Position numbers and translations under genes: made by a program
In this document: positions 1 through 64,000 of the stretch, one piece after another
Position numbering within the stretch: the first letter of the stretch is position 1
How the letters are laid out: the number at the start of each line of letters is the position of its first letter
The notes under the pieces: model-generated
Seen by the model: only the letters and a program-made list of their open reading frames with translations
Told to the model about the DNA's origin: nothing
Databases searched by the model: none
Source of the DNA: Paramoeba atlantica
Lineage: Eukaryota; Protista; Discosea
DNA length: 64,000 nucleotides
Assembly (NCBI GenBank): GCA_977017575.1
Contig: CDRNVI010000059.1
Coordinates: 372,001 to 436,000, forward strand
Direction of reading: 5' to 3'

Positions 1-2
1 TC

Positions 3-2573
3 CTCATCCCCCACACCCTCGAGGTCCGCCCCCCCTCTGACCCGCTCCTCTTCCACGAGGGTACCCCCCTGACCCTCCAGGTGTGTCTCCAGGACACCCG
101 CCCCGCACGTGAGACCCCCCCCTTCGAGTCCCACGTGCTCTCCCCCGTGGTGTTCCAAGTAACGGGGAACGCCCAGCGCGTGGAACTCACGGGCTCGTTC
201 GTCACCGGGGGACGTAACACCAGCAGCCCTGGGGATACGAATCAACCCACACGACTGGAGCTCTACCGTGAGAGTCACTGTCCCCACGGGGTCGAGACGG
301 GGGGGGGAGAGCCACAACCGGGGAAGGCAGAAGAAGAGAACGAAGAGGGCGTCGCCTTCTCCACCCGGCTGTACCTCCCCCCCGGGTCCTACGCGTACCA
401 GTACGTGGTGGATGGGGAGACGCGGGTGTCCGAGGCGGCCCCGACGGGGGTGGGTGCAGGCGCCCAGGGGGTGTGTAACCTTTGTGAGGTGTCGGTGAGT
501 GCCCCCGCACGAGAGACCCAGTCCTTGCTGCATGTACGGTGGCTGCGGAGCACGGAGGGGGGTGTTGGGGGGTTTGAGGTGATTCCCAATGCAAAGGAAC
601 TGACGTATGTGCCCACTGCGGGGGATGTGGGGCATTTTTTGCGTGCGGAGGTTTTGGTGTATGATGAAGGGGAGTTTCAGTTTCCGTTGTTTGCGATTAC
701 GCCGAATATTGAGCCTGGGCTTCCGCTTTGCGCCCACATGGAGCTGAGTGGACGTTGTGTGGAGGGGGCGTCGTTGGTGCTGGATGTGGAGTATGCCGGT
801 GGGGAGGAGGGCCAGAGTGAGACACGGTGGTTCCGTGTTGTGGATCACGACGAAGAGGTGCCGCTGGATACGAATTCCCCTGCGTATGTTCTCTCCCCCT
901 CGGACGTCGCCCACCGTATCAAGGCGGAGTACCTCCCGGTACGCCAGGACGGGGAACGTGGGACCCCTGCGAGTCGGTACAGCGACGTCATCCTCCCCCG
1001 TCCCTGCGTCACGGGACTTGGTCCCATCACCGGGGAGGGGGTAGAGGGCGCCACACTCACGGTGGAGTGTGACGACCCCACGGCACTCCAACAAAAATGT
1101 CACCTCCAGTGGGGTCACTACGACCCTCGCTCCGGGGAATTCCACCCCCGTCCCGGCGCCCACGACCTGTCCTACCCCCTCACCCTTCCCGATGTCGGGG
1201 CTACTCTCGCGCTACAGTGTACCCTTAAAAGCGCATCCCCCACCCGTTTAAGCCCCACCCCGGAGCTTCGCCTGCGCTCGGACCCGATCCGCGCCGCCCC
1301 CCCGACCATCGAGGACTTTCGGCTCACCGGGTCCCCCACCGAGGGCAGTGCCCTCCAGCTGCACTACAGCTACCGCGGAGGTAACCCCGGGGCCCACCAG
1401 CTCGTGTGGTTCCGTGAGTCCACGGGGGGGGACGCGGGAGGGGGGGTACGGCAGGTCGTGGAGGAGACGACCCATGGCAAGGGGAGGGGGAGTAGGGGGA
1501 GTACCCGTAGGGGGAGTAGGGGGAGTACGGCTACGGGTACTAACACTACAAGTACTACGGGTATGAGTGCTACGGGTACGGCTACTCCGGGTATGAGTAC
1601 TACGGGTACGAGTCCTACGGGTACGGCTACTCCGGGTACGAGTGCTACGGGTACGAGTACTATGGGTACCTGTGGCTTGGCTGCGCCCCTGTGCCTACGT
1701 CGTGTGCTCACGACCGGGGATGTGGGGTACCGTATGGGTGCGATGCTCACACCTGTACGTAGTGACGGGGTACACGGGGCTACGGTGGAGGTGGTGGGGG
1801 GGTGTGCGGTGGGGGCAAGGGGGCCGCAGGTGGGGGGACCGATGAGGGTACGATGGGAGAGGGGAGGGGAGGGGGTGACTATAGGGGTAGTGGAGTACAC
1901 GTATGTTGGGGGGAAGGAGGGGGAGAGTCATGTGGAGTGGTATAAAGTGGAGGAGGGGGAGGGAGAAGAGGGGGAGGGGAGGCTGATTCAGGATGGGGGG
2001 AGGGAGTGCGTGGTGGATGGGAGTGAGGTGGGGGAGGGAGAGTTGATTCGGGTGGTGGTGACTCCGGTGCGGAGTGATGGGTTACGTGGGCCCTCGCGTG
2101 TGGTGGAGAGTCGGGTGTCATGGGATGCGGGTGATGGAGGTGAAGAGCTTGGAATGAAAACCGAGATAGACCCGAGCATCTCCATAATCCAGGGTGGCGA
2201 CGAGGCAAACACTGAGGAACTTAACCCTAATGTGGATGAAGTGGAATATCCTCGTGAACTTGAGACCGATGGGAATAGGTCATTGAGTGACAGGGGTCAA
2301 GATCCTGCGACGACCGTCGAGGTGCAGCCAAACACTCCCGTACTCCATGGCGACGAGGAGGAGGACGTTGAGGAGACCACTTGTGTGGATCTGTCGGAAC
2401 GTCCTCATGAACTTGAATCCGATGGGGATCGGTCATTGGAGAGCTCTTCTACAAAAGAGGAAGTCACAGCCACAGCAATGCAAGTGGCAGTTGAAGGAAA
2501 CGGTTTGGACGATCTGCCAGATGTTTCCGAAGTTTCCAGCTTGCAGGATGAGGTTGAACCTTACATACAATAG
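3..2573 (+). CDS. AIR9-like protein (A9 Ig-like repeats) with a CBM48/AMPK-beta-like module; 5'-truncated by the window
   Basis: Frame is open from base 3 (LIPHTLEVRPP...), so the GTG at 81 is not a true start. Repeated A9-type motifs (LSGRCVEGASL..YAGGEEGQSETRWFR; HRIKAEYLPVRQDGERG; LTGSPTEGSAL..YRGG; TPVRSDG). LYLPPGSYAYQYVVDG resembles CBM48. Confidence 0.7.
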   Translation, partial: LIPHTLEVRPPSDPLLFHEGTPLTLQVCLQDTRPARETPPFESHVLSPVVFQVTGNAQRVELTGSFVTGGRNTSSPGDTNQPTRLELYRESHCPHGVETGGGEPQPGKAEEENEEGVAFSTRLYLPPGSYAYQYVVDGETRVSEAAPTGVGAGAQGVCNLCEVSVSAPARETQSLLHVRWLRSTEGGVGGFEVIPNAKELTYVPTAGDVGHFLRAEVLVYDEGEFQFPLFAITPNIEPGLPLCAHMELSGRCVEGASLVLDVEYAGGEEGQSETRWFRVVDHDEEVPLDTNSPAYVLSPSDVAHRIKAEYLPVRQDGERGTPASRYSDVILPRPCVTGLGPITGEGVEGATLTVECDDPTALQQKCHLQWGHYDPRSGEFHPRPGAHDLSYPLTLPDVGATLALQCTLKSASPTRLSPTPELRLRSDPIRAAPPTIEDFRLTGSPTEGSALQLHYSYRGGNPGAHQLVWFRESTGGDAGGGVRQVVEETTHGKGRGSRGSTRRGSRGSTATGTNTTSTTGMSATGTATPGMSTTGTSPTGTATPGTSATGTSTMGTCGLAAPLCLRRVLTTGDVGYRMGAMLTPVRSDGVHGATVEVVGGCAVGARGPQVGGPMRVRWERGGEGVTIGVVEYTYVGGKEGESHVEWYKVEEGEGEEGEGRLIQDGGRECVVDGSEVGEGELIRVVVTPVRSDGLRGPSRVVESRVSWDAGDGGEELGMKTEIDPSISIIQGGDEANTEELNPNVDEVEYPRELETDGNRSLSDRGQDPATTVEVQPNTPVLHGDEEEDVEETTCVDLSERPHELESDGDRSLESSSTKEEVTATAMQVAVEGNGLDDLPDVSEVSSLQDEVEPYIQ

Positions 2574-3083
2574 GGTCAATTAAGGTCGCTAGTTTATCCT
2601 AATGCATTATTCCGTCATTTCATTCTCTATTTTTAGGCGGGTTGTACTTAGTGGTGGACCACCAGATCATATTTAGAACATAAGATTGCTCACTAGAATT
2701 CGAAATATCATCCTACCTTGAATTAAAATAGAAAACATTAGAGGATTACATTTATTTGGAGAGAATGGCATGAAGGTCGAAGGGCGTCTGTCTATATTTT
2801 TTTTCTTGAAAACAAAGTACTACAAAGTGAATGTAAAAATAAATTAGATCAATCTAGCTGTGTATGTTTGCAGTGTATGGAATTCGTTCCTTGCTTTGTT
2901 GATTCTAACACGTGCACTAGCGTTATTGCACAATACTTCTCACACATTATTGCACATCGTTTGGTCTATACGTTTAGTGTCTATACATTGAATGTCTGTA
3001 CATAGAGTACCAGCATTCTTATGATCTTCTTGCGCACTCTTACACATGTGTCCATGCACACGTAGTATGTTCATGCAGTTATT

Positions 3084-3722
3084 ATGAAGTTAATTGGACT
3101 TGTTCTGTTAAGTAACCCAAGCGACAAGACTTCAGATCCTGTGGTCTGCGTATCCGCAGTAGATGTCAGTTCAGTAGGATACCTTCAACGTTCATCTGTG
3201 CGCGAACTCATCATATTTCTTTCACGAATGATCTCGAAATCACTCGCCGTGTTACTTGTCACAGGACAACTTCATCAAGTCAAAGAAAAAGAATATTGTG
3301 TTCACGCTTTTCCTACACCAAATGGAATTACTGCGGTAGCAATTACAGATGAATCATATCCGGCAAATAATATTCTTTCAATACTACAAGGACTCTCTTC
3401 GAAATTTTGGCATAAATATCAGGAAATGCTGCAAATGTACGATGTACCCTTTACTGATGAATTTGCAGCCCCTTTTTATGAAAACGAGTTGTGGGCCTTA
3501 CTGAAAAAGCATGAAACTCCAGTGGATCCCGATTCTATCTTTCTAATTCGACAACAACTAGAAGAAACTAAAGTTGTTTTACATCAAGCTGTTGATTCCC
3601 TTTTAGAACGCGGGACACATATTGATGAATTGGTATCTAAAAGCGCAGAACTTGGTTTTGCATCGAAAGCTTTTTACAAAACAGCGAAAAAAACGAATTC
3701 TTCTTGTTGTTCGATTACTTGA
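3084..3722 (+). CDS. YKT6: Longin-domain R-SNARE Ykt6
   Basis: N-terminal longin domain; SNARE motif QLEETKVVLHQAVDSLLERGTHIDELVSKSAEL; C-terminal SKAFYKTAKKTNSSCCSIT (CC-aaX prenylation motif, no TM helix). Confidence 0.9.
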   Translation: MKLIGLVLLSNPSDKTSDPVVCVSAVDVSSVGYLQRSSVRELIIFLSRMISKSLAVLLVTGQLHQVKEKEYCVHAFPTPNGITAVAITDESYPANNILSILQGLSSKFWHKYQEMLQMYDVPFTDEFAAPFYENELWALLKKHETPVDPDSIFLIRQQLEETKVVLHQAVDSLLERGTHIDELVSKSAELGFASKAFYKTAKKTNSSCCSIT

Positions 3723-4207
3723 GAATGACAAAACTATCCCCTTTTTTATTGAGTTCACTTTTGAATGGGGGCTTTCAATGAAAGATCATTTAATTCACAG
3801 ACAGAGACAACTAAATTCCGAACCAAGAACACTTTTTTCCTTGCACTTCTTTCGCGTTTTATGAAGTTTTATTCAGCTTACTGTGACCCCCCCTTTAATA
3901 CGGACAGATTTTTGGACTTTGTCCGTATTAAAGGGAGGGTGCCCATGGCGCAGAAAATGCCGCTATTTCTTACCCGATAAAATACAATATTAAAAATATC
4001 GCCCGTCCTTCTCGAGAAAGGCGAATTAAAGGAATCTCTGGAACATAAAGAAAAGAAGTCCCCTGGAGAATAATGCGGTGATGGGATGTTGAGGAGTGAA
4101 GGTCGGACAGGGGGGATGTCTGGGTTGGGTGACTGACGTGTAGGCATTTAAGTAGCAGAGCAATTAAAAGAAAAACATTATGAAAGATGATACAATGTAA
4201 AAGAGTT

Positions 4208-4402
4208 AATTGAGGGGCTGCGGGTGGCGAGGTTTCGTGAGGTTTCACCAAGGTTTCGCGAAGTTTCACAAAGGGCTTAATCGAGGTTCCGAGGCTTCGT
4301 CCAGGTTTCACTGAGGTTTCATCCAGGTTTCACCGAAGTTTCATCCAAGTTTCACCGAGATTTCACGAGATTTCGCGAGGTTTCACCCGCAGCCCCTCAA
4401 TT
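4208..4402. mobile_element. MITE-like element with 19-bp TIRs and internal ~10-bp GAGGTTTCAC-type repeats
   Basis: AATTGAGGGGCTGCGGGTG at 4208-4226 and its exact reverse complement at 4384-4402. Confidence 0.65.
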
Positions 4403-5722
4403 GTCTGGTTAAGTACAATTATTCGTGCCTTGGTGGTTCATGAACCATGAACCAGAATCAAACCTTTGTACAGTGGTCGTCAGCATAACGTGCCCTTTCT
4501 CTAGAATTCGCCATTTTTGTGCGTTTTTTCTTATTTTTGTAGCATTGAAGAGATATCGGCGAGCTTGTGCCAAAGATGGAGTCATTTCTCTAAAATGAAC
4601 AATTTTTCCGAAATTTTTGCGAACGAAAAAATATTTTTTTTTTGTTGTTTGAAAAAGATGACTCTTTTTTTGGAATCGGTTTTGGGTTTCTTCTATAGTT
4701 GATGTACTTACATAACACCGTGAGGTATTGTGTGTGCCTTGCTACACATTTTTACATGATACACTTTCCTATGGTACATAAATCAAATCATTATTAGCCT
4801 TCTAGTAAAACACAGGACCAGGGCATTCCAATCCGGGTGCGCAAAGCAAATAACTTTCTGATGAATCCCAGTGTCATAGCACAATGGGATATTGTTCTGT
4901 GCAAAACGTTCAATACCGAATGTTAGTATCTGTAGATATGTGCGGGTTTCAGTGAGTCGCTGTGGGCTGCTGCTCACGATAGACGAGTCAGAATCCAGAA
5001 TAACCAAGTGTCTCCACCCTACTCCTATGGCGCCCCAAACTTGACATCTTGGCTCCCAGCGTACTTTTTTCTTCAGGCAGGTTGTTGGACGGCATACATC
5101 TTCCTCAATGAACTTCGGCTAAGCAGCTCAGCCAGATTCTCCTGAAAGGGAGTATGCCCCTCCTCTTACTCACTAAGTTGATGATGTTTTGGGTCTTTTG
5201 ACTCCGAAAAGTTATGGCCCCTCAACTCCCCAAACGGGTAGTCCGAATACGTCTGGCGGCGTATCCGGAGAGCCAGCCATAGCAAGCTATGGCTGACCTC
5301 CGCTTGGAGAGGAGTTAGGTTTCCAAATATTATCCTCCAATAAAGGAAGCCAATAATTAACAGCTCGGATAGGAGGGGCTCGCTACTCCCCAACATGGTT
5401 TAACAAGCTAAGCCACGACCCTTCCTAACTTTAAATTGTTGTGTGGATACTACCCTAGTTTCTTGACGTCTTGTTTTACTTAGGCCGGGTAGTTCCACAA
5501 CATGGGAGATGGTGGCGGCGAAGGGGTCGGCGAAAGGGGGCGCGGCCGAGAGCGCGATCGGAGGGAGAGCGCGGCGGGGAGCACGATGGGAAGCTCGGCG
5601 GGATCTGCGGCGGGGAGCGCGGGGAGAAGCGCGGCGAGTAGAGCGGCAGCGAGCGGCGGAGAGGACGAGAAGGGGGCGAGTAGGCGGCCAGCTGCGGGTG
5701 CGCAGGCGGCGAGCAGTGTGGC

Positions 5723-5956
5723 CACCAGCTGGCCACCCTATCGTAAAGTGGCCACCTGACCACCCCCCTAAGAAAAAGTGGCCATCCTATGGAAAAGTGG
5801 CCACCTGGCCACCCTATGGAAAAGTGGCCACCTGGCCACCCTCTGGAAAAGTAGCCACCTGGCCACCCTATGAAAAAGTGGCCAGCTGGCCACCCTATGA
5901 AAAAGTGGCCAGCTAGCCCCGCTTTGGTTGGCCAGCTGGCCACCCTCTGGAAAAGT
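5723..5956. repeat. 27-bp palindromic minisatellite, first block
   Basis: Tandem GCCACCTGGCCACCCTATGAAAAAGTG units. Confidence 0.9.
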
Positions 5957-6249
5957 CTCATGGTTGGGTCAGACACCCATTCACACGACAACAAAGTCCT
6001 TATGCACGACCTGGTGTAAGTGTTGGAGGAATCTCCTTAACAAGGAGTAAACAAAGATATAGGAGTAAACAAAGGCCATGCCTTGATCACAAAGACGCTC
6101 CGCATTACGGCGTGGGGATCTCAGGAACGTGCTTCTCATGTGCACAAGAACAGGTGTGAATCAACACACTACCTTCTTACTTAACCTCTTTTACACACAG
6201 CTTGGGTCTTACGGCATACACAAGAGTAGGTGCATACGACGCATAAGAC
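5955..6249 (+). repeat. Copy of an rDNA intergenic-spacer module
   Basis: Near-identical to ~16288-16571 (CTCATGGTTGGGTCAGACACCC...GCATAAGAC). Confidence 0.85.
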
Positions 6250-7888
6250 CCCACCTGGCCACCCTCTGGAAAAGTAACCACCTGGCCACCCTAAGAAAAA
6301 GTAGCCACCTGGCCACCCTATGAAAAAGTGGCCACCTGGCCACCCTATGAAAAAGTGGCCACCTGGCCACCCTATGAAAAAGTGGCCACCTGGCCCCGCT
6401 TTGAAAAAGTGGCCACCTGGCCACCCTATCGAAAAGTAGCCACCTGGCCACCCTCTGGAAAAGTAACCACCTGGCCACCCTAAGAAAAAGTAGCCACCTG
6501 GCCACCCTATGAAAAAGTGGCCAGCTGGCCACCCTCTGGAAAAGTAGCCACCTGGCCACCCTATGGAAAAGTGGCCACCTGGCCACCCTATGAAAAAGTG
6601 GCCACCCTATCGAAAAGTGGCCACCTGGCCACCCTATGAAAAAGTAGCCACCTGGCCACCCTCTGGAAAAGTAGCCACCTGGCCACCATATGAAAAAGTG
6701 GCCAGCTGGCCACCCTATGAAAAAGTGGCCACCTGGCCACCCTATGAAAAAGTGGCCACCTGGCCACCCTATGAAAAAGTGGCCACCTGGCCACCCTATT
6801 AAAAAGTAGCCACCTGGCCACCCTCTGGAAAAGTAGCCACCTGGCCACCATATGAAAAAGTGGCCACCTGGCCACCCTATGAAAAAGTGGCCAGCTGGCC
6901 ACCCTCTGGAAAAGTGGCCACCTGGCCACCCTATCGAAAAGTGGCCACCTGGCTACCCCATAAAAAAGGGGCCACCTGGCCACCCTATGAAAAAGTGGCC
7001 ACCTGGCCACCCTATGAAAAAGTGGCCACCTGGCCACCCTATGAAAAAGTGGCCAGCTGGCCACCCTATGAAAAAGTGGCCAGCTGGCCACCCTATGAAA
7101 AAGTGGCCACCTGGCCATCCTATCGAAAAGTGGCCACCTGGCCACCCCATAAAAAAGGGGCCACTTGGCCACCCTATCGAAAAGTAGCCACCTGGCCACC
7201 CTATGAAAAAGGGGCCACCTGGCCACCCTATGAAAAAGTGGCCACCTGGCCACCCTATGAAAAAGGGGCCACCTGGCCACCCTATGAAAAAGTGGCCACC
7301 TGGCCACCCTATGAAAAAGTGGCCACCTGGCCACCCTATGAAAAAGTGGCCACCTGGCCATCCTATCGAAAAGTGGCCACCCGGCCACCCCATAAAAAAG
7401 TGGCCACTTGGCCACCCTATCGAAAAGTAGCCACCTGGCCACCCTATGAAAAAGTGGCCAGCTGGCCACCCTATGGAAAAGTGGCCACCTGGCCACCCTA
7501 TGAAAAAGTGGCCAGCTGGCCACCCTATGAAAAAGTGGCCAGCTGGCCACCCTATGGAAAAGGGGCCACCTGGCCATCCTATCGAAAAGTGGCCACCTGG
7601 CCACCCCATAAAAAAGGGGCCACCTGGCCACCCTATGAAAAAGTGGCCACCTGGCCACCCTATGAAAAAGTGGCCACCTGGCCACCCTATGAAAAAGTGG
7701 CCAACTGGCCACCCTATGAAAAAGTGGCCAGCTGGCCACCCTATGGAAAAGGGGCCACCTGGCCATCCTTTCAAAAAGTGGCCACCTGGCCACCCCATAA
7801 AAAAGGGGCCACCTGGCCACCCTATCGAAAAGTAGCCACCTGGCCGCCCTATGAAGAAGTGGCCACCTGGCCACCCTATGAAAAAGTG
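6250..7888. repeat. 27-bp palindromic minisatellite, main array (~60 units) upstream of the rDNA
   Basis: Tandem GCCACCTGGCCACCCTATGAAAAAGTG with variants; source of the WPPYEKVAT and KWPPGHPM pseudo-ORFs. Confidence 0.95.
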
Positions 7889-8906
7889 TGGTGTCCGGGT
7901 GATAGCCAGGCACGATCCAAAATTTACTGCTTTTAGCCGCGTGCTCCAGGCTATGAAATCATAGCTTTTGCCGCACTGCACACTTTTTAGGCTGTGCGCA
8001 CTACGGACGGCACATCGGCCAAGCATCCAATGATCATTTGTTAGTGTGTATGGGTATTTACCCTAGTTTCCTAGTGTTTCGTTGTGTTAACACTGGGTAA
8101 CTCCATACGCGGGAAAGAATCTGTCCTACTTTTTTAGCACCTTGATTTATTGGTGACGGGCAGACTCTTTCCGCGGCATTCCTCACACCCTAGTTCTTTG
8201 GCGCCTTGTTTTGTTGCCGCCGGGTGTTGGAATTGCTATTTTTGGAGATGAAAAAGGTCCAAAAAGTTGTTCACCCACTCACTGTAATCCTGTAAGAAAC
8301 CCCTTTTGTCCTACAAGTGGGGTCGTAGCGCAAGCTTCTCTCGCGAGAGACTTCCCTATGTCGGTCCTCGTACTCTTTTGAAGCGGGGCTGAGACAACTT
8401 TCACACCGTTGGCGGTGCAGGTGGTGAAAGAGAAAAAATTAGAGATCAGCAATGAGGGGATTCACGCGGCGACGTAGGCATTGAACAAGGGTTTTCTTTC
8501 TCAAAAGTTTCTACAGAAAGTGTGTGTTTCCACTCACGCACCTCACTGGAGACACCCCATTAACTGGGTAGCGCGAGACTTGCTAACCAACGCTTAAGTG
8601 AATCTCGTGTTGCGTCAGGCTCTGCTTTGCTTGTATTCGCTAAAACTACACTGCTCCGGATTGTTAGAATTGAAGATTTTTATGCTTTGGTCTCTGCTGG
8701 AGATGGGGTAGGATTATCTCTCCCACCTGACACATCCAAAAGGATATCTAGACAACATCATCCCGTTCGGTTAATAAGAAAGGGGTGCTTAACGAAAAAG
8801 TGGTGCTTAGCAAAGAAGGGGTGGGTTGCCTGGAAAAGTAACGTACCTTCTTGGTTTCCCGAAACGATTTATTCCGTGAGATCCCGATGATTAGTCCTTC
8901 CCGAGA
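7889..8906 (+). repeat. ~1 kb block X upstream of 18S (candidate Pol I promoter/5' ETS region), direct repeat of 18525-19553
   Basis: Near-identical to 18525-19553; lacks an 11-bp stretch (GCGGGCTCCTT) present in the second copy. Confidence 0.9.
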
Positions 8907-9103
8907 TGGAAAAAGTGGCCACCTGGCCACCCCCCAAAAAAAGTGGCCACCTGGCCACCCCCCAAAAAAAGTGGCCACCTGGCCACCCCCCAAAAAAAGT
9001 GGCCACCTGGCCACCCCCCCAAAAAAAGTGGCCACCTGGCCACCCCCCCAAAAAAAGTGGCCACCTGGCCACCCCCCCAAAAAAAGTGGCCACCTGGCCA
9101 CCA
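8907..9103. repeat. Variant 27-28 bp minisatellite with CCCCCCAAAAAAA linker
   Basis: Same GTGGCCACCTGGCCAC core, about 7 units, ending ~260 bp before 18S. Confidence 0.9.
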
Positions 9104-9363
9104 AAAACACGGTTTGCATTTTGTATATATAAGATGAAAAAAATTTTGGATGGTTCGACCCGTAATTGAAAGTGAGGCGAAAGTGCCCACAAGTCGCAAC
9201 GCAGCTCACTCGTATGATTGAATACATCTTGTGGCTTCCTAGTAAGCCGATGTATGCACGATGAGGAACAGAAATACAGTCCCATTGAGATGGGTACTAC
9301 ATTGAACCTTGCAGTTTACTGTGAGGGAACAGATTGAGAGAGGAATCACCCTCCCTTTCAAGA

Positions 9364-11387
9364 AACCTGGTTGATTCTGCCAGTAGTCATATGCTTGTTT
9401 CAAGGATTAAGCCATGCAAGCCTAAGAGTAACTGAGACAATAGGAGGTCTGCGAACGGCTCATTATATCAGAAATGATCTACCGGGAGAATTGCAGTGAA
9501 AACTGCTTGAATGGATAACTTCGCGAAAGGCGAAGCTAATACATGTACGTCACGTGACACATTCCATTCAACCACTGCGGGGAAACCCAAGGTGGGGAAT
9601 GTGGCTCGCGAATGGTTGGTACAAAGACCGACGCCAGTAATGGCAGTGTCGTAAATTGATGAATCAAACCATTCAGCAAAAGCGCACCTTTGGTGTGCGA
9701 GTCCCGACGAATTTCTGCCCTATCAGCTTTTGACGGTAGTGTAGTGGACTACCGTGGCGATAACGGGTACGGGGAATTAGGGTTCGATTCCGGAGAGGGA
9801 GCCTGAGAAACAGCTACCACTTCTACGGAGGGCAGCAGGCGCGTAAATTGCCCAATGCCAAATTGGTGAGGCAGCGAAGAGAAATAGCGTCCCCGCCTCT
9901 TTGAGTGTGGGGTTCGCAATGGGTGGTACGTAAACCCACCAACGAGTAACAATTGGAGGACAAGTCTGGTGCCAGCACCCGCGGTAATTCCAGCTCCAAT
10001 AGCGTATATTAACGTTGTTGCTGTTAAAGGGTTCGTAGTTGAATTCAGAGTGGTGAAAGTTTGCTGCCTCGGCAGCTCTTCCTCACCACTCTGTCCTAGA
10101 CGGGGCCGGAGTCTGCGGAAGCGTCCCTTCAGTGGTGACGTGGAAGCGGTTGGCCGAAGAGGCTAACATCCCACATGCAACGCATGTCGAGACCGCCCGT
10201 CGTTATCACTGTGAAGAAAACAGCGTGTTCAAAGCAGCCGCCTGCGGCTGGATGATAAAGCATGGAATGACAAAGCATCGACCACTGGGTCAGTCTTTTG
10301 TCGGTTTTTACGACCCAACATGGGTAATCGGTTGGCGAAGTGTTAATTTCCGTCACCTTGTGTGATGGAAAGCTTCGTCGAACACGGGATCAATGGGGGT
10401 TGTCGGGGGAAAACGTATCTGAGCGTGAGAGGTGAAATTCTTAGACCGCTCGGGGACGAACTTATGCGAAGGCATTTTCCAAGTATACCTTCATCAATCA
10501 AGAACTAAAGTGTGGAGATCGAAGATGATTAGATACCATTGTAGTCCACGACTGCAAACGATGACGCCCATGGATCGGATAGCATTTTGCTCTGATGGGA
10601 TCTTTTCGGCACTGCTCCCCCTTCAACGCGAAAGCTGAGGCTATGGTCTCATGGGGGAGTACGTTCGCAAGGCTGAAACTTAAAGAAATTGACGGAATGG
10701 CACCACCAGGCGTGGAGTGTGCGGTTTAATTTGACTCAACACGGGGAACCTTACCAGGACAGGACAACGGTAGGATTGACAGATTGAGAGTTCTTTCTTA
10801 ATTCGTTTGACGGTGGTGCATGGCCGCTTTTGGTCGGTGAAGTGATTTGTTTGGTTGATTCCTTTAACGGACGAGACCCAATCCGCTTACTAGGGGCACC
10901 ATCTACCGAAAGGTAAACGGAAGCGAGGGGATTCGTCCCACTCGTCTTCCCAGATAGTGCATCCCCTTCTTCGCGGCATTCCGTGCGCCTTAGCACGGTG
11001 GCATTTTGGGCAACAGCAGGTCCGTGATGCTCCTAAATGTCCTGGGCGACACGCGCACTACAATGACAAAGTGAATGAGTGAAGCCTTTTTGGTCCTTCT
11101 TCGAAAGAAGTGGGGAAACTGAGAAAACTCTGTCGTGCTTGGGATCGAAGCTTGCAATTATTCTTCTTGAACGAGGAATGCCTAGTAGACGTGCTTCATC
11201 AAAGCGCATTGACTACGTCCCTGCCATTTGTACACACCGCCCGTCGTTGTTACCGATGCCAGTTGGATAAAGGTTAACGGACTTGCGATCCCTTCGAGGA
11301 TTGTGGGAAAGTTAACCCATATTTAACTAGTAGAGGAAGCAAAAGTCGTAACAAGGTAGCTGTAGGTGAACCTGCAGCTGGATCATT
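9364..11387 (+). rRNA. 18S rRNA (kinetoplastid type)
   Basis: Starts AACCTGGTTGATTCTGCCAGTAGTCATATGCTTG; contains GTGCCAGCACCCGCGGTAATTCC and TTGTACACACCGCCCGTCG; ends GTAGGTGAACCTGCAGCTGGATCATTT. Confidence 0.98.
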
Positions 11388-11641
11388 TCGAAAGTTTTCG
11401 AACCTTGAACAACAGGCACACCGTACGGTGCGTCCTAACACAGCCCTCCCGAGTGCTCGTTTGCGCTCGGGGAAGGGAAACCGTCTGTTCCAAACCCCGT
11501 TCGCGGGGTTTGGGGGGACTCTTTTTTTGTTCCTCCTCGTCGACGGCGCAAGCCGTAGACGGCTCAAGGGGGTTTACTCGGCCCGGTGCTACGCGTGGGG
11601 GGGAAACCCCCCACGCGCCCGGATGAAACCGAGTCATGTAT

Positions 11642-11798
11642 AACTTATGACGGTGGATGTCTTGGCTTCCCAATCGATGAAGGACGCGGCAATATGCGAT
11701 AATTCGTACGCATTGCAGAATCAAGCGTAGTACTAAACCTTTGAACGCAACATGTGTGCTGGGTCTCGCACTCAAGCACGTCCACAGTTCAGTGCCGA
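11642..11798 (+). rRNA. 5.8S rRNA
   Basis: GGATGTCTTGGCTTCC...GATGAAGGACGCGGC...TGCGATAA...TTGCAGAATC...TTTGAACGCAA; ends approximate. Confidence 0.9.
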
Positions 11799-11871
11799 TA
11801 ACCTTGCTGGGGAACGACACGTGCCCTGAAATCGAATTCCGTTGGTGTCTCACACCAAAGAAACCATTTTC

Positions 11872-13282
11872 AAGGCCTGAGCTGTGGTCGACCACCCGCT
11901 GAACTTAAGCATATCATTAAGCGGAGGAAAAGAAAACAACTGTGATTCCCCTAGTAGCGGCGAGCGAAGAGGGATTAGCCCAATCCGAATCGGATCACAT
12001 CCGAATTGTGGGGTAAGAGGTCTCAGGAAAGCCTGGACACTCGGACAAGTCTTCCTGGAACGGAGCGCCATAGAGGGTGAGAGCCCCTTGATCCGAGTCC
12101 TCCTCAGGCGGGATTAACTTGAGACTTGCGGAGTAGTACTGCTTGGGAATGCAGTGCGAAGGGCAGGTATACCTCTGCCAAGGCTAAATATCTTGGGAAG
12201 ACCGATAGCATACAAGTAGCGTGAGCGAAAGATGAAAAGCACTTTGGAGAGAGAGTGAAATAGCACCTGAAGCCGTCATAAGATAAGGGATGTACCACTA
12301 TCCAAGACGTGTGTAGGGCACCTCGGGGGCAACCCCGGGGTGTCTTCCGCACACGTCATGTCTGTCGCTGTTCCCACGCCGAGCAAGGGGGTTGGTGTGA
12401 TTTCGCACCTTCGTCACTTTTGTACTCGAGCGTGTGGTTGGGACAGTCTTACCCTTCGGGAGGGATGAAACGGTGGAGATCTCGGCTGCGGCTCCGTCCT
12501 GGGTTTGGAGCGTCTCCCGCCCTCGGGTGGGGGCCTCCGGCTCGGATGGGGTTCGCGGCAGGAGCTCCCGTGTTCGCTCTCCACAGACAGACTTTGAGAT
12601 GGCCATAGGCCACGATGGGGTTCATCCGCCCGTCTTGAAACACGGACCAAGGAGTCTAACAAGTATGCGAGTCATATACTGGAAAGGTATAAGGCGTACT
12701 GAAAGGGAAGCGCGTATGTCCGCGTGAGGTGTCAACCCGTTGTGCGGGGTTATGCCCCGCACCCGGGTGCAACACCGGCCGAGACTTGGCCATGGGCCGG
12801 GTTTTTGAGCCTGAGCATACATGTTGGGACCCGAAAGGTGGTGATCTATGCCTGAACAGGACGAAGCCGAGGGAAACCTGGGTGGAGGTCCGTAGCGATG
12901 TTGACGTGCAAATCACTCGTTGGATTTGGGTATAGGGGCGAAAGACTCATCGAACCACCTAGTAGCTGGTTCACCCCGAAGTTTCCCTCAGGATAGCTGG
13001 TGACAGTAAAGCAGTCGTGTGCGGTAAAGCAAATGATTAGAGGCATTGGCTTCAATTTGATGTCGACCTATTCTCAAACTTTAAACGTGCACAGCATTTG
13101 GCTTGCTTTCATGAAGCCAAAGGTAATGGATGATGTCACCAAGTGGGCCTCTTTCGGTAAGCGGAACAGGCGATGCGGAATGCTCCGCAAGGGAACTTAA
13201 GGCGCCTAAGTGCGGGCTCATAGATACCATGAAGGGTGTTCGTTGATCTAGACAGCAGGACGGTGGCCATGGAAGTCGGAAT

Positions 13283-13316
<34 letters not shown>

Positions 13317-14410
13317 TCAACCAGCCCCGAAAATGGATGGCGCTCAAGCCCGCCGCCGACAGTTCCCCGGAACTGTAACTGTGGGAGGGCACAAGAAACA
13401 CAGTTCCGTGTAGGGGTGCGTGGAGGCAAAGCTGCGAAGCCTTTGGCGTGAGCCTGGGTGGAGCTGCCTCTAGTGCAGATCTTGGTTGTAGTAGCGAATA
13501 TTCAACTGCGGAAATTCCGCGATATATCGTTGAAGGCTGAAGTGGGGAAGGGTTTCGTGTCAACGGCGATCGGACACGAGTCACTCGGTACTAAAGCCAA
13601 CGTTGGACCGCACTTGTGGAACGGGGTGATGGCCGCCCGGGCGCCGCGTTCGCTCACCTCGTGTGGGCGGGCGTCGATGCCTGGGAACTCTACGGCTCCA
13701 CCCAGTTGGCTGAAAGTAAAGCGGGCTTAACATTCCCGCAGCTGACCATGGGAATTTGAGGCGGTAACGCTTTTGAGACGATGCTGGTGACAGTGTGGGA
13801 CGGGCCCGGAAGAGTTCTCTTTTCTTTTGAATGGACTTCCCCCTCCGTTGAGTTCGCGTCGTGCGGTGACGCGGAAGGGGATCCAGCAAAGCCATGCATT
13901 TGTGCGTGGTAGGGAAACCGTCTCACGCTTCAGAAAAAGCCAGCGGGGTCCTATTTCCTGATGGCAGGCCGTACCCATATCCGCATCCGGTCCCCAAGCT
14001 TAGAAAGCTCTAGCCAATAGAACAAGGTAGTCTAAGGGAAGTCGGCAAATTAGATGCGTATGCTCGCGAGAAGCATTGGCTCTGAAGGCAAAGCTGTTGG
14101 GAGCCGGCAAGTCCCTGGGCTCAAGGTCCTGGCTGACGTGCCCGCGTCGCGTGCTCCGCCCGCCTTGCGTGGGTGGGGCGTGTGTGCTGCGGTGTCACGC
14201 TTGACGGGGCCTCCAGGGACTACGCCGACCCTTCGGGGACGGTGCAGCCGGGCAAACTCTCACAGCGCTGAATTGCTGTTTCAGAACTGCTTACCAAGGG
14301 GAATCCAACTGTATAATTAAAACACAGGCTTGCGACGCAGCCAAGTGCTGTATGACGCAAGCTGATTTCTGCCCAGTGCTCTGAATGTCAATGTGACGAG
14401 ATTCACCTAC

Positions 14411-14467
<57 letters not shown>

Positions 14468-15212
14468 TTCTAATTAGAGACGCGCATGAATGGATTAATG
14501 AGATTCCCACTGTCCCTAGCTACCATCTAGCGAACCAACTGCGTCAAGGGAACGGTCTTGAATGATTAAGCGGGGAAAGAAGACCCTGTTGAGTTTGACT
14601 CCAGTCTCAGTTTGCCGGGCGACATAGGAGGTGTAGTCATAGGTGGGAGGTGCTCGAAAGGGTGCCGGTTCTGAAAAACCACTTCTTTTATCGTTGCTCG
14701 GCAAATCCAATGATAAGGCAAAGGGAGTTATGTCTTAAGGGGCTTCACGGCTCCCAGGGCATTCGTGCACCGTCCGAGTCCTACGGGAAATTCAACGGTG
14801 CCAACTCACCTGTTGTAGCTCTAAACCCAGGTGCGGATGTACCAGGGTGAGCCTATGTTTGGAGACAAGACTGAGATGGGGAGTTTGGCTGGGGCGGCAT
14901 ATCTGCTAAACGACAACGCAGGTGTCCTAAGGCGAGCTCAGTGAGGACAGAAACCTCACGTGGCGCACAAGGGCAAAAGCTCGCTTGATCTTAGACTTTC
15001 AGTACGAGTCTAGAATGTGAAAGCATGGCCAGCGATCCTTTGAGCACGTACATTCAGGTATAATGCCAGAGGTGTCATAAAAATTACCACAGGGATAACT
15101 GGCTTGTGGCAGCCAAGCGTTCCTAGCGACGTTGCCGTTTGATCCTTCGATGTCGGCTCTTCCTAGCCTTGCGCCGCAGTTGACGCAAAGGGTCGGATTG
15201 TTCACCCGGATG

Positions 15213-15256
<44 letters not shown>

Positions 15257-15440
15257 TTACCCTACTTAATCAAACATTTCGGCAGGTTTGCCGAGGGAAA
15301 TACGAAGTAGTACGAGAGGAACTTTCGTTTCGCCTCCCTAGCAACAGCGGCCCTTTGAAAAGAGGCGCCGCAAGACCACCAGGCGATGATTAACAGCTGA
15401 ACGCCTCTTAAGCTGGAAATCAATCCCGAAGCAAACTTGG
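11872..15440 (+). rRNA. Large-subunit rRNA (28S equivalent; 3' end approximate)
   Basis: ACCCGCTGAACTTAAGCATAT near the start; CCCGTCTTGAAACACGGACCAAGG; GGGAGTAACTATGACTCTCTTAAGGTAGCC; peptidyl-transferase-region motifs; sarcin-ricin loop AGTACGAGAGGAAC at ~15309; GCTGAACGCCTCTTAAGC near 15400. Confidence 0.97.
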
Positions 15441-15565
15441 GCCTTCTAGGCCACTTGGGCGCAAAACGCGAGCGCGAAAACCATAATTACTCAAGTAATA
15501 CGCGCGGTAGTAACCCTACCCCTATGAAAGAGCGGAGCGTCCAATCACACCCGGAACAGACGATT

Positions 15566-16620
15566 CCTTATGCACGACCTGGTGTAAGTGTTGGAGGAAC
15601 CTCGGTTCCGACTCACTGAGCCCGTGTACGTGCCCATAGGTGCAATTTTGCAATTCAATCTACCTAACAAGGAGTAGGTAACAAGGCCTAACTTAGGCAA
15701 CAACAAGGCAATAGTCTTGACACACACACTCAGATCCCTGCATGGGATCTCACAAACGTGCATTCCATATAAACAACCACAGGGGTGGTCAATAAAAAAG
15801 GACCCCACATTCTCGTCACCAACATCCACGGTGAGTCCTGCACAACCCTCTCTCTTCAAGCTTATACAGCTTCCTCACTATATAAATGAAACAGATGTAG
15901 AGCACATAGCAGGTGTGCTATGTGTGATCATGTGTTGATACACTCTCACTCCACGGTCAAGTCTCAACAACCTCATGGTTGGGTCAGACACCCACTCACA
16001 CGACAACAAAGTCCTTATGCACGACCTGGTGTAAGTGTTGGAGGAACCTCGGTTCCGACTCACTGAGCCCGTGTACGTGCCCATAGGTGCAATTTTGCAA
16101 TTCAATCTACCTAACAAGGAGTAAACAAAGATAACACAAAGGTGTTATGCCTTGATCACAGAGACAAAACCGTCTCGATCACAAAGACTCCGCATTACAG
16201 TGTGGGGATCTCAGGAACGTGCTTCTCATGTGCACAAGAATGTATGTGTTCCACATGCACGAGAGGTACATAAAGCGCTTCATGGTAGTCTCATGGTTGG
16301 GTCAGACACCCACTCACACGACAACAAAGTCTTTATGCACGACCTGGTGTAAGTGTTGGAGGAATCTCCTTAACAAAGATATAGGAGTAAACAAAGGCCA
16401 TGTCTTGATCACAAAGACGCTCCGCATTACGGCGTGGAGATCTCAGGAACGTGCTTCTCATGTGCACAAGAACATGTGTGAATCAACACACTACCTTCTT
16501 ACTTAACCTCTTTTACACACAGCTTGGGTCTTACGGCATACACAAGAGTAGGTGCATACGACGCATAAGACAAAAAAATCAGAATGATCTAGTTGAAAGA
16601 ACCTCCGTTCCGACTCACTG
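15566..16620. repeat. Modular rDNA spacer repeats
   Basis: CCTTATGCACGACCTGGTGTAAGTGTTGGAGGA recurs at ~15566, 16013, 16331 and also at ~6000; other modules (CCTCGGTTCCGACTCACTG; TCTCAGGAACGTGCTTCTCATGTGCACAAGAA) are shuffled between copies. Confidence 0.85.
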
Positions 16621-16796
16621 TACTACCACTTTGTTCCACAGATCGCTCTGTTTTTAACCGGATGGGAGTGGCTTAGTATGATTGAAATGGATTGAATGCG
16701 TAACGACGCCTCCAATCCCTCCACCGAGGCACGGCATCCACACCGCAGTGAGGATGATGCGTGCGCAAGAGTTAGTACTGTCTGAGAATAAAAAAA

Positions 16797-16832
16797 TCAA
16801 CAAGGTACAGAAACTGTATCTCTATCGTTACC
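16797..16832 (-). other. Spliced-leader exon-like sequence without a GT donor
   Basis: Minus strand reads TAACGATAGAGATACAGTTTCTGTACCTTGTTG; ACAGTTTCTGTAC is the conserved euglenozoan SL core. Confidence 0.45.
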
Positions 16833-17855
16833 GTGTACATGCCTCTAAGTGCAATTTCGCAAATCAACGAAAACAAATGATCCTTCACAGGGCAGACATA
16901 CTCATGACTCTGCTTTCAAGGCACTGCAGTCATGAGCTGCAGTCATTTTGGGGGCGAGGTTGTCCAGTGATTGACTGCTCGTTACACTCGCTTAGCGATG
17001 AATTCCGATCCTTCATCCCTTCGTCAAAGTCATCCCACTTCCGATTTACGTCATCTATCTTCCCGGAATACGGGAAATTCGTTTTTGAGTGGGAATGTTC
17101 TATGAGAGAGAAAGCACTGAGTATGGAGAGGAAAGCTAGTGAACAAGAGAGCCAAACTACAAATTTTATAAGTAGTGCACGTGAATTTGTTCCGTACATC
17201 GATAAGTAGCGTACCTGGATAAGTAGCGTGCTTGGGGGCACAGATGGGCGTTGTAGTAGTTTGGATGAGTACTCATCGAAACGACCTCTGCACATGGTAC
17301 TTTGGATGAGTACTTTTCACTATATTACCAACGTCTGACTCTGTAAGGCTAAACTGTGAACGTAGCCCTGGGACACGTGTGCTTCTCTCTAGATTCGTGG
17401 GAAGCAATTTGCGAAGCCCAACTACTTGATAACAAATTTTAGTACCCATTTTGGCCGCGCGGGGGCCCCCGCGTGAGCGGGGGTGCGCGCGGCCGCGAAA
17501 CGGCGAGGGCCCGCGTGAGCGGGCCTGAGCCGTACCCCGCGTAGGATTCCCCTGTGCGTCGTTAGTGGGAAGCAATTTGCGAAGCTCACCGATTTTCGTA
17601 GTTTTCTCTACGCAGGCGTTGTCAACGTATGTAGTGAAGTGTAGGATACTGAACGCACGGAAAACGAAAATCAAAAAAAAATCTTGGGTGTTCCACAAAA
17701 GTCCTTGACTTATGCAAAAGTCCTTGACTTCCACCGGCGCTGAGAACCTATGTCTGCCACTTCCGCAGGATTGTGTATTTTTGTACTATATTGCATCACC
17801 TATAACCTGGCAACAATTTACGTGATTGCTGACTACGGAAGAAAGTACTCATGAG

Positions 17856-18262
17856 ATGCGCCACGGAAGAAAGTACTCATCCAAAGTACCATGTGCAGAG
17901 GTCGTTTCAATGAGTACTCATCCAAACTACCATGTGAAGAGGTCGTTTCGATGAGTACTCATCCAAACTACCATGTGAAGAGGTCGTTTCGATGAGTACT
18001 CATCCAAACTACCATGTTAAGAGGTCGTTTCAATGAGTACTCATCCAAACTACCATGTGAAGAGGTCGTTTCAATGAGTACTCATCCAAACTACCATGTG
18101 AAGAGGTCGTTTCAATGAGTACGCATCCAAACTACCATGTGAAGAGGTCGTTTCAATGAGTACTCATCCAAACTACCATGTGAAGAGGTCGTTTCAATGA
18201 GTACTCATCCAAACTACCATGTGAAGAGGTCATTTCGATGAGTACTCATCCAAACTACCATT
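17856..18262. repeat. 41-bp tandem array (~9.5 units) with palindromic TGAGTACTCA core
   Basis: AAACTACCATG recurs at 17924, 17965, 18006 and onward (period 41); inverted units at ~17246-17320 and ~18276-18405. Confidence 0.95.
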
Positions 18263-18433
18263 ACAACGCGATTTATGGTAGTTTGGATGAGTACTTCCAT
18301 TTTCGTCGGAGGCCGGTGATAGTAGTTTGGATGAGTACTCATCGAAACTACCACAACCCCCTAGGAGGTAATGGTAGTTTGGATGAGTACTCATCGGAAC
18401 TACCACAATCCCCACAGATGCATCGAGCTCCCT

Positions 18434-18524
18434 CTGAAAAAGTGACAGCTGGCCACCCTATGAAAAAGTGGCCACCTGGCCCCGCTTTGAAGAAGTGGCC
18501 ACCTGGCCACCCTATGAAAAAGTG
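18434..18524. repeat. Short 27-bp minisatellite block preceding block X'
   Basis: About 3 units of the same repeat as 6250-7888. Confidence 0.9.
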
Positions 18525-19553
18525 TGGTGTCCGGGTGATAGCCAGGCACGATCCAAAATTTACTGCTTTTAGCCGCGTGCTCCAGGCTATGAAATCATAG
18601 CTTTTGCCGCACTGCACACTTTTTAGGCTGTGCGCACTACGGACGGCACATCGGCCAAGCATCCAATGATCATTTGTTAGTGTGTATGGGTATTTACCCT
18701 AGTTTCCTAGTGTTTCGTTGTGTTAACACTGGGTAACTCCATACGCGGGAAAGAATCTGTCCTACTTTTTTAGCACCTTGATTTATTGGTGACGGGCAGA
18801 CTCTTTCCGCGGCATTCCTCACACCCTAGTTCTTTGGCGCCTTGTTTTGTTGCCGCCGGGTGCTGGAATTGCTATTTTTGGAGATGAAAAAGGTCCAAAA
18901 AGTTGTTCACCCACTCACTGTAATCCTGTAAGAAACCCCTTTTGTCCTACAAGTGGGGTCGTAGCGCAAGCTTCTCTCGCGAGAGACTTCCCTATGTCGG
19001 TCCTCGTACTCTTTTGAAGCGGGGCTGAGACAACTTTCACACCGTTGGCGGTGCAGGTGGTGAAAGAGAAAAAATTAGAGATCAGCAATGAGGGGATTCA
19101 CGCGGCGACGTAGGCATTGAACAAGGGTTTTCTTTCTCAAAAGTTTCTACAGAAAGTGTGTGTTTCCACTCACGCACCTCACTGGAGACACCCCATTAAC
19201 TGGGTAGCGCGAGACTTGCTAACCAACGCTTAAGTGAATCTCGTGTTGCGTCAGGCTCTGCTTTGCTTGTATTCGCTAAAACTACACTGCTCCGGATTGT
19301 TAGAATTGAAGATTTTTATGCTTTGGTCTCTGCTGGAGATGGGGTAGGATTATCTCTCCCACCTGACACATCCAAAAGGATATCTAGACAACATCATCCC
19401 GTTCGGTTAATAAGAAAGGGGTGCTTAACGAAAAAGTGGTGCTTAGCAAAGAAGGGGTGGGTTGCCTGGAAAAGTAACGTACCTTCTTGGTTTCCCGAAA
19501 CGATTTATTCCGTGAGATCCCGATGATTGCGGGCTCCTTAGTCCTTCCCGAGA
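18525..19553 (+). repeat. Block X', second copy of the pre-18S block, not followed by 18S
   Basis: Near-identical to 7889-8906; diverges after CCTTCCCGAGA into unique sequence. Confidence 0.9.
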
Positions 19554-20585
19554 AGAAGCGCACCCAGTTGCTCTTTTGTCAAATTTCGATAACTGTGAGA
19601 AACAAGCAACAACGACGGCCTCAGTTTGGATCTTCCGCGACAAGAACATGGCGGGTAACTGGATAAGCAAGAGTGGAAGTAGAGTTCATCGATGCGCTAA
19701 AAGAAAATTGTATTTCGCATAGTTTATGATCACACTTATAACTCTTGAAAGCCTAAGTTCGTACAGAAATTGTTGGAAGTGGTTCATATAGAATTACACA
19801 GTTGAACATTATAAACCCAGCTTCATCAAAAATGGCCCCCCACTTTTGTTTCGTACAAATGTCCGTTTGAGCTGATTTTTGTACCATTTTGCAGATCTCA
19901 CAGGAACTTTGCGCGCTTACAGAGAACACCGCAACAGAGAACACCGATTTTTTATAATGTACAATTACAATTTTTTTTCACTCTTCCGCCTTTCAATCTT
20001 ATACACTTAGGACCAACTTAGGACCGTATTGTCGACCACATTTTGAGATAAACAAGACCACACTTTATGTACACATCGGATGAATGAAGGCTTATCCGAT
20101 GGGGTCTGTTCGTAGAAATATATAATGAGGGGGGAATCTACCTCGCTCAATGTTTTTACTTACGTCATACTCGTCATACATGTGTCAAACATTAATCCTC
20201 CAACGATTCCTTCCAACGATTCGGTTCGTCCGGGCCGCGGAAAGTACATACGTAAACGTTCGGCTTTCCAGGAAGTGGTTTCAAGTGAGAAGATCCGTGT
20301 CCTTTACAAGAAGGAGGAGAAAGCAAGCCATGATTACTCATCCAGGTCTCTAAGCGTCTACCCTCTAGAATATCACGCACACTTCGCCACGTAAGGCCGA
20401 ATGCGAACCCCAAGCATCCAGTGCACAAGGGGCAAAAAATATAATAGTTGGGCCTAGCCTCCACACACGTAAACTAGGTGTCGTAGTATAGGGAAACAAT
20501 ACGCCTACTTTTAAAGTGAAGTAATACACTTTTAGTGAAGTAATATTCTCTTGAGTACTTGTCATTTTTTAACTTATTTTAACTC

Positions 20586-21536
20586 ATGCTTACCCAACAC
20601 GAATTATCTAAGAGTAGCATGCAAACTGAAAGTGTTTACGACATTTGGGCCTCCGATCATGGCAACAACTTGTGCGAATCCAAACTTTCTGACAACGAAA
20701 ATGCACTCGAGGATAAAAAACTGGATGAGGCGTTTGCTGGATTGAAACCGAAGCGGTCGGCTCGCACGGTGCTACCCCCCGTGCCTGTATTTTCATCTCA
20801 CCCTAAACACGTGTCCGATGGTGTGGATTTTTCGTATGCCTCACCCTCCTATCCCCACTCGGGTCAGTCCATTAACCCCGACCCCGTGGAGCATGAAAAA
20901 GCACTTCAACTCGCTGTGGCGATGCTTTCTAAAAAAGAGGAGAAGCAAAAAAGGGTCCTTGCTCGTATCCGTGGCGCTGATCTTAAAAAATCCACGAATG
21001 ACGCTCGTCCGGTCGAGTCTCCAATTCTTGAGGAGATAGCCAACGACGAATCCCTACAAAACGTAAATTCGCGTCGAAAAACAAAAAAAGAGCGTAGACT
21101 TCACCGTGAGCGTAAAATTCATCTCTCCATGGCCTCCAAGCAGCAAACCCGACAACGGGTTCTTGAAAAAGATATTCAAAACATTGAAAAGTACAAAAAG
21201 GAGATCGAGAACAAAATAAAAGCGCGTGAGGCCCCACGTGGTTTACCCCAGCGTAATCGAAAGTACGGGAAGCACGCTGTACTTCGTAGGGCGATGGATA
21301 TCCTGCCGGAGGCCCCCGAGTGTCTCCGGGACGCCTCCGGGGGCTCCACCCACCCCCTGGAGGAGATGTACGAGAGGGCGCAGTGCCAGGGGAGGGTGGA
21401 GGCCACACGGAAGCACACCGCGAAGACGCGGAGGGTTTCCCGCTCACGCTGGGTTTGGGTCTCCGATGACAAGCACCATGTCACGCGACAAGGGCCCGCG
21501 GCCACGGATGAGGGGTCGCGTAAAAGAAAGCGGTGA
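20586..21536 (+). CDS. NOP53: Nop53/GLTSCR2-like 60S biogenesis factor
   Basis: DIWASD; PHSGQSINPDPVEHEKAL; basic RRKTKKERR; C-terminal LRDASG..LEEMYERAQCQGRVE pattern typical of Nop53. Confidence 0.7.
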   Translation: MLTQHELSKSSMQTESVYDIWASDHGNNLCESKLSDNENALEDKKLDEAFAGLKPKRSARTVLPPVPVFSSHPKHVSDGVDFSYASPSYPHSGQSINPDPVEHEKALQLAVAMLSKKEEKQKRVLARIRGADLKKSTNDARPVESPILEEIANDESLQNVNSRRKTKKERRLHRERKIHLSMASKQQTRQRVLEKDIQNIEKYKKEIENKIKAREAPRGLPQRNRKYGKHAVLRRAMDILPEAPECLRDASGGSTHPLEEMYERAQCQGRVEATRKHTAKTRRVSRSRWVWVSDDKHHVTRQGPAATDEGSRKRKR

Positions 21537-21943
21537 AGTCAGGAAATTTGTAGGGTTGTTGCGGGCTGACTTCCACGTGAGTAACAGGCTGAGGAAAGCG
21601 GAGTGAACGCATCACAAAGGTAGTCTTGGTGTCGGGGCCATTGAAATGCTACGTGACCTGATGCCTCAGACTGCTTTGTGTACTCTTCGTATTTAAGCAT
21701 AGTCGTTGCGCTGGTCGGAAGTTTTGATATTTTTTGTGTGGTAGTTTTGGGTATTTCATGTTTTACACTTTTTCTCATGAGTTTGTATTGATCTAGAAAT
21801 ATCGGTCACAACTTGGTCTTGTGTAAACAAACATATCTCTATTTTGTGTGTTTGCACGACATGTATGCGGTATTTCGTATTTCAACGTGGTTAGATGCTA
21901 GTGAGACGGTTGCTTTTCCTTTTTTCAAACATTTCCCGCTCAA

Positions 21944-24900
21944 ATGAATTCTGTTCTCGATAGCCTTCAAAACCTTCAGCAATACTTTCAGAGTTCGTAC
22001 GACCTTCCGGTGTTTTTAAGCACGAATCGCACGCTTTTGCACTCTTTGCACGGGAAATCATTAGAACACTTACAGGGATCAGACAATCATCCTTCTTCGG
22101 CATCGATCATCGAGGCACTTGTCTCTGAAAGCGAAAACCTTTCAGATACGACTACCCATCCGTCCATAGTTGACACGGATGGCAATGCTTTCGCATCCAA
22201 TGCCTTATGGGATTTCGGAAGTCTTTTTGAGCAAATGATCCAATTAAACCGTTTTGATTCAACCCTGTCGTTTGATCCTAACGAGTCGCCTTCTCCCGAG
22301 TCGAATTCTAAGGTTCCAGCTAAACCAACGCTTGAACGCGAGTGTCCCGTTTGGAATGATTTACTCCTTCATTGCGGGACGGACACAACCTCCGAGAAAA
22401 CCAAAACAGAAGTACAGTTTCCTGGTCCCATGGCATGCACGTTGTCACGACGAACACTAAAAACGCTATGTGATCCACACATTACTTTTCTAGCCGCAGA
22501 GAAGTCGGACGGGCTACGTTCTCTTCTCTACGTGCTCCATGAGCCTCACTTCCCGCAGTGGTCGGTGCAACCCCTCCCCCAGAACCCACCCCCAGCTCCT
22601 CCTTTGATCTATTTCGGTCTTATGGATATTTTAGCTCTCGAAACGGCATTAGCACAATTACTGTCCCACCGTACCGATTCCAATGATCTTCTCGAGGACA
22701 CCTCTTCCTTAGTCTCTTGTGTGTCTCTTTCCAAAGACGTGCGTAATCTGTTTCACCCCTCCAGTGCCTCCATGACCTCTTCTTTTCTCTATTACTTGTC
22801 GTTTTCTTCAACAACAACATATTCAAAAACAGAAAAAACAACAGAATCAACCGAATGCGACCCCCACACGAGCAAACCCGAAAACTCATTTCTCTTAACT
22901 TTGCGTGAGATCAAAGGGTTCGAGTCGGAGGCCGTTGGCTCTTTTACACTGACCCGATCCCCCCGGCCCGGTCGCTTCTTCTCCTATTTCATCGACCGGC
23001 GCGCGGACGGGCTGTATCTGCTCAACGAGGAGTTAGCCTTCGCCCCCCACGCGCTGTGCAGTGCGGTATGCGACGGGGAGCTCGTGATGAATTTAAAGCA
23101 GCGGCGACTGAGTTACCTGATGTTTGATCTCGCAGGGGTACGGCTGTGGGGGAAGAGACAACCTCCGGGAGGTTGTGTGGACTCGAGCGAAAATCGAATC
23201 AACCCATCGAATGGATTTGTGGCCCCTTCGTGTACCTTTCATGCGCTAGGTCGGGATGGGGTTACATCGCTTCGTGCTCGTGTTCGTTTGTTGGATAGGG
23301 TTTTGATTGAAGGCCATTACGCGGCCCATGCGATGCGAAACACGAATCTGCCGAAAAGTTTGCAGCTTTTGCCGAAAACGTATTTTAGGCTATCCGAGCT
23401 TCCGGCTCTCGTGGCGAAGTTAGAGAGGACTTCAATAGGGGACAACGAAAAGGGGGAAACGGGGAAAACAAATTTTGATGAAACGAAACAACGAAATAAA
23501 AATGGTTTTCACCATCGCTACACCTACGAGGGGCATCACTGGAACGATGGGATTATCTTTGCTCCGGATTCTCCGGAGTTTTATCCCTTTGTGCCGCGCT
23601 CCGTGCCGTTGTTGTTGAAATGGAAATGGCCGGAGGCGGAGACGGTGGATTGGTGGGTGCAGTCGAGCACCGCAGCAGCTCGTGGGGGTTCGAAAAAGGA
23701 AGAGAGCGAGGAAAAGAAGGCTGGGGTGAAAAAATCAAGATTTTCCTCCCGGGGGTCGTCGGAGGCTGCGTCATCTTCAGTCATGCATGCCCTCTATTTC
23801 CATATTAAAAAATACCAAAAGGGGACGGTTGCGTTTTCGGAACATGTGAGGTATAAAACTACATTGCTGGACGTTACAGCACTGGGGATAAGTCCCTCTT
23901 CGGCTTGCTTCCAAAACGGCTGTGTGGTGGAGTGTGGCTGGGACTCGAGTAGAGCCCGATGGGTCGCGAAACGACTACGACCGGAGAAAAAAAACGCAAA
24001 CGCGTTTCACACCGCATTCTCCGTTCTGGAAGCGATTACCGAACAGTTGGAGCTTCCAGAGTTGTTATCCCATATTCAAAGCTCTTCCTCCGGAAACGCT
24101 TCTTTTTTAAAACCAAATTCTGAGACCCATTCCCCTGTTTTGACCTCAAATCCGGACTTTTCTCCTTCCTCCCACCCCCTCCCCTACACCTGTTTACCGG
24201 AAACTTACTTTTATCTCCGGGCTTCTGTCGAAAAATCGAAAAAGATTCTTATCCATCTCCAAACCTTAGTAAAAACCAAAGCCCAGCGCCATCCCCTCCC
24301 GATGAATCTCCTCGAGCTCTCCAGCTGTGTCGGATTAAACACAAATTCACACGAAATGCTTTTTGCGGTTTTGCTCCTTGCCTTAGCCAACCACGGGGGC
24401 AGCGTGACGTACTCGAGGCTGCGGGTCCGGGCCTACTTTGAGCCCAGGACGGGGAGCTGGGTGTTAACGCAGCTGGTAGGGGAGTGCGGGCAAAAGGGGA
24501 ATCATCACAATCCTAAAGTGGAGGCCACAAGCGTGTTGAACCATTTGGAAGCCCAAGCAGTGGTGCTGGGGCAGGACCCGGAGGTTGTGTTTGTGGGGGA
24601 AAAAGGGGAAATGGAAGACAACGAAGAAAAGGAAGAAATGAAAACCATCAAGAGGTTAGAGGACGAAACACAGAGAAGAGACCACGGCAGGTTTTCGAAG
24701 GAAAAAGGGGAAAGAGAATTTGAAAACAGAGAAGACACCCAGCAAAACGGTTGGTTAATCCCAAAAGGTGTTTTTCCGCACATTCCCGAAAAATGTTTTT
24801 ATCATGACGTAAAGGCACACTCGAGCTGCTCTTCTTCATCTTCTGCTGCTGCTGCTGCTTCTGTTTTTCACCACTATGACAATCGTGCACGTGAACAAAA

Positions 24901-26086
24901 CGCGTCCTGCAGTGCCACCGAGTCGGCCATCCGAAGTGTGAACAATTTTATCAAAACGGTGTTGATTTCAGAGGCCACAAAGTATTGGCGAAATGCGGCG
25001 CATCTTTCCGATCGGCCCCAATCGCATCCGATCGTGTTTGACTTGGCCTGTGGTCGGGGAGGGGATTTGTACAAATGGAAGGAAGTCAACCCCGCCTATG
25101 TGGTTCTCATCGATGGGGCTTTTCATGCCCTCGCGGCAGCCGCGGGTCGGTATGCGGTGGGGAAAGGACTCAGCACAAACAGCGCGACCGGAGGGGGTAT
25201 CGAAGTCCAGTTTCATTGCGCGGATTGTTTTCGTGAGGACTTAAACCCGATATTAGAATCTTTACTAAAATATGCCCCGCGGGGGGAGCTGGATATGGTC
25301 GCCTGTCAGTTTTCCCTTCACTACGCTTTTGAATCGGAGGCGACGGTCCGTCAAATGTTACATAATGTCACGTGTAAGCTGAAATCGGGGGGGTTGTTTA
25401 TCGGCACCGTGATTGAGGATACGGCGCTGGCGAAATATCTTGCACAGAAAGAAGCAAAAGGTTGGCAAGATGTGGAGAACAGCGAAAACGAGGATGGGTT
25501 TTCGTTTTCCGTAGATCCCTGTGGGGAGAAGTGGACGAAATCGAACCTTTCCGATGCCTCGAGTTGGGATTTCGGTCAGTCATATCGTTTTTCACTCGGC
25601 ACATCTGTACAAGGGGAAGAAGAGTATGTGGTTCCGTGGGAGAAGTTCCTCGCAATGGCATCCGAATACGGACTCGTGAACTGTCTTGCGGCGGATAATT
25701 TTGAGACGTGGTTTGTGAATGCGTTTTCCCAGAGAAGCACAATCCAAGAAACCCCTCGTGGTTCAAAAGATAATGAGATAAAGTGTTCTTCTTCACGGTC
25801 CCCCACTTCGCTTTTTTCGTTTTTAGAGGAGGATGTGTCGGATACAAAGCAGTACGGAGCTGTGACCAGCGATTCTTTTGCTTCTCTCTGGCAATCTCAC
25901 TATGAAGGCCCGCAGCTGGAGCTTTTAAAATGCAAGAAAAACAGAAGGAGAAGCTCTTCGTGCACATCGTCGTACGAAGACGATTTGTCAGAAACTCATC
26001 CGGTTTCTCCTTGGGAGTCGGAGGTGGTGAGTTCGGTGCGCAGCGTCTGTGGTCTTTATCGTGCCTTTGTTTTTAAAAAGTCTTAG
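21944..26086 (+). CDS. CGM1: Bifunctional mRNA cap guanylyltransferase / guanine-N7 methyltransferase (Cgm1-like)
   Basis: GTase motifs EKSDG (KxDG), CDGELV, LMFDL, DGIIF, LLKWK, RLRPEKKNAN; then MTase FDLACGRGGDLYKW, VACQFSLHYAF, LKSGGLFIGT, EYVV. This fusion is characteristic of kinetoplastids. Confidence 0.93.
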   Translation: MNSVLDSLQNLQQYFQSSYDLPVFLSTNRTLLHSLHGKSLEHLQGSDNHPSSASIIEALVSESENLSDTTTHPSIVDTDGNAFASNALWDFGSLFEQMIQLNRFDSTLSFDPNESPSPESNSKVPAKPTLERECPVWNDLLLHCGTDTTSEKTKTEVQFPGPMACTLSRRTLKTLCDPHITFLAAEKSDGLRSLLYVLHEPHFPQWSVQPLPQNPPPAPPLIYFGLMDILALETALAQLLSHRTDSNDLLEDTSSLVSCVSLSKDVRNLFHPSSASMTSSFLYYLSFSSTTTYSKTEKTTESTECDPHTSKPENSFLLTLREIKGFESEAVGSFTLTRSPRPGRFFSYFIDRRADGLYLLNEELAFAPHALCSAVCDGELVMNLKQRRLSYLMFDLAGVRLWGKRQPPGGCVDSSENRINPSNGFVAPSCTFHALGRDGVTSLRARVRLLDRVLIEGHYAAHAMRNTNLPKSLQLLPKTYFRLSELPALVAKLERTSIGDNEKGETGKTNFDETKQRNKNGFHHRYTYEGHHWNDGIIFAPDSPEFYPFVPRSVPLLLKWKWPEAETVDWWVQSSTAAARGGSKKEESEEKKAGVKKSRFSSRGSSEAASSSVMHALYFHIKKYQKGTVAFSEHVRYKTTLLDVTALGISPSSACFQNGCVVECGWDSSRARWVAKRLRPEKKNANAFHTAFSVLEAITEQLELPELLSHIQSSSSGNASFLKPNSETHSPVLTSNPDFSPSSHPLPYTCLPETYFYLRASVEKSKKILIHLQTLVKTKAQRHPLPMNLLELSSCVGLNTNSHEMLFAVLLLALANHGGSVTYSRLRVRAYFEPRTGSWVLTQLVGECGQKGNHHNPKVEATSVLNHLEAQAVVLGQDPEVVFVGEKGEMEDNEEKEEMKTIKRLEDETQRRDHGRFSKEKGEREFENREDTQQNGWLIPKGVFPHIPEKCFYHDVKAHSSCSSSSSAAAAASVFHHYDNRAREQNASCSATESAIRSVNNFIKTVLISEATKYWRNAAHLSDRPQSHPIVFDLACGRGGDLYKWKEVNPAYVVLIDGAFHALAAAAGRYAVGKGLSTNSATGGGIEVQFHCADCFREDLNPILESLLKYAPRGELDMVACQFSLHYAFESEATVRQMLHNVTCKLKSGGLFIGTVIEDTALAKYLAQKEAKGWQDVENSENEDGFSFSVDPCGEKWTKSNLSDASSWDFGQSYRFSLGTSVQGEEEYVVPWEKFLAMASEYGLVNCLAADNFETWFVNAFSQRSTIQETPRGSKDNEIKCSSSRSPTSLFSFLEEDVSDTKQYGAVTSDSFASLWQSHYEGPQLELLKCKKNRRRSSSCTSSYEDDLSETHPVSPWESEVVSSVRSVCGLYRAFVFKKS

Positions 26087-26577
26087 ACCTTTTGGAGGAT
26101 CTTCTATTTTATGGATGATCTGTGTGATTTACATTTTTCAATTCACTTCTTTGTTGTGTGGTTGATTACGGTGTTTCATTTTTACAAAGGGAACTTTCAT
26201 GGCTGTTTTTTGTCTTACCCAGTCTCAGTATCTTAACGCACTATGGTAAGGCGCTCTCTTTTATCTTTATCAATTTTATCCCCATGTTCAACTTACATGA
26301 ATATTGTGATGCTAAAGATTCTGATCTGCGACGTGGGTTTCTTCGGCTCTTCTGCCTCAGGATCAATTGATGGAACGTTTTATTCAGGACATTCACAATA
26401 CAATGCCATCGTGGAAAACTGCGAAACGAAGTGGTTGGCTTAGTCATATCAAATGTGTCTCGGTGTGTACGTGGGAAGGTGTAAATTGCAATGACCTGTG
26501 TTATTGGCCAGTCTACTGGCCACCAACAGCCTATTGGTATCTCCCTCGTCCACTTTAGCCTGGGTTTTTAAAATTAA

Positions 26578-28160
26578 ACCACATACCCGTTTATCATACC
26601 TATACCTTGGATAACATACCTGGGTGATATGTTATTCTGGCCCGCGACACTTAACATACCCCCCCTTCGTCCCACGGCTTTTTTTGTGCAACAGTACAAA
26701 AATCTAACCCTAAGATCACGCACCTTTTTATACAAAATGTTTTTTTTATGCATTTTTATATGTATTTTGATACGTTCTACACTCAACACAATTATTTGTG
26801 TAACAAAAAACAGGAAAACAAAATTTGTGAATTTTTAATTATGCAACATTTTTAAAAATGGGAATTTTATTTTAATTTTTTTGCCCAAATTCTAAAATCA
26901 AAACTGTTTTTTAACTTAAACGAGTGTCCGGTTTATTTTTACCTGGGTTTTATAGGGTCCGGTTTTTTAATACCTGTGAGCTCGTACCATACCGGAGTGA
27001 GTATGGTATCGTGACCCATGGCCAATAGCATACCCCACCCCCTGGTTTTTAGCACTTCCCCCTGGTTTTCTTTAGCAGTTCTGAATGGTTGTAAACCCCC
27101 TTCCCACTTAATAACTTTATTTACACTTTATTTACACACTTTTATTATTTACTGGACACTTACTATTTACATGGACACTTATTATTTACACACTTTTATC
27201 ATTTACATGGCTTTTAATCTCTCAAAATTTTGAAAAATGTCACTGAAGCAAATTACAAAAACGCGATGAAAGCAGTTCCTACGACTCAAGCGGCGCACCC
27301 GAATACTCATCGGAAAATCTATCCGATGAAGGCGTCCAACCTTCAGGTGAGCAGCCCAACCGGCCATTTGCAATGAGTCACAGCAGAGACATGAGAAAAG
27401 TAAGACTGGGAACGAATGACCCATCACATGAGGAAATGCGTATCATCATCAGTGAAAAACCGATTTGTTGAAATGAGATTGAACGGCATGATAAAAGTGC
27501 CTCTTCTCGCCTTCAATCATGGATCGGTCAGAAAATTTTATATCACCTGCAGGAGCCAATGTAAATAATAAGTGGAATTTCCCCGTAATATTTATATGGA
27601 CACTTATTATTTACATACTCTTATTATTTACCATTTTTCGCATGTAAATATTAAGTGGGAGGGGGGTTTACCTAAATCTTTTTTTGTTTGTGTTTAACTT
27701 TCTTTTCAAACGCAATATTTTATTAATACTTACCACACGTCCGAATATACACACACATCACATTACTATTCATACCGAATTACCTTCATGCCATTACTAT
27801 TCCAAATCTATCTGTGAATGGTCTGGCTTACCAGTGACCGTCCGGAGCAATCCGGAATGATTTGGATTGGATCGGATTTATCCATACCGCCTACATTTCC
27901 CTTAAAAAAAATCTTCACAAATATTTGTGCAACAAAAATTTGTGAATTTTTTATTGTGCAACAATTTCAAAAGTTGCACAATAAAAAATTCACAAATTTT
28001 TGCGAACGCTGTAGCATTTGGTACTACGCGCGGTACGTCTTTAGATACAGGTTCTAACAGTGAAAGTGTTTTTCTTCTCTTTTATATTTCTTCACCTGTC
28101 TACTTAACATACCTATACCTTGATAACATACCGGGGGGGTATGTTAAACGGGTATGTGGT
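26578..28160. mobile_element. Non-coding TIR element (~1.6 kb) with nested repeats
   Basis: ACCACATACCCGTTTA at 26578 and TAAACGGGTATGTGGT at 28145-28160; contains AT-rich repeats, a 28-bp-stem hairpin (~27930-28000) and a SINE-B 3' fragment. Confidence 0.55.
27800..27881 (+). mobile_element. 5'-truncated SINE-B fragment
   Basis: CCAAATCTATCTGTGAATGGTCTGGCTTACCAGTGACCGTCCGGAGCAATCCGGAATGAT(TTGGA)n matches the SINE-B 3' end. Confidence 0.75.
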
Positions 28161-28502
28161 CTAATAGGGGGGATATTCGGATGGATTCGTTGATCACATT
28201 CGTTCGCTGTTTTCTTCGAAGCCCTCGTGGGTTATATTCTGACTCACTGTACACTGCAATCTGACTATACACTGCAATTTGAAGAAGATGCTCCACCGTC
28301 GATTACCTCGATCGAGTCCTCTGAATCATATTCGTCTGAATTTGACGAAGATGGTTCCTCCTGGCGGATTTCCGTTCAATGCCATGGTATTAGTAGGAAA
28401 ATCGTTGTGACAGTTCTCGCCATATTCGAAAGCGCAGGTAAAATCACTTTCGGTGTCAGAGTACACTTCTACACCGATATGGCCTGAGTTATCACTTGCC
28501 GT

Positions 28503-28753
28503 TATACCCCCCCCAGTAACAGAGATTTGGTTCGGGAGGGTGGTTGGAGGGGGGGTCTTTGAGCAGGTGGTGGTCGCTGGGCTGTGTGAGGGTGCTTGCG
28601 CGGGGGCGAATGGCATAGTTGCGGGGTTGTCTGGGCAGAAAATCAACGCACCCATGAACAAAAAAGGTCTTTTCCCACCAAAAAAGCATACCCCCCCAGT
28701 AACAGAGACTTGGCCATTTGGGTCCAAAATCGATTCTATTACTGGGGGGTATA
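28503..28753. mobile_element. MITE (TA-flanked)
   Basis: TATACCCCCCCCAGTAA ... TTACTGGGGGGTATA terminal inverted repeats; internal repeat CCCCCCAGTAACAGAGA. Confidence 0.65.
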
Positions 28754-29019
28754 CGGTAACTCCTTTATAGCCACAGCCTTCAATGTATCCATTAGTCGCT
28801 ACAAATACAAATTTCTAAATTGAGGGAGATGCTACTCCCTCGCTACTTATTTTCATGTTTTAGACCGTATGTCCATATTTTTCCGTGACTGCTCGATCTC
28901 TGAAAAAGAAGCGCCCATTAGATGAATCGGGCTCTATTGAAAAGCTTACAAGCTTTGGAGGATGACCTTCTTCCAAGTGGAGTGCGGCGGACAGAAGCTA
29001 CACTAGGTCATTAATAATT

Positions 29020-29914
29020 TTAGGCTCTTCGTTAAACGCGGTGGTTGTTTTCAACTTAGAAGTCACTCATGCTACGCTCTCCGAGTTGAAAACCACCACC
29101 GCGTTTAACGAAGAGCCCAAAAAGGAAACTTTAGCCTGGAAAACGGAAAGATTATAGCCAAAAATAGCCGAATTTCGGGTAAAAATGGGGTAATTTTCGC
29201 GTATTTTTGCTGTCAGAGCACTAAATCCGACATTTGCGCGTGGGAAATCACTCGTAGGCATGAATGGAAGCCTACCGAACGTATTGGGTAGAGAATGCGA
29301 CTCCAACCATACCATTCTTTCGACACAAAAATGCCACTTTAGGTCCGAAAAATACTTTTTCACCTTTTTTAGTCAAAAATGGGTCATTTTGAGGGGCGCA
29401 CCACGGTTCGAAGAAGGGATACCTTGCGAAAGCAACTGCGGAGAAAGCTAGTGTAGGTCCCAAATTATCAAAATACAATAGGGGAAACGATTTTGGAAAA
29501 ATATTCTTTTTGTCATTTTTTTCGACAAGCTGAAATTTTTTTCAAAAAAATTTTTCCTAAAAAATCCGTACTTGGCGGGCCCGTCATGCGGATACGCGGG
29601 GGGGTCACCCCCGGGTAGGGGGGTGGAAAATGCGCGCCAAGACCCCGGCTACCCTTTCTGCGGTTTTTTTTCGAAAACTAATTTTTTCGAAAAAATTTGC
29701 TCGACCATGACCCCCCCTGGACCCCCCCCCATGGACCCCCCCCATGGACCCCCCATTTTTTTTAATTTTTTTTTTCAGTTTTGGACCACCGGAGCCCCCT
29801 TTTATATTTTTTTCTTCTATTATATTACTGTGTTCCTCTTTATATTTTCACTGTTTTTGTTCACTTTTTTTTCAATAATCGAGGGTAGAGCGGTAGTTTT
29901 ACAACCACCGCAAT
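29020..29914 (-). mobile_element. Hairpin-ended dispersed element family A, copy A1
   Basis: ~105-bp long hairpin (AGGCTCTTCGTTAAACGCGGTGGTTGTTTTCAAC...) at one end and GCGGTAGTTTTACAACCACCGC-AAT at the other; body shared with six other copies. Confidence 0.85.
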
Positions 29915-30152
29915 TCTTGAGCATTATCATTATTCATGACAGGGGGAGTAGTGAATGAGTTTTCCAATAGTGTGTCATTTCCAAGACGGGGTATTTGCCC
30001 CTACTGCTCCCCTTTACCTTTTTCACCACACTTTTCCCCACAAATCTTCACCTTTCTCCACCCTTTTCCTCCCCCAACCCCAACCTTCCTCACCACCACC
30101 CTTTTTTTTACCTTTTTCCCCTTTATCCTTTTCCCTCCCCCTCCCCCCCTCC

Positions 30153-30764
30153 ATGCCCCCTCCCCCCTTCCCCACCTCCTCCCCCCCCCACGGCCCCCCC
30201 CGTGGCTACCTCAACCGCCTCACCTCCCTCGGCCTCCCCCCGTGGGCGGCCTTCGGGGGGGCCCTGGGGCGTCGCACCCGGTACGCCCTCACCAACCCCT
30301 CCCCCGGGGTCTACCCCTGCCGCCCGCACCAACTCAGGGAGGTCTGGGGGCACGAGAGGGTACGCACCCGGGTGCGCTCCTCCCGCGGCCACCACCACGT
30401 CTACAAGCAGCTGAAGTACCCGAAGATGGAGCTCGGGGTGTGGTACAGCGACGTGCTGGACCACTGGGTGCAGCTCCCCCACGTGACCGCGGTCAGCTTC
30501 GAGGTCGAGCGGGCGGGGGGGCTGGACGGGTTCGTGCTGGGGAGCGCGGGGGAGGGGCTGCGCTCCTCCTACGGGGAGAGGCTGCGGAGGCAGATGCTGG
30601 TGAGGAAGGGGGAGGTGGAGAAGAATTTTGTGTTGGGGAGGCAGGCGGAGGGGTTGGCGGAGGTGATGTTTGAGGCGTGGAGGAGGGACCCCGGGGTGTT
30701 GGTGGGGGTGTACGGGATGGAGGAGGGGGAGGTGCCGAAGAGGGGGGAAACAACGGTGGGGTGA
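30153..30764 (+). CDS. Mitochondrial ribosomal protein bL28m-like
   Basis: KQLKYPKMELGVWYSDVLDHWVQLPHVTAVSFEVERAGGLDGFVL fits the L28 pattern (P...S..L......GGLD..L). The in-frame ATG at 30153 follows a polypyrimidine tract, so 29955-30152 is probably UTR. Confidence 0.65.
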   Translation: MPPPPFPTSSPPHGPPRGYLNRLTSLGLPPWAAFGGALGRRTRYALTNPSPGVYPCRPHQLREVWGHERVRTRVRSSRGHHHVYKQLKYPKMELGVWYSDVLDHWVQLPHVTAVSFEVERAGGLDGFVLGSAGEGLRSSYGERLRRQMLVRKGEVEKNFVLGRQAEGLAEVMFEAWRRDPGVLVGVYGMEEGEVPKRGETTVG

Positions 30765-31049
30765 GGAGGGGGTAGGGTAGGTTTTGCCGTTTCCGCTCGT
30801 AAAGGATGCGGTGAAGGGTTGTTTTCTCCTGTCAGGTGCGTACTCCCCGGACGAAAAACAGCGTGCGTAGTTCGCCTTTCCTGGATATTTTCATTTGTTT
30901 ATTTTTTGACACTTTTTTAATTTTGATGTTTTCTTTTGTTTCTTCCCTATACGTCGAAAGTTGTAAAAATCTTTTGAATCTATTTTTACAGGTGGTTTAA
31001 AGGAAAAATGTTTTTTCTTTCTTCAAAAATACGTTATTGACAAAGCACA

Positions 31050-31925
31050 ATGTCTGATGTTCAAGCTCCTCGGTATGGTGCAAAAGTGAGCGGTACCGAA
31101 CTCCCTGGGGAAATTGTCCTCTCTAGGCTTATCGAAAATGTAAGCAACGGTGATTCTTCGTGGAAAGAAGATCACCCTGTGTCCACTTGGTCCGGTGTTG
31201 AAATCTCTGAAGGTCGTGTGACGAAACTCGCGTGGCCTTCCAGGGGTTTGCGTGGCAGTCTCAATTGGCAATATCTTCCTCAATCTGTGCGTTACCTTGA
31301 AATCTGTCATAATTATCTAACGGGGGTGATTGAAGCGGAACGCCTACCTTCGATTCTTTATGTATTCGATTTCGGCCAGAACAATTTTAACCAAGTAGAT
31401 GATTTTACTACATTACCTGGAGAACTTCGAACCTTTGCGGGTCCTCAGAATCTTTTATCCAGCAAGCTTGATTTAACGCACCTTCCTCCTCAGTTAAGCT
31501 TTTTAAACTTAGACAACAATCGGTTATTTGGAACAATCTCTCTTTCCTCTTTACCTGCGACGCTGCAATTTCTTTCTTTGTCACACAACAGGCTTTGTGG
31601 GAATATAGACTTCAACGGCCTTCCCCCTTTTCTTGATGATCTGCGTCTTAGTTACAATTCATTTTCTGGAGAGCTCCATTTCACTCGCCTTTCTTCCTCC
31701 ATGCGTACACTTATGTTAAACCACAACGAGTTTTCGGGGGAAGTGTCGTTTAGAAAGTTTCCCGACTCACTTGCCATGCTTACTCTGGACGAGAATTATC
31801 TCTGTGGAATTGTTCCTGGTTATTTGTCAAGCGTAGTTTCGATGTATCCACAAAAACGACTATGTGCTCGTGCCGCTGGTCAAAATGTTCCTGACAAGGA
31901 AATTGCGTGGAGCGAGTGGGGTTAG
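31050..31925 (+). CDS. Leucine-rich repeat protein
   Basis: WSGV..EGRVTKLAW cap followed by repeats of LPxxLxxLxLxxNxLxGxI. Confidence 0.9.
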   Translation: MSDVQAPRYGAKVSGTELPGEIVLSRLIENVSNGDSSWKEDHPVSTWSGVEISEGRVTKLAWPSRGLRGSLNWQYLPQSVRYLEICHNYLTGVIEAERLPSILYVFDFGQNNFNQVDDFTTLPGELRTFAGPQNLLSSKLDLTHLPPQLSFLNLDNNRLFGTISLSSLPATLQFLSLSHNRLCGNIDFNGLPPFLDDLRLSYNSFSGELHFTRLSSSMRTLMLNHNEFSGEVSFRKFPDSLAMLTLDENYLCGIVPGYLSSVVSMYPQKRLCARAAGQNVPDKEIAWSEWG

Positions 31926-32377
31926 ATATGCTCGTATTTTTCTTAACTTTCTTTATTTTTTTCTTAGCGTATTTTTCTTAACTTTTCTAAACAATCAATA
32001 GAAGTATTTGTGCAGCAAGAAAGAGGAAAACAAAAGTTTGTGAGTTTTTTATTGTGCAACAATTTTAAAAATAGAAATTATATTTTTGTGCTTTTTTATT
32101 CTATTTTTTGCCCAAATGCTAAAACAAAGGATTTTTTAACCGACTGTGAGCAGCAATGTGGGCGGAATGTTGCGGTTGAAGGCCCTTGAGATTTCAACCC
32201 GGGACGATCGGAAACCAAAAATAGTGATCCTCTGCACAAAGAATTGTGACCTTTTTATTGATTTTTTTAGCAGGTTCATACTAAAAGTTTCTTGGTATTA
32301 CTCGTACTGTGTTTTTTCACTGCCGTTAGTTGAAGAAAAAAATAGGGAAATATTTTTTCTCAGGGTGTTGTTAATCA

Positions 32378-35300
32378 ATGGATAAAGAGCCGTTGAGCCA
32401 TGTGGAACTCATACTGGGAGCTGTTCAACACAAATACCTGCTGCCCCTCATTCATTATGGCGTTCTGGGGGAGCGCGAAAAGCATCCCACAGCCTCGAAT
32501 TCTAAAACTCTTGCATCTTCGTCATCATCACTCGACTCAAAAGAGGTTGAAAATGCGATTGCGGCGTATTTTGAAAATACCGCTCAGGTGTTCCAATTTT
32601 TGCATAAATCAAGAATGATCTCTCGATTGGTTGATTCTTGGCCTTCGACTTCACAACACAAACAGCCTTCTCCGGCACCCAGGACGCAAAGACCGGATAC
32701 TTCTTCTAGCCCTTTGGATATCTCAGAGCGTGTGTACCGTACCTTATCTTTGTTTATTCACGCTGCGATGAAATGTTATACTTTTTCGTGCGAAAAGCAA
32801 ACGACTTCTGGAGACAAACTCACTCGCTCCCTTGCGATTCGTACACTTTTTACGATCATAGAGACCTATGTGGATCAGAGTCCCATACATTGGGTAGTAC
32901 GATCCACCCCTGGGATACTGTCCACGATTGCAAGGTTTCTCTCTCCAAATTCGACATCAATGGCATCGGACAGCTCTGTACTTTGCATCCATATACTCAC
33001 TATCGTACTTCGTCGAAATTTTAATAATGTACAGTATAGAGACTCCATACCTCATGACTCTTTGCTTGTAGTCTTCCGACATCTTTTTCATTCGCTGTTG
33101 GGTTTCTCCGGGACCTCTGATTTTCAGGATAACTTTGAATCCAGAGAATCTCACAACTCAATGTCCGAGCGTTCTTTGCAGAGACATTGGCTTTGGTTTG
33201 CCTCAAATTTTACAGATGAGCTGAACGGAAACACAATTTCAGCTGCACTACAACTTTGCAACGTCATTCTTCACGCTCCTGCCTCCCTTACTTACGCCTC
33301 CGTGTCAGATAGCAGTGCTAACTCTTCAAATGTTTCCCAAGATAAGGAATTGCAGAGTTGGCTTTTAGAATATCACAAAACTACGGAACACAATAAGAAG
33401 GATACAATGGAAAAAGGCGTTGTAGTCCCCCGCAACAACAACTTCGCTGTAAGCAATCCTGTTCCATCTCGTCTCTTTGAATATGCTTTGGATGCCTACG
33501 TGCTTTTGAATTATTTTCAGTATCGATACGATTTGATTCCAACGCAAGACAAAAACAGTCAATTGGATGAGAACACAGATTACAAAGGTGGACGATCTTT
33601 ATTCGATCCATCTACAAATACGAACACTTCTTTTGGTAATATGAATCGACCTCTTTTTTTGGAATTTCTGCGCTCTCGGGGAATTTCTCTTTTAAATTCT
33701 CTCGTTGGTGTCCAACGGAAAAAACTGCCACGCGATGACACACAAGATTTCTTACTCAATTACACTTCTCTTCCTGCAGAAAACACACTGCTCCTTTTCG
33801 TTGCCTACTGCTACTGCTCGAATCTTTTTACGTCCTCAAACTCAGAAATGGTTTCCTTTTCTCATCTTTCCGGTCTGATTCTGCAGTGTTCTCAATGGGT
33901 CACTACACTACATGCTTCTTTTCAAGCACAACCTAAAAAACATTTTTCGGACGCAATCGAGACACCACTGATTCAGCCATCCTCCAAAATTTCGACAAAG
34001 CTGTATGAGTCCATTCGGATCACCCATGAAACTGAAGACTTCTCTTCGCCTTCTCTAAATCTTCATCTGATTACACAAACGACAGCGTGTCATGTTTTAG
34101 ATGATTTGGTTGCTCTTCTTCAACCTTCTTCCGAGGTTGCCACGATCTGTGTTGATATCTTGGAAGACATTCAACTTTGGCGATGTGCTCATCTTGGTGC
34201 GATTCACATTCTCACGGTTCTGTTTGGACTCTGCGACTTCAATTTTCCTGTTCTCCAGCCAAGGCTTTCCTCTCTGCACAGTGAAATGGGTGAAGGCCTC
34301 ATCGGTTATCTTCTCTCCCTACAACACTTATGGGGTTGGGATATTTCCGAAAGATTATTTTACGAAAAGTTTGGCCTTCCTTCAAGTCTACAAGATCAAG
34401 TCGATCGCTCGCTTGAATCCTTTCAAGAAACCAATTCCTATTCCTCCATCGAACTCAAACACAAATATCAAATGCTGTGTCACTTGCTTCATTTTCTCGG
34501 TACAGCCGGCTCTGGAGAGGAAGCAAAGACGCACCGTTCTATACGTCTCCAATGTCTTTTTCGAGTTCTGGAATACATCGAATGTGCTGTTCCGGAAATC
34601 CAACGAGCCGCCCAGCAGGCTTTACGTCGCATCTCCACAACAGATCGTCTAACCTCTTTTCTGTTTCAGCATACCGATTACATTTTAGATGAGTTCTCCA
34701 GACGACTGTCGTACTCCATGTGCTTTCCCCGTACCGCTCAACTCGTGGGTACGTTTTTAAATCTGATTTCACAACCGAATGTTTGGACGAATTCGACTAG
34801 CACGAAATCCGTCGATTTAGATTCGCCTTGTGTTCCGCTACTTCTTGACCCGGAAAAAGACGTAGAGGACGGTGTCTCTCTTGTTACCTTCTCTTCCCAT
34901 GTGGAGGGCTTTATTCGTGAACTTCTTTTCGGACCCCTCGGCACTTCTCTTCCTGATTTTGATAAAACCACAATCCTTTGCGCCGCAGTTCGTTACTTCC
35001 GTGCCGTAATCCTCACCGAGCGTAGAAAAGATCCTTTTTGGATTCAACACCATCCCATTTCACCTCCAAGTACCACAAACCCAAGTGCTTCGCTACCAAC
35101 ACTTTCGGATACCTCGAAAAGCACAGAAAACACCTCAACTCCCATTTCTCCCCCACAACCCTTCCCAAACACACAAACCTCTGAAACACAAAAAAACTCT
35201 AAAATTCCAAATCCCTATCCGAATCCGTTCCAAAACACACAAAAAAGTGCACATCCCATTTCTCCCCCACCCCCTTTTTCCCCCACCTCAAAACGACTGG

Positions 35301-36940
35301 AAAATTTCGAGGCTGCGACGGCCACCGTACGCAACTCTTCATTTTCTTCCGTATCTTCTGCCTCTTCTGTGTCTTCTTCCTCTCCCTTCCCCGGCCTCCA
35401 CCCCCTCCCCCCCTCCCCCCTGTCCCTCTCCTCGGGGTCGCTGCTTACGCTGTGGGACGCGCTGCTCTCTCCCCTCCCCTCCGCGACCACTCGCAGCCGT
35501 GTGGAGACACTGAAAACAATACGACTCACGATTTCGTGTTTCCTGACATGGGATGAGGGCAAGGGGGACGTGACGCTGAGTTATGGGACGCAGAGGGAAA
35601 GGGGGGAAAAGAGTCAGAAGGAAAGGGAGGAAAAGGAATCAAAGACTCGAAACGAAACGGAGGCAAAGATGCAGAAGCAAACAGAGGAAACGCCTCAAAA
35701 GGAAACGAAGGAAAGGTCTCAAAATGAGGCAGAGGCAAAGACTCAAAATGAAACGGAGGCAAAGGTTCAGAAGCAAACAGAGGAAACGCCTCAAAAGGAA
35801 ACGAAGGAAAGGTCTCAAAATGAGGCAGAGGCAAAGACTCAAAATGAAACGGAGGCAAAGATTCAGAAGCAAACAGAGGAAACGCCTCAAAAGGAAACGA
35901 AGGAAAGGTCTCAAAATGAGGCAGAGGCAAAGACTCAAAATGAAACGGAGGCAAAGGATCAGAAGCAAACAGAGGAAACGCCTCAAAAGGAAACGAAGGA
36001 AAGGTCTCAAAATGAAGCAGAGGCAAAGACTCAAAATGAAACGGAGGCAAAGATTCAGAAGCAAACAGAGGAAACGCCTCAAAATCAAACAGAAACAAAG
36101 ACAAGGCCTCAAATTCAAACAGAGGAAAAGTTTCAAATTCAAACAGAGACAGAGACAAAGCCTCAAAACGAAACGGAGGCAAAGACTCAGAATGAAACGG
36201 AGGAAAAGACAAAGCCTCCGTTTATGCACACGAGTGCGTTGCCCTCGATCCACCGCACATGGGTCGCACTGGTTCCGTTGCTGTACCCGAGAGGGGCGAC
36301 AACGGAGGACGATGTGCACCGTGTGGTGAGGCGGTGTAGAGAGGAGGCCTGGGAAAGGGGGGAGCTGTTTCCTCCGAAAGAGGGAATAAAAGGAGAAAAA
36401 ATAGAGAAGGAAGGAGAAAAAGGAAAAAAAGGAGAGGAAATAAAAGTCAAATTGGAAACGAAATTGGAAACCATAAACGAAATACGAATGAAATCGGATT
36501 TAGAAGAAGACACCACTGCAGAAGAAGAAAAAGACGAATTTTCGTATCGTGAGACAAAGTTCTTGTGGGCTCCTACGATCGACAGTGTGGTTTTGGAGAC
36601 GCTTCGTGTGTTGAATGAAATGGTGACACATGCCCACAGTTTTTTATATCACCGCACACGTGTGGTTCTGTATCCACTTTTAGAGTATCTCACGTTTTCG
36701 TTGATACGATGGAGGAAATTGCACTTGCGCGTTGCTCGTCCGTTGGTGAAGGAGTGCATTCGTTGTGTAACGCTCAATGAGGATTTGCTTTTCAAAGCGA
36801 GACGAAATGTGGGGGAAGGCAATGGGGCATCGTCGGAGGCGTATCAGAAGTATCTGATGTGGTTGTGGCCGAGACTTTGCGGTCTCGCACGTAGGTTTTC
36901 GATTCCTGTTCCGGAGCTTGCTAATGCGGAAGATCGTTAA
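32378..36940 (+). CDS. TTI1: TTI1-like HEAT-repeat protein (TTT complex) with a low-complexity insert
   Basis: LFRVLEYIECAVPEIQRAAQQALRRI..LFQHTDYILDEFSRRL and C-terminal LPSIHRTWVALVPLL resemble recalled Tti1 motifs; not verified by search. Confidence 0.6.
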   Translation: MDKEPLSHVELILGAVQHKYLLPLIHYGVLGEREKHPTASNSKTLASSSSSLDSKEVENAIAAYFENTAQVFQFLHKSRMISRLVDSWPSTSQHKQPSPAPRTQRPDTSSSPLDISERVYRTLSLFIHAAMKCYTFSCEKQTTSGDKLTRSLAIRTLFTIIETYVDQSPIHWVVRSTPGILSTIARFLSPNSTSMASDSSVLCIHILTIVLRRNFNNVQYRDSIPHDSLLVVFRHLFHSLLGFSGTSDFQDNFESRESHNSMSERSLQRHWLWFASNFTDELNGNTISAALQLCNVILHAPASLTYASVSDSSANSSNVSQDKELQSWLLEYHKTTEHNKKDTMEKGVVVPRNNNFAVSNPVPSRLFEYALDAYVLLNYFQYRYDLIPTQDKNSQLDENTDYKGGRSLFDPSTNTNTSFGNMNRPLFLEFLRSRGISLLNSLVGVQRKKLPRDDTQDFLLNYTSLPAENTLLLFVAYCYCSNLFTSSNSEMVSFSHLSGLILQCSQWVTTLHASFQAQPKKHFSDAIETPLIQPSSKISTKLYESIRITHETEDFSSPSLNLHLITQTTACHVLDDLVALLQPSSEVATICVDILEDIQLWRCAHLGAIHILTVLFGLCDFNFPVLQPRLSSLHSEMGEGLIGYLLSLQHLWGWDISERLFYEKFGLPSSLQDQVDRSLESFQETNSYSSIELKHKYQMLCHLLHFLGTAGSGEEAKTHRSIRLQCLFRVLEYIECAVPEIQRAAQQALRRISTTDRLTSFLFQHTDYILDEFSRRLSYSMCFPRTAQLVGTFLNLISQPNVWTNSTSTKSVDLDSPCVPLLLDPEKDVEDGVSLVTFSSHVEGFIRELLFGPLGTSLPDFDKTTILCAAVRYFRAVILTERRKDPFWIQHHPISPPSTTNPSASLPTLSDTSKSTENTSTPISPPQPFPNTQTSETQKNSKIPNPYPNPFQNTQKSAHPISPPPPFSPTSKRLENFEAATATVRNSSFSSVSSASSVSSSSPFPGLHPLPPSPLSLSSGSLLTLWDALLSPLPSATTRSRVETLKTIRLTISCFLTWDEGKGDVTLSYGTQRERGEKSQKEREEKESKTRNETEAKMQKQTEETPQKETKERSQNEAEAKTQNETEAKVQKQTEETPQKETKERSQNEAEAKTQNETEAKIQKQTEETPQKETKERSQNEAEAKTQNETEAKDQKQTEETPQKETKERSQNEAEAKTQNETEAKIQKQTEETPQNQTETKTRPQIQTEEKFQIQTETETKPQNETEAKTQNETEEKTKPPFMHTSALPSIHRTWVALVPLLYPRGATTEDDVHRVVRRCREEAWERGELFPPKEGIKGEKIEKEGEKGKKGEEIKVKLETKLETINEIRMKSDLEEDTTAEEEKDEFSYRETKFLWAPTIDSVVLETLRVLNEMVTHAHSFLYHRTRVVLYPLLEYLTFSLIRWRKLHLRVARPLVKECIRCVTLNEDLLFKARRNVGEGNGASSEAYQKYLMWLWPRLCGLARRFSIPVPELANAEDR
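35672..36080 (+). repeat. 96-bp in-frame coding tandem repeat (32 aa, ~4.3 units)
   Basis: CAGAAGCAAAC at 35672, 35768, 35864, 35960, 36056; encodes QKQTEETPQKETKERSQNEAEAKTQNETEAK. Confidence 0.95.
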
Positions 36941-37141
36941 AAGGTTGAAGTAAACCTTTTCTCTGTTCAGGTTTTGATGCAAGTGTATGAACGATTCTCG
37001 CATCACCTCACTGGATCATCTTTTGAAGCATGCTCGCTACTTTTTCATCATCAAAAAAGAAAAAGTTTAAAATATTAAAAACAAAGTGTGGCCCAAAATA
37101 ACATCCCGTTTATTTAAGTTTTCGCTTTCTTTCTATGCTCC

Positions 37142-37981
37142 ATGGATACCTCTGAACCCCTATTCCCCCAACGTCCCTCCAAAGTTCGAGGAACCGACCT
37201 CCCTCCGGTCTTTCTTCTCACACGTTTTATTCTCAACGTGACGCATTCTTTTTTCACTCACCAGCCCCCTGACTCACTTTCACAGTGGCCTGGAGTCGTA
37301 CTGAATGCTCATCAAGAAGTCATCGAAATCAACTGGTCCTCCAGAGGGATGCTGGGAACCCTCTCCTGGGCTTATCTTCCCTGTACGCTTATTAACCTAA
37401 ACTTAGGCAACGGTTTTTTGGGTGGGGGAAAGTCAAATCAACTCTTTGGTGACGTTGAGTTATCTCTACTTCCGCATTCCTTGCAGCTTTTTAATCTTTT
37501 TCGCAATAGCTTCTCCGGGGAGCTATCTCTTTCGCATCTTCCGCCTGGTTTGATTGAGTTCACAGCTTCGTCGAATGCGTTCACCGGTTCGATTTGTTTG
37601 CTTCATTTGCCTCGCACGTTGGAGTTACTTTTTCTCAAGGATAATCACCTTTGTGGTTCTCTGGATCTTGGTTCATTGCCTCCCGCTTTAAAAAATATCA
37701 GTCTCTCGCGTAATCGATTTCATGGTGAAATTCGTCTGGATGGTCTTCCTGTGCATCTGCACACACTTTCGCTGCATGGTAACCAGTTATGTGGTTCTCT
37801 TGACCTCACTCGTCTCCCTGCCTCTTTACGAACGCTTCACTTGTCCTCAAATCGTTTTGCAGGGCATTTACAGCTTCCCACGGGCTGTGACAATGAGGGA
37901 AAGTTTTTTAATTTTCGACAGAACATGTTTGACTCGTACAGTCCGCGTCCCGCTCCGTCCTATGTGTTGATGTGGCCCTGA
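37142..37981 (+). CDS. Leucine-rich repeat protein (paralog of 31050-31925)
   Basis: QWPGVV..EVIEINW cap followed by LPxxLxxLxLxxNxFxG repeats. Confidence 0.9.
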   Translation: MDTSEPLFPQRPSKVRGTDLPPVFLLTRFILNVTHSFFTHQPPDSLSQWPGVVLNAHQEVIEINWSSRGMLGTLSWAYLPCTLINLNLGNGFLGGGKSNQLFGDVELSLLPHSLQLFNLFRNSFSGELSLSHLPPGLIEFTASSNAFTGSICLLHLPRTLELLFLKDNHLCGSLDLGSLPPALKNISLSRNRFHGEIRLDGLPVHLHTLSLHGNQLCGSLDLTRLPASLRTLHLSSNRFAGHLQLPTGCDNEGKFFNFRQNMFDSYSPRPAPSYVLMWP

Positions 37982-38259
37982 TGGAACAGGATGCACGTCC
38001 TTTGTCAGACTTATTTTTTATACCACAGGTGTATCACACAGTCTGTAAATGACAGATTGTCACAAACAACTGTCTCCAGATATTTCTACACGATTAAACT
38101 GCCACGGTACTTACAGTACTCCAGAAATCGTATCATACCCGTAAAGCAACAATTTTCAATTTTAATAAGGAAAATATTTCGAAAAAACAATTTTTCAGTT
38201 TTTTTCTTCTTTGAATCCTTTTTCTCTTTTGTCTTTCTCTTTTTCTTACTCCGAGCATT

Positions 38260-40014
38260 ATGCCCGAATTAGGTGAATACTTAGTCGACCCCTCACTCAC
38301 GGACTCCACCTCTACGCCCTCCGCAAAAGACAATGTGCACCCGGCAATGGAAAAAGAGCTCCGTATTTTCGGTTCCGAAGTCATTCTCAACGCTGCCGTG
38401 CTTCTCCGTTTGGATATCTTCACCGCTACCCGTGCCATGGCTCTCTTCCAACGGTTTTATTTTCACCGCAGTCTTCGCGAACTTTCCATTTGGAGATGTG
38501 CCCAAGCCTGTTTACTGATTTCACTCAAAGTAGAGGAAAACATCCGACCCCTTTATGATTTGCTGCGTGTCTTCGAGACGCTACAAACGTTAAAAATGCG
38601 ACCTGTGACCCCACAAGGCGTCGTCCAGCCCTCTCTCCCAACTTTTATCACTTTACCCACAAAACCCAACGAAAAAACAAAACCTTTAGAAGACGAAAGT
38701 ATCGACAACCCCCTTCAAAAACAAACCCCCCTGTCTTCCCCATCTCCCCGTAACGCCCATCTCGAAGGCGTTGAAAAAAATGTTTCTAAATCAGCCGACA
38801 CGGCGAAAGACACAGCGCTCTCTCCCGAGCGCCCCGAGGCCTCTGATGCCTCGATCATCCAAGACGAGTCGTTTGTGTTGCAATCCCTGGGCTACGTGGT
38901 CTCCGTGGAACAGCCCCACCGGTTTGTCATCCCGTTCTGTCACGCGCTGCTGGCATCACGGGGTGAGGAGATGGTTTTCGAGGAGGAGGCGAAGAAGAAA
39001 CAGAAGACTACCCATTCCATTTCTCCGGCTAAGAAACAACGAAACCCCCCATCACAGGAAAAAGTGTCTGGGGTTATGTTTGAAATGAGACCGGAGCGGA
39101 CACAACATAAAACGTGTTGGGATATACAGGAGGGAAGCGTACAAAAAAGTGTAACTTCACAGGAAAGGGAGGATTCAACTTTTCTTCCCGTTTCGCTAGA
39201 AAACGTGCTGCCTTGTATTCTCCAACGCGCATGGAATTTCGTAACGGATAGTTTTCGCACCACACTGTGCTGTCGGGAGAGTGCGGTGCATGTGGCCTGT
39301 GGCGCCGTGTTTTTGGCCTGTCAAAGTGTGGGGTTAGAACTTCCCCTGCCTCCTGTGTCGGGGTTATCGAGTGGTTTGCCTTCAAACCTGTTATCCGGGA
39401 CACAAAGTGACAACACGGTCCATGATTTGAAGGTACCAAATACGGTAGAAGGGTCTGAAAACTCAATGGGTAGAGATACGTTGGATCCTTCGCTGTTGTC
39501 TAATGCGTTGATCGGTGCAACAGGTAATGTTCACTGCGCAACACAGCCGACACAGGACGAAGCGGCTAGTGATCGCGGTTCAACGCTCAAAGGAGGTGAA
39601 AATATAGAAGTGAAAACTGAAACTTGGACGCAAAACGAAGGAGTTTGTGTTTCAGATTCGAACGTTCACGATATGTCATGGTGCGAGTGTTTCAGCACCT
39701 CTCCTGCTGCTCTTCACTCTGTGATTGATTCTCTTTTAGAGCTGTACTCGCAGCTTCATCCTTCGAGGTACTTTTTCTTGGAAAGTTCGAAATCCTATCA
39801 AAAGGCGAAAGATGATTGTTTGAAATCTCGGCTGGCACACGCTCAACTTTTACAAAAGAGTTTTCGCATTAAGCAGCAGTATCTTTTGGAAGAAGAGCGA
39901 AAGAAAAAAATACAGACAGTCATTCAAAGCCGTGTGCGTAAGGCGTGTGCCCAAGCGGAGCTTGTTGCTGTTGATTCCCATTCTCGAATGTTTTCAAAGA
40001 AAAATGTTAATTGA
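38260..40014 (+). CDS. Cyclin L-like transcriptional/splicing cyclin
   Basis: ELRIFGSEVILNAAVLLRL...ATRAMALFQRFYF...ACLLISLKVEEN; second fold EESFVLQSLGYVVSVEQPHRF, AWNFVTDSFRTTLCCR, VACGAVFLA. Confidence 0.85.
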   Translation: MPELGEYLVDPSLTDSTSTPSAKDNVHPAMEKELRIFGSEVILNAAVLLRLDIFTATRAMALFQRFYFHRSLRELSIWRCAQACLLISLKVEENIRPLYDLLRVFETLQTLKMRPVTPQGVVQPSLPTFITLPTKPNEKTKPLEDESIDNPLQKQTPLSSPSPRNAHLEGVEKNVSKSADTAKDTALSPERPEASDASIIQDESFVLQSLGYVVSVEQPHRFVIPFCHALLASRGEEMVFEEEAKKKQKTTHSISPAKKQRNPPSQEKVSGVMFEMRPERTQHKTCWDIQEGSVQKSVTSQEREDSTFLPVSLENVLPCILQRAWNFVTDSFRTTLCCRESAVHVACGAVFLACQSVGLELPLPPVSGLSSGLPSNLLSGTQSDNTVHDLKVPNTVEGSENSMGRDTLDPSLLSNALIGATGNVHCATQPTQDEAASDRGSTLKGGENIEVKTETWTQNEGVCVSDSNVHDMSWCECFSTSPAALHSVIDSLLELYSQLHPSRYFFLESSKSYQKAKDDCLKSRLAHAQLLQKSFRIKQQYLLEEERKKKIQTVIQSRVRKACAQAELVAVDSHSRMFSKKNVN

Positions 40015-40892
40015 CCAGTTTCATAGTCAATATGCACAAACAAAACAAAGCAAATAACGTGAACGAAAAGTAGAATTGAATAAATTAAACCCCCCTCACA
40101 GTTATTATTCACATTTTTTATTATTTACAAGTACACTTATTGAGGGATATTCACCGTATCTCCATACGGTGAGCATCTAACTCGCTTACTAAGGTTAATT
40201 CCGCGAGCCCAAAATCGGCATAAAACGAGCACAAAAACGATTTTTTGAAAGTTTTAAAAACAGGGCTATGTCTTATCAATCAATCTCTGTAATACTCCAA
40301 AAATTAAAAAAATCGAGTGCAGTCAGCATTTTTTAGAACCCTTTTACCAAAAACAACGACTCGGAATGCGGCTCAGAGACGGACATTTTAAATCCGAAAA
40401 AAACACGAAGATGCTTGACTATGTTCCCAAAATTGACAGAACGTTCTTTGAAGTTTGATGAATATTTTTGAGCTCCTGAACTAACTTCAAGAACTACCTT
40501 TCTTTTTGAAACGCATTTCACTCGCCCACGGCATAACAAATGAACGAAAAAAAGGTATGATTTTCTCGGCCTTGAAAAAGTGGCCAGCTGGCCAACACCC
40601 CCTGGCAACCACCCCCTGGCACAATGGTGAGCTGGCCAACACCCGGAAAAATCGCCATCTGACTATCGGAAATTTTGACCTTGTCGGACCCCTCCTGCTC
40701 GTACCAGGTGGGGTACCCCCAGGGGGGGGGGGGGGGAATTATCGCCGCGGCCTACTCTACCACTTCGCCGCCCTCGATTTCGAAAAGCAAAAAATTCGAA
40801 AAAAAAAATCGTACGGTATGCCCGCCCCCATGGACCCCCCATTTTTTTCAATTTTTTTTTCTTTTTTTGACCACCGGATCCCCCTTTTATAT

Positions 40893-41771
40893 TTAGGCTC
40901 TTCGTTCAACGCGGTGGTTGTTTTCAACTTAGAAGTCACTCATGCTGCGCGATTCGCGTTGAAAACTACCGCCGCGTTTAACGAAGAGCCTAAAAAAGGA
41001 AATTTGGCCTGGAAAACGGAAAGATTATAGCCAAAAATAGCCGAATTTCTGGTAAAAATGGGGTCATTTTCGCGTATTTTTGCTCTCAGAGCACTAAATC
41101 CGACATTTGCGCGCGGGAAATCACTCGTAGGCATGAATGAAAGCCTACTGAACGTATTGGGTAGAGAATACGACTCCAACCATACCATTCTTTCGACACA
41201 AAAATGCCCCTTTAGGTCCGAAAAATACTTTTTCACCTTTTTTAGTCAAAAATGGGTCATTTGGAGGGGCGCCCCACGGTTCGAAGAAGTGATACCTTGC
41301 GAAAACGACTGCGGCGAAAGCTAGTGTACGTCCCAAACTATCAAAATACAATAGGGGAAACGATTTTGGAAAAATATTTTTTCTGTCATTTCTTTCGCCA
41401 AGTTGAAATGTTTTTCAAACGTTTTTTTCCTAAAAAATCCGAGCTTGGCGGACCCGTCCTGCGGATACGCGGGGGGGTCACCCCCGGGTAGGGGGGTGGA
41501 AAATGTGCGCCAAGACCCCGGCTACCCTTTTCAAAAAAAATTGCTCGACCATGCCCCCCCCCCTGGACACCCCCCTGTACACGCCCCCTGGACCCCCCCT
41601 GGACCCCACATTTTTTTCGATTTTTTTTTTCAGTTTTGGTCCACCGGAGCCTCCTTTTATATTTTTTTCTTCTATTATATTACTGTGTTCCCCTTTATAT
41701 TTTCACTGTTTTTGTTCACTTTTTTTTCAATAACCGAGGGTAGAGGGGTAGTTTTACAACCACCGCAATAA
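40893..41771 (-). mobile_element. Family A element, copy A2
   Basis: Same body and both hairpin ends as A1. Confidence 0.85.
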
Positions 41772-43450
41772 CGTTTTTTAGTAAGACAACGTTTTTTATT
41801 AAGACAACGGTTTTTATTAAGACAACTGTTTTTATTAGGACAATGATATTTATTATGACAACGTTTTTTATTAAGACAACGTTATTTATTAAGACAACGT
41901 TTTTTATTAAGACAACGTTTTTTAGTAAGACAACTGTTTTTATTAGGACAACGTTTTTTATTAAGACAACGTTGTTTGTTAAGACAATGTTTTTTATTAA
42001 GACAACGTTTTTTAGTACGACAACGTTTTTTATTAAGACAACGTTTTTTATTAAGACAACGGTTTTTATTAAGACAACGTTTGTTGTTAAGACAACGCTT
42101 TTTAGTAAGACAACGTTCTTTATTCAGGCAACTTTTTTTATTAGGACAACGTTGTTTGTTTAAGACACCTTTTTTTATTAGGACAACGTTTTTTATTGTG
42201 ACAATGTTTTTTATTAAGACAACGTTGTTTGTTAAGACAACGTTTTTGATTAAGAGAACGGTTTTTATTAAGACAATGTTTTTTATTAAGACAACGCTTT
42301 TTAGTAAGACAACGTTTTTTAGTAAGACAACGTTTTTGATTAAGAGAACGTTTTTTATTAAGACAATGTTTTTTATTAAGACAACGTTTTTGATTAAGAG
42401 AACGTTTTTTATTAAGACAACGTTTTTGATTAAGGGAACGGTTTTTATTAAGACAATGTTTTTTATTAAGACAATGTTTTATATTAAGACAACGTTTTTT
42501 AGTAAGACAATGTTTTTTAGTAAGACACCTTTTTTTATTAGGACAACGTTTTTTATTAAGACAACAATTTTTATTAAGACAACGTTTTTTATTTAGACAA
42601 CGTTATTTGTTAAGACAACGTTTTTTATTAAGACACCCTTTTTTATTCAGGCAACGTTTTTTATTAAGACAACGTTTTTTATTAAGACAACGTTTTTTAG
42701 TAAGACAACGTTGTTTGTTAAGACAACGTTTTTGATTAAGAGAACGTTTTTTATGAAGACAACGTTTTTTATTAAGACAACGTTTTTTATTAAGACAACG
42801 TTGTTTGTTAAGACAACGTTTTTGATTAAGAGAACGGTTTTTATTAAGACAACGTTGTTTGTTAAGACAACGTTTTTGATTAAGAGAACGGTTTTTATTA
42901 AGACAATGTTTTTTATTAAGACAACGTTTTTTAGTAAGACAACGTTTTTTAGTAAGACAACGTTTTTGATTAAGAGAACGTTTTTTATTAAGACAATGTT
43001 TTTTATTAAGACAACGTTTTTGATTAAGAGAACGTTTTTGATTAAGGGAACGGTTTTTATTAAGACAATGTTTTTTATTAAGACAACGTTTTTTAGTAAG
43101 ACAATGTTTTTTAGTAAGACACCTTTTTTTATTAGGACAACGTTTTTTATTAAGACAACAATTTTTATTAAGACAACGTTTTTTATTTAGACAACGTTAT
43201 TTGTTAAGACAACGTTTTTTATTAAGACACCTTTTTTTATTCAGACAACGTTTTTTATTAAGACAACGTTTTTTATTAAGACAACGTTTTTTATTAAGAC
43301 AACGTTGTTTGTTAAGACAACGTTTTTGATTAAGAGAACGGTTTTTATTAAGACAATGTTTTTTATTAAGACAACGTTTTTTATTAAGACACCTTTTTTT
43401 ATTAAGACAACGTTTTTTATTAAGACAACGTTTTTTATTAAGACAACGTT
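41770..43450. repeat. 18-bp AT-rich minisatellite (~93 units)
   Basis: GACAACGTTTTTTATTAA units with recurring higher-order variant blocks. Confidence 0.97.
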
Positions 43451-44380
43451 GCGGTAGTAAAACTACCGCTCTAGCCTCGATTGCGGTGGTTGTAAAACTA
43501 CCGCCCTACACTCGATTATTGAAAAAAAAGTGAACAAAAACAGTGAAAATATAAAGAGGAACACAGTAATATAATAGAAGAAAAAAATATAAAAGGGGGC
43601 TCCGGTGGTCCAAAACTGAAAAAATGGAAAATAATGTGGGGTCCAGGGGTGGGGGGGGGCAGGGGGGGTCATGGTCGGCCCAGGGGGGTCATGGTCGAGC
43701 AAATTTTTTCGAAAAAATTAGTTTTCGAAAAAAAACCGCAGAAAGGGTAGCCGGGGTCTTGGCGCGCATTTTCCACCCCCCTACCCGGGCGTGACCCCCC
43801 CGCGTATCCGCAGGACGGGTCCGCCAAGTTCGGATTTTTTCGGAAAAAAAAATTTGAAAAAAATTTCAACTTGGCGAAAAAAATGAAAAAAGAAATATTT
43901 TTCTAAAATCGTTTCCCCTATTGCATTTTGATAGTTTGGGACGTACACTAGCTTTCGCCGCAGTTGTTTTCGCAAGGTATCACTTCTTCGAACCGTGGAG
44001 CGCCCCTTAAAATGACCCATTTTTGACTAAAAAAGGTGAAAAAGTATTTTTCGGACCTAAAGGGGCATTTTTGTGTCGAAAGAATGGTATGGTTGGAGTC
44101 GCATTCTCTACCCAATACGTTCGGTGGGCTTTCATTCATGCCTACGAGTGATTTCCCACGCGCAAATGTCGGATTTAGTGCTCTGACAGCAAAAATACGC
44201 GAAAATTACCCCATTTTTACCAGAAATTCGGCTATTTTTGGCTATAATCTTTCCGTTTTCCAGGCTAAACTTTCTCTTTTAGGCTCTTCGTTAAACGCGG
44301 CGGTAGTTTTCAACGCGAATCGCGCAGCATGAGTGACTTCTAAGTTGAAAACAACCACCGCGTTTAACGAAGAGCCTAAA
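43449..44380 (+). mobile_element. Family A element, copy A3 (small hairpin duplicated); partial copy follows at ~44384-44510
   Basis: Inverted relative to A2; GCGGTAGTAAAACTACCGC then ATTGCGGTGGTTGTAAAACTACCGC. Confidence 0.85.
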
Positions 44381-44518
44381 AAAGAATATAAAGGGGAACA
44401 TAGTAATACAAGTGTATAATAGAAGAAAAAAATATAAAAGGTGGCTCCGGTGGTCCAAAACTGAAAAAAAAAATTGAAAAAAATGGGGGGTCTATGGGGG
44501 GGGTCAAGGGAGGGCCAC

Positions 44519-44697
44519 TCGCACACTGATAATGCATAAAACTCGCACACTGATAATGCATAAAACTCGCACTGATAATGCACATTGGCACACTGATAAT
44601 GCATATTAGCACACTGATAATCCATATAGGCACACTGATAATGCATAAAAACTCGTACACTGATAATGCATAAAACTCGCACACTGATAATGCATAT
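44519..44697 (+). repeat. 20-24 bp minisatellite GCACACTGATAATGCATAAAACTC
   Basis: Tandem units; reverse-complement array at 47291-47436. Confidence 0.9.
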
Positions 44698-44804
44698 TTT
44701 GAACAAGCCCTTCGAAAAAAAATTGTGCCCTTCAAAAAAAAATTGAGCCCTTCAAAAAAATTGGAGAAAGGCCCTTGAAAAAAAATTCTAGAAAAAATGG
44801 CGGA

Positions 44805-45085
44805 AGCCAAGACCTTGTTTACCCTTCTGCAAGATAACAACGTCTGACGTTAGTGGGAAGCTATTTGCGAAGCCCAACATTTCCACCATACCCAACCCGT
44901 AATAAGCCAAGACCTTGTTTACCCGTCTGCAAGATAAAAACGTCTGACGTTAGTGGGAAGCTATTTGCGAAGCCCAACAATTCCACCATACCCCACCCTT
45001 AATAAAGCCAAGACCTTGTTTATCCGTGTGCAAGACAAAAACGTCTGACGTTAGTGGGAAGTAATTTGCGAAGCCCAACCGTCTG
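44805..45085 (+). repeat. ~100-bp tandem triplication
   Basis: AGCCAAGACCTTGTTTA at ~44805, 44905, 45006; each unit carries GTTAGTGGGAAG(C)WATTTGCGAAGCCCAAC. Confidence 0.9.
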
Positions 45086-45383
45086 CAAGGTAAAATAGAA
45101 ATGGAAAGCCCATTCTAGGGATCGGAAATATGCAGTTGAAGGAAAGTTGGTAAAACTCAAAATTGGAAGAATTTATTATGTAGCCCATGCCGCTATCAAG
45201 AGAGTCACATCTTATGCAGAAGAGAAGAACCCGCCCAGCTTGGAGTTGAGTAGATGTCCAAACATGTTTAAAAATTGTATGGAAGAGTGAAATACGCACG
45301 TAAAGAGTGAAATACGCACATGGAAGAGTGAAATACGCACATAAAAAGCGCTAGAGAAAGGGACTGATGGGCCCTTCGGAGAT

Positions 45384-46385
45384 TCAAGAGGACTCCTGGG
45401 AACTGTCGACCAAAAATTGTGGGCGAGTTTTCCGAAGAATTTCTACGAACTCAGATGGCGATTGTTCTTGGAGCACTTCTTTTGGTCGAGCATTTATATC
45501 CCGCGAAACGGAGTCAAGATCCTTCTGCGAGATGTCACTAAACAAACGTCGTTTCGGGTAGAAATCTCGTACTACGCCGTTGAAATTTTCAACACCCCCC
45601 TTCTCCCAACTTGCATACGGTTTAAAAAAATACGAAGAGCAATTAAGCGACTGATTTACTTTCTCGTGTTTTGCAAACTCGGTTCCGTTATCATATGTTA
45701 TGGAGTGAACCAAGAAACCTTGAAGAGCACTGGTTATGTTTTCAGCGACTAGTGCTGATTTCTTGCATGTGAGCTTCTTTAGTATCCCGAACCGACTCTT
45801 TCGCTCAACCAAGGTGAGGAAGAATCCGCTGTGCCTTGTGCCTTCTATAAGGTCACATTCCCAATCGCCGTATCGCTCCCGATTGTTAACAATATTCGGT
45901 CGCTCCTCAATGTCGGTGCGATTCGGAATACCGGTACGGTTGGTTCCCCGACGGCGAGGTTGACCACGTCTTCCTCCACGGCGCAGACAACTCTCCAAGT
46001 TCCCATGTTGACCATCATCCCGCTTGATAAACCCGTATATTGACGTTCGGGATACTTTAATATCATCTTCTTTGCACAAGACTACTGTAATTTGCTGTGG
46101 GCTAAAGCGCCTGCGTAGGAGAGACACGACTTTGTCTTTAATCTCTCCTTTAATCATGCATGGGCGCGGCTGGCTTTTCAGCATGGACTGCTTCGCTGCT
46201 CGTTCAGCGCGCCTGGCACTGTACGTATCATTTCGAAGTCCGCGTGCGAGTTCCCGGCTCAGAGAGGATTGATTCATATTCAATTTCGCGGCAATTTGGA
46301 CTTGGGTGAAATTCTGTTGATTGTAAAGCACCTCAATCATGGTGCGGTCCTCTGAATCTATACGTTGACTTCGTGGTTCACTCAT
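45384..46385 (-). CDS. IS30-family DDE transposase, intact (333 aa from the ATG)
   Basis: N-terminal HTH (QVQIAAKLNMNQSSLSRELARG), FSPQQI, VSRTSIYGFI, ERPNIVNNRERYGDWECDLIEG, LTLVERKSRF, SITYDNGTEF, PYASWEKGGVENFNGVVR, INARPKEVL: all IS30 signature motifs with D, D and E intact. Confidence 0.95.
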   Translation of the reverse strand: MSEPRSQRIDSEDRTMIEVLYNQQNFTQVQIAAKLNMNQSSLSRELARGLRNDTYSARRAERAAKQSMLKSQPRPCMIKGEIKDKVVSLLRRRFSPQQITVVLCKEDDIKVSRTSIYGFIKRDDGQHGNLESCLRRGGRRGQPRRRGTNRTGIPNRTDIEERPNIVNNRERYGDWECDLIEGTRHSGFFLTLVERKSRFGILKKLTCKKSALVAENITSALQGFLVHSITYDNGTEFAKHEKVNQSLNCSSYFFKPYASWEKGGVENFNGVVRDFYPKRRLFSDISQKDLDSVSRDINARPKEVLQEQSPSEFVEILRKTRPQFLVDSSQESS

Positions 46386-46403
46386 ACTAAAATGCAACAA
46401 AAA

Positions 46404-47290
46404 TTATTGCGGTGGTTGTAAACCTACCGCTCTACACTCGATTATTGAAAAAAAAGTGAACAAAAACAGTGAAAATATAAAGGGGAACACAGTAATATAA
46501 TAGAAGAAAAAAATATAAAAGGGGGCTCCGGTGGACCAAAACTGAAAAAAAAAATTGAAAAAAATGGGGGGTCCAGCGGGGGGGTCCAGGGGGGGGTCAT
46601 GGTCGAGCAAATTTTTTCGAAAAAATTAGTTTTCGAAAAACAACCGCAGAAGGGGTAGCCGGGGTCTTGGCGCGCATTTTCCACCCCCCTACCCGGGGGT
46701 GACCCCCCCGCGTATCCGCAGGACGGGTCCGCCAAGCTCGGATTTTTTCGGAAAAAAACGTTTGAAAACAAATTCAACTTGGCGAAAGAAATGACAAAAA
46801 AAATATTTTTCCAAAATCGTTTCCCCTATTGCATTTTGATAGTTTGGGACCTACACTGGCTTTCTCAGCAGTTGTTTTCGCAAGGTATCCCTTCTTCGAA
46901 CCGTGGTGCGCCCCTCCAAATGACCCATTTTTGACTAAAAAAGGTGAAAAAGTATTTTTCGGACCTAAAGGGGCATTTTTGTGTCGAAAGAATGGTATGG
47001 TTGGAGTCGTATTCTCTACCCAATACGTTCAGTAGGCTTTCATTCATGCCTACGAGTGATTTCCCACGCGCAAATGTCGGATTTAGTGCTCTGAGAGCAA
47101 AAATACGCGAAAATGACCCTACTTGTACCAGAAATTCGGCTATTTTTGGCTATAATCTTTCCGTTTTCCAGGCCAAATTTCCTTTTTTAGGCTCTTCGTT
47201 GAACGCGGCGGTAGTTTTCAACGCGAAGCGCGCAGCATGAGTGACTTCTAAGTTGAAAACAGCCACCGCGTTGAACGAAGAGCCTAAAAA
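46404..47290 (+). mobile_element. Family A element, copy A4, 18 bp upstream of the IS30 ATG
   Basis: TTATTGCGGTGGTTGTAAACCTACCGC ... GTTGAACGAAGAGCCTAAAAA. Confidence 0.85.
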
Positions 47291-47436
47291 TGCATCATCA
47301 GTGTGCATTATGCATTATCAGTGTGCATTATGCATTATCAGCGTGCATTATGCATTATCAGCGTGCATTATGCATTATCAGTGTGCATTATGCATTATCA
47401 GTGTGCGAGTTTTATGCATTATAAGTGTGCCTATAT
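47291..47436 (-). repeat. Inverted copy of the GCACACTGATAATGCAT minisatellite
   Basis: TGCATTATCAGTGTGCATTA units; terminal GTGTGCCTATAT is the reverse complement of ATATAGGCACAC at ~44624. Confidence 0.9.
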
Positions 47437-47555
47437 CCTCTTAGAGAGAGGCCGCCAGGAATATTGCGATGAGTGGATTTGAACTCGCCGTCTGAGCACC
47501 ATGTGCTTCAAACTTTGAGTTCTTGCCACTCCCCCACCTCCGCTTCTTGCCACTC

Positions 47556-48955
47556 CGCTTCTTGCTAGCACTGTGCGTGAGGGTAACACGTACTCTTTTC
47601 GTTCCTTTCTTATTTTCAAAGAAAGTACAACATTCGCAAATGCGTAATGTTTTGCCTCAGGCTTTGTTAGAGCCCTTTCAGCTGTCCCCAATTGCTATGA
47701 TCACCAATTGCTATCATGGCGGAAGTGGCGGAGTGGCAATAATTCAAAGTTTGAATCACATGGTGCTCAGACGGCGAGTTCAAACCCACTCATCGCAATA
47801 TTCCCGGCGGCCTCACTCTAAGAGGCTGGGCTGATAACCGACTAAGCCCAGTACTCGGAGGACCGTCCCGGACCCTCCCCTCAGGGAACCAGCTCCCTTA
47901 CCCGGCTTACACCTCTTGGGTAAGCCGTGTTGACGTACAGTTCGTCGACGCAGCGTGTTGGCAACAGCACGTTGGTGCCGCCTTGGACAAGCGGAAACTG
48001 GTAGAGGACGTCGGCCCCGGAACTTCCAAATCTGTCTGTGAAGGGTCTGGCTTGCCAGTGACCATCCGGAGCAATCCGGAAATGATGATCACCCTGGTGG
48101 GGAGGGGGGGGCAGGGGGTACCCATCGGAATTGTTGAAAAACTAGTTATTTTGTCATTCAATTTGATTCATACGTCTACCTTTTTTCCTTGCGCCTCCTC
48201 CTTCCTCTGCGGCCTTGCGTGTCACACACTTCCGGGTAAAGTTTGGCCTTTGTAGGTGTATTATCGGCACAGGGTGGAGAAATATCGAATGAAATCAAAG
48301 AGTATACAGGTATAGAAGGCTCGAAACTCTCAAAAAAGTGGTCTAGGAGTTGATTTGGGAAAAATATATTTTTTCACTTTCACCCATAAATTTTTAGTTT
48401 CTTTTTGCAAAATTTCAAAAATTGCTATGATCAGAACTAGTTATTTTGTCACTAAATTCGATTCATACATATTGGTGAAACGATATTTTGGTGAAACGAT
48501 ATCGGGCACGAAATCGGGCCACAAATCGGGTACGACGAATTAACCTATGGTAGCGAGGGAGTAGTGCAGATTGAAAGGGGCGAGGGAGATACGAAGCAAC
48601 AGGCGTGGCAGATTCCCACTGAAAAGAAATGGTATCTCCCCGCACGAAAAACGCCTTTTCGCTTTCTAGCTCGTAGACAAACTTCGTGCAGGGAGATACC
48701 ATTTCTTTTCAGTGGGAATCTGCCACACACAACAACAACAAAGACACTGATATTGAAATATCAGTTGACGGATTTGTAGTTCATACTAGTAACGAAGCAT
48801 ACAAAAATACAATATCACCTAGAATTTGCGCGGTGAAGCACCTTCCACAGCCCTGTCATCCATGTATCCTAGTTACTTTCTTTGGAAATGCCTCTTTAGG
48901 GCGAATGTGTCTTCCAGCAACTCGCCTTCATATTCATTTGACCTTCTGACCTGTT
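47556..48955 (+). repeat. Segmental duplication with ~56056-57853
   Basis: Colinear SINE-B, family C body, D hairpin and LINE 3' end; the second copy is ~400 bp longer, matching the nested SINE-B3 insertion. Confidence 0.85.
47718..48089 (+). mobile_element. SINE-B copy B1 (plus an inverted head fragment at ~47437-47545)
   Basis: A-box-like TGGCGGAGTGG, B-box-like GAGTTCAAACCC, structured core, TCCGGAGCAATCCGGA hairpin and GATGAT tail; 5' boundary uncertain. Confidence 0.65.
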
Positions 48956-49219
48956 AGAGGAAGTAAAGATAGCTGTCCTTTCTGTTAGTTACTCCAAATA
49001 CGATGCGTCGCATGCGATTTATTTGAGTTTCAATCTCCTGCAATTCCGATTGATTTAAATTCCAAGTTCCCGGATTGTAGTATACAACAGGCTGTACAAG
49101 CGTTTTGTATATTTGAAACTTACACAAAGCGGAAAGAGAAGAAGACCAAATTGCTTTAAGTTTATGCATTACGCTCCAACCGAGCCGTACTCTCTCGTTT
49201 GGATTTGACCCGCCGTCCT
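48726..49219 (-). pseudogene. Deleted LINE remnant (post-RT segment fused to a LINE 3' end)
   Basis: NERVRLGWSVMHKLKAIWSS...INRMRRIVFG; 48726-48955 matches the LINE 3' end at 57625-57853. Confidence 0.75.
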
Positions 49220-52061
49220 CCAACCAACAACCAACCAACCATCACTGGGATAATAAATTAATATGTCCCAGTTGAAAGCTTCACAAATTTCTCCTACCCA
49301 TAAAACACTTTGGCGGTGTCCACAAAACTAACATATTCACCAGAAGCTTTTCAAAAACATCTTGCAACAACTTCCATGTATCCTAATCATTCGAGGTGGA
49401 TGACGTTCCAGTACTTAGTCAAAGAATTGTGATATGAAATCGACTTTTCATTTTCAGCACAAACGGTTTACCTAATAAAACATTTTCACGCGAAACAACA
49501 GCATATCACCTTATCACACTATCCCTCACCTGTTCAGAAAATGCGATCAAGGGGGGTATGAGGGGGGTATCATTTCTTTGGTGTTCGTAATACGTTCTTA
49601 GTTCGCGATCTATCGTCTTTCCCCTGACCCTTTTCTGTCTTTTTGACGCAGTTCTCTCTTTTACTGAGTGTCAATGTGTTGTTGGACTGTACGCGTTCTT
49701 GTTATCTTGTGCATTTCGTTTCCGTTTCTATCTCTGTATGGTTGCCTTTGCTAACTGTCCTACTTTTTGGCAATATTTTTACGTGCTCACCATGGGTGCA
49801 TATTTGGCTAGAGGTAAGTTTGCGCTGCATTTTGCTGCCATTAGAATCACCATTGGTATGGTTTTTGCGCTTGTCTTCTGCATGAGGAATCTCGCCGTAG
49901 AATCTCAAGGCCTTTTCTCCCTTGCTTATTTTACTTGCTTGTTTAGCCACCCAGTCTGCCATATAATTATGTGGATTTTCGTTATGCGCTTTAACTTTTA
50001 CGCAGTAGAAGCGCTTTGTCCCTCTTAGCGAAATATATGTTTCTTGCAATTTTTGAAGTATAGCGCCTCCCTCAAACGATTTAAATCCTATGAATCTGAA
50101 CCTATGGATAGCTCCATGAAAGAAATCCCAAACATACTCAGAGTCCGTGTGCAAAATGACATCTCCATCGTAGGACAATGCGATGAGAAGAGCCTCGTGC
50201 GCGGCAAAGGATTCTATTTCCTGAATAGATTGAGAGAATTCATGATGAGGTTTTAACCCAAGAGATATAGAGGGCTCGCGGCGGCGTAGGCAGACTACCC
50301 CACAACCTGTGTGAGTTTCATCCTTTTTAACGATTCGTGCTCCATCTGTATAAATGTGTGTTTCATTTGGCCGGATTGGAAATGGTTGCCGCCCTTCTTC
50401 AATGTATTGCAGGGTTTCGTAGCACCCCTTGTTTACCCCCTTTACCAAAAGATTTTCCCATAGTTTTGAAGTTGTTTTAGTGTACGAGGGCCTGGGTTCA
50501 AGCTGATTTTGAAGATTTTCAAGTTTCTTGCACCATTGAGACCGATTTTGACCAAGTTTTAGAATCTCAGATACGTCAGAATGTAACTCTTTTGCACATC
50601 TTTCTGATAGCGAGGGCTTGGAACTCTCATCATTCGTTCTCCATAGTACGGCAGTTACGAATGGAGTAGGGTGACGAATAAGGTGGCCTACTAGCGAGGC
50701 ACGTTGCAATTGTATCACAGTATTGGGCTTTAGGTCAGTGGGGTAAAGAGAGTCTACTCTGCAATGCGCCTCTTTCGAGCACTTGACTCCCAATACGACC
50801 CTCCTCATTCTGTTTATTTGGACTTCCACTTCATGTAGCTCTTTCTGATTTAAATTCCAAGTCCCTGGATTAAAGTAGACCACTGATTGAACGAGGGACT
50901 TAAAGATGTGTAATTTGCTTTTTGGTGATATAGTAGAACTCCATATGGCTTTGAGTTTGTGCATTATTGCCCAACCTAATCGTACACGTTCTTGTGAGTT
51001 TGAGCTGCGATCCTCCTCGTTCTGAGTGCTACCCAAGTAGCGATAAGATGTAACTTTTGGTATATCGCCGAGTGTCGCTACTTGCAAAGGTCTTCCATCA
51101 TCCTTAACTTTACCTAGTGTCATCCATGCCGTTTTGTTTGGTCCGACATTTATTTTCAAATTAGCTTTTTCTGCGGAAGTTTTAAGTTTGTGCAACATTG
51201 TGCTTAGCTCCTCCTTGGATTCGGAGAAGAGAACTATATCATCAGCATAATTTATATCAGATACACGCAGTTCCTTTAGGCCTCTGCTCCTAGTTCCTGA
51301 GCTGTGTGTCACAAGCCCTAAGCGATTTATGTCGATAGATTCAACCAAAATACGATCAAGCACCATAATAAACAGGTATGGGGCCAGAACGTCACCTTGA
51401 AGAGTCCCCTGTAAAAGTGGAAATGAGTCTGTATTACCGTATGGTGTTTTCACGTGCGATTTGAGATCTTGATAAATACACATGATCGTAGAACTGAGAT
51501 TTTCGGGAATATCGAAAGCACGTAATGTCTCTTTTATCGCAGCGAATGATAATGAAGGAAAGGCTTGTTGAAAGTCGACGAAACAGACGAACACCCCAGC
51601 CCCTCGGCGCGATTTTTCCATTATTTCTAAAAACGTTGCCTGAGCGCCAGCTGTTGAGCGGTTAGGTCGAAATCCGAATTGATTCCCGCGAAGCGAACTT
51701 TCCACTGCTGGTTGTATTCTGTCTAAAATGATTCGATTCAAAATCTTCACTACATGATTCACAAGACAGATTGGTCTCCAATTTGTGAGTGAGCGCAAGT
51801 TACCTTTCTTTGGCAATGGGACCTGCAATATCGATTTCCAAGATTCATCCGCTTTTCCGGTTTTTTGTACTTCGTTCATTATATCCAGGAGAGCATTACG
51901 CAAGTCTTAATCAGCTGAAATAGCACGTAGAGATTCAACCGGGATATTATCATCGCCTGTAGCTTTTCCTGACTTAATCTTTACCATCGCAGCAGTTAGT
52001 TCCTCCACTCGAAATTCACCATCATCAATTTTTGCCAGTCGTTTTGGTGCAGTAGGTAAAC
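49220..52061 (-). mobile_element. Non-LTR retrotransposon (RT + RNase H), 5' part removed at element A5
   Basis: 733-aa ORF 51903-49702: WRPICL, NQFGFRP, FVDFQQAF, GTLQGDVLAP, YADD, YRYLG; RNase H IYTDGA / QEIESF / HTDSEY / AHNENPHNYMAD. Upstream in-frame KATGDDNIPVE beyond one TAA; (GGTT)n tail at 49220-49240. Confidence 0.92.
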
Positions 52062-52976
52062 TTATTGCGGTGGTTGTAAAACTACCGCTCTACACTCGAT
52101 TATTGAAAAAAAGTGAACAAAAACAGTGAAAATATAAAGAGGAACACAGTAATATAATAGAAGAAAAAAATATAAAAGGGGGCTCCGGTGGTCCAAAACT
52201 GAAAAAAAAATTTGAAAAAAATGGGGGGTCCAGGGGGGGGGTCCAGGGGGGGGGTCCAGGGGGGGGTCCAGGGGGGGGGGCATGGTCGATCAAATTTTTT
52301 CGAAAAAATTAGTTTTCGAAAAAAAACCGCAGAAAAGGGTAGCCGGGGTCTTGGCGCGCATTTTCCACCCCCCTACCCGGGGGGTGACCCCCCCGCGTAT
52401 CCGCAGGACGGGTCCGCCAAGTTCGGATTTTTTCGGAAAAAAACGTTTGAAAAAAAAATTCAACTCGGCGAAAAAAATGACAAAAAAAATATTTTTCCAA
52501 AATCGTTTCCCCTATTGTATTTTGATAGTTTGAGACCTACACTGGCTTTCTCAGCAGTTGCTTTCGCAAGGTATCCCTTCTTCGAACCGTGGTGAGCACC
52601 TCAAAATGACCCATTTTTGACTAAAAAAGGTGAAAAAGTATTTTTCGGACCTAAAGGGGCATTTTTGTATCGAAAGAATGGTATGGTTGGAGTAGCATTC
52701 TCTACCCAATACGTTCGGCAGGCTTCCATTCATGCCTTAGAGTGATTTCCCACGCGCAAATGTCGGATTTAATGCTCTGACAGCAAAAATACGCGAAAAT
52801 CACCCCAATTTTACCCGAAATTCGGCTATTTTTGGCTATAATCTTTCCGTTTTCCAGGCTAAATTTCCTTTTTTAGGCTCTTCGTTTAAACGCGGCGGTA
52901 GTTTTCAACGCGAAGCGCGCAGCATGAGTGACTTCTAAGTTGAAAACAACCACCGCGTTTTAACAAAGAGCCTAAA
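52062..52976 (+). mobile_element. Family A element, copy A5
   Basis: Both hairpin ends present; abuts the truncated LINE. Confidence 0.85.
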
Positions 52977-53015
52977 TATACAAGGACATATTTTTATTGT
53001 TATATTTTTTCTGTT

Positions 53016-53795
53016 TTATTGAGGGAGATACTACTCCCTCGCTACCGTAGGTTAATTCGCCGTGCCCGATTTCGTGCCCGATTTGTGGCCCGATTTCGTG
53101 CCCGGTGTCGTGCCCGATATGAGTTTTCGAAAAAAATGTTTACAAAGACGTATGTATCGAATTTAGACAAGATTACTAGTTTTTCAACAATTCCGATGGG
53201 TACCCCCTGCCCGCCCCACCTCCCCACCAGGGTGATAATAGCAATTTTTGAAATTTTGCAAAAAAAATTAAAAAATTTATGGGGTGAAAGTGAAAAAATA
53301 TATTTTTCTCAAATCAACTCCTAGACCGTTTTTTGAGAGTCTGTGGCCTGATATACGTGTATACGCTTTGGTTTCATTCGATATTTCTCCACCCTGTTCC
53401 GGTAATACACCTACAAAGGCCAAACTTTACCTGGAAGTGTGTGACACGCAAGGCCGATGAGGAAGGAGGAGGCGCAAGGCAAAAAGGCAGAAGGCGGAGC
53501 CTTTTGTCTTTTTGCCGCGGCGACGACGACTTCCTCGCGTGGGAAGCAGTAAAGCGCCATAGGTAGCATGTTCGGATGGCTATGTAATCCAGGCTAAAGT
53601 GGACGAGGGAGATACTAAAAGCACTTTTGGAAAACCACCTCGAAACTGGAACCGTATCTCCCGGTTTGTAGAGCATTCTGATGTGGCGAAAAGGTCTTTA
53701 ACGGGTGATACCGTTCCAGTTTCGAGGTGGTTTTCCAAAGTTCCAGTTTCCTAAAGTGCCTGTAGTATCTCCCTCGTCCACTTTAACCTGGATTA
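53016..53795 (+). mobile_element. Hairpin-ended element family C, copy C1
   Basis: TTATT-GAGGGAGATACTACTCCCTC small hairpin; long terminal hairpin with arms 53585-53616 and 53764-53795; body related to 48090-48566 and 56987-57464 (inverted). Confidence 0.7.
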
Positions 53796-53892
53796 TATTA
53801 CTGTGTCCCTCTTTATATTTTAACTGTTTTTGTTCACTTTTTTTTCAATAATCGAGTGTAGAGCGGTAGTTTTACAACCACCGCAATTTCTT

Positions 53893-54598
53893 TTTTAGGC
53901 TCTTTGTTAAACGCGGCGGTAGTTTTCAACGCGAAGCGCGCAGCATGAGTGACTTCTAAGTTGAAAACAACCACCGCGTTTAACAAAGAGCCTAAAAAAG
54001 GAAATTTAGCCTGGAAAACGGAAAGATTATAGCCAAAAATAGCCGAAATTCGGGTAAAATTGGGGTGATTTTCGCGTAGTTTTGCTCTCAGAGCACTAAA
54101 TCCGACATTTGCGCGTGGGAAATCACTCTAAGGCATGAATGGAAGCCTATTGAACGTATTGGGTAGAGAATGCGACTCCAACCATACCATTCTTTCGACA
54201 CAAAAATGCCCCTTTAGGTCCGAAAAATACTTTTTTCACCTTTTTTTAGTCAAAAATGGGTCATTTTGAGGTGCTCACCACGGTTCGAAGAAGTGATACC
54301 TTGCGAAAACAACTGCGGAGAAAGCTAGTGTAGGTCCCAAACTATCAAAATACAATAGGGGGAAACGATTTTGGAAAAGTATTTTTTTTGTCATTTTTTT
54401 AGCCCCGAGACCCCCCCACGGAGCCCCCCCAGATCCCCCATTTTTTTCAATTTTTTTTTTCAGTTTTGGACCACCGGAGCCCCCTTTTATATTTTTTTCT
54501 TCTATTATATTACTGTGTTCCCCTTTATATTTTCATTGTTTTAGTTCACTTTTTTTGCAATAATCGAGGTAGAGCGGTAGTTATACAACCACCGCAAT
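53893..54598 (-). mobile_element. Family A element, copy A6 (internally deleted; extra end fragment at 53796-53887)
   Basis: Both hairpin ends present. Confidence 0.8.
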
Positions 54599-54799
54599 GA
54601 AAAATTAGATAAAGTGGGACGATATATGGCAGCCCCCTGGGGGAAAAGAGATAAGCTTGTGAAGACAAGTGAGGTAAACTACGGAACAATGGCAAGTTGA
54701 ATGGCAAATTATGAAGATATAAAGAAGTCTGTACAACGAGGATTTGGCACCCTTACAAAGTTAATGCCACTCGTAAAATACAAGGAGCGTATAAGGAGA

Positions 54800-55620
54800 T
54801 TATTGCGGTGGTTGTAAAACTCCCGCTCTACCCTCGATTATTGAAAAAACAGTGAACAAAAACAGTGAAAATATAAAGAGGAACACAGTAATATAATAGA
54901 AGAAAAGCGGCTCCGGTGGTCCAAAACATTTTAAAAAAAATCGGACCCTTGGAGGGTCCATGGGGGGGGGGTCCAGTGGGGGTCATACCGCACGAATTTT
55001 TTTTGAAAAATTATTTTTCGAAACAAAATAGCAGAAGGGGTAGCCGGGGTCTTGGTGCGTATTTTCCACCCCCTACCCGGGGGTGACCCCCCCTCGTATG
55101 CGCAGGACGGGTCCGACAAGTTCGGATTTTTTCGGAAAAAAAATATGTAAAACAATTTCAACTTGGCGAAAAAATGGCAAGAAGAAATATTTTTCCAAAG
55201 TTGTTTCGCCTATGGTATTTTATCATTGGTCTACGTCCTTCTAGCATTCTACGTCATTGGTTTTGCGAGATGTCGCTTCTTGAAGCCGTGGTACGCCCCT
55301 CAAAATGACCGATTTTTGACCCAAAAAATGCGAAAAAGTAATTCTCTACCCAATACGGACTGTAGCCTCGAATGCATGCTTACGAGCGTTTTGCCACGAG
55401 CAAATGTCGAATTTAGTGCTCTAAGAGCAAAAATACTCAAAAATCACCCCAATTTTACCCGAATTTCGGCTATTTTTGGCTATAATCTTTCCGTTTATCG
55501 GGCTAAATTTTCTTTTTTAGGCTCTTCGTTAAACGCGGCGGTAGTTTTCAACGCGAAGCGCGCAGCATGAGTGATTTCTAAGTTGAAAACAACCACCGCG
55601 TTTAACGAAGAGACTAAAAA
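54800..55620 (+). mobile_element. Family A element, copy A7 (diverged)
   Basis: TTATTGCGGTGGTTGTAAAACTCCCGC ... GTTTAACGAAGAGACTAAAAA. Confidence 0.8.
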
Positions 55621-56211
55621 AGAATGAGTAGATCAACAATGCTTTTGGAGAGCAATGATGTACTTAAACAGCAATAATCAACTTAGTCTGAATCTTCTTG
55701 TTCATATGTCCACCAGGAATCTGGGAATTAGAGTCGGATAGTTCCTTCGATTTGAAAAAATTCAATATGGAACCATCTTTTAGGCCTTGGGGTAACGCCC
55801 GCTTGGGGCTTCAAACTTTGAATTTTGCCACTCTGCCACCTCCGCCTATGTACTCATACTTAAATGTACGATGTTCAGGGTTTTGATCGCCCTGTGTTGT
55901 GGCACATTTAGTAGCTCCAGTATGTGCCGCTTCATCAGGGGAACTGTCAGTTCCACCGGAATGTTCGCTTTGCACACTCTTTGCCGGTGTATAATTCACC
56001 TTCTTCAGCAACAAAGAGTTGCCATTGCTCGTAAATCTGAGCTGCGCGTTTGTGCTTCTTGCTAGCACTGCGTGAGGGTAACACGTACCCTTTTCGCTCC
56101 TTTCTTATTCTCAAAGAAAGTACAACATTCGCAAATGCGTAATGTTTTGCCTCAGGCTTTGTTAGAGCCTTTCGGCTGTCCCCAATTGCTATGATCACCA
56201 ATTGCTATCAT

Positions 56212-56986
56212 GGCGGAGGTGGCGCAGTGGCAATAATTCAAAGTTTGTATCACATGGTGCTCAGACGGCGAGTTCAAACCCACTCATCGCAATATTCCTG
56301 GCGGCCTCACTCTAAGAGGCTGGGCTGATAACCGACTAAGCCCAGTACTCGGAGGACCGTCCCGGACCCTCCCCTCAGGGAACCAGCTCCCTTACCCGGC
56401 TTACAGCTCTTGGGCAAGCTGTGTTGACGTACAGTTCGTCGACGCAGCGTGCTGGCAACAGCACGTTGGTGCCGCCTTGGACAAGCGGAAACCCCAAAAT
56501 CCAATCCAAATCATTCCGGATTGCTCCGGATGGTCACTGGCAAGCCAGGCCCTTCACAGACAGATTTGGAAGTTCCGAGGCCGACGTCCTCTACCAGTTT
56601 CCGCTTGTCCAAGGCGGCACCAACGTGCTGTTGCCAACACGCTGCGTCAACGAACTGTACGTCAACATGGCTTACCCAAGAGGTGTAAGCCGGGTAAGGG
56701 AGCTGGTTCCCTGAGGGGAGGGTCCGGGACGGTCCTCCGAGTACTGGGCCCAGTCGGTTCTCAGCCCAGCCTCTTAGAGTGAGGCCGCCAGGAATATTGC
56801 GATGAAGAGTGAGGCCGCCAGGAATATTGCGATGAGTGGGTTTGAACTCGCCGTCTGAGCACCATGTGCTTCGGCCACTAAACTAAGCGGAAACTGGTAG
56901 AGGACGTCGGCCTCCGGAACTTCCAAATCTGTCTGTGAAGGGTCTGGCTTGCCAGTGACCATCCGGAGCAATCCGGAAATGATGAT
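56212..56986 (+). mobile_element. SINE-B copy B2, interrupted by B3
   Basis: Colinear with B1 once 56493-56894 is removed. Confidence 0.75.
56493..56884 (-). mobile_element. SINE-B copy B3 nested antisense in B2, 10-bp TSD
   Basis: TSD AAGCGGAAAC at 56483-56492 and 56885-56894; (TTGGA)n tail; internal ~36-bp duplication near 56780-56815. Confidence 0.85.
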
Positions 56987-57624
56987 CACCCTGGTGGGGA
57001 GGGGGGTGGCAGGGGGTACCCATCGGAACTGTTGAAAAACTAGTTATTTTGTCATTCAATTTGATTCATACGTCTACCGTTTTTCCTTGCGCCTCCTCCT
57101 TCCTCTGCGGCCTTGCGTGTCACACACTTCCGGGTAAATTTTGGACTTTGTAGGTGTATTATCGGCACAGGGTGGAGAAATGTCGAATGAAATCAAAGAG
57201 TATACAGGTATAGAAGGCTCGAAACTCTCAAAAAAGTGGTCTAGGAGTTGATTTAGGAAAAATATATTTTTTCACTTTCACCCATAAATTTTTAGTTTCT
57301 TTTTGCAAAATTTCAAAAATTGCTATGATCAGAACTAGTTATTTTGTCACAAAATTCGATTCGTACATATTGGTGAAACGATATTTTGGTGAAACGATAT
57401 CGGGCACGAAATCGGGCCACAAATCGGGTACGACGAATTAACCTATGGTAGCGAGGGAGTAGTGCAGATTGAAAGGGGCGAGGGAGATACGAAGCAACAG
57501 GCGTGGCAGATTCCCACTGAAAAGAAATGGTATCTCCCCGCACGAAAAACGCCTTTTCGCTTTCTAGCTCGTAGACAAACTTCGTGCAGGGAGATACCAT
57601 TTCTTTTCAGTGGGAATCTGCCGC

Positions 57625-60600
57625 ACAGAATAACAACAAAGACACTGATATTGAAATATCAGTTAACGGATTTGTAGTTCATACTAGTAACGAAGCATAC
57701 AAAAATACAATATCACCTAGAATTTGCGCGGTGAAGCACCTTCCACAGCCCTGTCATCCATGTATCCTAGTTACTTTCTTTGGAAATGCCTCTTTAGGGC
57801 GAATGTGTCTTCCAGCAACTCGCCTTCATATTCATTTGACCTTCTGACCTGTTGGCTCTATAACTCTGTTTTTGCCTAGGGCACAGAGCGAGACGCGTTG
57901 TTAATTCAAAACCTTGTTTACGCAACCAGTGTATATAAAAAGGGTATGTATATTTTGAAAAGAAAGAAAATAATAATGAGCCCATTCAAACACCTCCCTA
58001 TGCATGAAAATTCAGTCCTCATTTGTTTAATCAGAACTCCTCGTAGATTTTTGTGTTGTACATTCCTCCTCACAATGTAATCGTTTAATTTGTGGAGTGC
58101 GCGTCGTAACTGTAGGTACGAAAACCTTGGTTTTACGTTGTACACGTTGTTTTTCATTATTCTGGAGCCTTTTTGGGCAAACTTTCTCATTGGATCTTGT
58201 TTGCTTGGCCTTTGATCGATCACGTTTGTGCGTTTCTGATTTAGAATTTCTACTATTTGATTCCTTCGCGGATCTGTTTATTGGTTGTACGGGGCTGGGG
58301 TTTATGTCTTTGGCCGTAACCTGTGGGAGCGCGAAAGCTGGCAAAGTGCGTTTTTGCAAAGTTTTAATTTTCTTATCAGTACTCAATGGAATAGGGTCTC
58401 TCCTTTTCGTGTGTGATTTATCATCAAAGCCACGGTAACAGAAGGAGCAATTTACTTCAACTTGTTGCGAGGCGCGTTTCGCAAGCCAATCCGATCTGGC
58501 ATTGTGCGGATTACCTTCATGACCCCTGACTTTAATGCAGTAAATGTTATGATTCTCCTCTATCTAAAAGCAAATCCGGGTTATTTTTGATAAAAGCTCC
58601 GAATTTTCGAATGACTGAAATCCGATTAAAGAAAACCTCTTCCGAATTACGTGAAAGAAGTCCCAGACATACGCCGAATCCGTGTGAATAACAGCGTCCT
58701 TGGAATGTGTCCTTGCAAGGCTCAACGCCACATAGACAGCGTATAGTTCTGCGGCTGTTATGGTGAGCGATATGTGTGTCGGTGGTTTCAATCCTATAAG
58801 TGTCTTCCCGACTCGTCCCCCCAACAACACGATACCACACCCTGAAGAAGTTCTCGTTCTCGTCGTTTTTAGTGCTCCATCGGTGTATAGATGCAATGAA
58901 TCTGATAGAAAATGGAAAGGTACTGACCCCTCTTCAACAAATTGTAGCGTTGCATAGTTTTCCTCATCTTGCAAGCTGCGTACATTCTTTCCCCACCCAG
59001 GAGATTCAATAGGCTTATAGGTTGGGCGGGGCTCCAGGCGTGATTTCAAACGATCCACATTCGAACGCCATCGTGACCGATCCTTGGAAATTTGAATTAC
59101 TTCTGATAGGGACAAGCCAAGGCCATCGGAACATGCTTCGGAAAGAGAGGCGTGTGTCGTTTTACCTCGCTCGCGCCAAAGAATAGCAACACTGAATGGA
59201 GAATCGTGCCGAAGAAGGTGACCAATAAGCTGCGCCCGTTGAGTCTTTGCTGTGGTGCTGAGCTTCAAATCATTCTGATATAGAGCTTCTAATCGAATAG
59301 ACCGTTTTCCACCCGGTGCGAGCGTAGTTGGTAGACGGTGGGCCTTACAACCTGCAGGGTGTGGGTTCGATTCCCGCTATCGACAAAACTCGCAACCTGG
59401 CGGCCTCACTTCAAAGGGAAAGCGATCAGGAGTGCCTTCAAGGCCCACACCCAACCCCGCTCCCCTGGAGGACCGACCCGGAACCGCCGAGCTGAACCAG
59501 GTTCCAGCGCAGCCGCTAAATTGCGAGCTGCTTACGCAAAGGAGGCTTGAGACACAGCCTACACGATGCAACGGGGTTGGACGCCAGTCCTGGTATCTAC
59601 GGTTGGGTAGCCGTTCTCGGGCCGCAAGGCGTCGAGTGCCGCCTGGGAAGGGGGTAGCAAGACGATGAAGGTCGGTGACCTGAGGCTCTACCCTAACGGT
59701 TGGCGCTGCAGAGCCCTCCGTGTTCTTCTCTCTCTTCTCTCTCTCTCTCTCTCTTCCACCCCATGTACGCCCAACATTGCATACCATTCTTCGCATCTTA
59801 TTCATCTCAATGTCGAGTTCCCGAAGTTTGGAAGTCGATATATCCCACGCCCCTGCATTGTAGTTCACTACCGGCATGACTAGCGTGCGGAATACTGTCA
59901 TTCGACTAGACATTGGAAGAGGCGATTTCCATATTGACCGGAGTTTGTACATCACCGCCCATCCTAATCTCAAACGTTCGTTGGGTGCAACATTGCGATC
60001 ATCACTCTCCTGTGTGCTGCCCAGGTACCGGTATTTGTAGACTCAAGGAATTTGCCCTACCCATGGTACTCTAAGTTCACCTTCGTGCCAAGGGTCATCC
60101 AGGCAGTTTTATTGTTTCCTAGATTAATGCACAGATTAGATTTCCTAGCGACTTTAAAGAGACTTTCTAACATGTCGGCCAGTTCGACCTTAGTTGGCGC
60201 GAATAGGACTAAATCATCGGCGTAATCAATGTCTGAGATACACAAATGCTTCTCACCCCGGCTCTTCGTTCCCGTGCAATAGGTTATTAGACCGGACTCC
60301 TTTGCGTTAATTGCTTCAGCCATTATCCGATCGAGAACCATGATGAAAAGATAGGGGGCGAGAACATCTCCTTGCAAAGTTCCATTGTTGATTGAAAAGG
60401 GTTCCATATTCCCATGCGGTGTTCTTACGAAAAATTGTACCCCAGCATACATACTCATAATTACTTTGGTGAGGTGTTCGGGTATATGAAAAGCTTTCAA
60501 TGCACTTACATTGGCGGAGAATGATACTGATGGAAAATCCTGCTTGAAATCCACGAATGCCACTGCAACTCCCTGACTTCTCAAAGCCTTGGCGGAGATT

Positions 60601-62820
60601 TCTACGAAAGTAGCTTGTGCACCAGCAGTCGATCGGTGTGGGCGAAAACCGAATTGATTCGGCCGAAGCATGTTTTCTACCGCTGGTTGAATTCGGTCTA
60701 ATACCATCCTGTTCATTATCTTGACCACGTGATTTACTATGCATACCGGCCTCCAGTTGGACAGATTGCCCAGATTTCCCTTTTTTGGAAAAGGCACTTG
60801 CAATATCATTTTCCTTTTGTCTGATGCAATTCCTGTCAAGCAAAGTCCCTATATCCTATATGAAGCAAAGTCCCCATCAATCCCTCATTTGCGCTCAATG
60901 ACCTTAACGCTTCGATTGGAATACCATCGGAACCTGCCGCTTTTACCGACTTCACTTTCAGTAGTGCGGAACACAGCTCTGATATTGTAAACTCTCCATC
61001 TTGTATTCCAAAGAGGCTCTTTGTCGAAAGAGGAAAGTTTACCAGACCACCTGTGTTCATCTCTTGCTGCCCGATCGCCTGAAAGTGATTTTGGACAGTG
61101 CGGAGGCTATCCCGAACAGTATCACCAAACAAAGAAAATTCCTTTCTATTGTCACCTACAATGTTTCGTATGGTGCGGTAAGCGCTCTTCGGACGTTTGT
61201 ATAAATCTTCCGCAAGCACGTTGCATTCTTCTTTTATGCTTTTTCCAATCTTTTCCGCATGTGCCCTGGCAAAAGCATCAAATCTGCGCGGATTTCGAGC
61301 AACTTTCACAGTAGCTTTCATGTCGAGCTACCCGGGACCCGGCGCTTCATCCTTATTTGTATTGTGATTAGAAACTCGGGAAGGAAGCTCTCCGGAAGCA
61401 TTTTTTACGACATTAGCGAATTTGTCCCACAACAAAGGACCGACTGCATCATCTCTTGTTCGTTTGTTGCCACCCTCCATTGCCAATTCTACGTTCTTGA
61501 CAAATTTATCCTTTATTACCTCATTCCGAAGAGATCCCCAAAAAGGCACTTGTTTACCAGCTTTGCTTTGCACCTTCCACCGTATTTTCAACTGTGCTCT
61601 CACCACGCAGTGGCGCGTCGGTAATGGGGCTAGAAGCACCCGCTGAGAGCGAATCGCTGAACTAAAGCGTGTGTTTGTAATGATGTGATCCAGCTGCTTC
61701 GTGAGTCCCAGAGGATGTTTCACATTAGGCGGGAACCGATACGTCCACTTCCTCCCCGCACTACAACATTCGTGCGCGGATTTTGCTCCTATAGATAGCA
61801 GAAACTTCCTAAATTGTTTCGCCCTTTTAGAAAAACACTTCACCCCCTGCGGCGTTTGCAGAGGCGAGTTCATATCTCCACATATAAGCTTCAATGCCGA
61901 CTGTGAGCCATGCCATGCATCAAAGAGCTTCTCATCAAACTCAGACTGTATAGCTTGTTTGGCGCCTGCTGTTGGAGAGTAAACATTGAATACACTCGCT
62001 CTAACATCACCAAGTTCAATAGTTCCCCTCATCATTCTATCACTGATCTTGTCAACATGCATAAGTAATAGATTTATCATTGCCATCCCGTTATACCCAT
62101 TAACGGCACACATAAGATATAGATGAATGCTCATGCCACCCAGGTAGAGCCGACGGTGAATAATTGGCTCCTCACCTTTAAACGACAAACGCGTTTCCTG
62201 CAGAGTCATTAAGGAAACACCGTAACTCCTCATGAATGCCACGACTTGATGTAGTCGATAGCATCCCCGTAGAGCAAACTCGTCCGTGCTTTTGCACTTC
62301 AACGTATCCACGTTAATAGTACTCACCACAAACCCACCTCTCATAGCTTGCATCTTGGGCTGCTCTCGGACTCCACGCCGAAAACAGTTTTTGCGCTTCC
62401 GATCTCGTCTTGACCGGCGCTTTGGAAGAAGACCCACTCTGCCGCCTAGAATAAGGATCCTGTCGTCCCTCGGGGGAAACGGGAGAAGCTGACCATTCAT
62501 CAAGTCATACTTGATAAGCCAGGAAGACTTATCCAGCGATGAATGAACAACTCCTTCCCAGAGAATTGCTCGTGCGTCGTAAGCCTTACTCCAAACGACT
62601 GCTACCCGTTTGCCCACTTTCAAAGCACCTGTCATACGATAAAGTGCACGCGGCCGGAGTTTAGCCACACCCTCTCTCTGCTGTGGGGGGAGAAAAAGGT
62701 TGCCCCGACCACACCTGGCCGACCGTAGCTTTTCACAGACTCTTAACATGCTATCGAACGGTCCGGAGGCCTCCGCCATTTTGTACTAACTTGTTAATAC
62801 AAAAAGTGATTAATACAAAA
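57625..62820 (-). mobile_element. Full-length non-LTR retrotransposon (N-terminal domain + APE + RT + RNase H), now disabled
   Basis: TSD AATCTGCCGC at 57615-57624 and 62821-62830; ATG at 62779. APE motifs STINVDTL, LQETR, NVYSPT, ICGDMNS, QLDHII; RT 60839-60057; RNase H LYTDGA / AELYAV / HTDSAY. In-frame TAG at 61330-61328, several frameshifts and a SINE insertion. Confidence 0.93.
59315..59753 (+). mobile_element. tRNA(Val-TAC)-derived SINE-A copy A1, 8-bp TSD
   Basis: tRNA-like head with CTTACAA loop and GTGGGTTCGATTCCCGC T-arm; (CT)n tail; TSD TTCCACCC at 59307-59314 and 59754-59761; removal restores the LINE frame (CNVGRTWGGKRSIRLEALYQNDLKLSTT). Confidence 0.9.
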
Positions 62821-62880
62821 AATCTGCCGCGCCTGTTGCTTCGTATCTCCCTCGCCCCTTTCAATCTGGGTTATCTCCCA

Positions 62881-63535
62881 GCTGGCCACTGCATCAATAC
62901 AGTCACCGCCTCAAGTAGCAGTACACTTACTCTCGCACGTGCCACTGCAGCTACATTGCATTACTGCAGTCACTTCCTCACGTGGCAGTACACTTACTCT
63001 TTCACGTACCACTGTACTTACAGTGGTAGTGCACTTACTCTGGCACGTGCCACTGCAGCTGCACTGCATCAGTGTGCAACCACTCCGTCACGTGGCACTG
63101 CTCTTACTCTTTCACGCGACAGTGCATCTACACTGCGTTCACTGCCTCACGTGGCAGTACAACACTGCCACGAAAGAGTAAGTGCCACGTGTACAAGTAT
63201 CCACGTGGCACTTACTCTTTCACGTACCACTGTACTTACAGTGGCAGTGCACTTACTTTCGCACGTGCCACTGTACTTGCACTGCATCACTGTACAACCC
63301 CTGCCTCACGTGGCAGTGCATTTACTATCGCACGTGCCACTGTACGTGCACTGCGTCACTATGCAACCACTGCTTCACGTGGCTGTGCACTTACTCTCTC
63401 ACGTGCCACTGCAGCTGCGCTGCATCACTGCGTTCACTGCCTCACGTGGCAGTGTACTTACTCTCTCACGCGCCACTGCTTCTATACGGCGTTCACTGCC
63501 GCACGTGGCAGTACACTTAATCTTTCACGTACGTG
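62881..63535. repeat. CACGTG-rich degenerate minisatellite (~67-bp and ~41-bp units)
   Basis: CACTTACTCT..CACGTGCCACTG recurs, e.g. at 62924, 62991, 63032. Confidence 0.85.
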
Positions 63536-63545
63536 ATCCTGCAAA

Positions 63546-63617
63546 AAAAAATTCAAATCATTCCGGATCGCTCCGGACGGTCACTGGCAAGCCATACCCT
63601 TCACAGACAGATTTGGG
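63546..63617 (-). mobile_element. SINE-B 3' fragment
   Basis: Reverse complement of CCAAATCTGTCTGTGAAGGG...CCGGAGCGATCCGGAATGAT. Confidence 0.75.
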
Positions 63618-63618
63618 C

Positions 63619-64000
63619 GGTGCGAGCGTACTTGGTAGACGGTGGGCCTTACAACCTGCAGGTTGTGGGTTCGATTCCCGCTATTGACAAAACTCGCAAC
63701 CTGGCGGCCTCACTTCAAAGGGAAAGCGATCAGGAGTGCCTTCAAGGCCCACACCCAACCCCGCTCCCCTGGAGGACTGACCCGGAACCGCCGAGCTGAA
63801 CCAGGCTCCAGCGCAGCCGCTAAATTGCGAGCTGCTTACGCAAAGGAGGCTTGAGACACAGCCTACACGATGCAACGGGGTGGACGCCCGTCCTGGTAGC
63901 TACGGTTGGGTAGCCGTGCTCGGGCCGCAAGGCGTCGAGTGCCGTCTGGGAAGGGGGTAGCAAGACGATGAAGGTCGGTGACCTGAGACTCTATCCTAAC
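63619..64000 (+). mobile_element. SINE-A second copy, runs off the window
   Basis: Near-identical to 59315 onward. Confidence 0.9.

Follow-up and report, generated by a model that had tools for sequence, protein, structure and literature searches.

A probable eukaryote-adapted DNA transposon family with a bacterial IS30-type transposase in a euglenozoan genome

The intact IS30-family transposase gene found in the analysed stretch of DNA (64 kb, hereafter the window) very probably belongs to a member of a multi-copy, eukaryote-adapted family of DNA transposons that uses a transposase of this bacterial family. A sequence-only reading of the window had inferred a horizontally acquired IS30 element turned eukaryotic transposon with inverted tandem-repeat termini, and this inference is now supported by further copies, TSDs and a phylogenetic tree. 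The criteria for a eukaryotic class II (TIR) transposon are fulfilled: the copies are dispersed, their inverted termini are conserved, TSDs are present and one empty site is known. An earlier report of a eukaryotic IS30 lineage was not found in the literature searched.

Transposase gene and layout of the window copy

The open reading frame at 45384-46400 on the minus strand contains no stops or frameshifts, and from the ATG at 46385 it encodes a protein of 333 aa (gene at 45384-46385) with two N-terminal HTH domains, the catalytic residues D174, D232 and E266, 33 residues separating the second D from the E, and the C-terminal tail RPQFLVDSSQESS; the full HTH plus DDE transposase read earlier at 46385-45384 is thus confirmed. 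On NCBIfam NF033563, the model for IS30 transposases (cut-off 80), the protein reaches 248.7 bits, and it reaches 60 and 28 bits on the models of the sister families IS481 (cut-off 224) and IS21 (cut-off 160); judged by these profile scores it is an IS30-family transposase and not one of the IS481/IS3 type. Pfam matches to HTH_38 (7-49), HTH_32 (70-117) and rve (173-257) are all below threshold, as they likewise are in the bacterial relative P0014, and in an alignment with bacterial relatives the three catalytic residues fall in columns that are invariant or nearly so. None of the solved structures compared by sequence with the transposase matches it.

The element around the gene also lies on the minus strand, except for one later insertion. 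At the 3' side it ends in the tip CCACTC (44515-44520; plus strand, outside to inside), which is also present in L003 and L010; the flanks of the window copy and L005 differ up to CCACTC followed by GCACAC. Inside the tip are a subterminal array of about eight units of GCACACTGATAATGCAT with spacers of 3-7 nt (44521-44697, from TRF and a 17-mer count), A-rich repeats of 20-25 bp (AGCCCTTCAAAAAAAAATTG; 44706-44794) that recur at the matching place in L001 (7924-7974) and L005, 2.7 copies of a 100-bp repeat with a 32-nt motif, GGCTTCGCAAAT.GCTTCCCACTAACGTC on the sense strand (44804-45079; 3.2 copies in L001), and a 3' non-coding region (45080-45383) that is 97.5% identical to L001 and includes a 20-21-bp repeat present three times (45283-45345). 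L001 carries a palindromic module beside its 100-bp repeats that is missing from the window copy. On the other side of the gene, a remnant of a T-rich 5' leader (46386-46405) has an AG 2 nt before the ATG, inferred to be a possible trans-splice acceptor, and is followed by element A4 (46406-47290, plus strand), a later insertion of the abundant host repeat A that is absent from the 97.5%-identical L001. Beyond A4 stands the 5'-side subterminal array of seven units (47290-47430), inverted with respect to that at 44521-44697, with its edge at 47430 set by flank divergence from L001. The position of the 5' tip (47431-47437) reads GATATAG and not G(G/A)C(A/G)CCC, being degenerate or replaced. Another repeat begins at 47437.

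The opposite orientation of the two arrays, described in the sequence-only reading, holds up well. TRF reports arrays at 44517-44696 (period 21-24, about eight copies) and 47290-47430 (period 20, 6.8 copies), and the 17-mer GCACAYTGATAATGCAT, with at most two mismatches, occurs seven times on the plus strand (44521-44695) and seven times on the minus strand (47290-47430) against a chance expectation of 0.04. The outermost 43 nt of the arrays are 98% complementary to each other.

Repeats of family A occur in the window at 43480-44382, 46406-47290, 29018-29914, 40892-41769, 52064-52976 and 53888-55625, with a fragment at 44415-44514, and A4 is 92-96% identical to the five other copies. The first two copies bear out the claim that this family lies on both sides of the gene, and the motif said to recur in the rDNA spacer does exist, though it is short (32 nt at 17554-17585). 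It had also been estimated that without A4 the ATG would lie only 20-30 nt from the right array. The distance is indeed 20 nt here, but it is 57 nt in the uninterrupted sister copy L001, so about 37 nt were lost in association with the A4 insertion.

The window copy is young, as its 97.5% identity to the sister copy and its still intact transposase indicate, and it is damaged: A4 has been inserted, about 37 nt of the leader and the palindromic 3' module have been lost, the 5' tip is degenerate, and no TSD was found. Its joints lack independent long-read bridging; the public runs are stored as short contigs, and the four runs compared with 44300-47700 gave contigs of 80-450 nt, too short to bridge the junctions, the run labelled as RNA being tiny and empty. 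Joints seen in the read contigs across this interval proved to be joins between A repeats and were set aside as no evidence on the IS30 element.

Dispersed copies, selection and phylogenetic position

At least ten further copies with 56-97% protein identity were identified, all on contigs of assembly ERZ24900291, the only assembly in which the family has been seen. The elements are 2.0-2.5 kb long, and five subfamilies share a common plan of a 5' tip GGC(A/G)CCC, an array of units starting with GCAC, a T-rich leader, the ORF, a non-coding stretch of 0.6-1.3 kb, an inverted array and a CCACTC tip; the tips comprise 6-7 nt, and the arrays 2-24 units of 17-24 bp, the majority with (G/T)CAT at their end. 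Of the copies seen, most carry damage and several are decayed, and current mobility of the family is not shown.

The sequence-only reading had offered domestication as an alternative, in which a member of the family, be it the window copy or another, would be a host gene with incidental repeats around it. The intact reading frame is compatible with this, as is the strong purifying selection between subfamilies, where pS is 0.82-0.87 (synonymous sites saturated) and pN is 0.23-0.33; however, active transposon lineages also show such selection, and the comparison of the window copy with L001 gives a dN/dS of 0.44 on only 15 differences, so that strong constraint on the young copies, as far as sequence comparison can tell, is not shown. 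The C-terminal tail ...LVDSSQE(S), which is clade-specific, being kept in four subfamilies and missing from bacterial relatives, could likewise speak for a host function, and so could L004 (P0002), which has an open frame of 340 aa with the catalytic E266K substitution and no inverted arrays; a search for an inverted counterpart to its GTCTGCCACC repeat found none. Against domestication, the copies are numerous, they come with conserved tips, with arrays and with TSDs, and several of them are decayed; for the family it is not supported, and we leave it only a slim chance and regard it as effectively excluded.

All host copies of the transposon family form one clade (SH-aLRT 100), which lies inside a 47-row clade (SH-aLRT 97); on the midpoint-rooted tree, 65 bacterial IS30 representatives of greater distance fall outside that larger clade, and the trees group the host copies with IS30 proteins only. 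The nearest sampled bacterial IS30 proteins are of the Verrucomicrobia type, such as P0014 in L008, to which identity is 43-46% across 94% of the length. Near-identity to a bacterium, which the sequence-only reading had named as a possible refutation, was not found, the best non-self protein being 46% identical. The tree suggests a transfer from a bacterium to a euglenozoan, a direction that depends on midpoint rooting, as the true root is missing.

The lack of a true root, together with the deep divergence inside the host clade (about one substitution per site), leaves some room for an old eukaryotic lineage that predates the IS30 radiation and was passed down vertically, without any horizontal transfer. 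We consider this very unlikely in view of the 46% full-length identity to bacterial IS30 proteins, the equivalog-level NCBIfam match of 249 bits and the nesting of the host clade inside bacterial diversity. Moreover, no closer relative in any other eukaryote was found in a collection of 5.8 billion proteins or a library of 1.8 billion representatives, and a survey of 430 eukaryote genomes detected only relics derived from IS607, for which transposition was unsupported (PMC3673617).

Termini, insertion sites and host DNA

Other copies carry the same kind of inverted arrays as the window copy, with a unit sequence specific to each subfamily. Arrays on both sides are found in L002 (5722-5968 and 7585-7797), L003 (5816-5973 and 8289-8329), L007 (4633-4746 and 8544-8643) and L010 (1033-1356 and 3004-3189), and on one side only in L001, L005, L006 and L009. 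Element edges were set by flank divergence of the same-subfamily pairs window/L001, L007/L010 and window/L005, with an uncertainty of about 1 nt at the tips. TSDs are 4 bp long in L010 (GGTT/GGTT), L003 (GGGG/GGGG) and L002 (AGGT/CGGT, a 3/4 match); this length is based on three elements only, one of them within a G-run and one mismatched, and no TSD was found in the flanks of L007. For L002, a TSD of ATATTTAAT or GCCG with an outer inverted repeat CCCCCGTTTAAGCGCAC had been considered and was dropped after the same-subfamily comparison defined the tips, and an Rfam search of this element returned only sub-threshold miRNA-like matches on a palindrome, which were taken as chance.

The arrays differ in size even between near-identical copies, with 7 units in the window and 24 in L001. 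This is the behaviour of a minisatellite, and it could mean that the arrays are not parts of the element but a palindromic satellite already in place, which the element targeted or became trapped in. However, the unit sequence follows the transposase subfamily, conserved tips end the arrays, the TSD lies outside them, and the 17-mer, with up to two mismatches, occurs nowhere else in the 64-kb window. In L003 the arrays and the gene, as one unit, interrupt an A repeat at one point, and the empty site, the repeat-A sequence CCGGGTAGGGGGGTGGAAAATG, is uninterrupted in six of six intact A copies. The satellite explanation is refuted by this empty site, and we give it next to no weight.

The host of the transposon family is, on sequence evidence, a euglenozoan. 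L002 is situated between genes for PIG-P, kinesin and GRP94, whose best named relatives are euglenozoan; GRP94 shows 42-50% identity to full-length relatives, named ones and ones labelled in EukProt, from bodonids, trypanosomatids, prokinetoplastids, diplonemids and euglenids, leaving the class unresolved. An LSU of standard length argues against trypanosomatids and bodonids. The earlier description of the chromosome as kinetoplastid is therefore not supported as written: the evidence reaches no further than Euglenozoa, and the rDNA looks different from that of a metakinetoplastid. The transposase ORF and sequence variants of it are present in Logan contigs from three different samples of the organism.

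An assembly chimera or contamination, with a bacterial IS30 misjoined to eukaryotic DNA, could be suspected from the clearly prokaryotic family of the transposase and the unbridged junctions of the window copy, but has virtually no chance and is effectively excluded by the mere 46% identity of the best non-self protein, the absence of bacterial genes beside the host loci (0/10), an architecture unlike that of a bacterial IS, a host-like GC3 (0.47-0.51 in the host copies and 0.39-0.47 in host genes, against 0.72 in the bacterial relative), and the reciprocal nesting with host repeat A, whose read depth is some 1000-fold that of the ORF, in which A4 lies inside the window copy (not L001) and the L003 element inside an A repeat.

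Proposed mechanism and comparison with known systems

We propose that a bacterial IS30 element near those of the Verrucomicrobia type may have entered an ancestor of this euglenozoan, where it would have taken on the base composition of the host and split into at least five subfamilies with the reading frame under purifying selection, while the single 25-bp inverted repeats of the bacterial element would have given way, at both ends, to a short tip plus an array, the two arrays being inverted. The arrays are presumed, by analogy, to be binding sites of the transposase, whose two HTH domains may bind the units and pair the ends (an inference only, without binding data), and the DDE core is inferred to cut at the tips and to integrate through cuts staggered by 4 bp. 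The T-rich leader with AG before the ATG would permit SL-trans-splicing from host polycistronic transcripts, for which there are no RNA data. The fuller account, with bacterium-to-euglenozoan transfer, ends rebuilt as multi-site inverted arrays, copies that are still mobile and subfamilies that share and exchange a 170-nt palindromic cassette whose function is unknown, stands only a little better than an even chance.

Like bacterial IS30 elements, the host elements encode a single transposase, roughly 320-340 aa in length, which combines a pair of N-terminal HTH domains with a DDE core whose second D and E are separated by 33 residues. Bacterial elements are compact, measuring about 1.0-1.25 kb, and bear one terminal inverted repeat of 20-30 bp at each end, a pattern to which L008, the locus of the nearest bacterial relative, conforms as a canonical 1.1-kb IS with single 25-bp inverted repeats in a bacterial gene neighbourhood; the host elements, with their greater length and their arrays and tips, do not. 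Bacterial IS30 elements make TSDs of 2-3 bp, as against 4 bp in the small sample of host elements, which also differ in having a T-rich leader without a Shine-Dalgarno sequence, a long repeat-rich 3' region, the C-terminal tail and host-like GC3. In bacterial IS30 elements, transposition passes through a circle or dimer in which the inverted-repeat ends abut.

The transposases of IS481, IS3 and IS30 are related integrase-like enzymes. The host family resembles IS481EU and IS3EU in that a prokaryotic DDE IS family has settled as a eukaryotic class II transposon with a restricted host range, and differs in the IS family it derives from, as the IS481 and IS30 profile scores given above indicate. 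The TSDs of IS481EU measure about 4, 15 or 25 bp, those of IS3EU are 6 bp long, and the termini of IS3EU are TA..TA; subterminal tandem arrays are not described for either in the 2023 paper, which names only three 'ISxEU' superfamilies (PMC10045372). The eukaryotic IS607-like sequences provide another case of IS transfer from prokaryotes to eukaryotes with purifying selection on some copies, but IS607 encodes a serine recombinase, and TIRs, TSDs and evidence of transposition were not found in eukaryotes (Gilbert and Cordaux 2013, PMC3673617). The host IS30 elements, in contrast, show termini, TSDs and an empty site. Transposases of CACTA/En-Spm, Ac/Ds and the P element bind repeated subterminal motifs. 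These systems and Foldback have inverted ends made of many short motifs, and end recognition and pairing are probably similar, although their transposases are unrelated to IS30. The termini of the window copy were earlier called foldback-like, which stands as an analogy only, as its arrays finish in short conserved non-repeat tips, which the much longer Foldback arms lack.

Prokaryotic ISs almost never settle in eukaryotes, and the host IS30 family shows the changes needed for nuclear life, with adaptations visible in the end architecture, the leader, the base composition and the new C-terminal tail. The case offers intact and decayed copies, defined ends, TSDs, an empty site and a traceable bacterial sister group. 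It also enlarges the set of DNA transposon families recorded from Euglenozoa, a group whose class II elements are poorly documented. As a small enzyme of one protein that is inferred to bind a 17-nt unit, the transposase could serve as a genetic tool for these protists.

The transposase and its eukaryotic setting

The minus-strand frame at 45384-46400 is open and, read from the ATG at 46385, specifies a lesion-free protein of 333 aa. The predicted product scores 248.7 bits against the NCBIfam IS30 equivalog model (cut-off 80) and 60 bits against the related IS481 model, far under the threshold of 224. Pfam gives weak HTH_38, HTH_32 and rve signals, the same picture as in a bacterial relative, and alignment with host and bacterial homologues identifies D174, D232 and E266 as catalytic residues, with 33 residues from the second D to the E. 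Judged by its sequence, the protein is an IS30 transposase, and an intact one, as the sequence-only reading had proposed. Wherever the C-terminus is complete, host subfamilies other than that of locus L003 share a tail (...RPxxL(V/M)DSSQ(E/D)S), and bacteria lack it. Across host copies, the leader separating array from ATG is rich in T, and in several it ends in AG right before the ATG; no Shine-Dalgarno motif was found in any host-copy leader examined. These features would fit spliced-leader (SL) trans-splicing, inferred from sequence alone and without RNA data.

A search of 5.8 billion proteins returned seven proteins at 56-97% identity, all from ENA assembly ERZ24900291, followed by a sharp break and then hundreds of bacterial IS30 transposases at no more than 46% identity, which rules against a near-identical bacterial source. 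Four further relatives above 50% identity emerged when 1.8 billion cluster representatives were searched exhaustively, and both of the two looked up came from ERZ24900291. Nine host loci were fetched (L001-L007, L009 and L010), making ten copies, counted only from genome parts reachable via protein look-ups. No bacterial neighbour genes were found at any of the nine. L002 is located between genes for PIG-P, kinesin, ribosomal protein S17, DEAH helicase and GRP94, and the named relatives of this GRP94 are almost all euglenozoan. The ORF also occurs, with sequence variants, in short contigs of three separate samples of the organism. The window copy is a member of a multi-copy family in eukaryotic DNA. 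Other class II transposase genes lie near IS30-like copies (L001 3832-4902, L009 1-2587 and L007 8947-9837); they encode DDE_Tnp_4 (Harbinger-like), DDE_1 and DDE_3 with HTH_Tnp_Tc3 (pogo/Tc1-like), and CENP-B_N, and point to a euglenozoan host rich in DNA transposons.

Inverted arrays, element ends and target duplications

The window gene stands between two arrays of a 17-nt core, GCACACTGATAATGCAT, on the plus strand to its left (44521-44697) and on the minus strand to its right (47290-47430). Each array holds seven matches, with none elsewhere in the 64 kb (0.04 expected), and the outermost 43 nt of the two are 98% complementary; the opposite orientation first noted from the sequence alone is thus borne out. 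L001, which is 97.5% identical in nucleotides to the window over 1445 nt, has a 5' array of 24 of the same units (5403-5898), then 57 nt and the ATG with no A element; its 3' array is not covered, the contig stopping short of its position. Two-sided inverted arrays recur in L002 (one stop, at codon 276; about 12 units of GCACATTCACATGCAT at 5722-5968 and about 10 at 7585-7797), L003 (intact, 328 aa; 8 units of GCACCCTTATCTGTCAT at 5816-5973 and 2 at 8289-8329), L010 (frameshifted; 15 units of GCACATTGATAATGCAT at 1033-1356 and 9 at 3004-3189) and L007 (degraded; 4633-4746 and 8544-8643), and a single array is retained in each of L005, L006 and L009. Across these copies the unit sequence varies by transposase subfamily while the overall plan is constant, as would be expected of binding sites co-evolving with the transposase, an inference for which there are no binding data. 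The exception is L004, where inverted arrays were looked for and none found; its open 340-aa frame (3102-4124; protein P0002) has the catalytic E replaced by K (GGVKRFNG) and retains the conserved C-terminal LVDSSQE tail. P0002 is the family's best candidate for a non-catalytic, possibly co-opted copy.

Element boundaries were set by comparing same-subfamily copies at different sites. GGCGCCC plus GCACATTG is common to L007 and L010, whose upstream sequences are unlike; CCACTC plus GCACACTG is common to the window copy and L005, with unlike sequence outside; and similarity between the window and L001 breaks off precisely at the outer GCACAC of the 5' array. Given these tips, L010 has GGTT on either flank and L002 has AGGT and CGGT. 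L003 is inserted within an A repeat whose two halves correspond to neighbouring stretches of A that overlap by 6 nt. The empty site, CCGGGTAGGGGGGTGGAAAATG, is present in 6/6 intact A copies, the occupied site reads ...TAGGGGGG[GGCACCC ... GAGTGG]GGGGTGG..., and deleting the element together with one GGGG regenerates the empty site exactly. L003 is therefore direct evidence that the element moved into host DNA by transposition, duplicating 4 bp of target. Target-site duplications in other copies, which the sequence-only reading had named as a check, are thus found, their length being estimated from three elements (L010, L002 and L003). None was detected at L007 or at the flanks of the window copy, whose 5' tip is GATATAG, versus G(G/A)C(A/G)CCC elsewhere, and whose 5' end is adjoined by a different repeat starting at 47437. 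This second family forms a 107-nt inverted pair (47437-47543 / 47719-47825) and occurs also at 56213-56319 and 56054-56492; it may have replaced or disrupted the terminal tip.

Repeats within and around the elements

Repeat A is a non-coding sequence of about 900 bp with six copies in the window (43480-44382, 46406-47290, 29018-29914, 40892-41769, 52064-52976 and 53888-55625). The first lies directly left of the element, with a fragment at 44415-44514, and the second (A4) between the right array and the ATG, so the flanking by this repeat had been correctly described. Comparison with L001, which has no A element, shows A4 to be a later arrival in the window copy, with about 37 nt lost. Its earlier treatment as an insertion therefore stands; the ~20-30 nt given earlier for the spacing of array and ATG with A4 removed compares with 57 nt in L001. 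Repeat A is also present in L003, L004, L005 and L007, and its word depth in public reads of the organism is about 1000-fold that of the IS30 ORF. It terminates in a 43-nt hairpin (e.g. 44272-44314 / 44344-44386), and this 3' hairpin is part of the basis for tentatively suggesting a Helitron-like non-autonomous element. A 1.7-kb minisatellite (41770-43450; 93 copies of the 18-bp unit AACGTTTTTTATTAAGAC) lies between two inverted A copies.

In most IS30-like elements the 3' non-coding part contains an almost perfect palindrome, some 170-180 nt long (L002 7358-7537; L001 7385-7542; L003 7954-8127; L005 4232-4330 and 5432-5514; L006 3333-3403 and 4013-4084; L007 6188-6284), with a DNA fold of -62.9 kcal/mol (z -8.3). 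Its identity is 97-99% across subfamilies with synonymous-site saturation in their transposase genes; none was seen outside IS30-like elements, and the window copy has none. Possible readings are a site-specific palindromic MITE, an exchanged cassette and a constrained cis element. A 32-nt motif, GGCTTCGCAAATTGCTTCCCACTAACG in transposon sense, is carried by each 100-bp repeat in the 3' region of the element (window 44842-45075) and is found in L001, L002, L003, L005, L006 and L007. The motif also occurs once in the rDNA intergenic spacer (17554-17585), in agreement with the sharing reported earlier.

Host identity and origin of the lineage

The window contains a complete eukaryotic rDNA unit at 9364-15645 (SSU of 2025 nt, 5.8S and LSU of 3773 nt), in which the LSU spans the entire 3401-position Rfam model and is of standard length. 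In metakinetoplastids (trypanosomatids and bodonids) the operon is elongated and there are five extra ITSs; euglenids have up to twelve, and a contiguous 28S of standard form is found in diplonemids and prokinetoplastids (PMC9082867). The standard length argues against the fragmented LSU of trypanosomatids, bodonids and euglenids, and a diplonemid or prokinetoplastid is inferred to be the more likely host. GRP94 leaves the class undecided, with identities of 48% to Bodo, 50% to Rhabdomonas, 47% to Hemistasia, 44% to Diplonema and 42-45% to Perkinsela and trypanosomatids. Of the earlier assignment to a kinetoplastid, Euglenozoa is supported by the GRP94 relatives; kinetoplastid specifically is not shown.

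A tree built from the 120 best proteins groups all eight host sequences together as a single long-stemmed clade (SH-aLRT 100). Adding 67 more distant IS30 representatives did not break up this clade; it grouped with the 'near' bacterial sequences in a clade of 47 rows (SH-aLRT 97) that left 65 representatives outside. Subject to midpoint rooting, the host lineage is thus placed within bacterial IS30 diversity, in keeping with the horizontal acquisition inferred in the sequence-only reading. The near-group member P0014 lies in a compact bacterial sugar-metabolism neighbourhood, and its element is a 1.1-kb IS of canonical form, bounded by single 25-bp IRs. Host copies have a GC3 of 0.47-0.51, matching the 0.39-0.47 of host genes and unlike the 0.72 of the bacterial relative. 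Only 15 differences separate the window copy from L001. Comparisons between host subfamilies show saturation at synonymous sites (pS 0.82-0.87) and a pN of 0.23-0.33, from which the lineage is inferred to have diversified long as a working gene.

When 430 eukaryote genomes were surveyed for all major IS groups, only IS607 relics were recovered (PMC3673617); the DNA transposons named in the Diplonema genome paper include TATE, MULE and Helitron and no IS-type elements. Full-text literature searches found neither 'IS30EU' nor any IS30 report in euglenozoans. The transposase belongs to the same family as that of canonical bacterial IS30, whereas the element differs in size, ends and target-site duplication. 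IS481EU, IS3EU and ISL2EU are IS families naturalised in eukaryotes (PMC10045372), and the element described here is of the same kind but from a different IS family.

Follow-up and report, generated by a model that had tools for sequence, protein, structure and literature searches.

The window, i.e. the whole analysed stretch of 64,000 nucleotides, contains a eukaryotic rDNA unit (SSU and LSU rDNA at 9364-15645), a run of same-strand intronless ORFs, LINEs and copies of two SINE families, SINE-1 and SINE-2 (Table 1). The host is a kinetoplastid-type euglenozoan. One ORF of 1380 aa fuses the C-terminal domain of a capping guanylyltransferase with a cap N7-methyltransferase domain, which we take to be the domain layout of kinetoplastid Cgm1. 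The genome further possesses ...AAAGATACAGTTTCTGTACTTTGTTG followed by GT, conserved as the 3' part of the spliced leader in kinetoplastids and diplonemids, as well as two full-length KMP-11 genes (150-151 bits) and tRNA genes in tight clusters. The spliced-leader part, the Cgm1-type fusion and KMP-11 bear out the kinetoplastid host named in the initial annotation. Searched against the protein collection, the Cgm1-like ORF retrieves only itself and two weak matches, and a LINE RT-RNase H query retrieves environmental relatives only (at most 47% identity). As neither protein has close named relatives, the species is not well sampled. The spliced-leader 19-mer yielded nothing in a literature search.

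Table 1. Positions of the elements and their parts (window positions, unless another locus is named)
Feature	Position	Strand	Remarks
SINE-2, window copy	47760-48095		without 3' module
SINE-2, full-length copy	about L016:430-850		
Host LINE (H)	57632-62779	-	degraded, at least one frameshift plus stops; limits as mapped
Host LINE, RNase H	58564-59268	-	Pfam
Left TSD copy, TTCCACCC	59307-59314	+	single in unoccupied paralogous LINE sites
SINE-1 insert	59315-59753	+	439 bp, flanked by 8-bp TSD
tRNA-like head	59315-59385	+	73 nt in the consensus; window copy without the first 2 nt, GC
A-box-like stretch	59320-59331		tRNA positions 8-19
T arm of head	59361-59377		
B box, GGTTCGATTCC	59364-59374		perfect; tRNA positions 52-62, inside the 5-bp T stem
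Body, SINE-1-specific	59386-59681	+	non-coding, 59% G+C
3' module	59682-59723	+	CTAAC, hairpin GGCGCT-GC-AGAGCC, then CTCCGTGT; common to SINE-2
Pyrimidine microsatellite tail	59724-59753	+	mixed (CTT)/(CT)n here, (CTT)n in the family
Right TSD copy, TTCCACCC	59754-59761	+	same octamer as left
Host LINE, RT	60057-60839	-	Pfam
Host LINE, APE (endonuclease ORF)	61328-62779	-	Pfam
Second SINE-1 copy	63617/63619-64000	+	ends at window edge; adjoins 3' end of a minus-strand SINE-2 copy

The SINE-1 insert and its target site

The insert separates the RT domain of the host LINE from its RNase H domain. Its junctions read ...GACCGTT TTCCACCC / GGTGCGAGCGTAGTTGGTAGA ... CCGTGT TCTTCTCTCTCTTCTCTCTCTCTCTCTCTC / TTCCACCC CATGTACG..., where slashes mark the limits of the inserted segment. 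The 439-bp length and the target site duplication (TSD) proposed in the initial annotation are exact, with the same octamer on both sides. With the 400 nt to the left of the insert as query, the genome of the window yielded two paralogous copies of the host LINE (C40 and C86), 96% identical, in which the site is unoccupied and TTCCATCC is single. Both copies run uninterrupted across the site (...GACCGTTTTCCATCCCATGTACGCCC...), with one octamer, TTCCA(T/C)CC, and the insert absent. This empty site in paralogous LINE copies is the strongest, independent proof of insertion.

Excision also restores the LINE reading frame, as had been claimed from the window sequence. Once positions 59315-59761 are deleted (447 nt, 149 codons), the minus-strand frame is open across the junction, ...RRMVCNVGRTWGGKRSIRLEALYQ... 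(also ...EMNKMRRMVCNVGRTWGGKRSIRLEALYQNDLKLSTT...), and reaches the RNase H domain. The window copy of SINE-1 was inserted into the coding region of a LINE already resident there. The second copy announced at position 63619 is likewise present. It is 96-98% identical, and 98.4% identical to the consensus over the 384 nt compared.

The insert contains no ORF, and Pfam and Rfam give nothing relevant for it, the best Rfam match being a tRNA below threshold. No Pol III terminator of four or more T is built into the tail of the window copy. The insert is a genuine copy of a young, mobile, non-coding SINE family with a decayed tRNA-like front.

Copies in the genome and marks of retroposition

A DNA search of the window's own genome with SINE-1 gave 208 first-look candidates, and the 40 that were scored show 94-100% identity. 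A pattern spanning the anticodon-like loop and the B box has 117 matches in the genome, about 105 of them SINE-1, and exact matches to the 3' end motif or module number 71-79. The family comprises roughly 100-200 copies, many of them within tandem or duplicated blocks. Public metagenome contigs scanned with 26- and 32-nt exact SINE words gave no match. The best-matching 30 copies, which were fetched, are on average 97.0% identical to the consensus and 95.1% identical pairwise; given the identity to the consensus, the family is young. Most copies start with GC GGTGCGGG..., 2 nt upstream of the start of the window copy, which either does not possess the initial GC or has these two nucleotides hidden in its junction. 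Across the family, the tail consists of (CTT)n/(TTC)n and measures 5-225 nt. The (CT)n tail of the initial annotation is real in the window copy, to which this run is peculiar, but does not describe the family.

Direct repeats of 7 nt or more (7-14 nt) border SINE-1 at 15 of 22 independent loci with distinct flanks, against 1.7% of 462 cross-paired flank pairs used as control. The TSDs vary in length (7-14 bp) and are often T-rich at their start. Copies truncated at the 5' end and possessing intact tails occur at L090, L095, L098 and L100; the truncated copies span consensus positions 158-, 163-, 229-, 318- and 334-425, and one of them begins with an inverted segment. Variable TSDs, 5' truncations and tails typify copies made by an endonuclease-bearing LINE through target-primed reverse transcription. 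Copy number, TSDs, truncations and the precise empty site together uphold the view of a mobile SINE family.

Several SINE-1 loci are present twice, on different contigs and with identical flanks, and about 40 matches to the head lie in regular arrays on C40, C61, C71, C12 and C65. The array periods are ~1.0-2.4, 3.4, 3.7, 5.2 and 6.5 kb on C40, C71, C61, C65 and C12. The copy number of SINE-1 exceeds the number of insertions, and part of it comes from tandem or segmental duplication. Arrays and twin loci are what would be found if segmental or tandem duplication, or transposition in the manner of a DNA transposon, had spread the family without reverse transcription. The 22 loci with unrelated flanks, 15 of them with TSDs, argue against such a spread, as do the variable tail length, the 5'-truncated copies and the precise empty site; moreover, no terminal inverted repeats are present in the SINE-1 sequence. 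As the primary mechanism, such a spread is disfavoured and highly improbable; duplication is regarded as a secondary amplifier of a family spread by retroposition.

The tRNA-like head, the body and the 3' module

The head of SINE-1 possesses a perfect B box and an A-box-like stretch, G(A/G)GCGTAGTTGG, also given as GGGCGTAGTTGG, with the A-to-B spacing of a tRNA. In the latter form it deviates essentially at T8 from the A-box consensus, which we assume to be of the type TRGCNNAGTGG. The cloverleaf fold is lost, the acceptor and D stems being unpaired in register. ARAGORN calls a tRNA neither in the window nor in the SINE-1 consensus. tRNA is the best Rfam family for SINE-1, but its 22.3 bits fall short of the gathering score of 29, in an alignment that omits the D arm and has GUUGGUA/UAUCGAC as acceptor stem; seven other SINE-1 copies gave nothing in Rfam at E <= 1.

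The comparison set for the head consists of 38 unique tRNAs from fetched loci, 15 of which are from AT-rich contigs and probably belong to another organism, leaving 23 host species. Aligned gap-free and in register, the 73-nt consensus head is identical to the host tRNA-Met(CAT) at 45/73 positions, to Ala(AGC) at 42/73, and to Arg(CCT) and Asn(GTT) at 40/73. The best local score of the head against the 23 host species is 22, while shuffled heads reach a mean of 11.3 and a maximum of 18 (0/500). With the T arm removed, the similarity to host tRNAs becomes marginal, and 8/500 shuffles attain it.

The initial annotation had assigned the head to a degenerate tRNA-Val(TAC). The tRNA likeness stands, although no detector calls a tRNA; the valine assignment does not. 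TAC is a mere triplet in the 8-nt loop of the head, neither a Val tRNA nor a clear parent of the head is found among the sampled tRNAs, and the pattern TTACAC..GGTTCRA, searched across the genome, gave nothing host-like. Matches on C12 that resemble a true tRNA are older SINE copies. The loop sequence CTTACAA is two transitions away from CTCATAA of Met(CAT), the nearest sampled tRNA.

The absence of a detectable tRNA, the unpaired stems and the marginal score without the T arm would also suit a retroposon whose head has no tRNA origin. Its boxes would then be present by chance or derive from another small-RNA gene, and its transcription would be by Pol II read-through or polycistronic, as for other kinetoplastid retroposons; kinetoplastid genomes are transcribed polycistronically in general. 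Such an origin is unlikely in view of the gap-free, in-register alignment over 73 nt, the full-head score above all 500 shuffles, tRNA as the top family in Rfam and the tRNA-like box spacing, and no spliced-leader sequence is present at the 5' end of SINE-1. From the in-register match to host tRNAs, the boxes and the shuffle test, the head is called tRNA-derived with good but not complete confidence, Met(CAT) being its nearest relative among the sampled host tRNAs. The A and B boxes alone suggest that SINE-1 may be transcribed by RNA polymerase III.

The body was described in the initial annotation as structured, which the folding comparison does not support: its minimum free energy is -169 kcal/mol, against -165.8 +/- 6.1 for shuffled sequences (z = -0.53). 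It has no Rfam match and no similarity to the LINEs within the window. Highly conserved central domains define SINE superfamilies such as CORE, V, Deu, Ceph, Nin and Meta; for the body of SINE-1, the search for known domains covered Rfam, with no match. Two short motifs of the body, CCTGGCGGCCTCACT and GAGGACCGNCCCGGA, also occur in SINE-2. The last 51 nt of SINE-1, GACTCTACCCTAACGGTTGGCGCTGCAGAGCCCTCCGTGT(CTT)n, match the end of SINE-2 at 84% identity. SINE-2 thus resembles SINE-1 in the 51-nt 3' module with (CTT)n and in the two internal motifs, and differs from it in the head (ATGGTGCTCAGACGGCGAGTTCAAACCCGCTCATCGC...) and in most of the body. The hairpin of the module consists of 6 bp and a 2-nt loop in both families, GGCGCT-GC-AGAGCC in SINE-1 versus AGCTCT-GG-AGAGCT in SINE-2. 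Read from the sequence, its outermost pair is G-C in the former and A-T in the latter, a compensatory change. All exact genome matches to the module are copies of SINE-1 or SINE-2; an apparent third carrier turned out to be SINE-2 with a deletion. The module is probably a recognition end borrowed from a LINE, and the two families presumably share one partner LINE.

The LINEs of the genome were surveyed at the protein level, the query being the RT-RNase H ORF at 49702-51903. The survey gave 963 first-look candidates in several families of 43-98% identity, and 3' ends were defined by copy comparison for families A, B, C, D, E and E2 and for the host LINE H. In all six sampled families the 3' end is made up of (T)TAAC, a short hairpin, some further bases, e.g. 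(CAG)TGT(CTT), and a family-specific microsatellite, which is (TGGT)n in A, (GTTG)n in B, (TGT)n/(TTG)n in C, D and H, and (TTGGA)n in E and E2. The 3' end of the host LINE near 57632, as compared with the C86 copy, reads TAAC, hairpin CTGATATTTCAATATCAG, TGTCTT and (TGT)n. The end of SINE-1 has the same layout (TAAC, hairpin, GTGT, microsatellite), and C(A/C)GTGTCTT just before the repeat is common to SINE-1 and the C/H-type LINEs. Neither a (CTT)n tail nor the SINE 3' module occurs among the six sampled families and H, and SINE-1 shares at most chance 10-14-mers with 13 sampled LINE 3' regions. We therefore infer that the SINE partner is an unsampled or extinct member of this APE-RT-RNase H group of LINEs.

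A recurrent end, CTCAGATAGTAGGCAATCTGGGGTT(TCT)n, occurs at no fewer than 14 sites in the genome and is a candidate partner-LINE end.

Taken together, the insert is probably one copy of a non-autonomous retroposon that was active recently, namely a SINE of ~415 nt plus tail, with a tRNA-derived head. The 73-nt head would descend from a tRNA gene whose type-2 promoter boxes it keeps and whose cloverleaf fold it has lost; it is followed by the SINE-1-specific body, the 3' module of ~45 nt (TAAC, short hairpin, CCGTGT) and (CTT)n. The internal promoter of master copies may drive transcription by RNA polymerase III, and the RT of an endonuclease-bearing APE-RT-RNase H LINE would recognise the 3' hairpin and the repeat. 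Target-primed reverse transcription would then copy the SINE RNA into the nicked target, a step whose marks are the 7-14-bp TSDs of variable length, the 5'-truncated copies and the precise empty site.

Relation to known short retroposons

Closest to SINE-1 among known systems are the tRNA-derived SINEs that end in a LINE-type 3' stem-loop and a microsatellite tail (SINE2/tRNA class), such as the eel UnaSINE1, which goes with UnaL2, and vertebrate SINEs mobilised by CR1 or RTE elements. SINE-1 resembles this class in being short (~0.4 kb, where the class stays under about 600 bp) and non-coding, in its dispersal as at least about 100 copies over many contigs, in a tRNA-related head with A and B boxes and a body peculiar to the family, in a 3' module whose hairpin precedes a short tandem repeat, in TSDs of variable length and in 5' truncations. 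Unlike members of the class, it resides in a kinetoplastid-type euglenozoan, its head has decayed to the point of rejection by tRNA detectors, and its tail is (CTT)n, in contrast to the T/G-rich repeats of the genome's sampled LINEs.

Within the same broad lineage as the host, RIME (T. brucei), NARTc (T. cruzi) and SIDER (Leishmania) are, like SINE-1, short non-coding passengers of APE-type non-LTR retrotransposons, and their TSDs of ~12-13 bp overlap the 7-14 bp of SINE-1. RIME and NARTc arose by deletion from ingi and L1Tc, in contrast to SINEs elsewhere, which are tRNA-, 5S- or 7SL-related, and SIDERs possess a 79-bp signature and A-rich ends (PMC2323293). The initial annotation was right that the trypanosomatid short retroposons described in the searchable literature are LINE-deletion derivatives (PMC2323293, PMC12278014, PMC4728078). 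An origin of this kind, in which SINE-1 would have retained the ends of an autonomous retroposon and lost its coding part, would agree with the LINE-like architecture of the 3' module and with the sole type of short retroposon described in trypanosomatids (PMC2323293). RIME, NARTc and SIDER, as ingi/L1Tc deletion derivatives, are characterised by the 79-bp signature and by A-rich tails. In contrast, the tail of SINE-1 is (CTT)n, its 5' end is tRNA-like and not LINE-like, and no similarity beyond the chance 10-14-mers exists to either window LINE or to the 13 sampled LINE 3' regions. Descent of SINE-1 from a LINE by deletion accordingly has very little probability.

The transposable elements reported from trypanosomatids and Bodo saltans comprise only CRE/SLACS, ingi, VIPER and TATE (PMC12278014, PMC4728078), and a Euglena assembly paper lists only an automatic class "SINE 0.11%". 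Full-text literature searches found no tRNA-headed SINE described for kinetoplastids, Euglenozoa or Bodo saltans; Repbase, Dfam and SINEBase lay outside this search, so that "unreported", as the initial annotation had it, is provisional. As far as the searchable literature goes, SINE-1 is an ordinary, known kind of element in a lineage new for it. On balance, though by a modest preference, it may be the first tRNA-derived Pol III-type SINE family of canonical build to be documented in Kinetoplastea, possibly in all Euglenozoa, recently active and with a stringent LINE partner of the hairpin-plus-microsatellite type.

Element type and mechanism are textbook, and the gain lies in taxonomic breadth, with no new principle. 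Published kinetoplastid mobile DNA consists of four retroelement clades, with short passengers that arose from LINEs by deletion; a SINE that combines a tRNA head with a LINE-type 3' signal would be a fifth kind. With it, a lineage of very unusual transcription would have a naturally occurring retroposon driven by Pol III, and insertion markers would become available for population work on free-living kinetoplastids. If true, free-living kinetoplastids would have kept or gained a classical SINE-LINE system that is absent from the parasitic trypanosomatids.

Genomic setting

The rDNA of the window matches the Rfam LSU model over a single contiguous 3.77 kb. The LSU of trypanosomatids consists of multiple pieces with spacers, an arrangement for which the contiguous match leaves little room here. 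Host tRNA genes form tight clusters on mixed strands (L047, G000:C53:222.3-223.4 kb; L064-L069; L numbers denote loci fetched from G000, the window's own genome, and C numbers its contigs), with nine genes in 1.05 kb. Entire clusters are duplicated across the contig pairs C56/C72 and C26/C59, a pattern that suggests either haplotigs or a segmental duplication of recent date.

Contigs C137-C214 of G000 have a G+C content of ~33-36%, versus ~46-48% in the window's contigs (e.g. loci L031, L038, L044, L048-L060). Their tRNA genes are single, dispersed and, throughout any one contig, on the same strand; they include ~25 identical tRNA-Lys(CTT) genes, each within a repeat that is 2 kb or more in length and shows 85-90% identity. 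These contigs probably represent a second organism within the assembly or else a compartment of the genome with a very different character. Two matches to the SINE module lie on contigs numbered within this range, C166 and C185.

SINE families and their insertion

The head of SINE-2, the second SINE family of the genome, is ATGGTGCTCAGACGGCGAGTTCAAACCCGCTCATCGC..., unlike that of SINE-1, the family with the tRNA-like head. Full-length SINE-2 copies terminate in the same 51-nt module and (CTT)n as SINE-1, and the SINE-2 copy of the window is without this module. Several loci that are duplicated (L013, L015, L017, L021, L028) carry a SINE-2 interrupted by SINE-1, in each case at an identical position. 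Some SINE copies lie at fixed periods in arrays; copy number has therefore been raised after insertion by tandem duplication of larger units.

At the 5' junctions of SINE-1 in L006, L008, L020, L026 and L027 (at about position 1470-1500 within each locus), 11-23 additional bases, which repeat the target sequence imperfectly, separate the upstream TSD copy from the element. L008 furthermore carries a stray GCGGTGC, the first 7 nt of SINE-1, upstream of the extra target copy. This junction structure suggests that template jumps occurred as reverse transcription was ending.

Locations of features in the window and in other loci and contigs of G000
Feature	Location	Strand	Remark
27-29-bp GTGGCCACC-type repeats	6251-7888, 8910-9102		fill spacer upstream of rDNA
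Complete rDNA unit	9364-15645
SINE-2 copy	47760-48095	+
C/H-type LINE end	48727-48790
LINE A tail	49219-49241	-
SINE-2 fragment	56297-56835
LINE H end	57632-57680
SINE-2 fragment	63540-63616	-
SINE-2, full-length copy	~L016:430-850
SINE array	G000:C40:961-999 kb		period ~1.0-2.4 kb
SINE array	C61:0.5-16 kb		period ~3.74 kb
SINE array	C71:36-50 kb		period ~3.42 kb
SINE array	C12:136-164 kb		period ~6.49 kb
SINE array	C65:0-14 kb		period ~5.2 kb
C(T/A)CAGATAGTAGGCAATCTGGGGTT(TCT)n	C2:403775; C9:446717, 513395; C12:594499; C18:113856; C21:76543; C47:97396; C63:418081; C69:365360; C84 (3 sites); C87:122743; C94:100671

LINE 3' ends

In all LINE families sampled (LINE ends in the window and loci L075-L085), the 3' end consists of (T)TAAC, a short hairpin and a T/G-rich microsatellite whose unit is peculiar to the family: (TGGT)n, (GTTG)n, (TGT)n or (TTGGA)n. 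Such ends form a 3' signal system of the stringent type, with a single repeat unit per family. A further recurrent end in G000, C(T/A)CAGATAGTAGGCAATCTGGGGTT(TCT)n, combines a hairpin with a following TTC-type repeat. Either the (CTT)n-tailed LINE that is still missing, the inferred partner of SINE-1, could have this as its 3' end, or the sequence could belong to another SINE.
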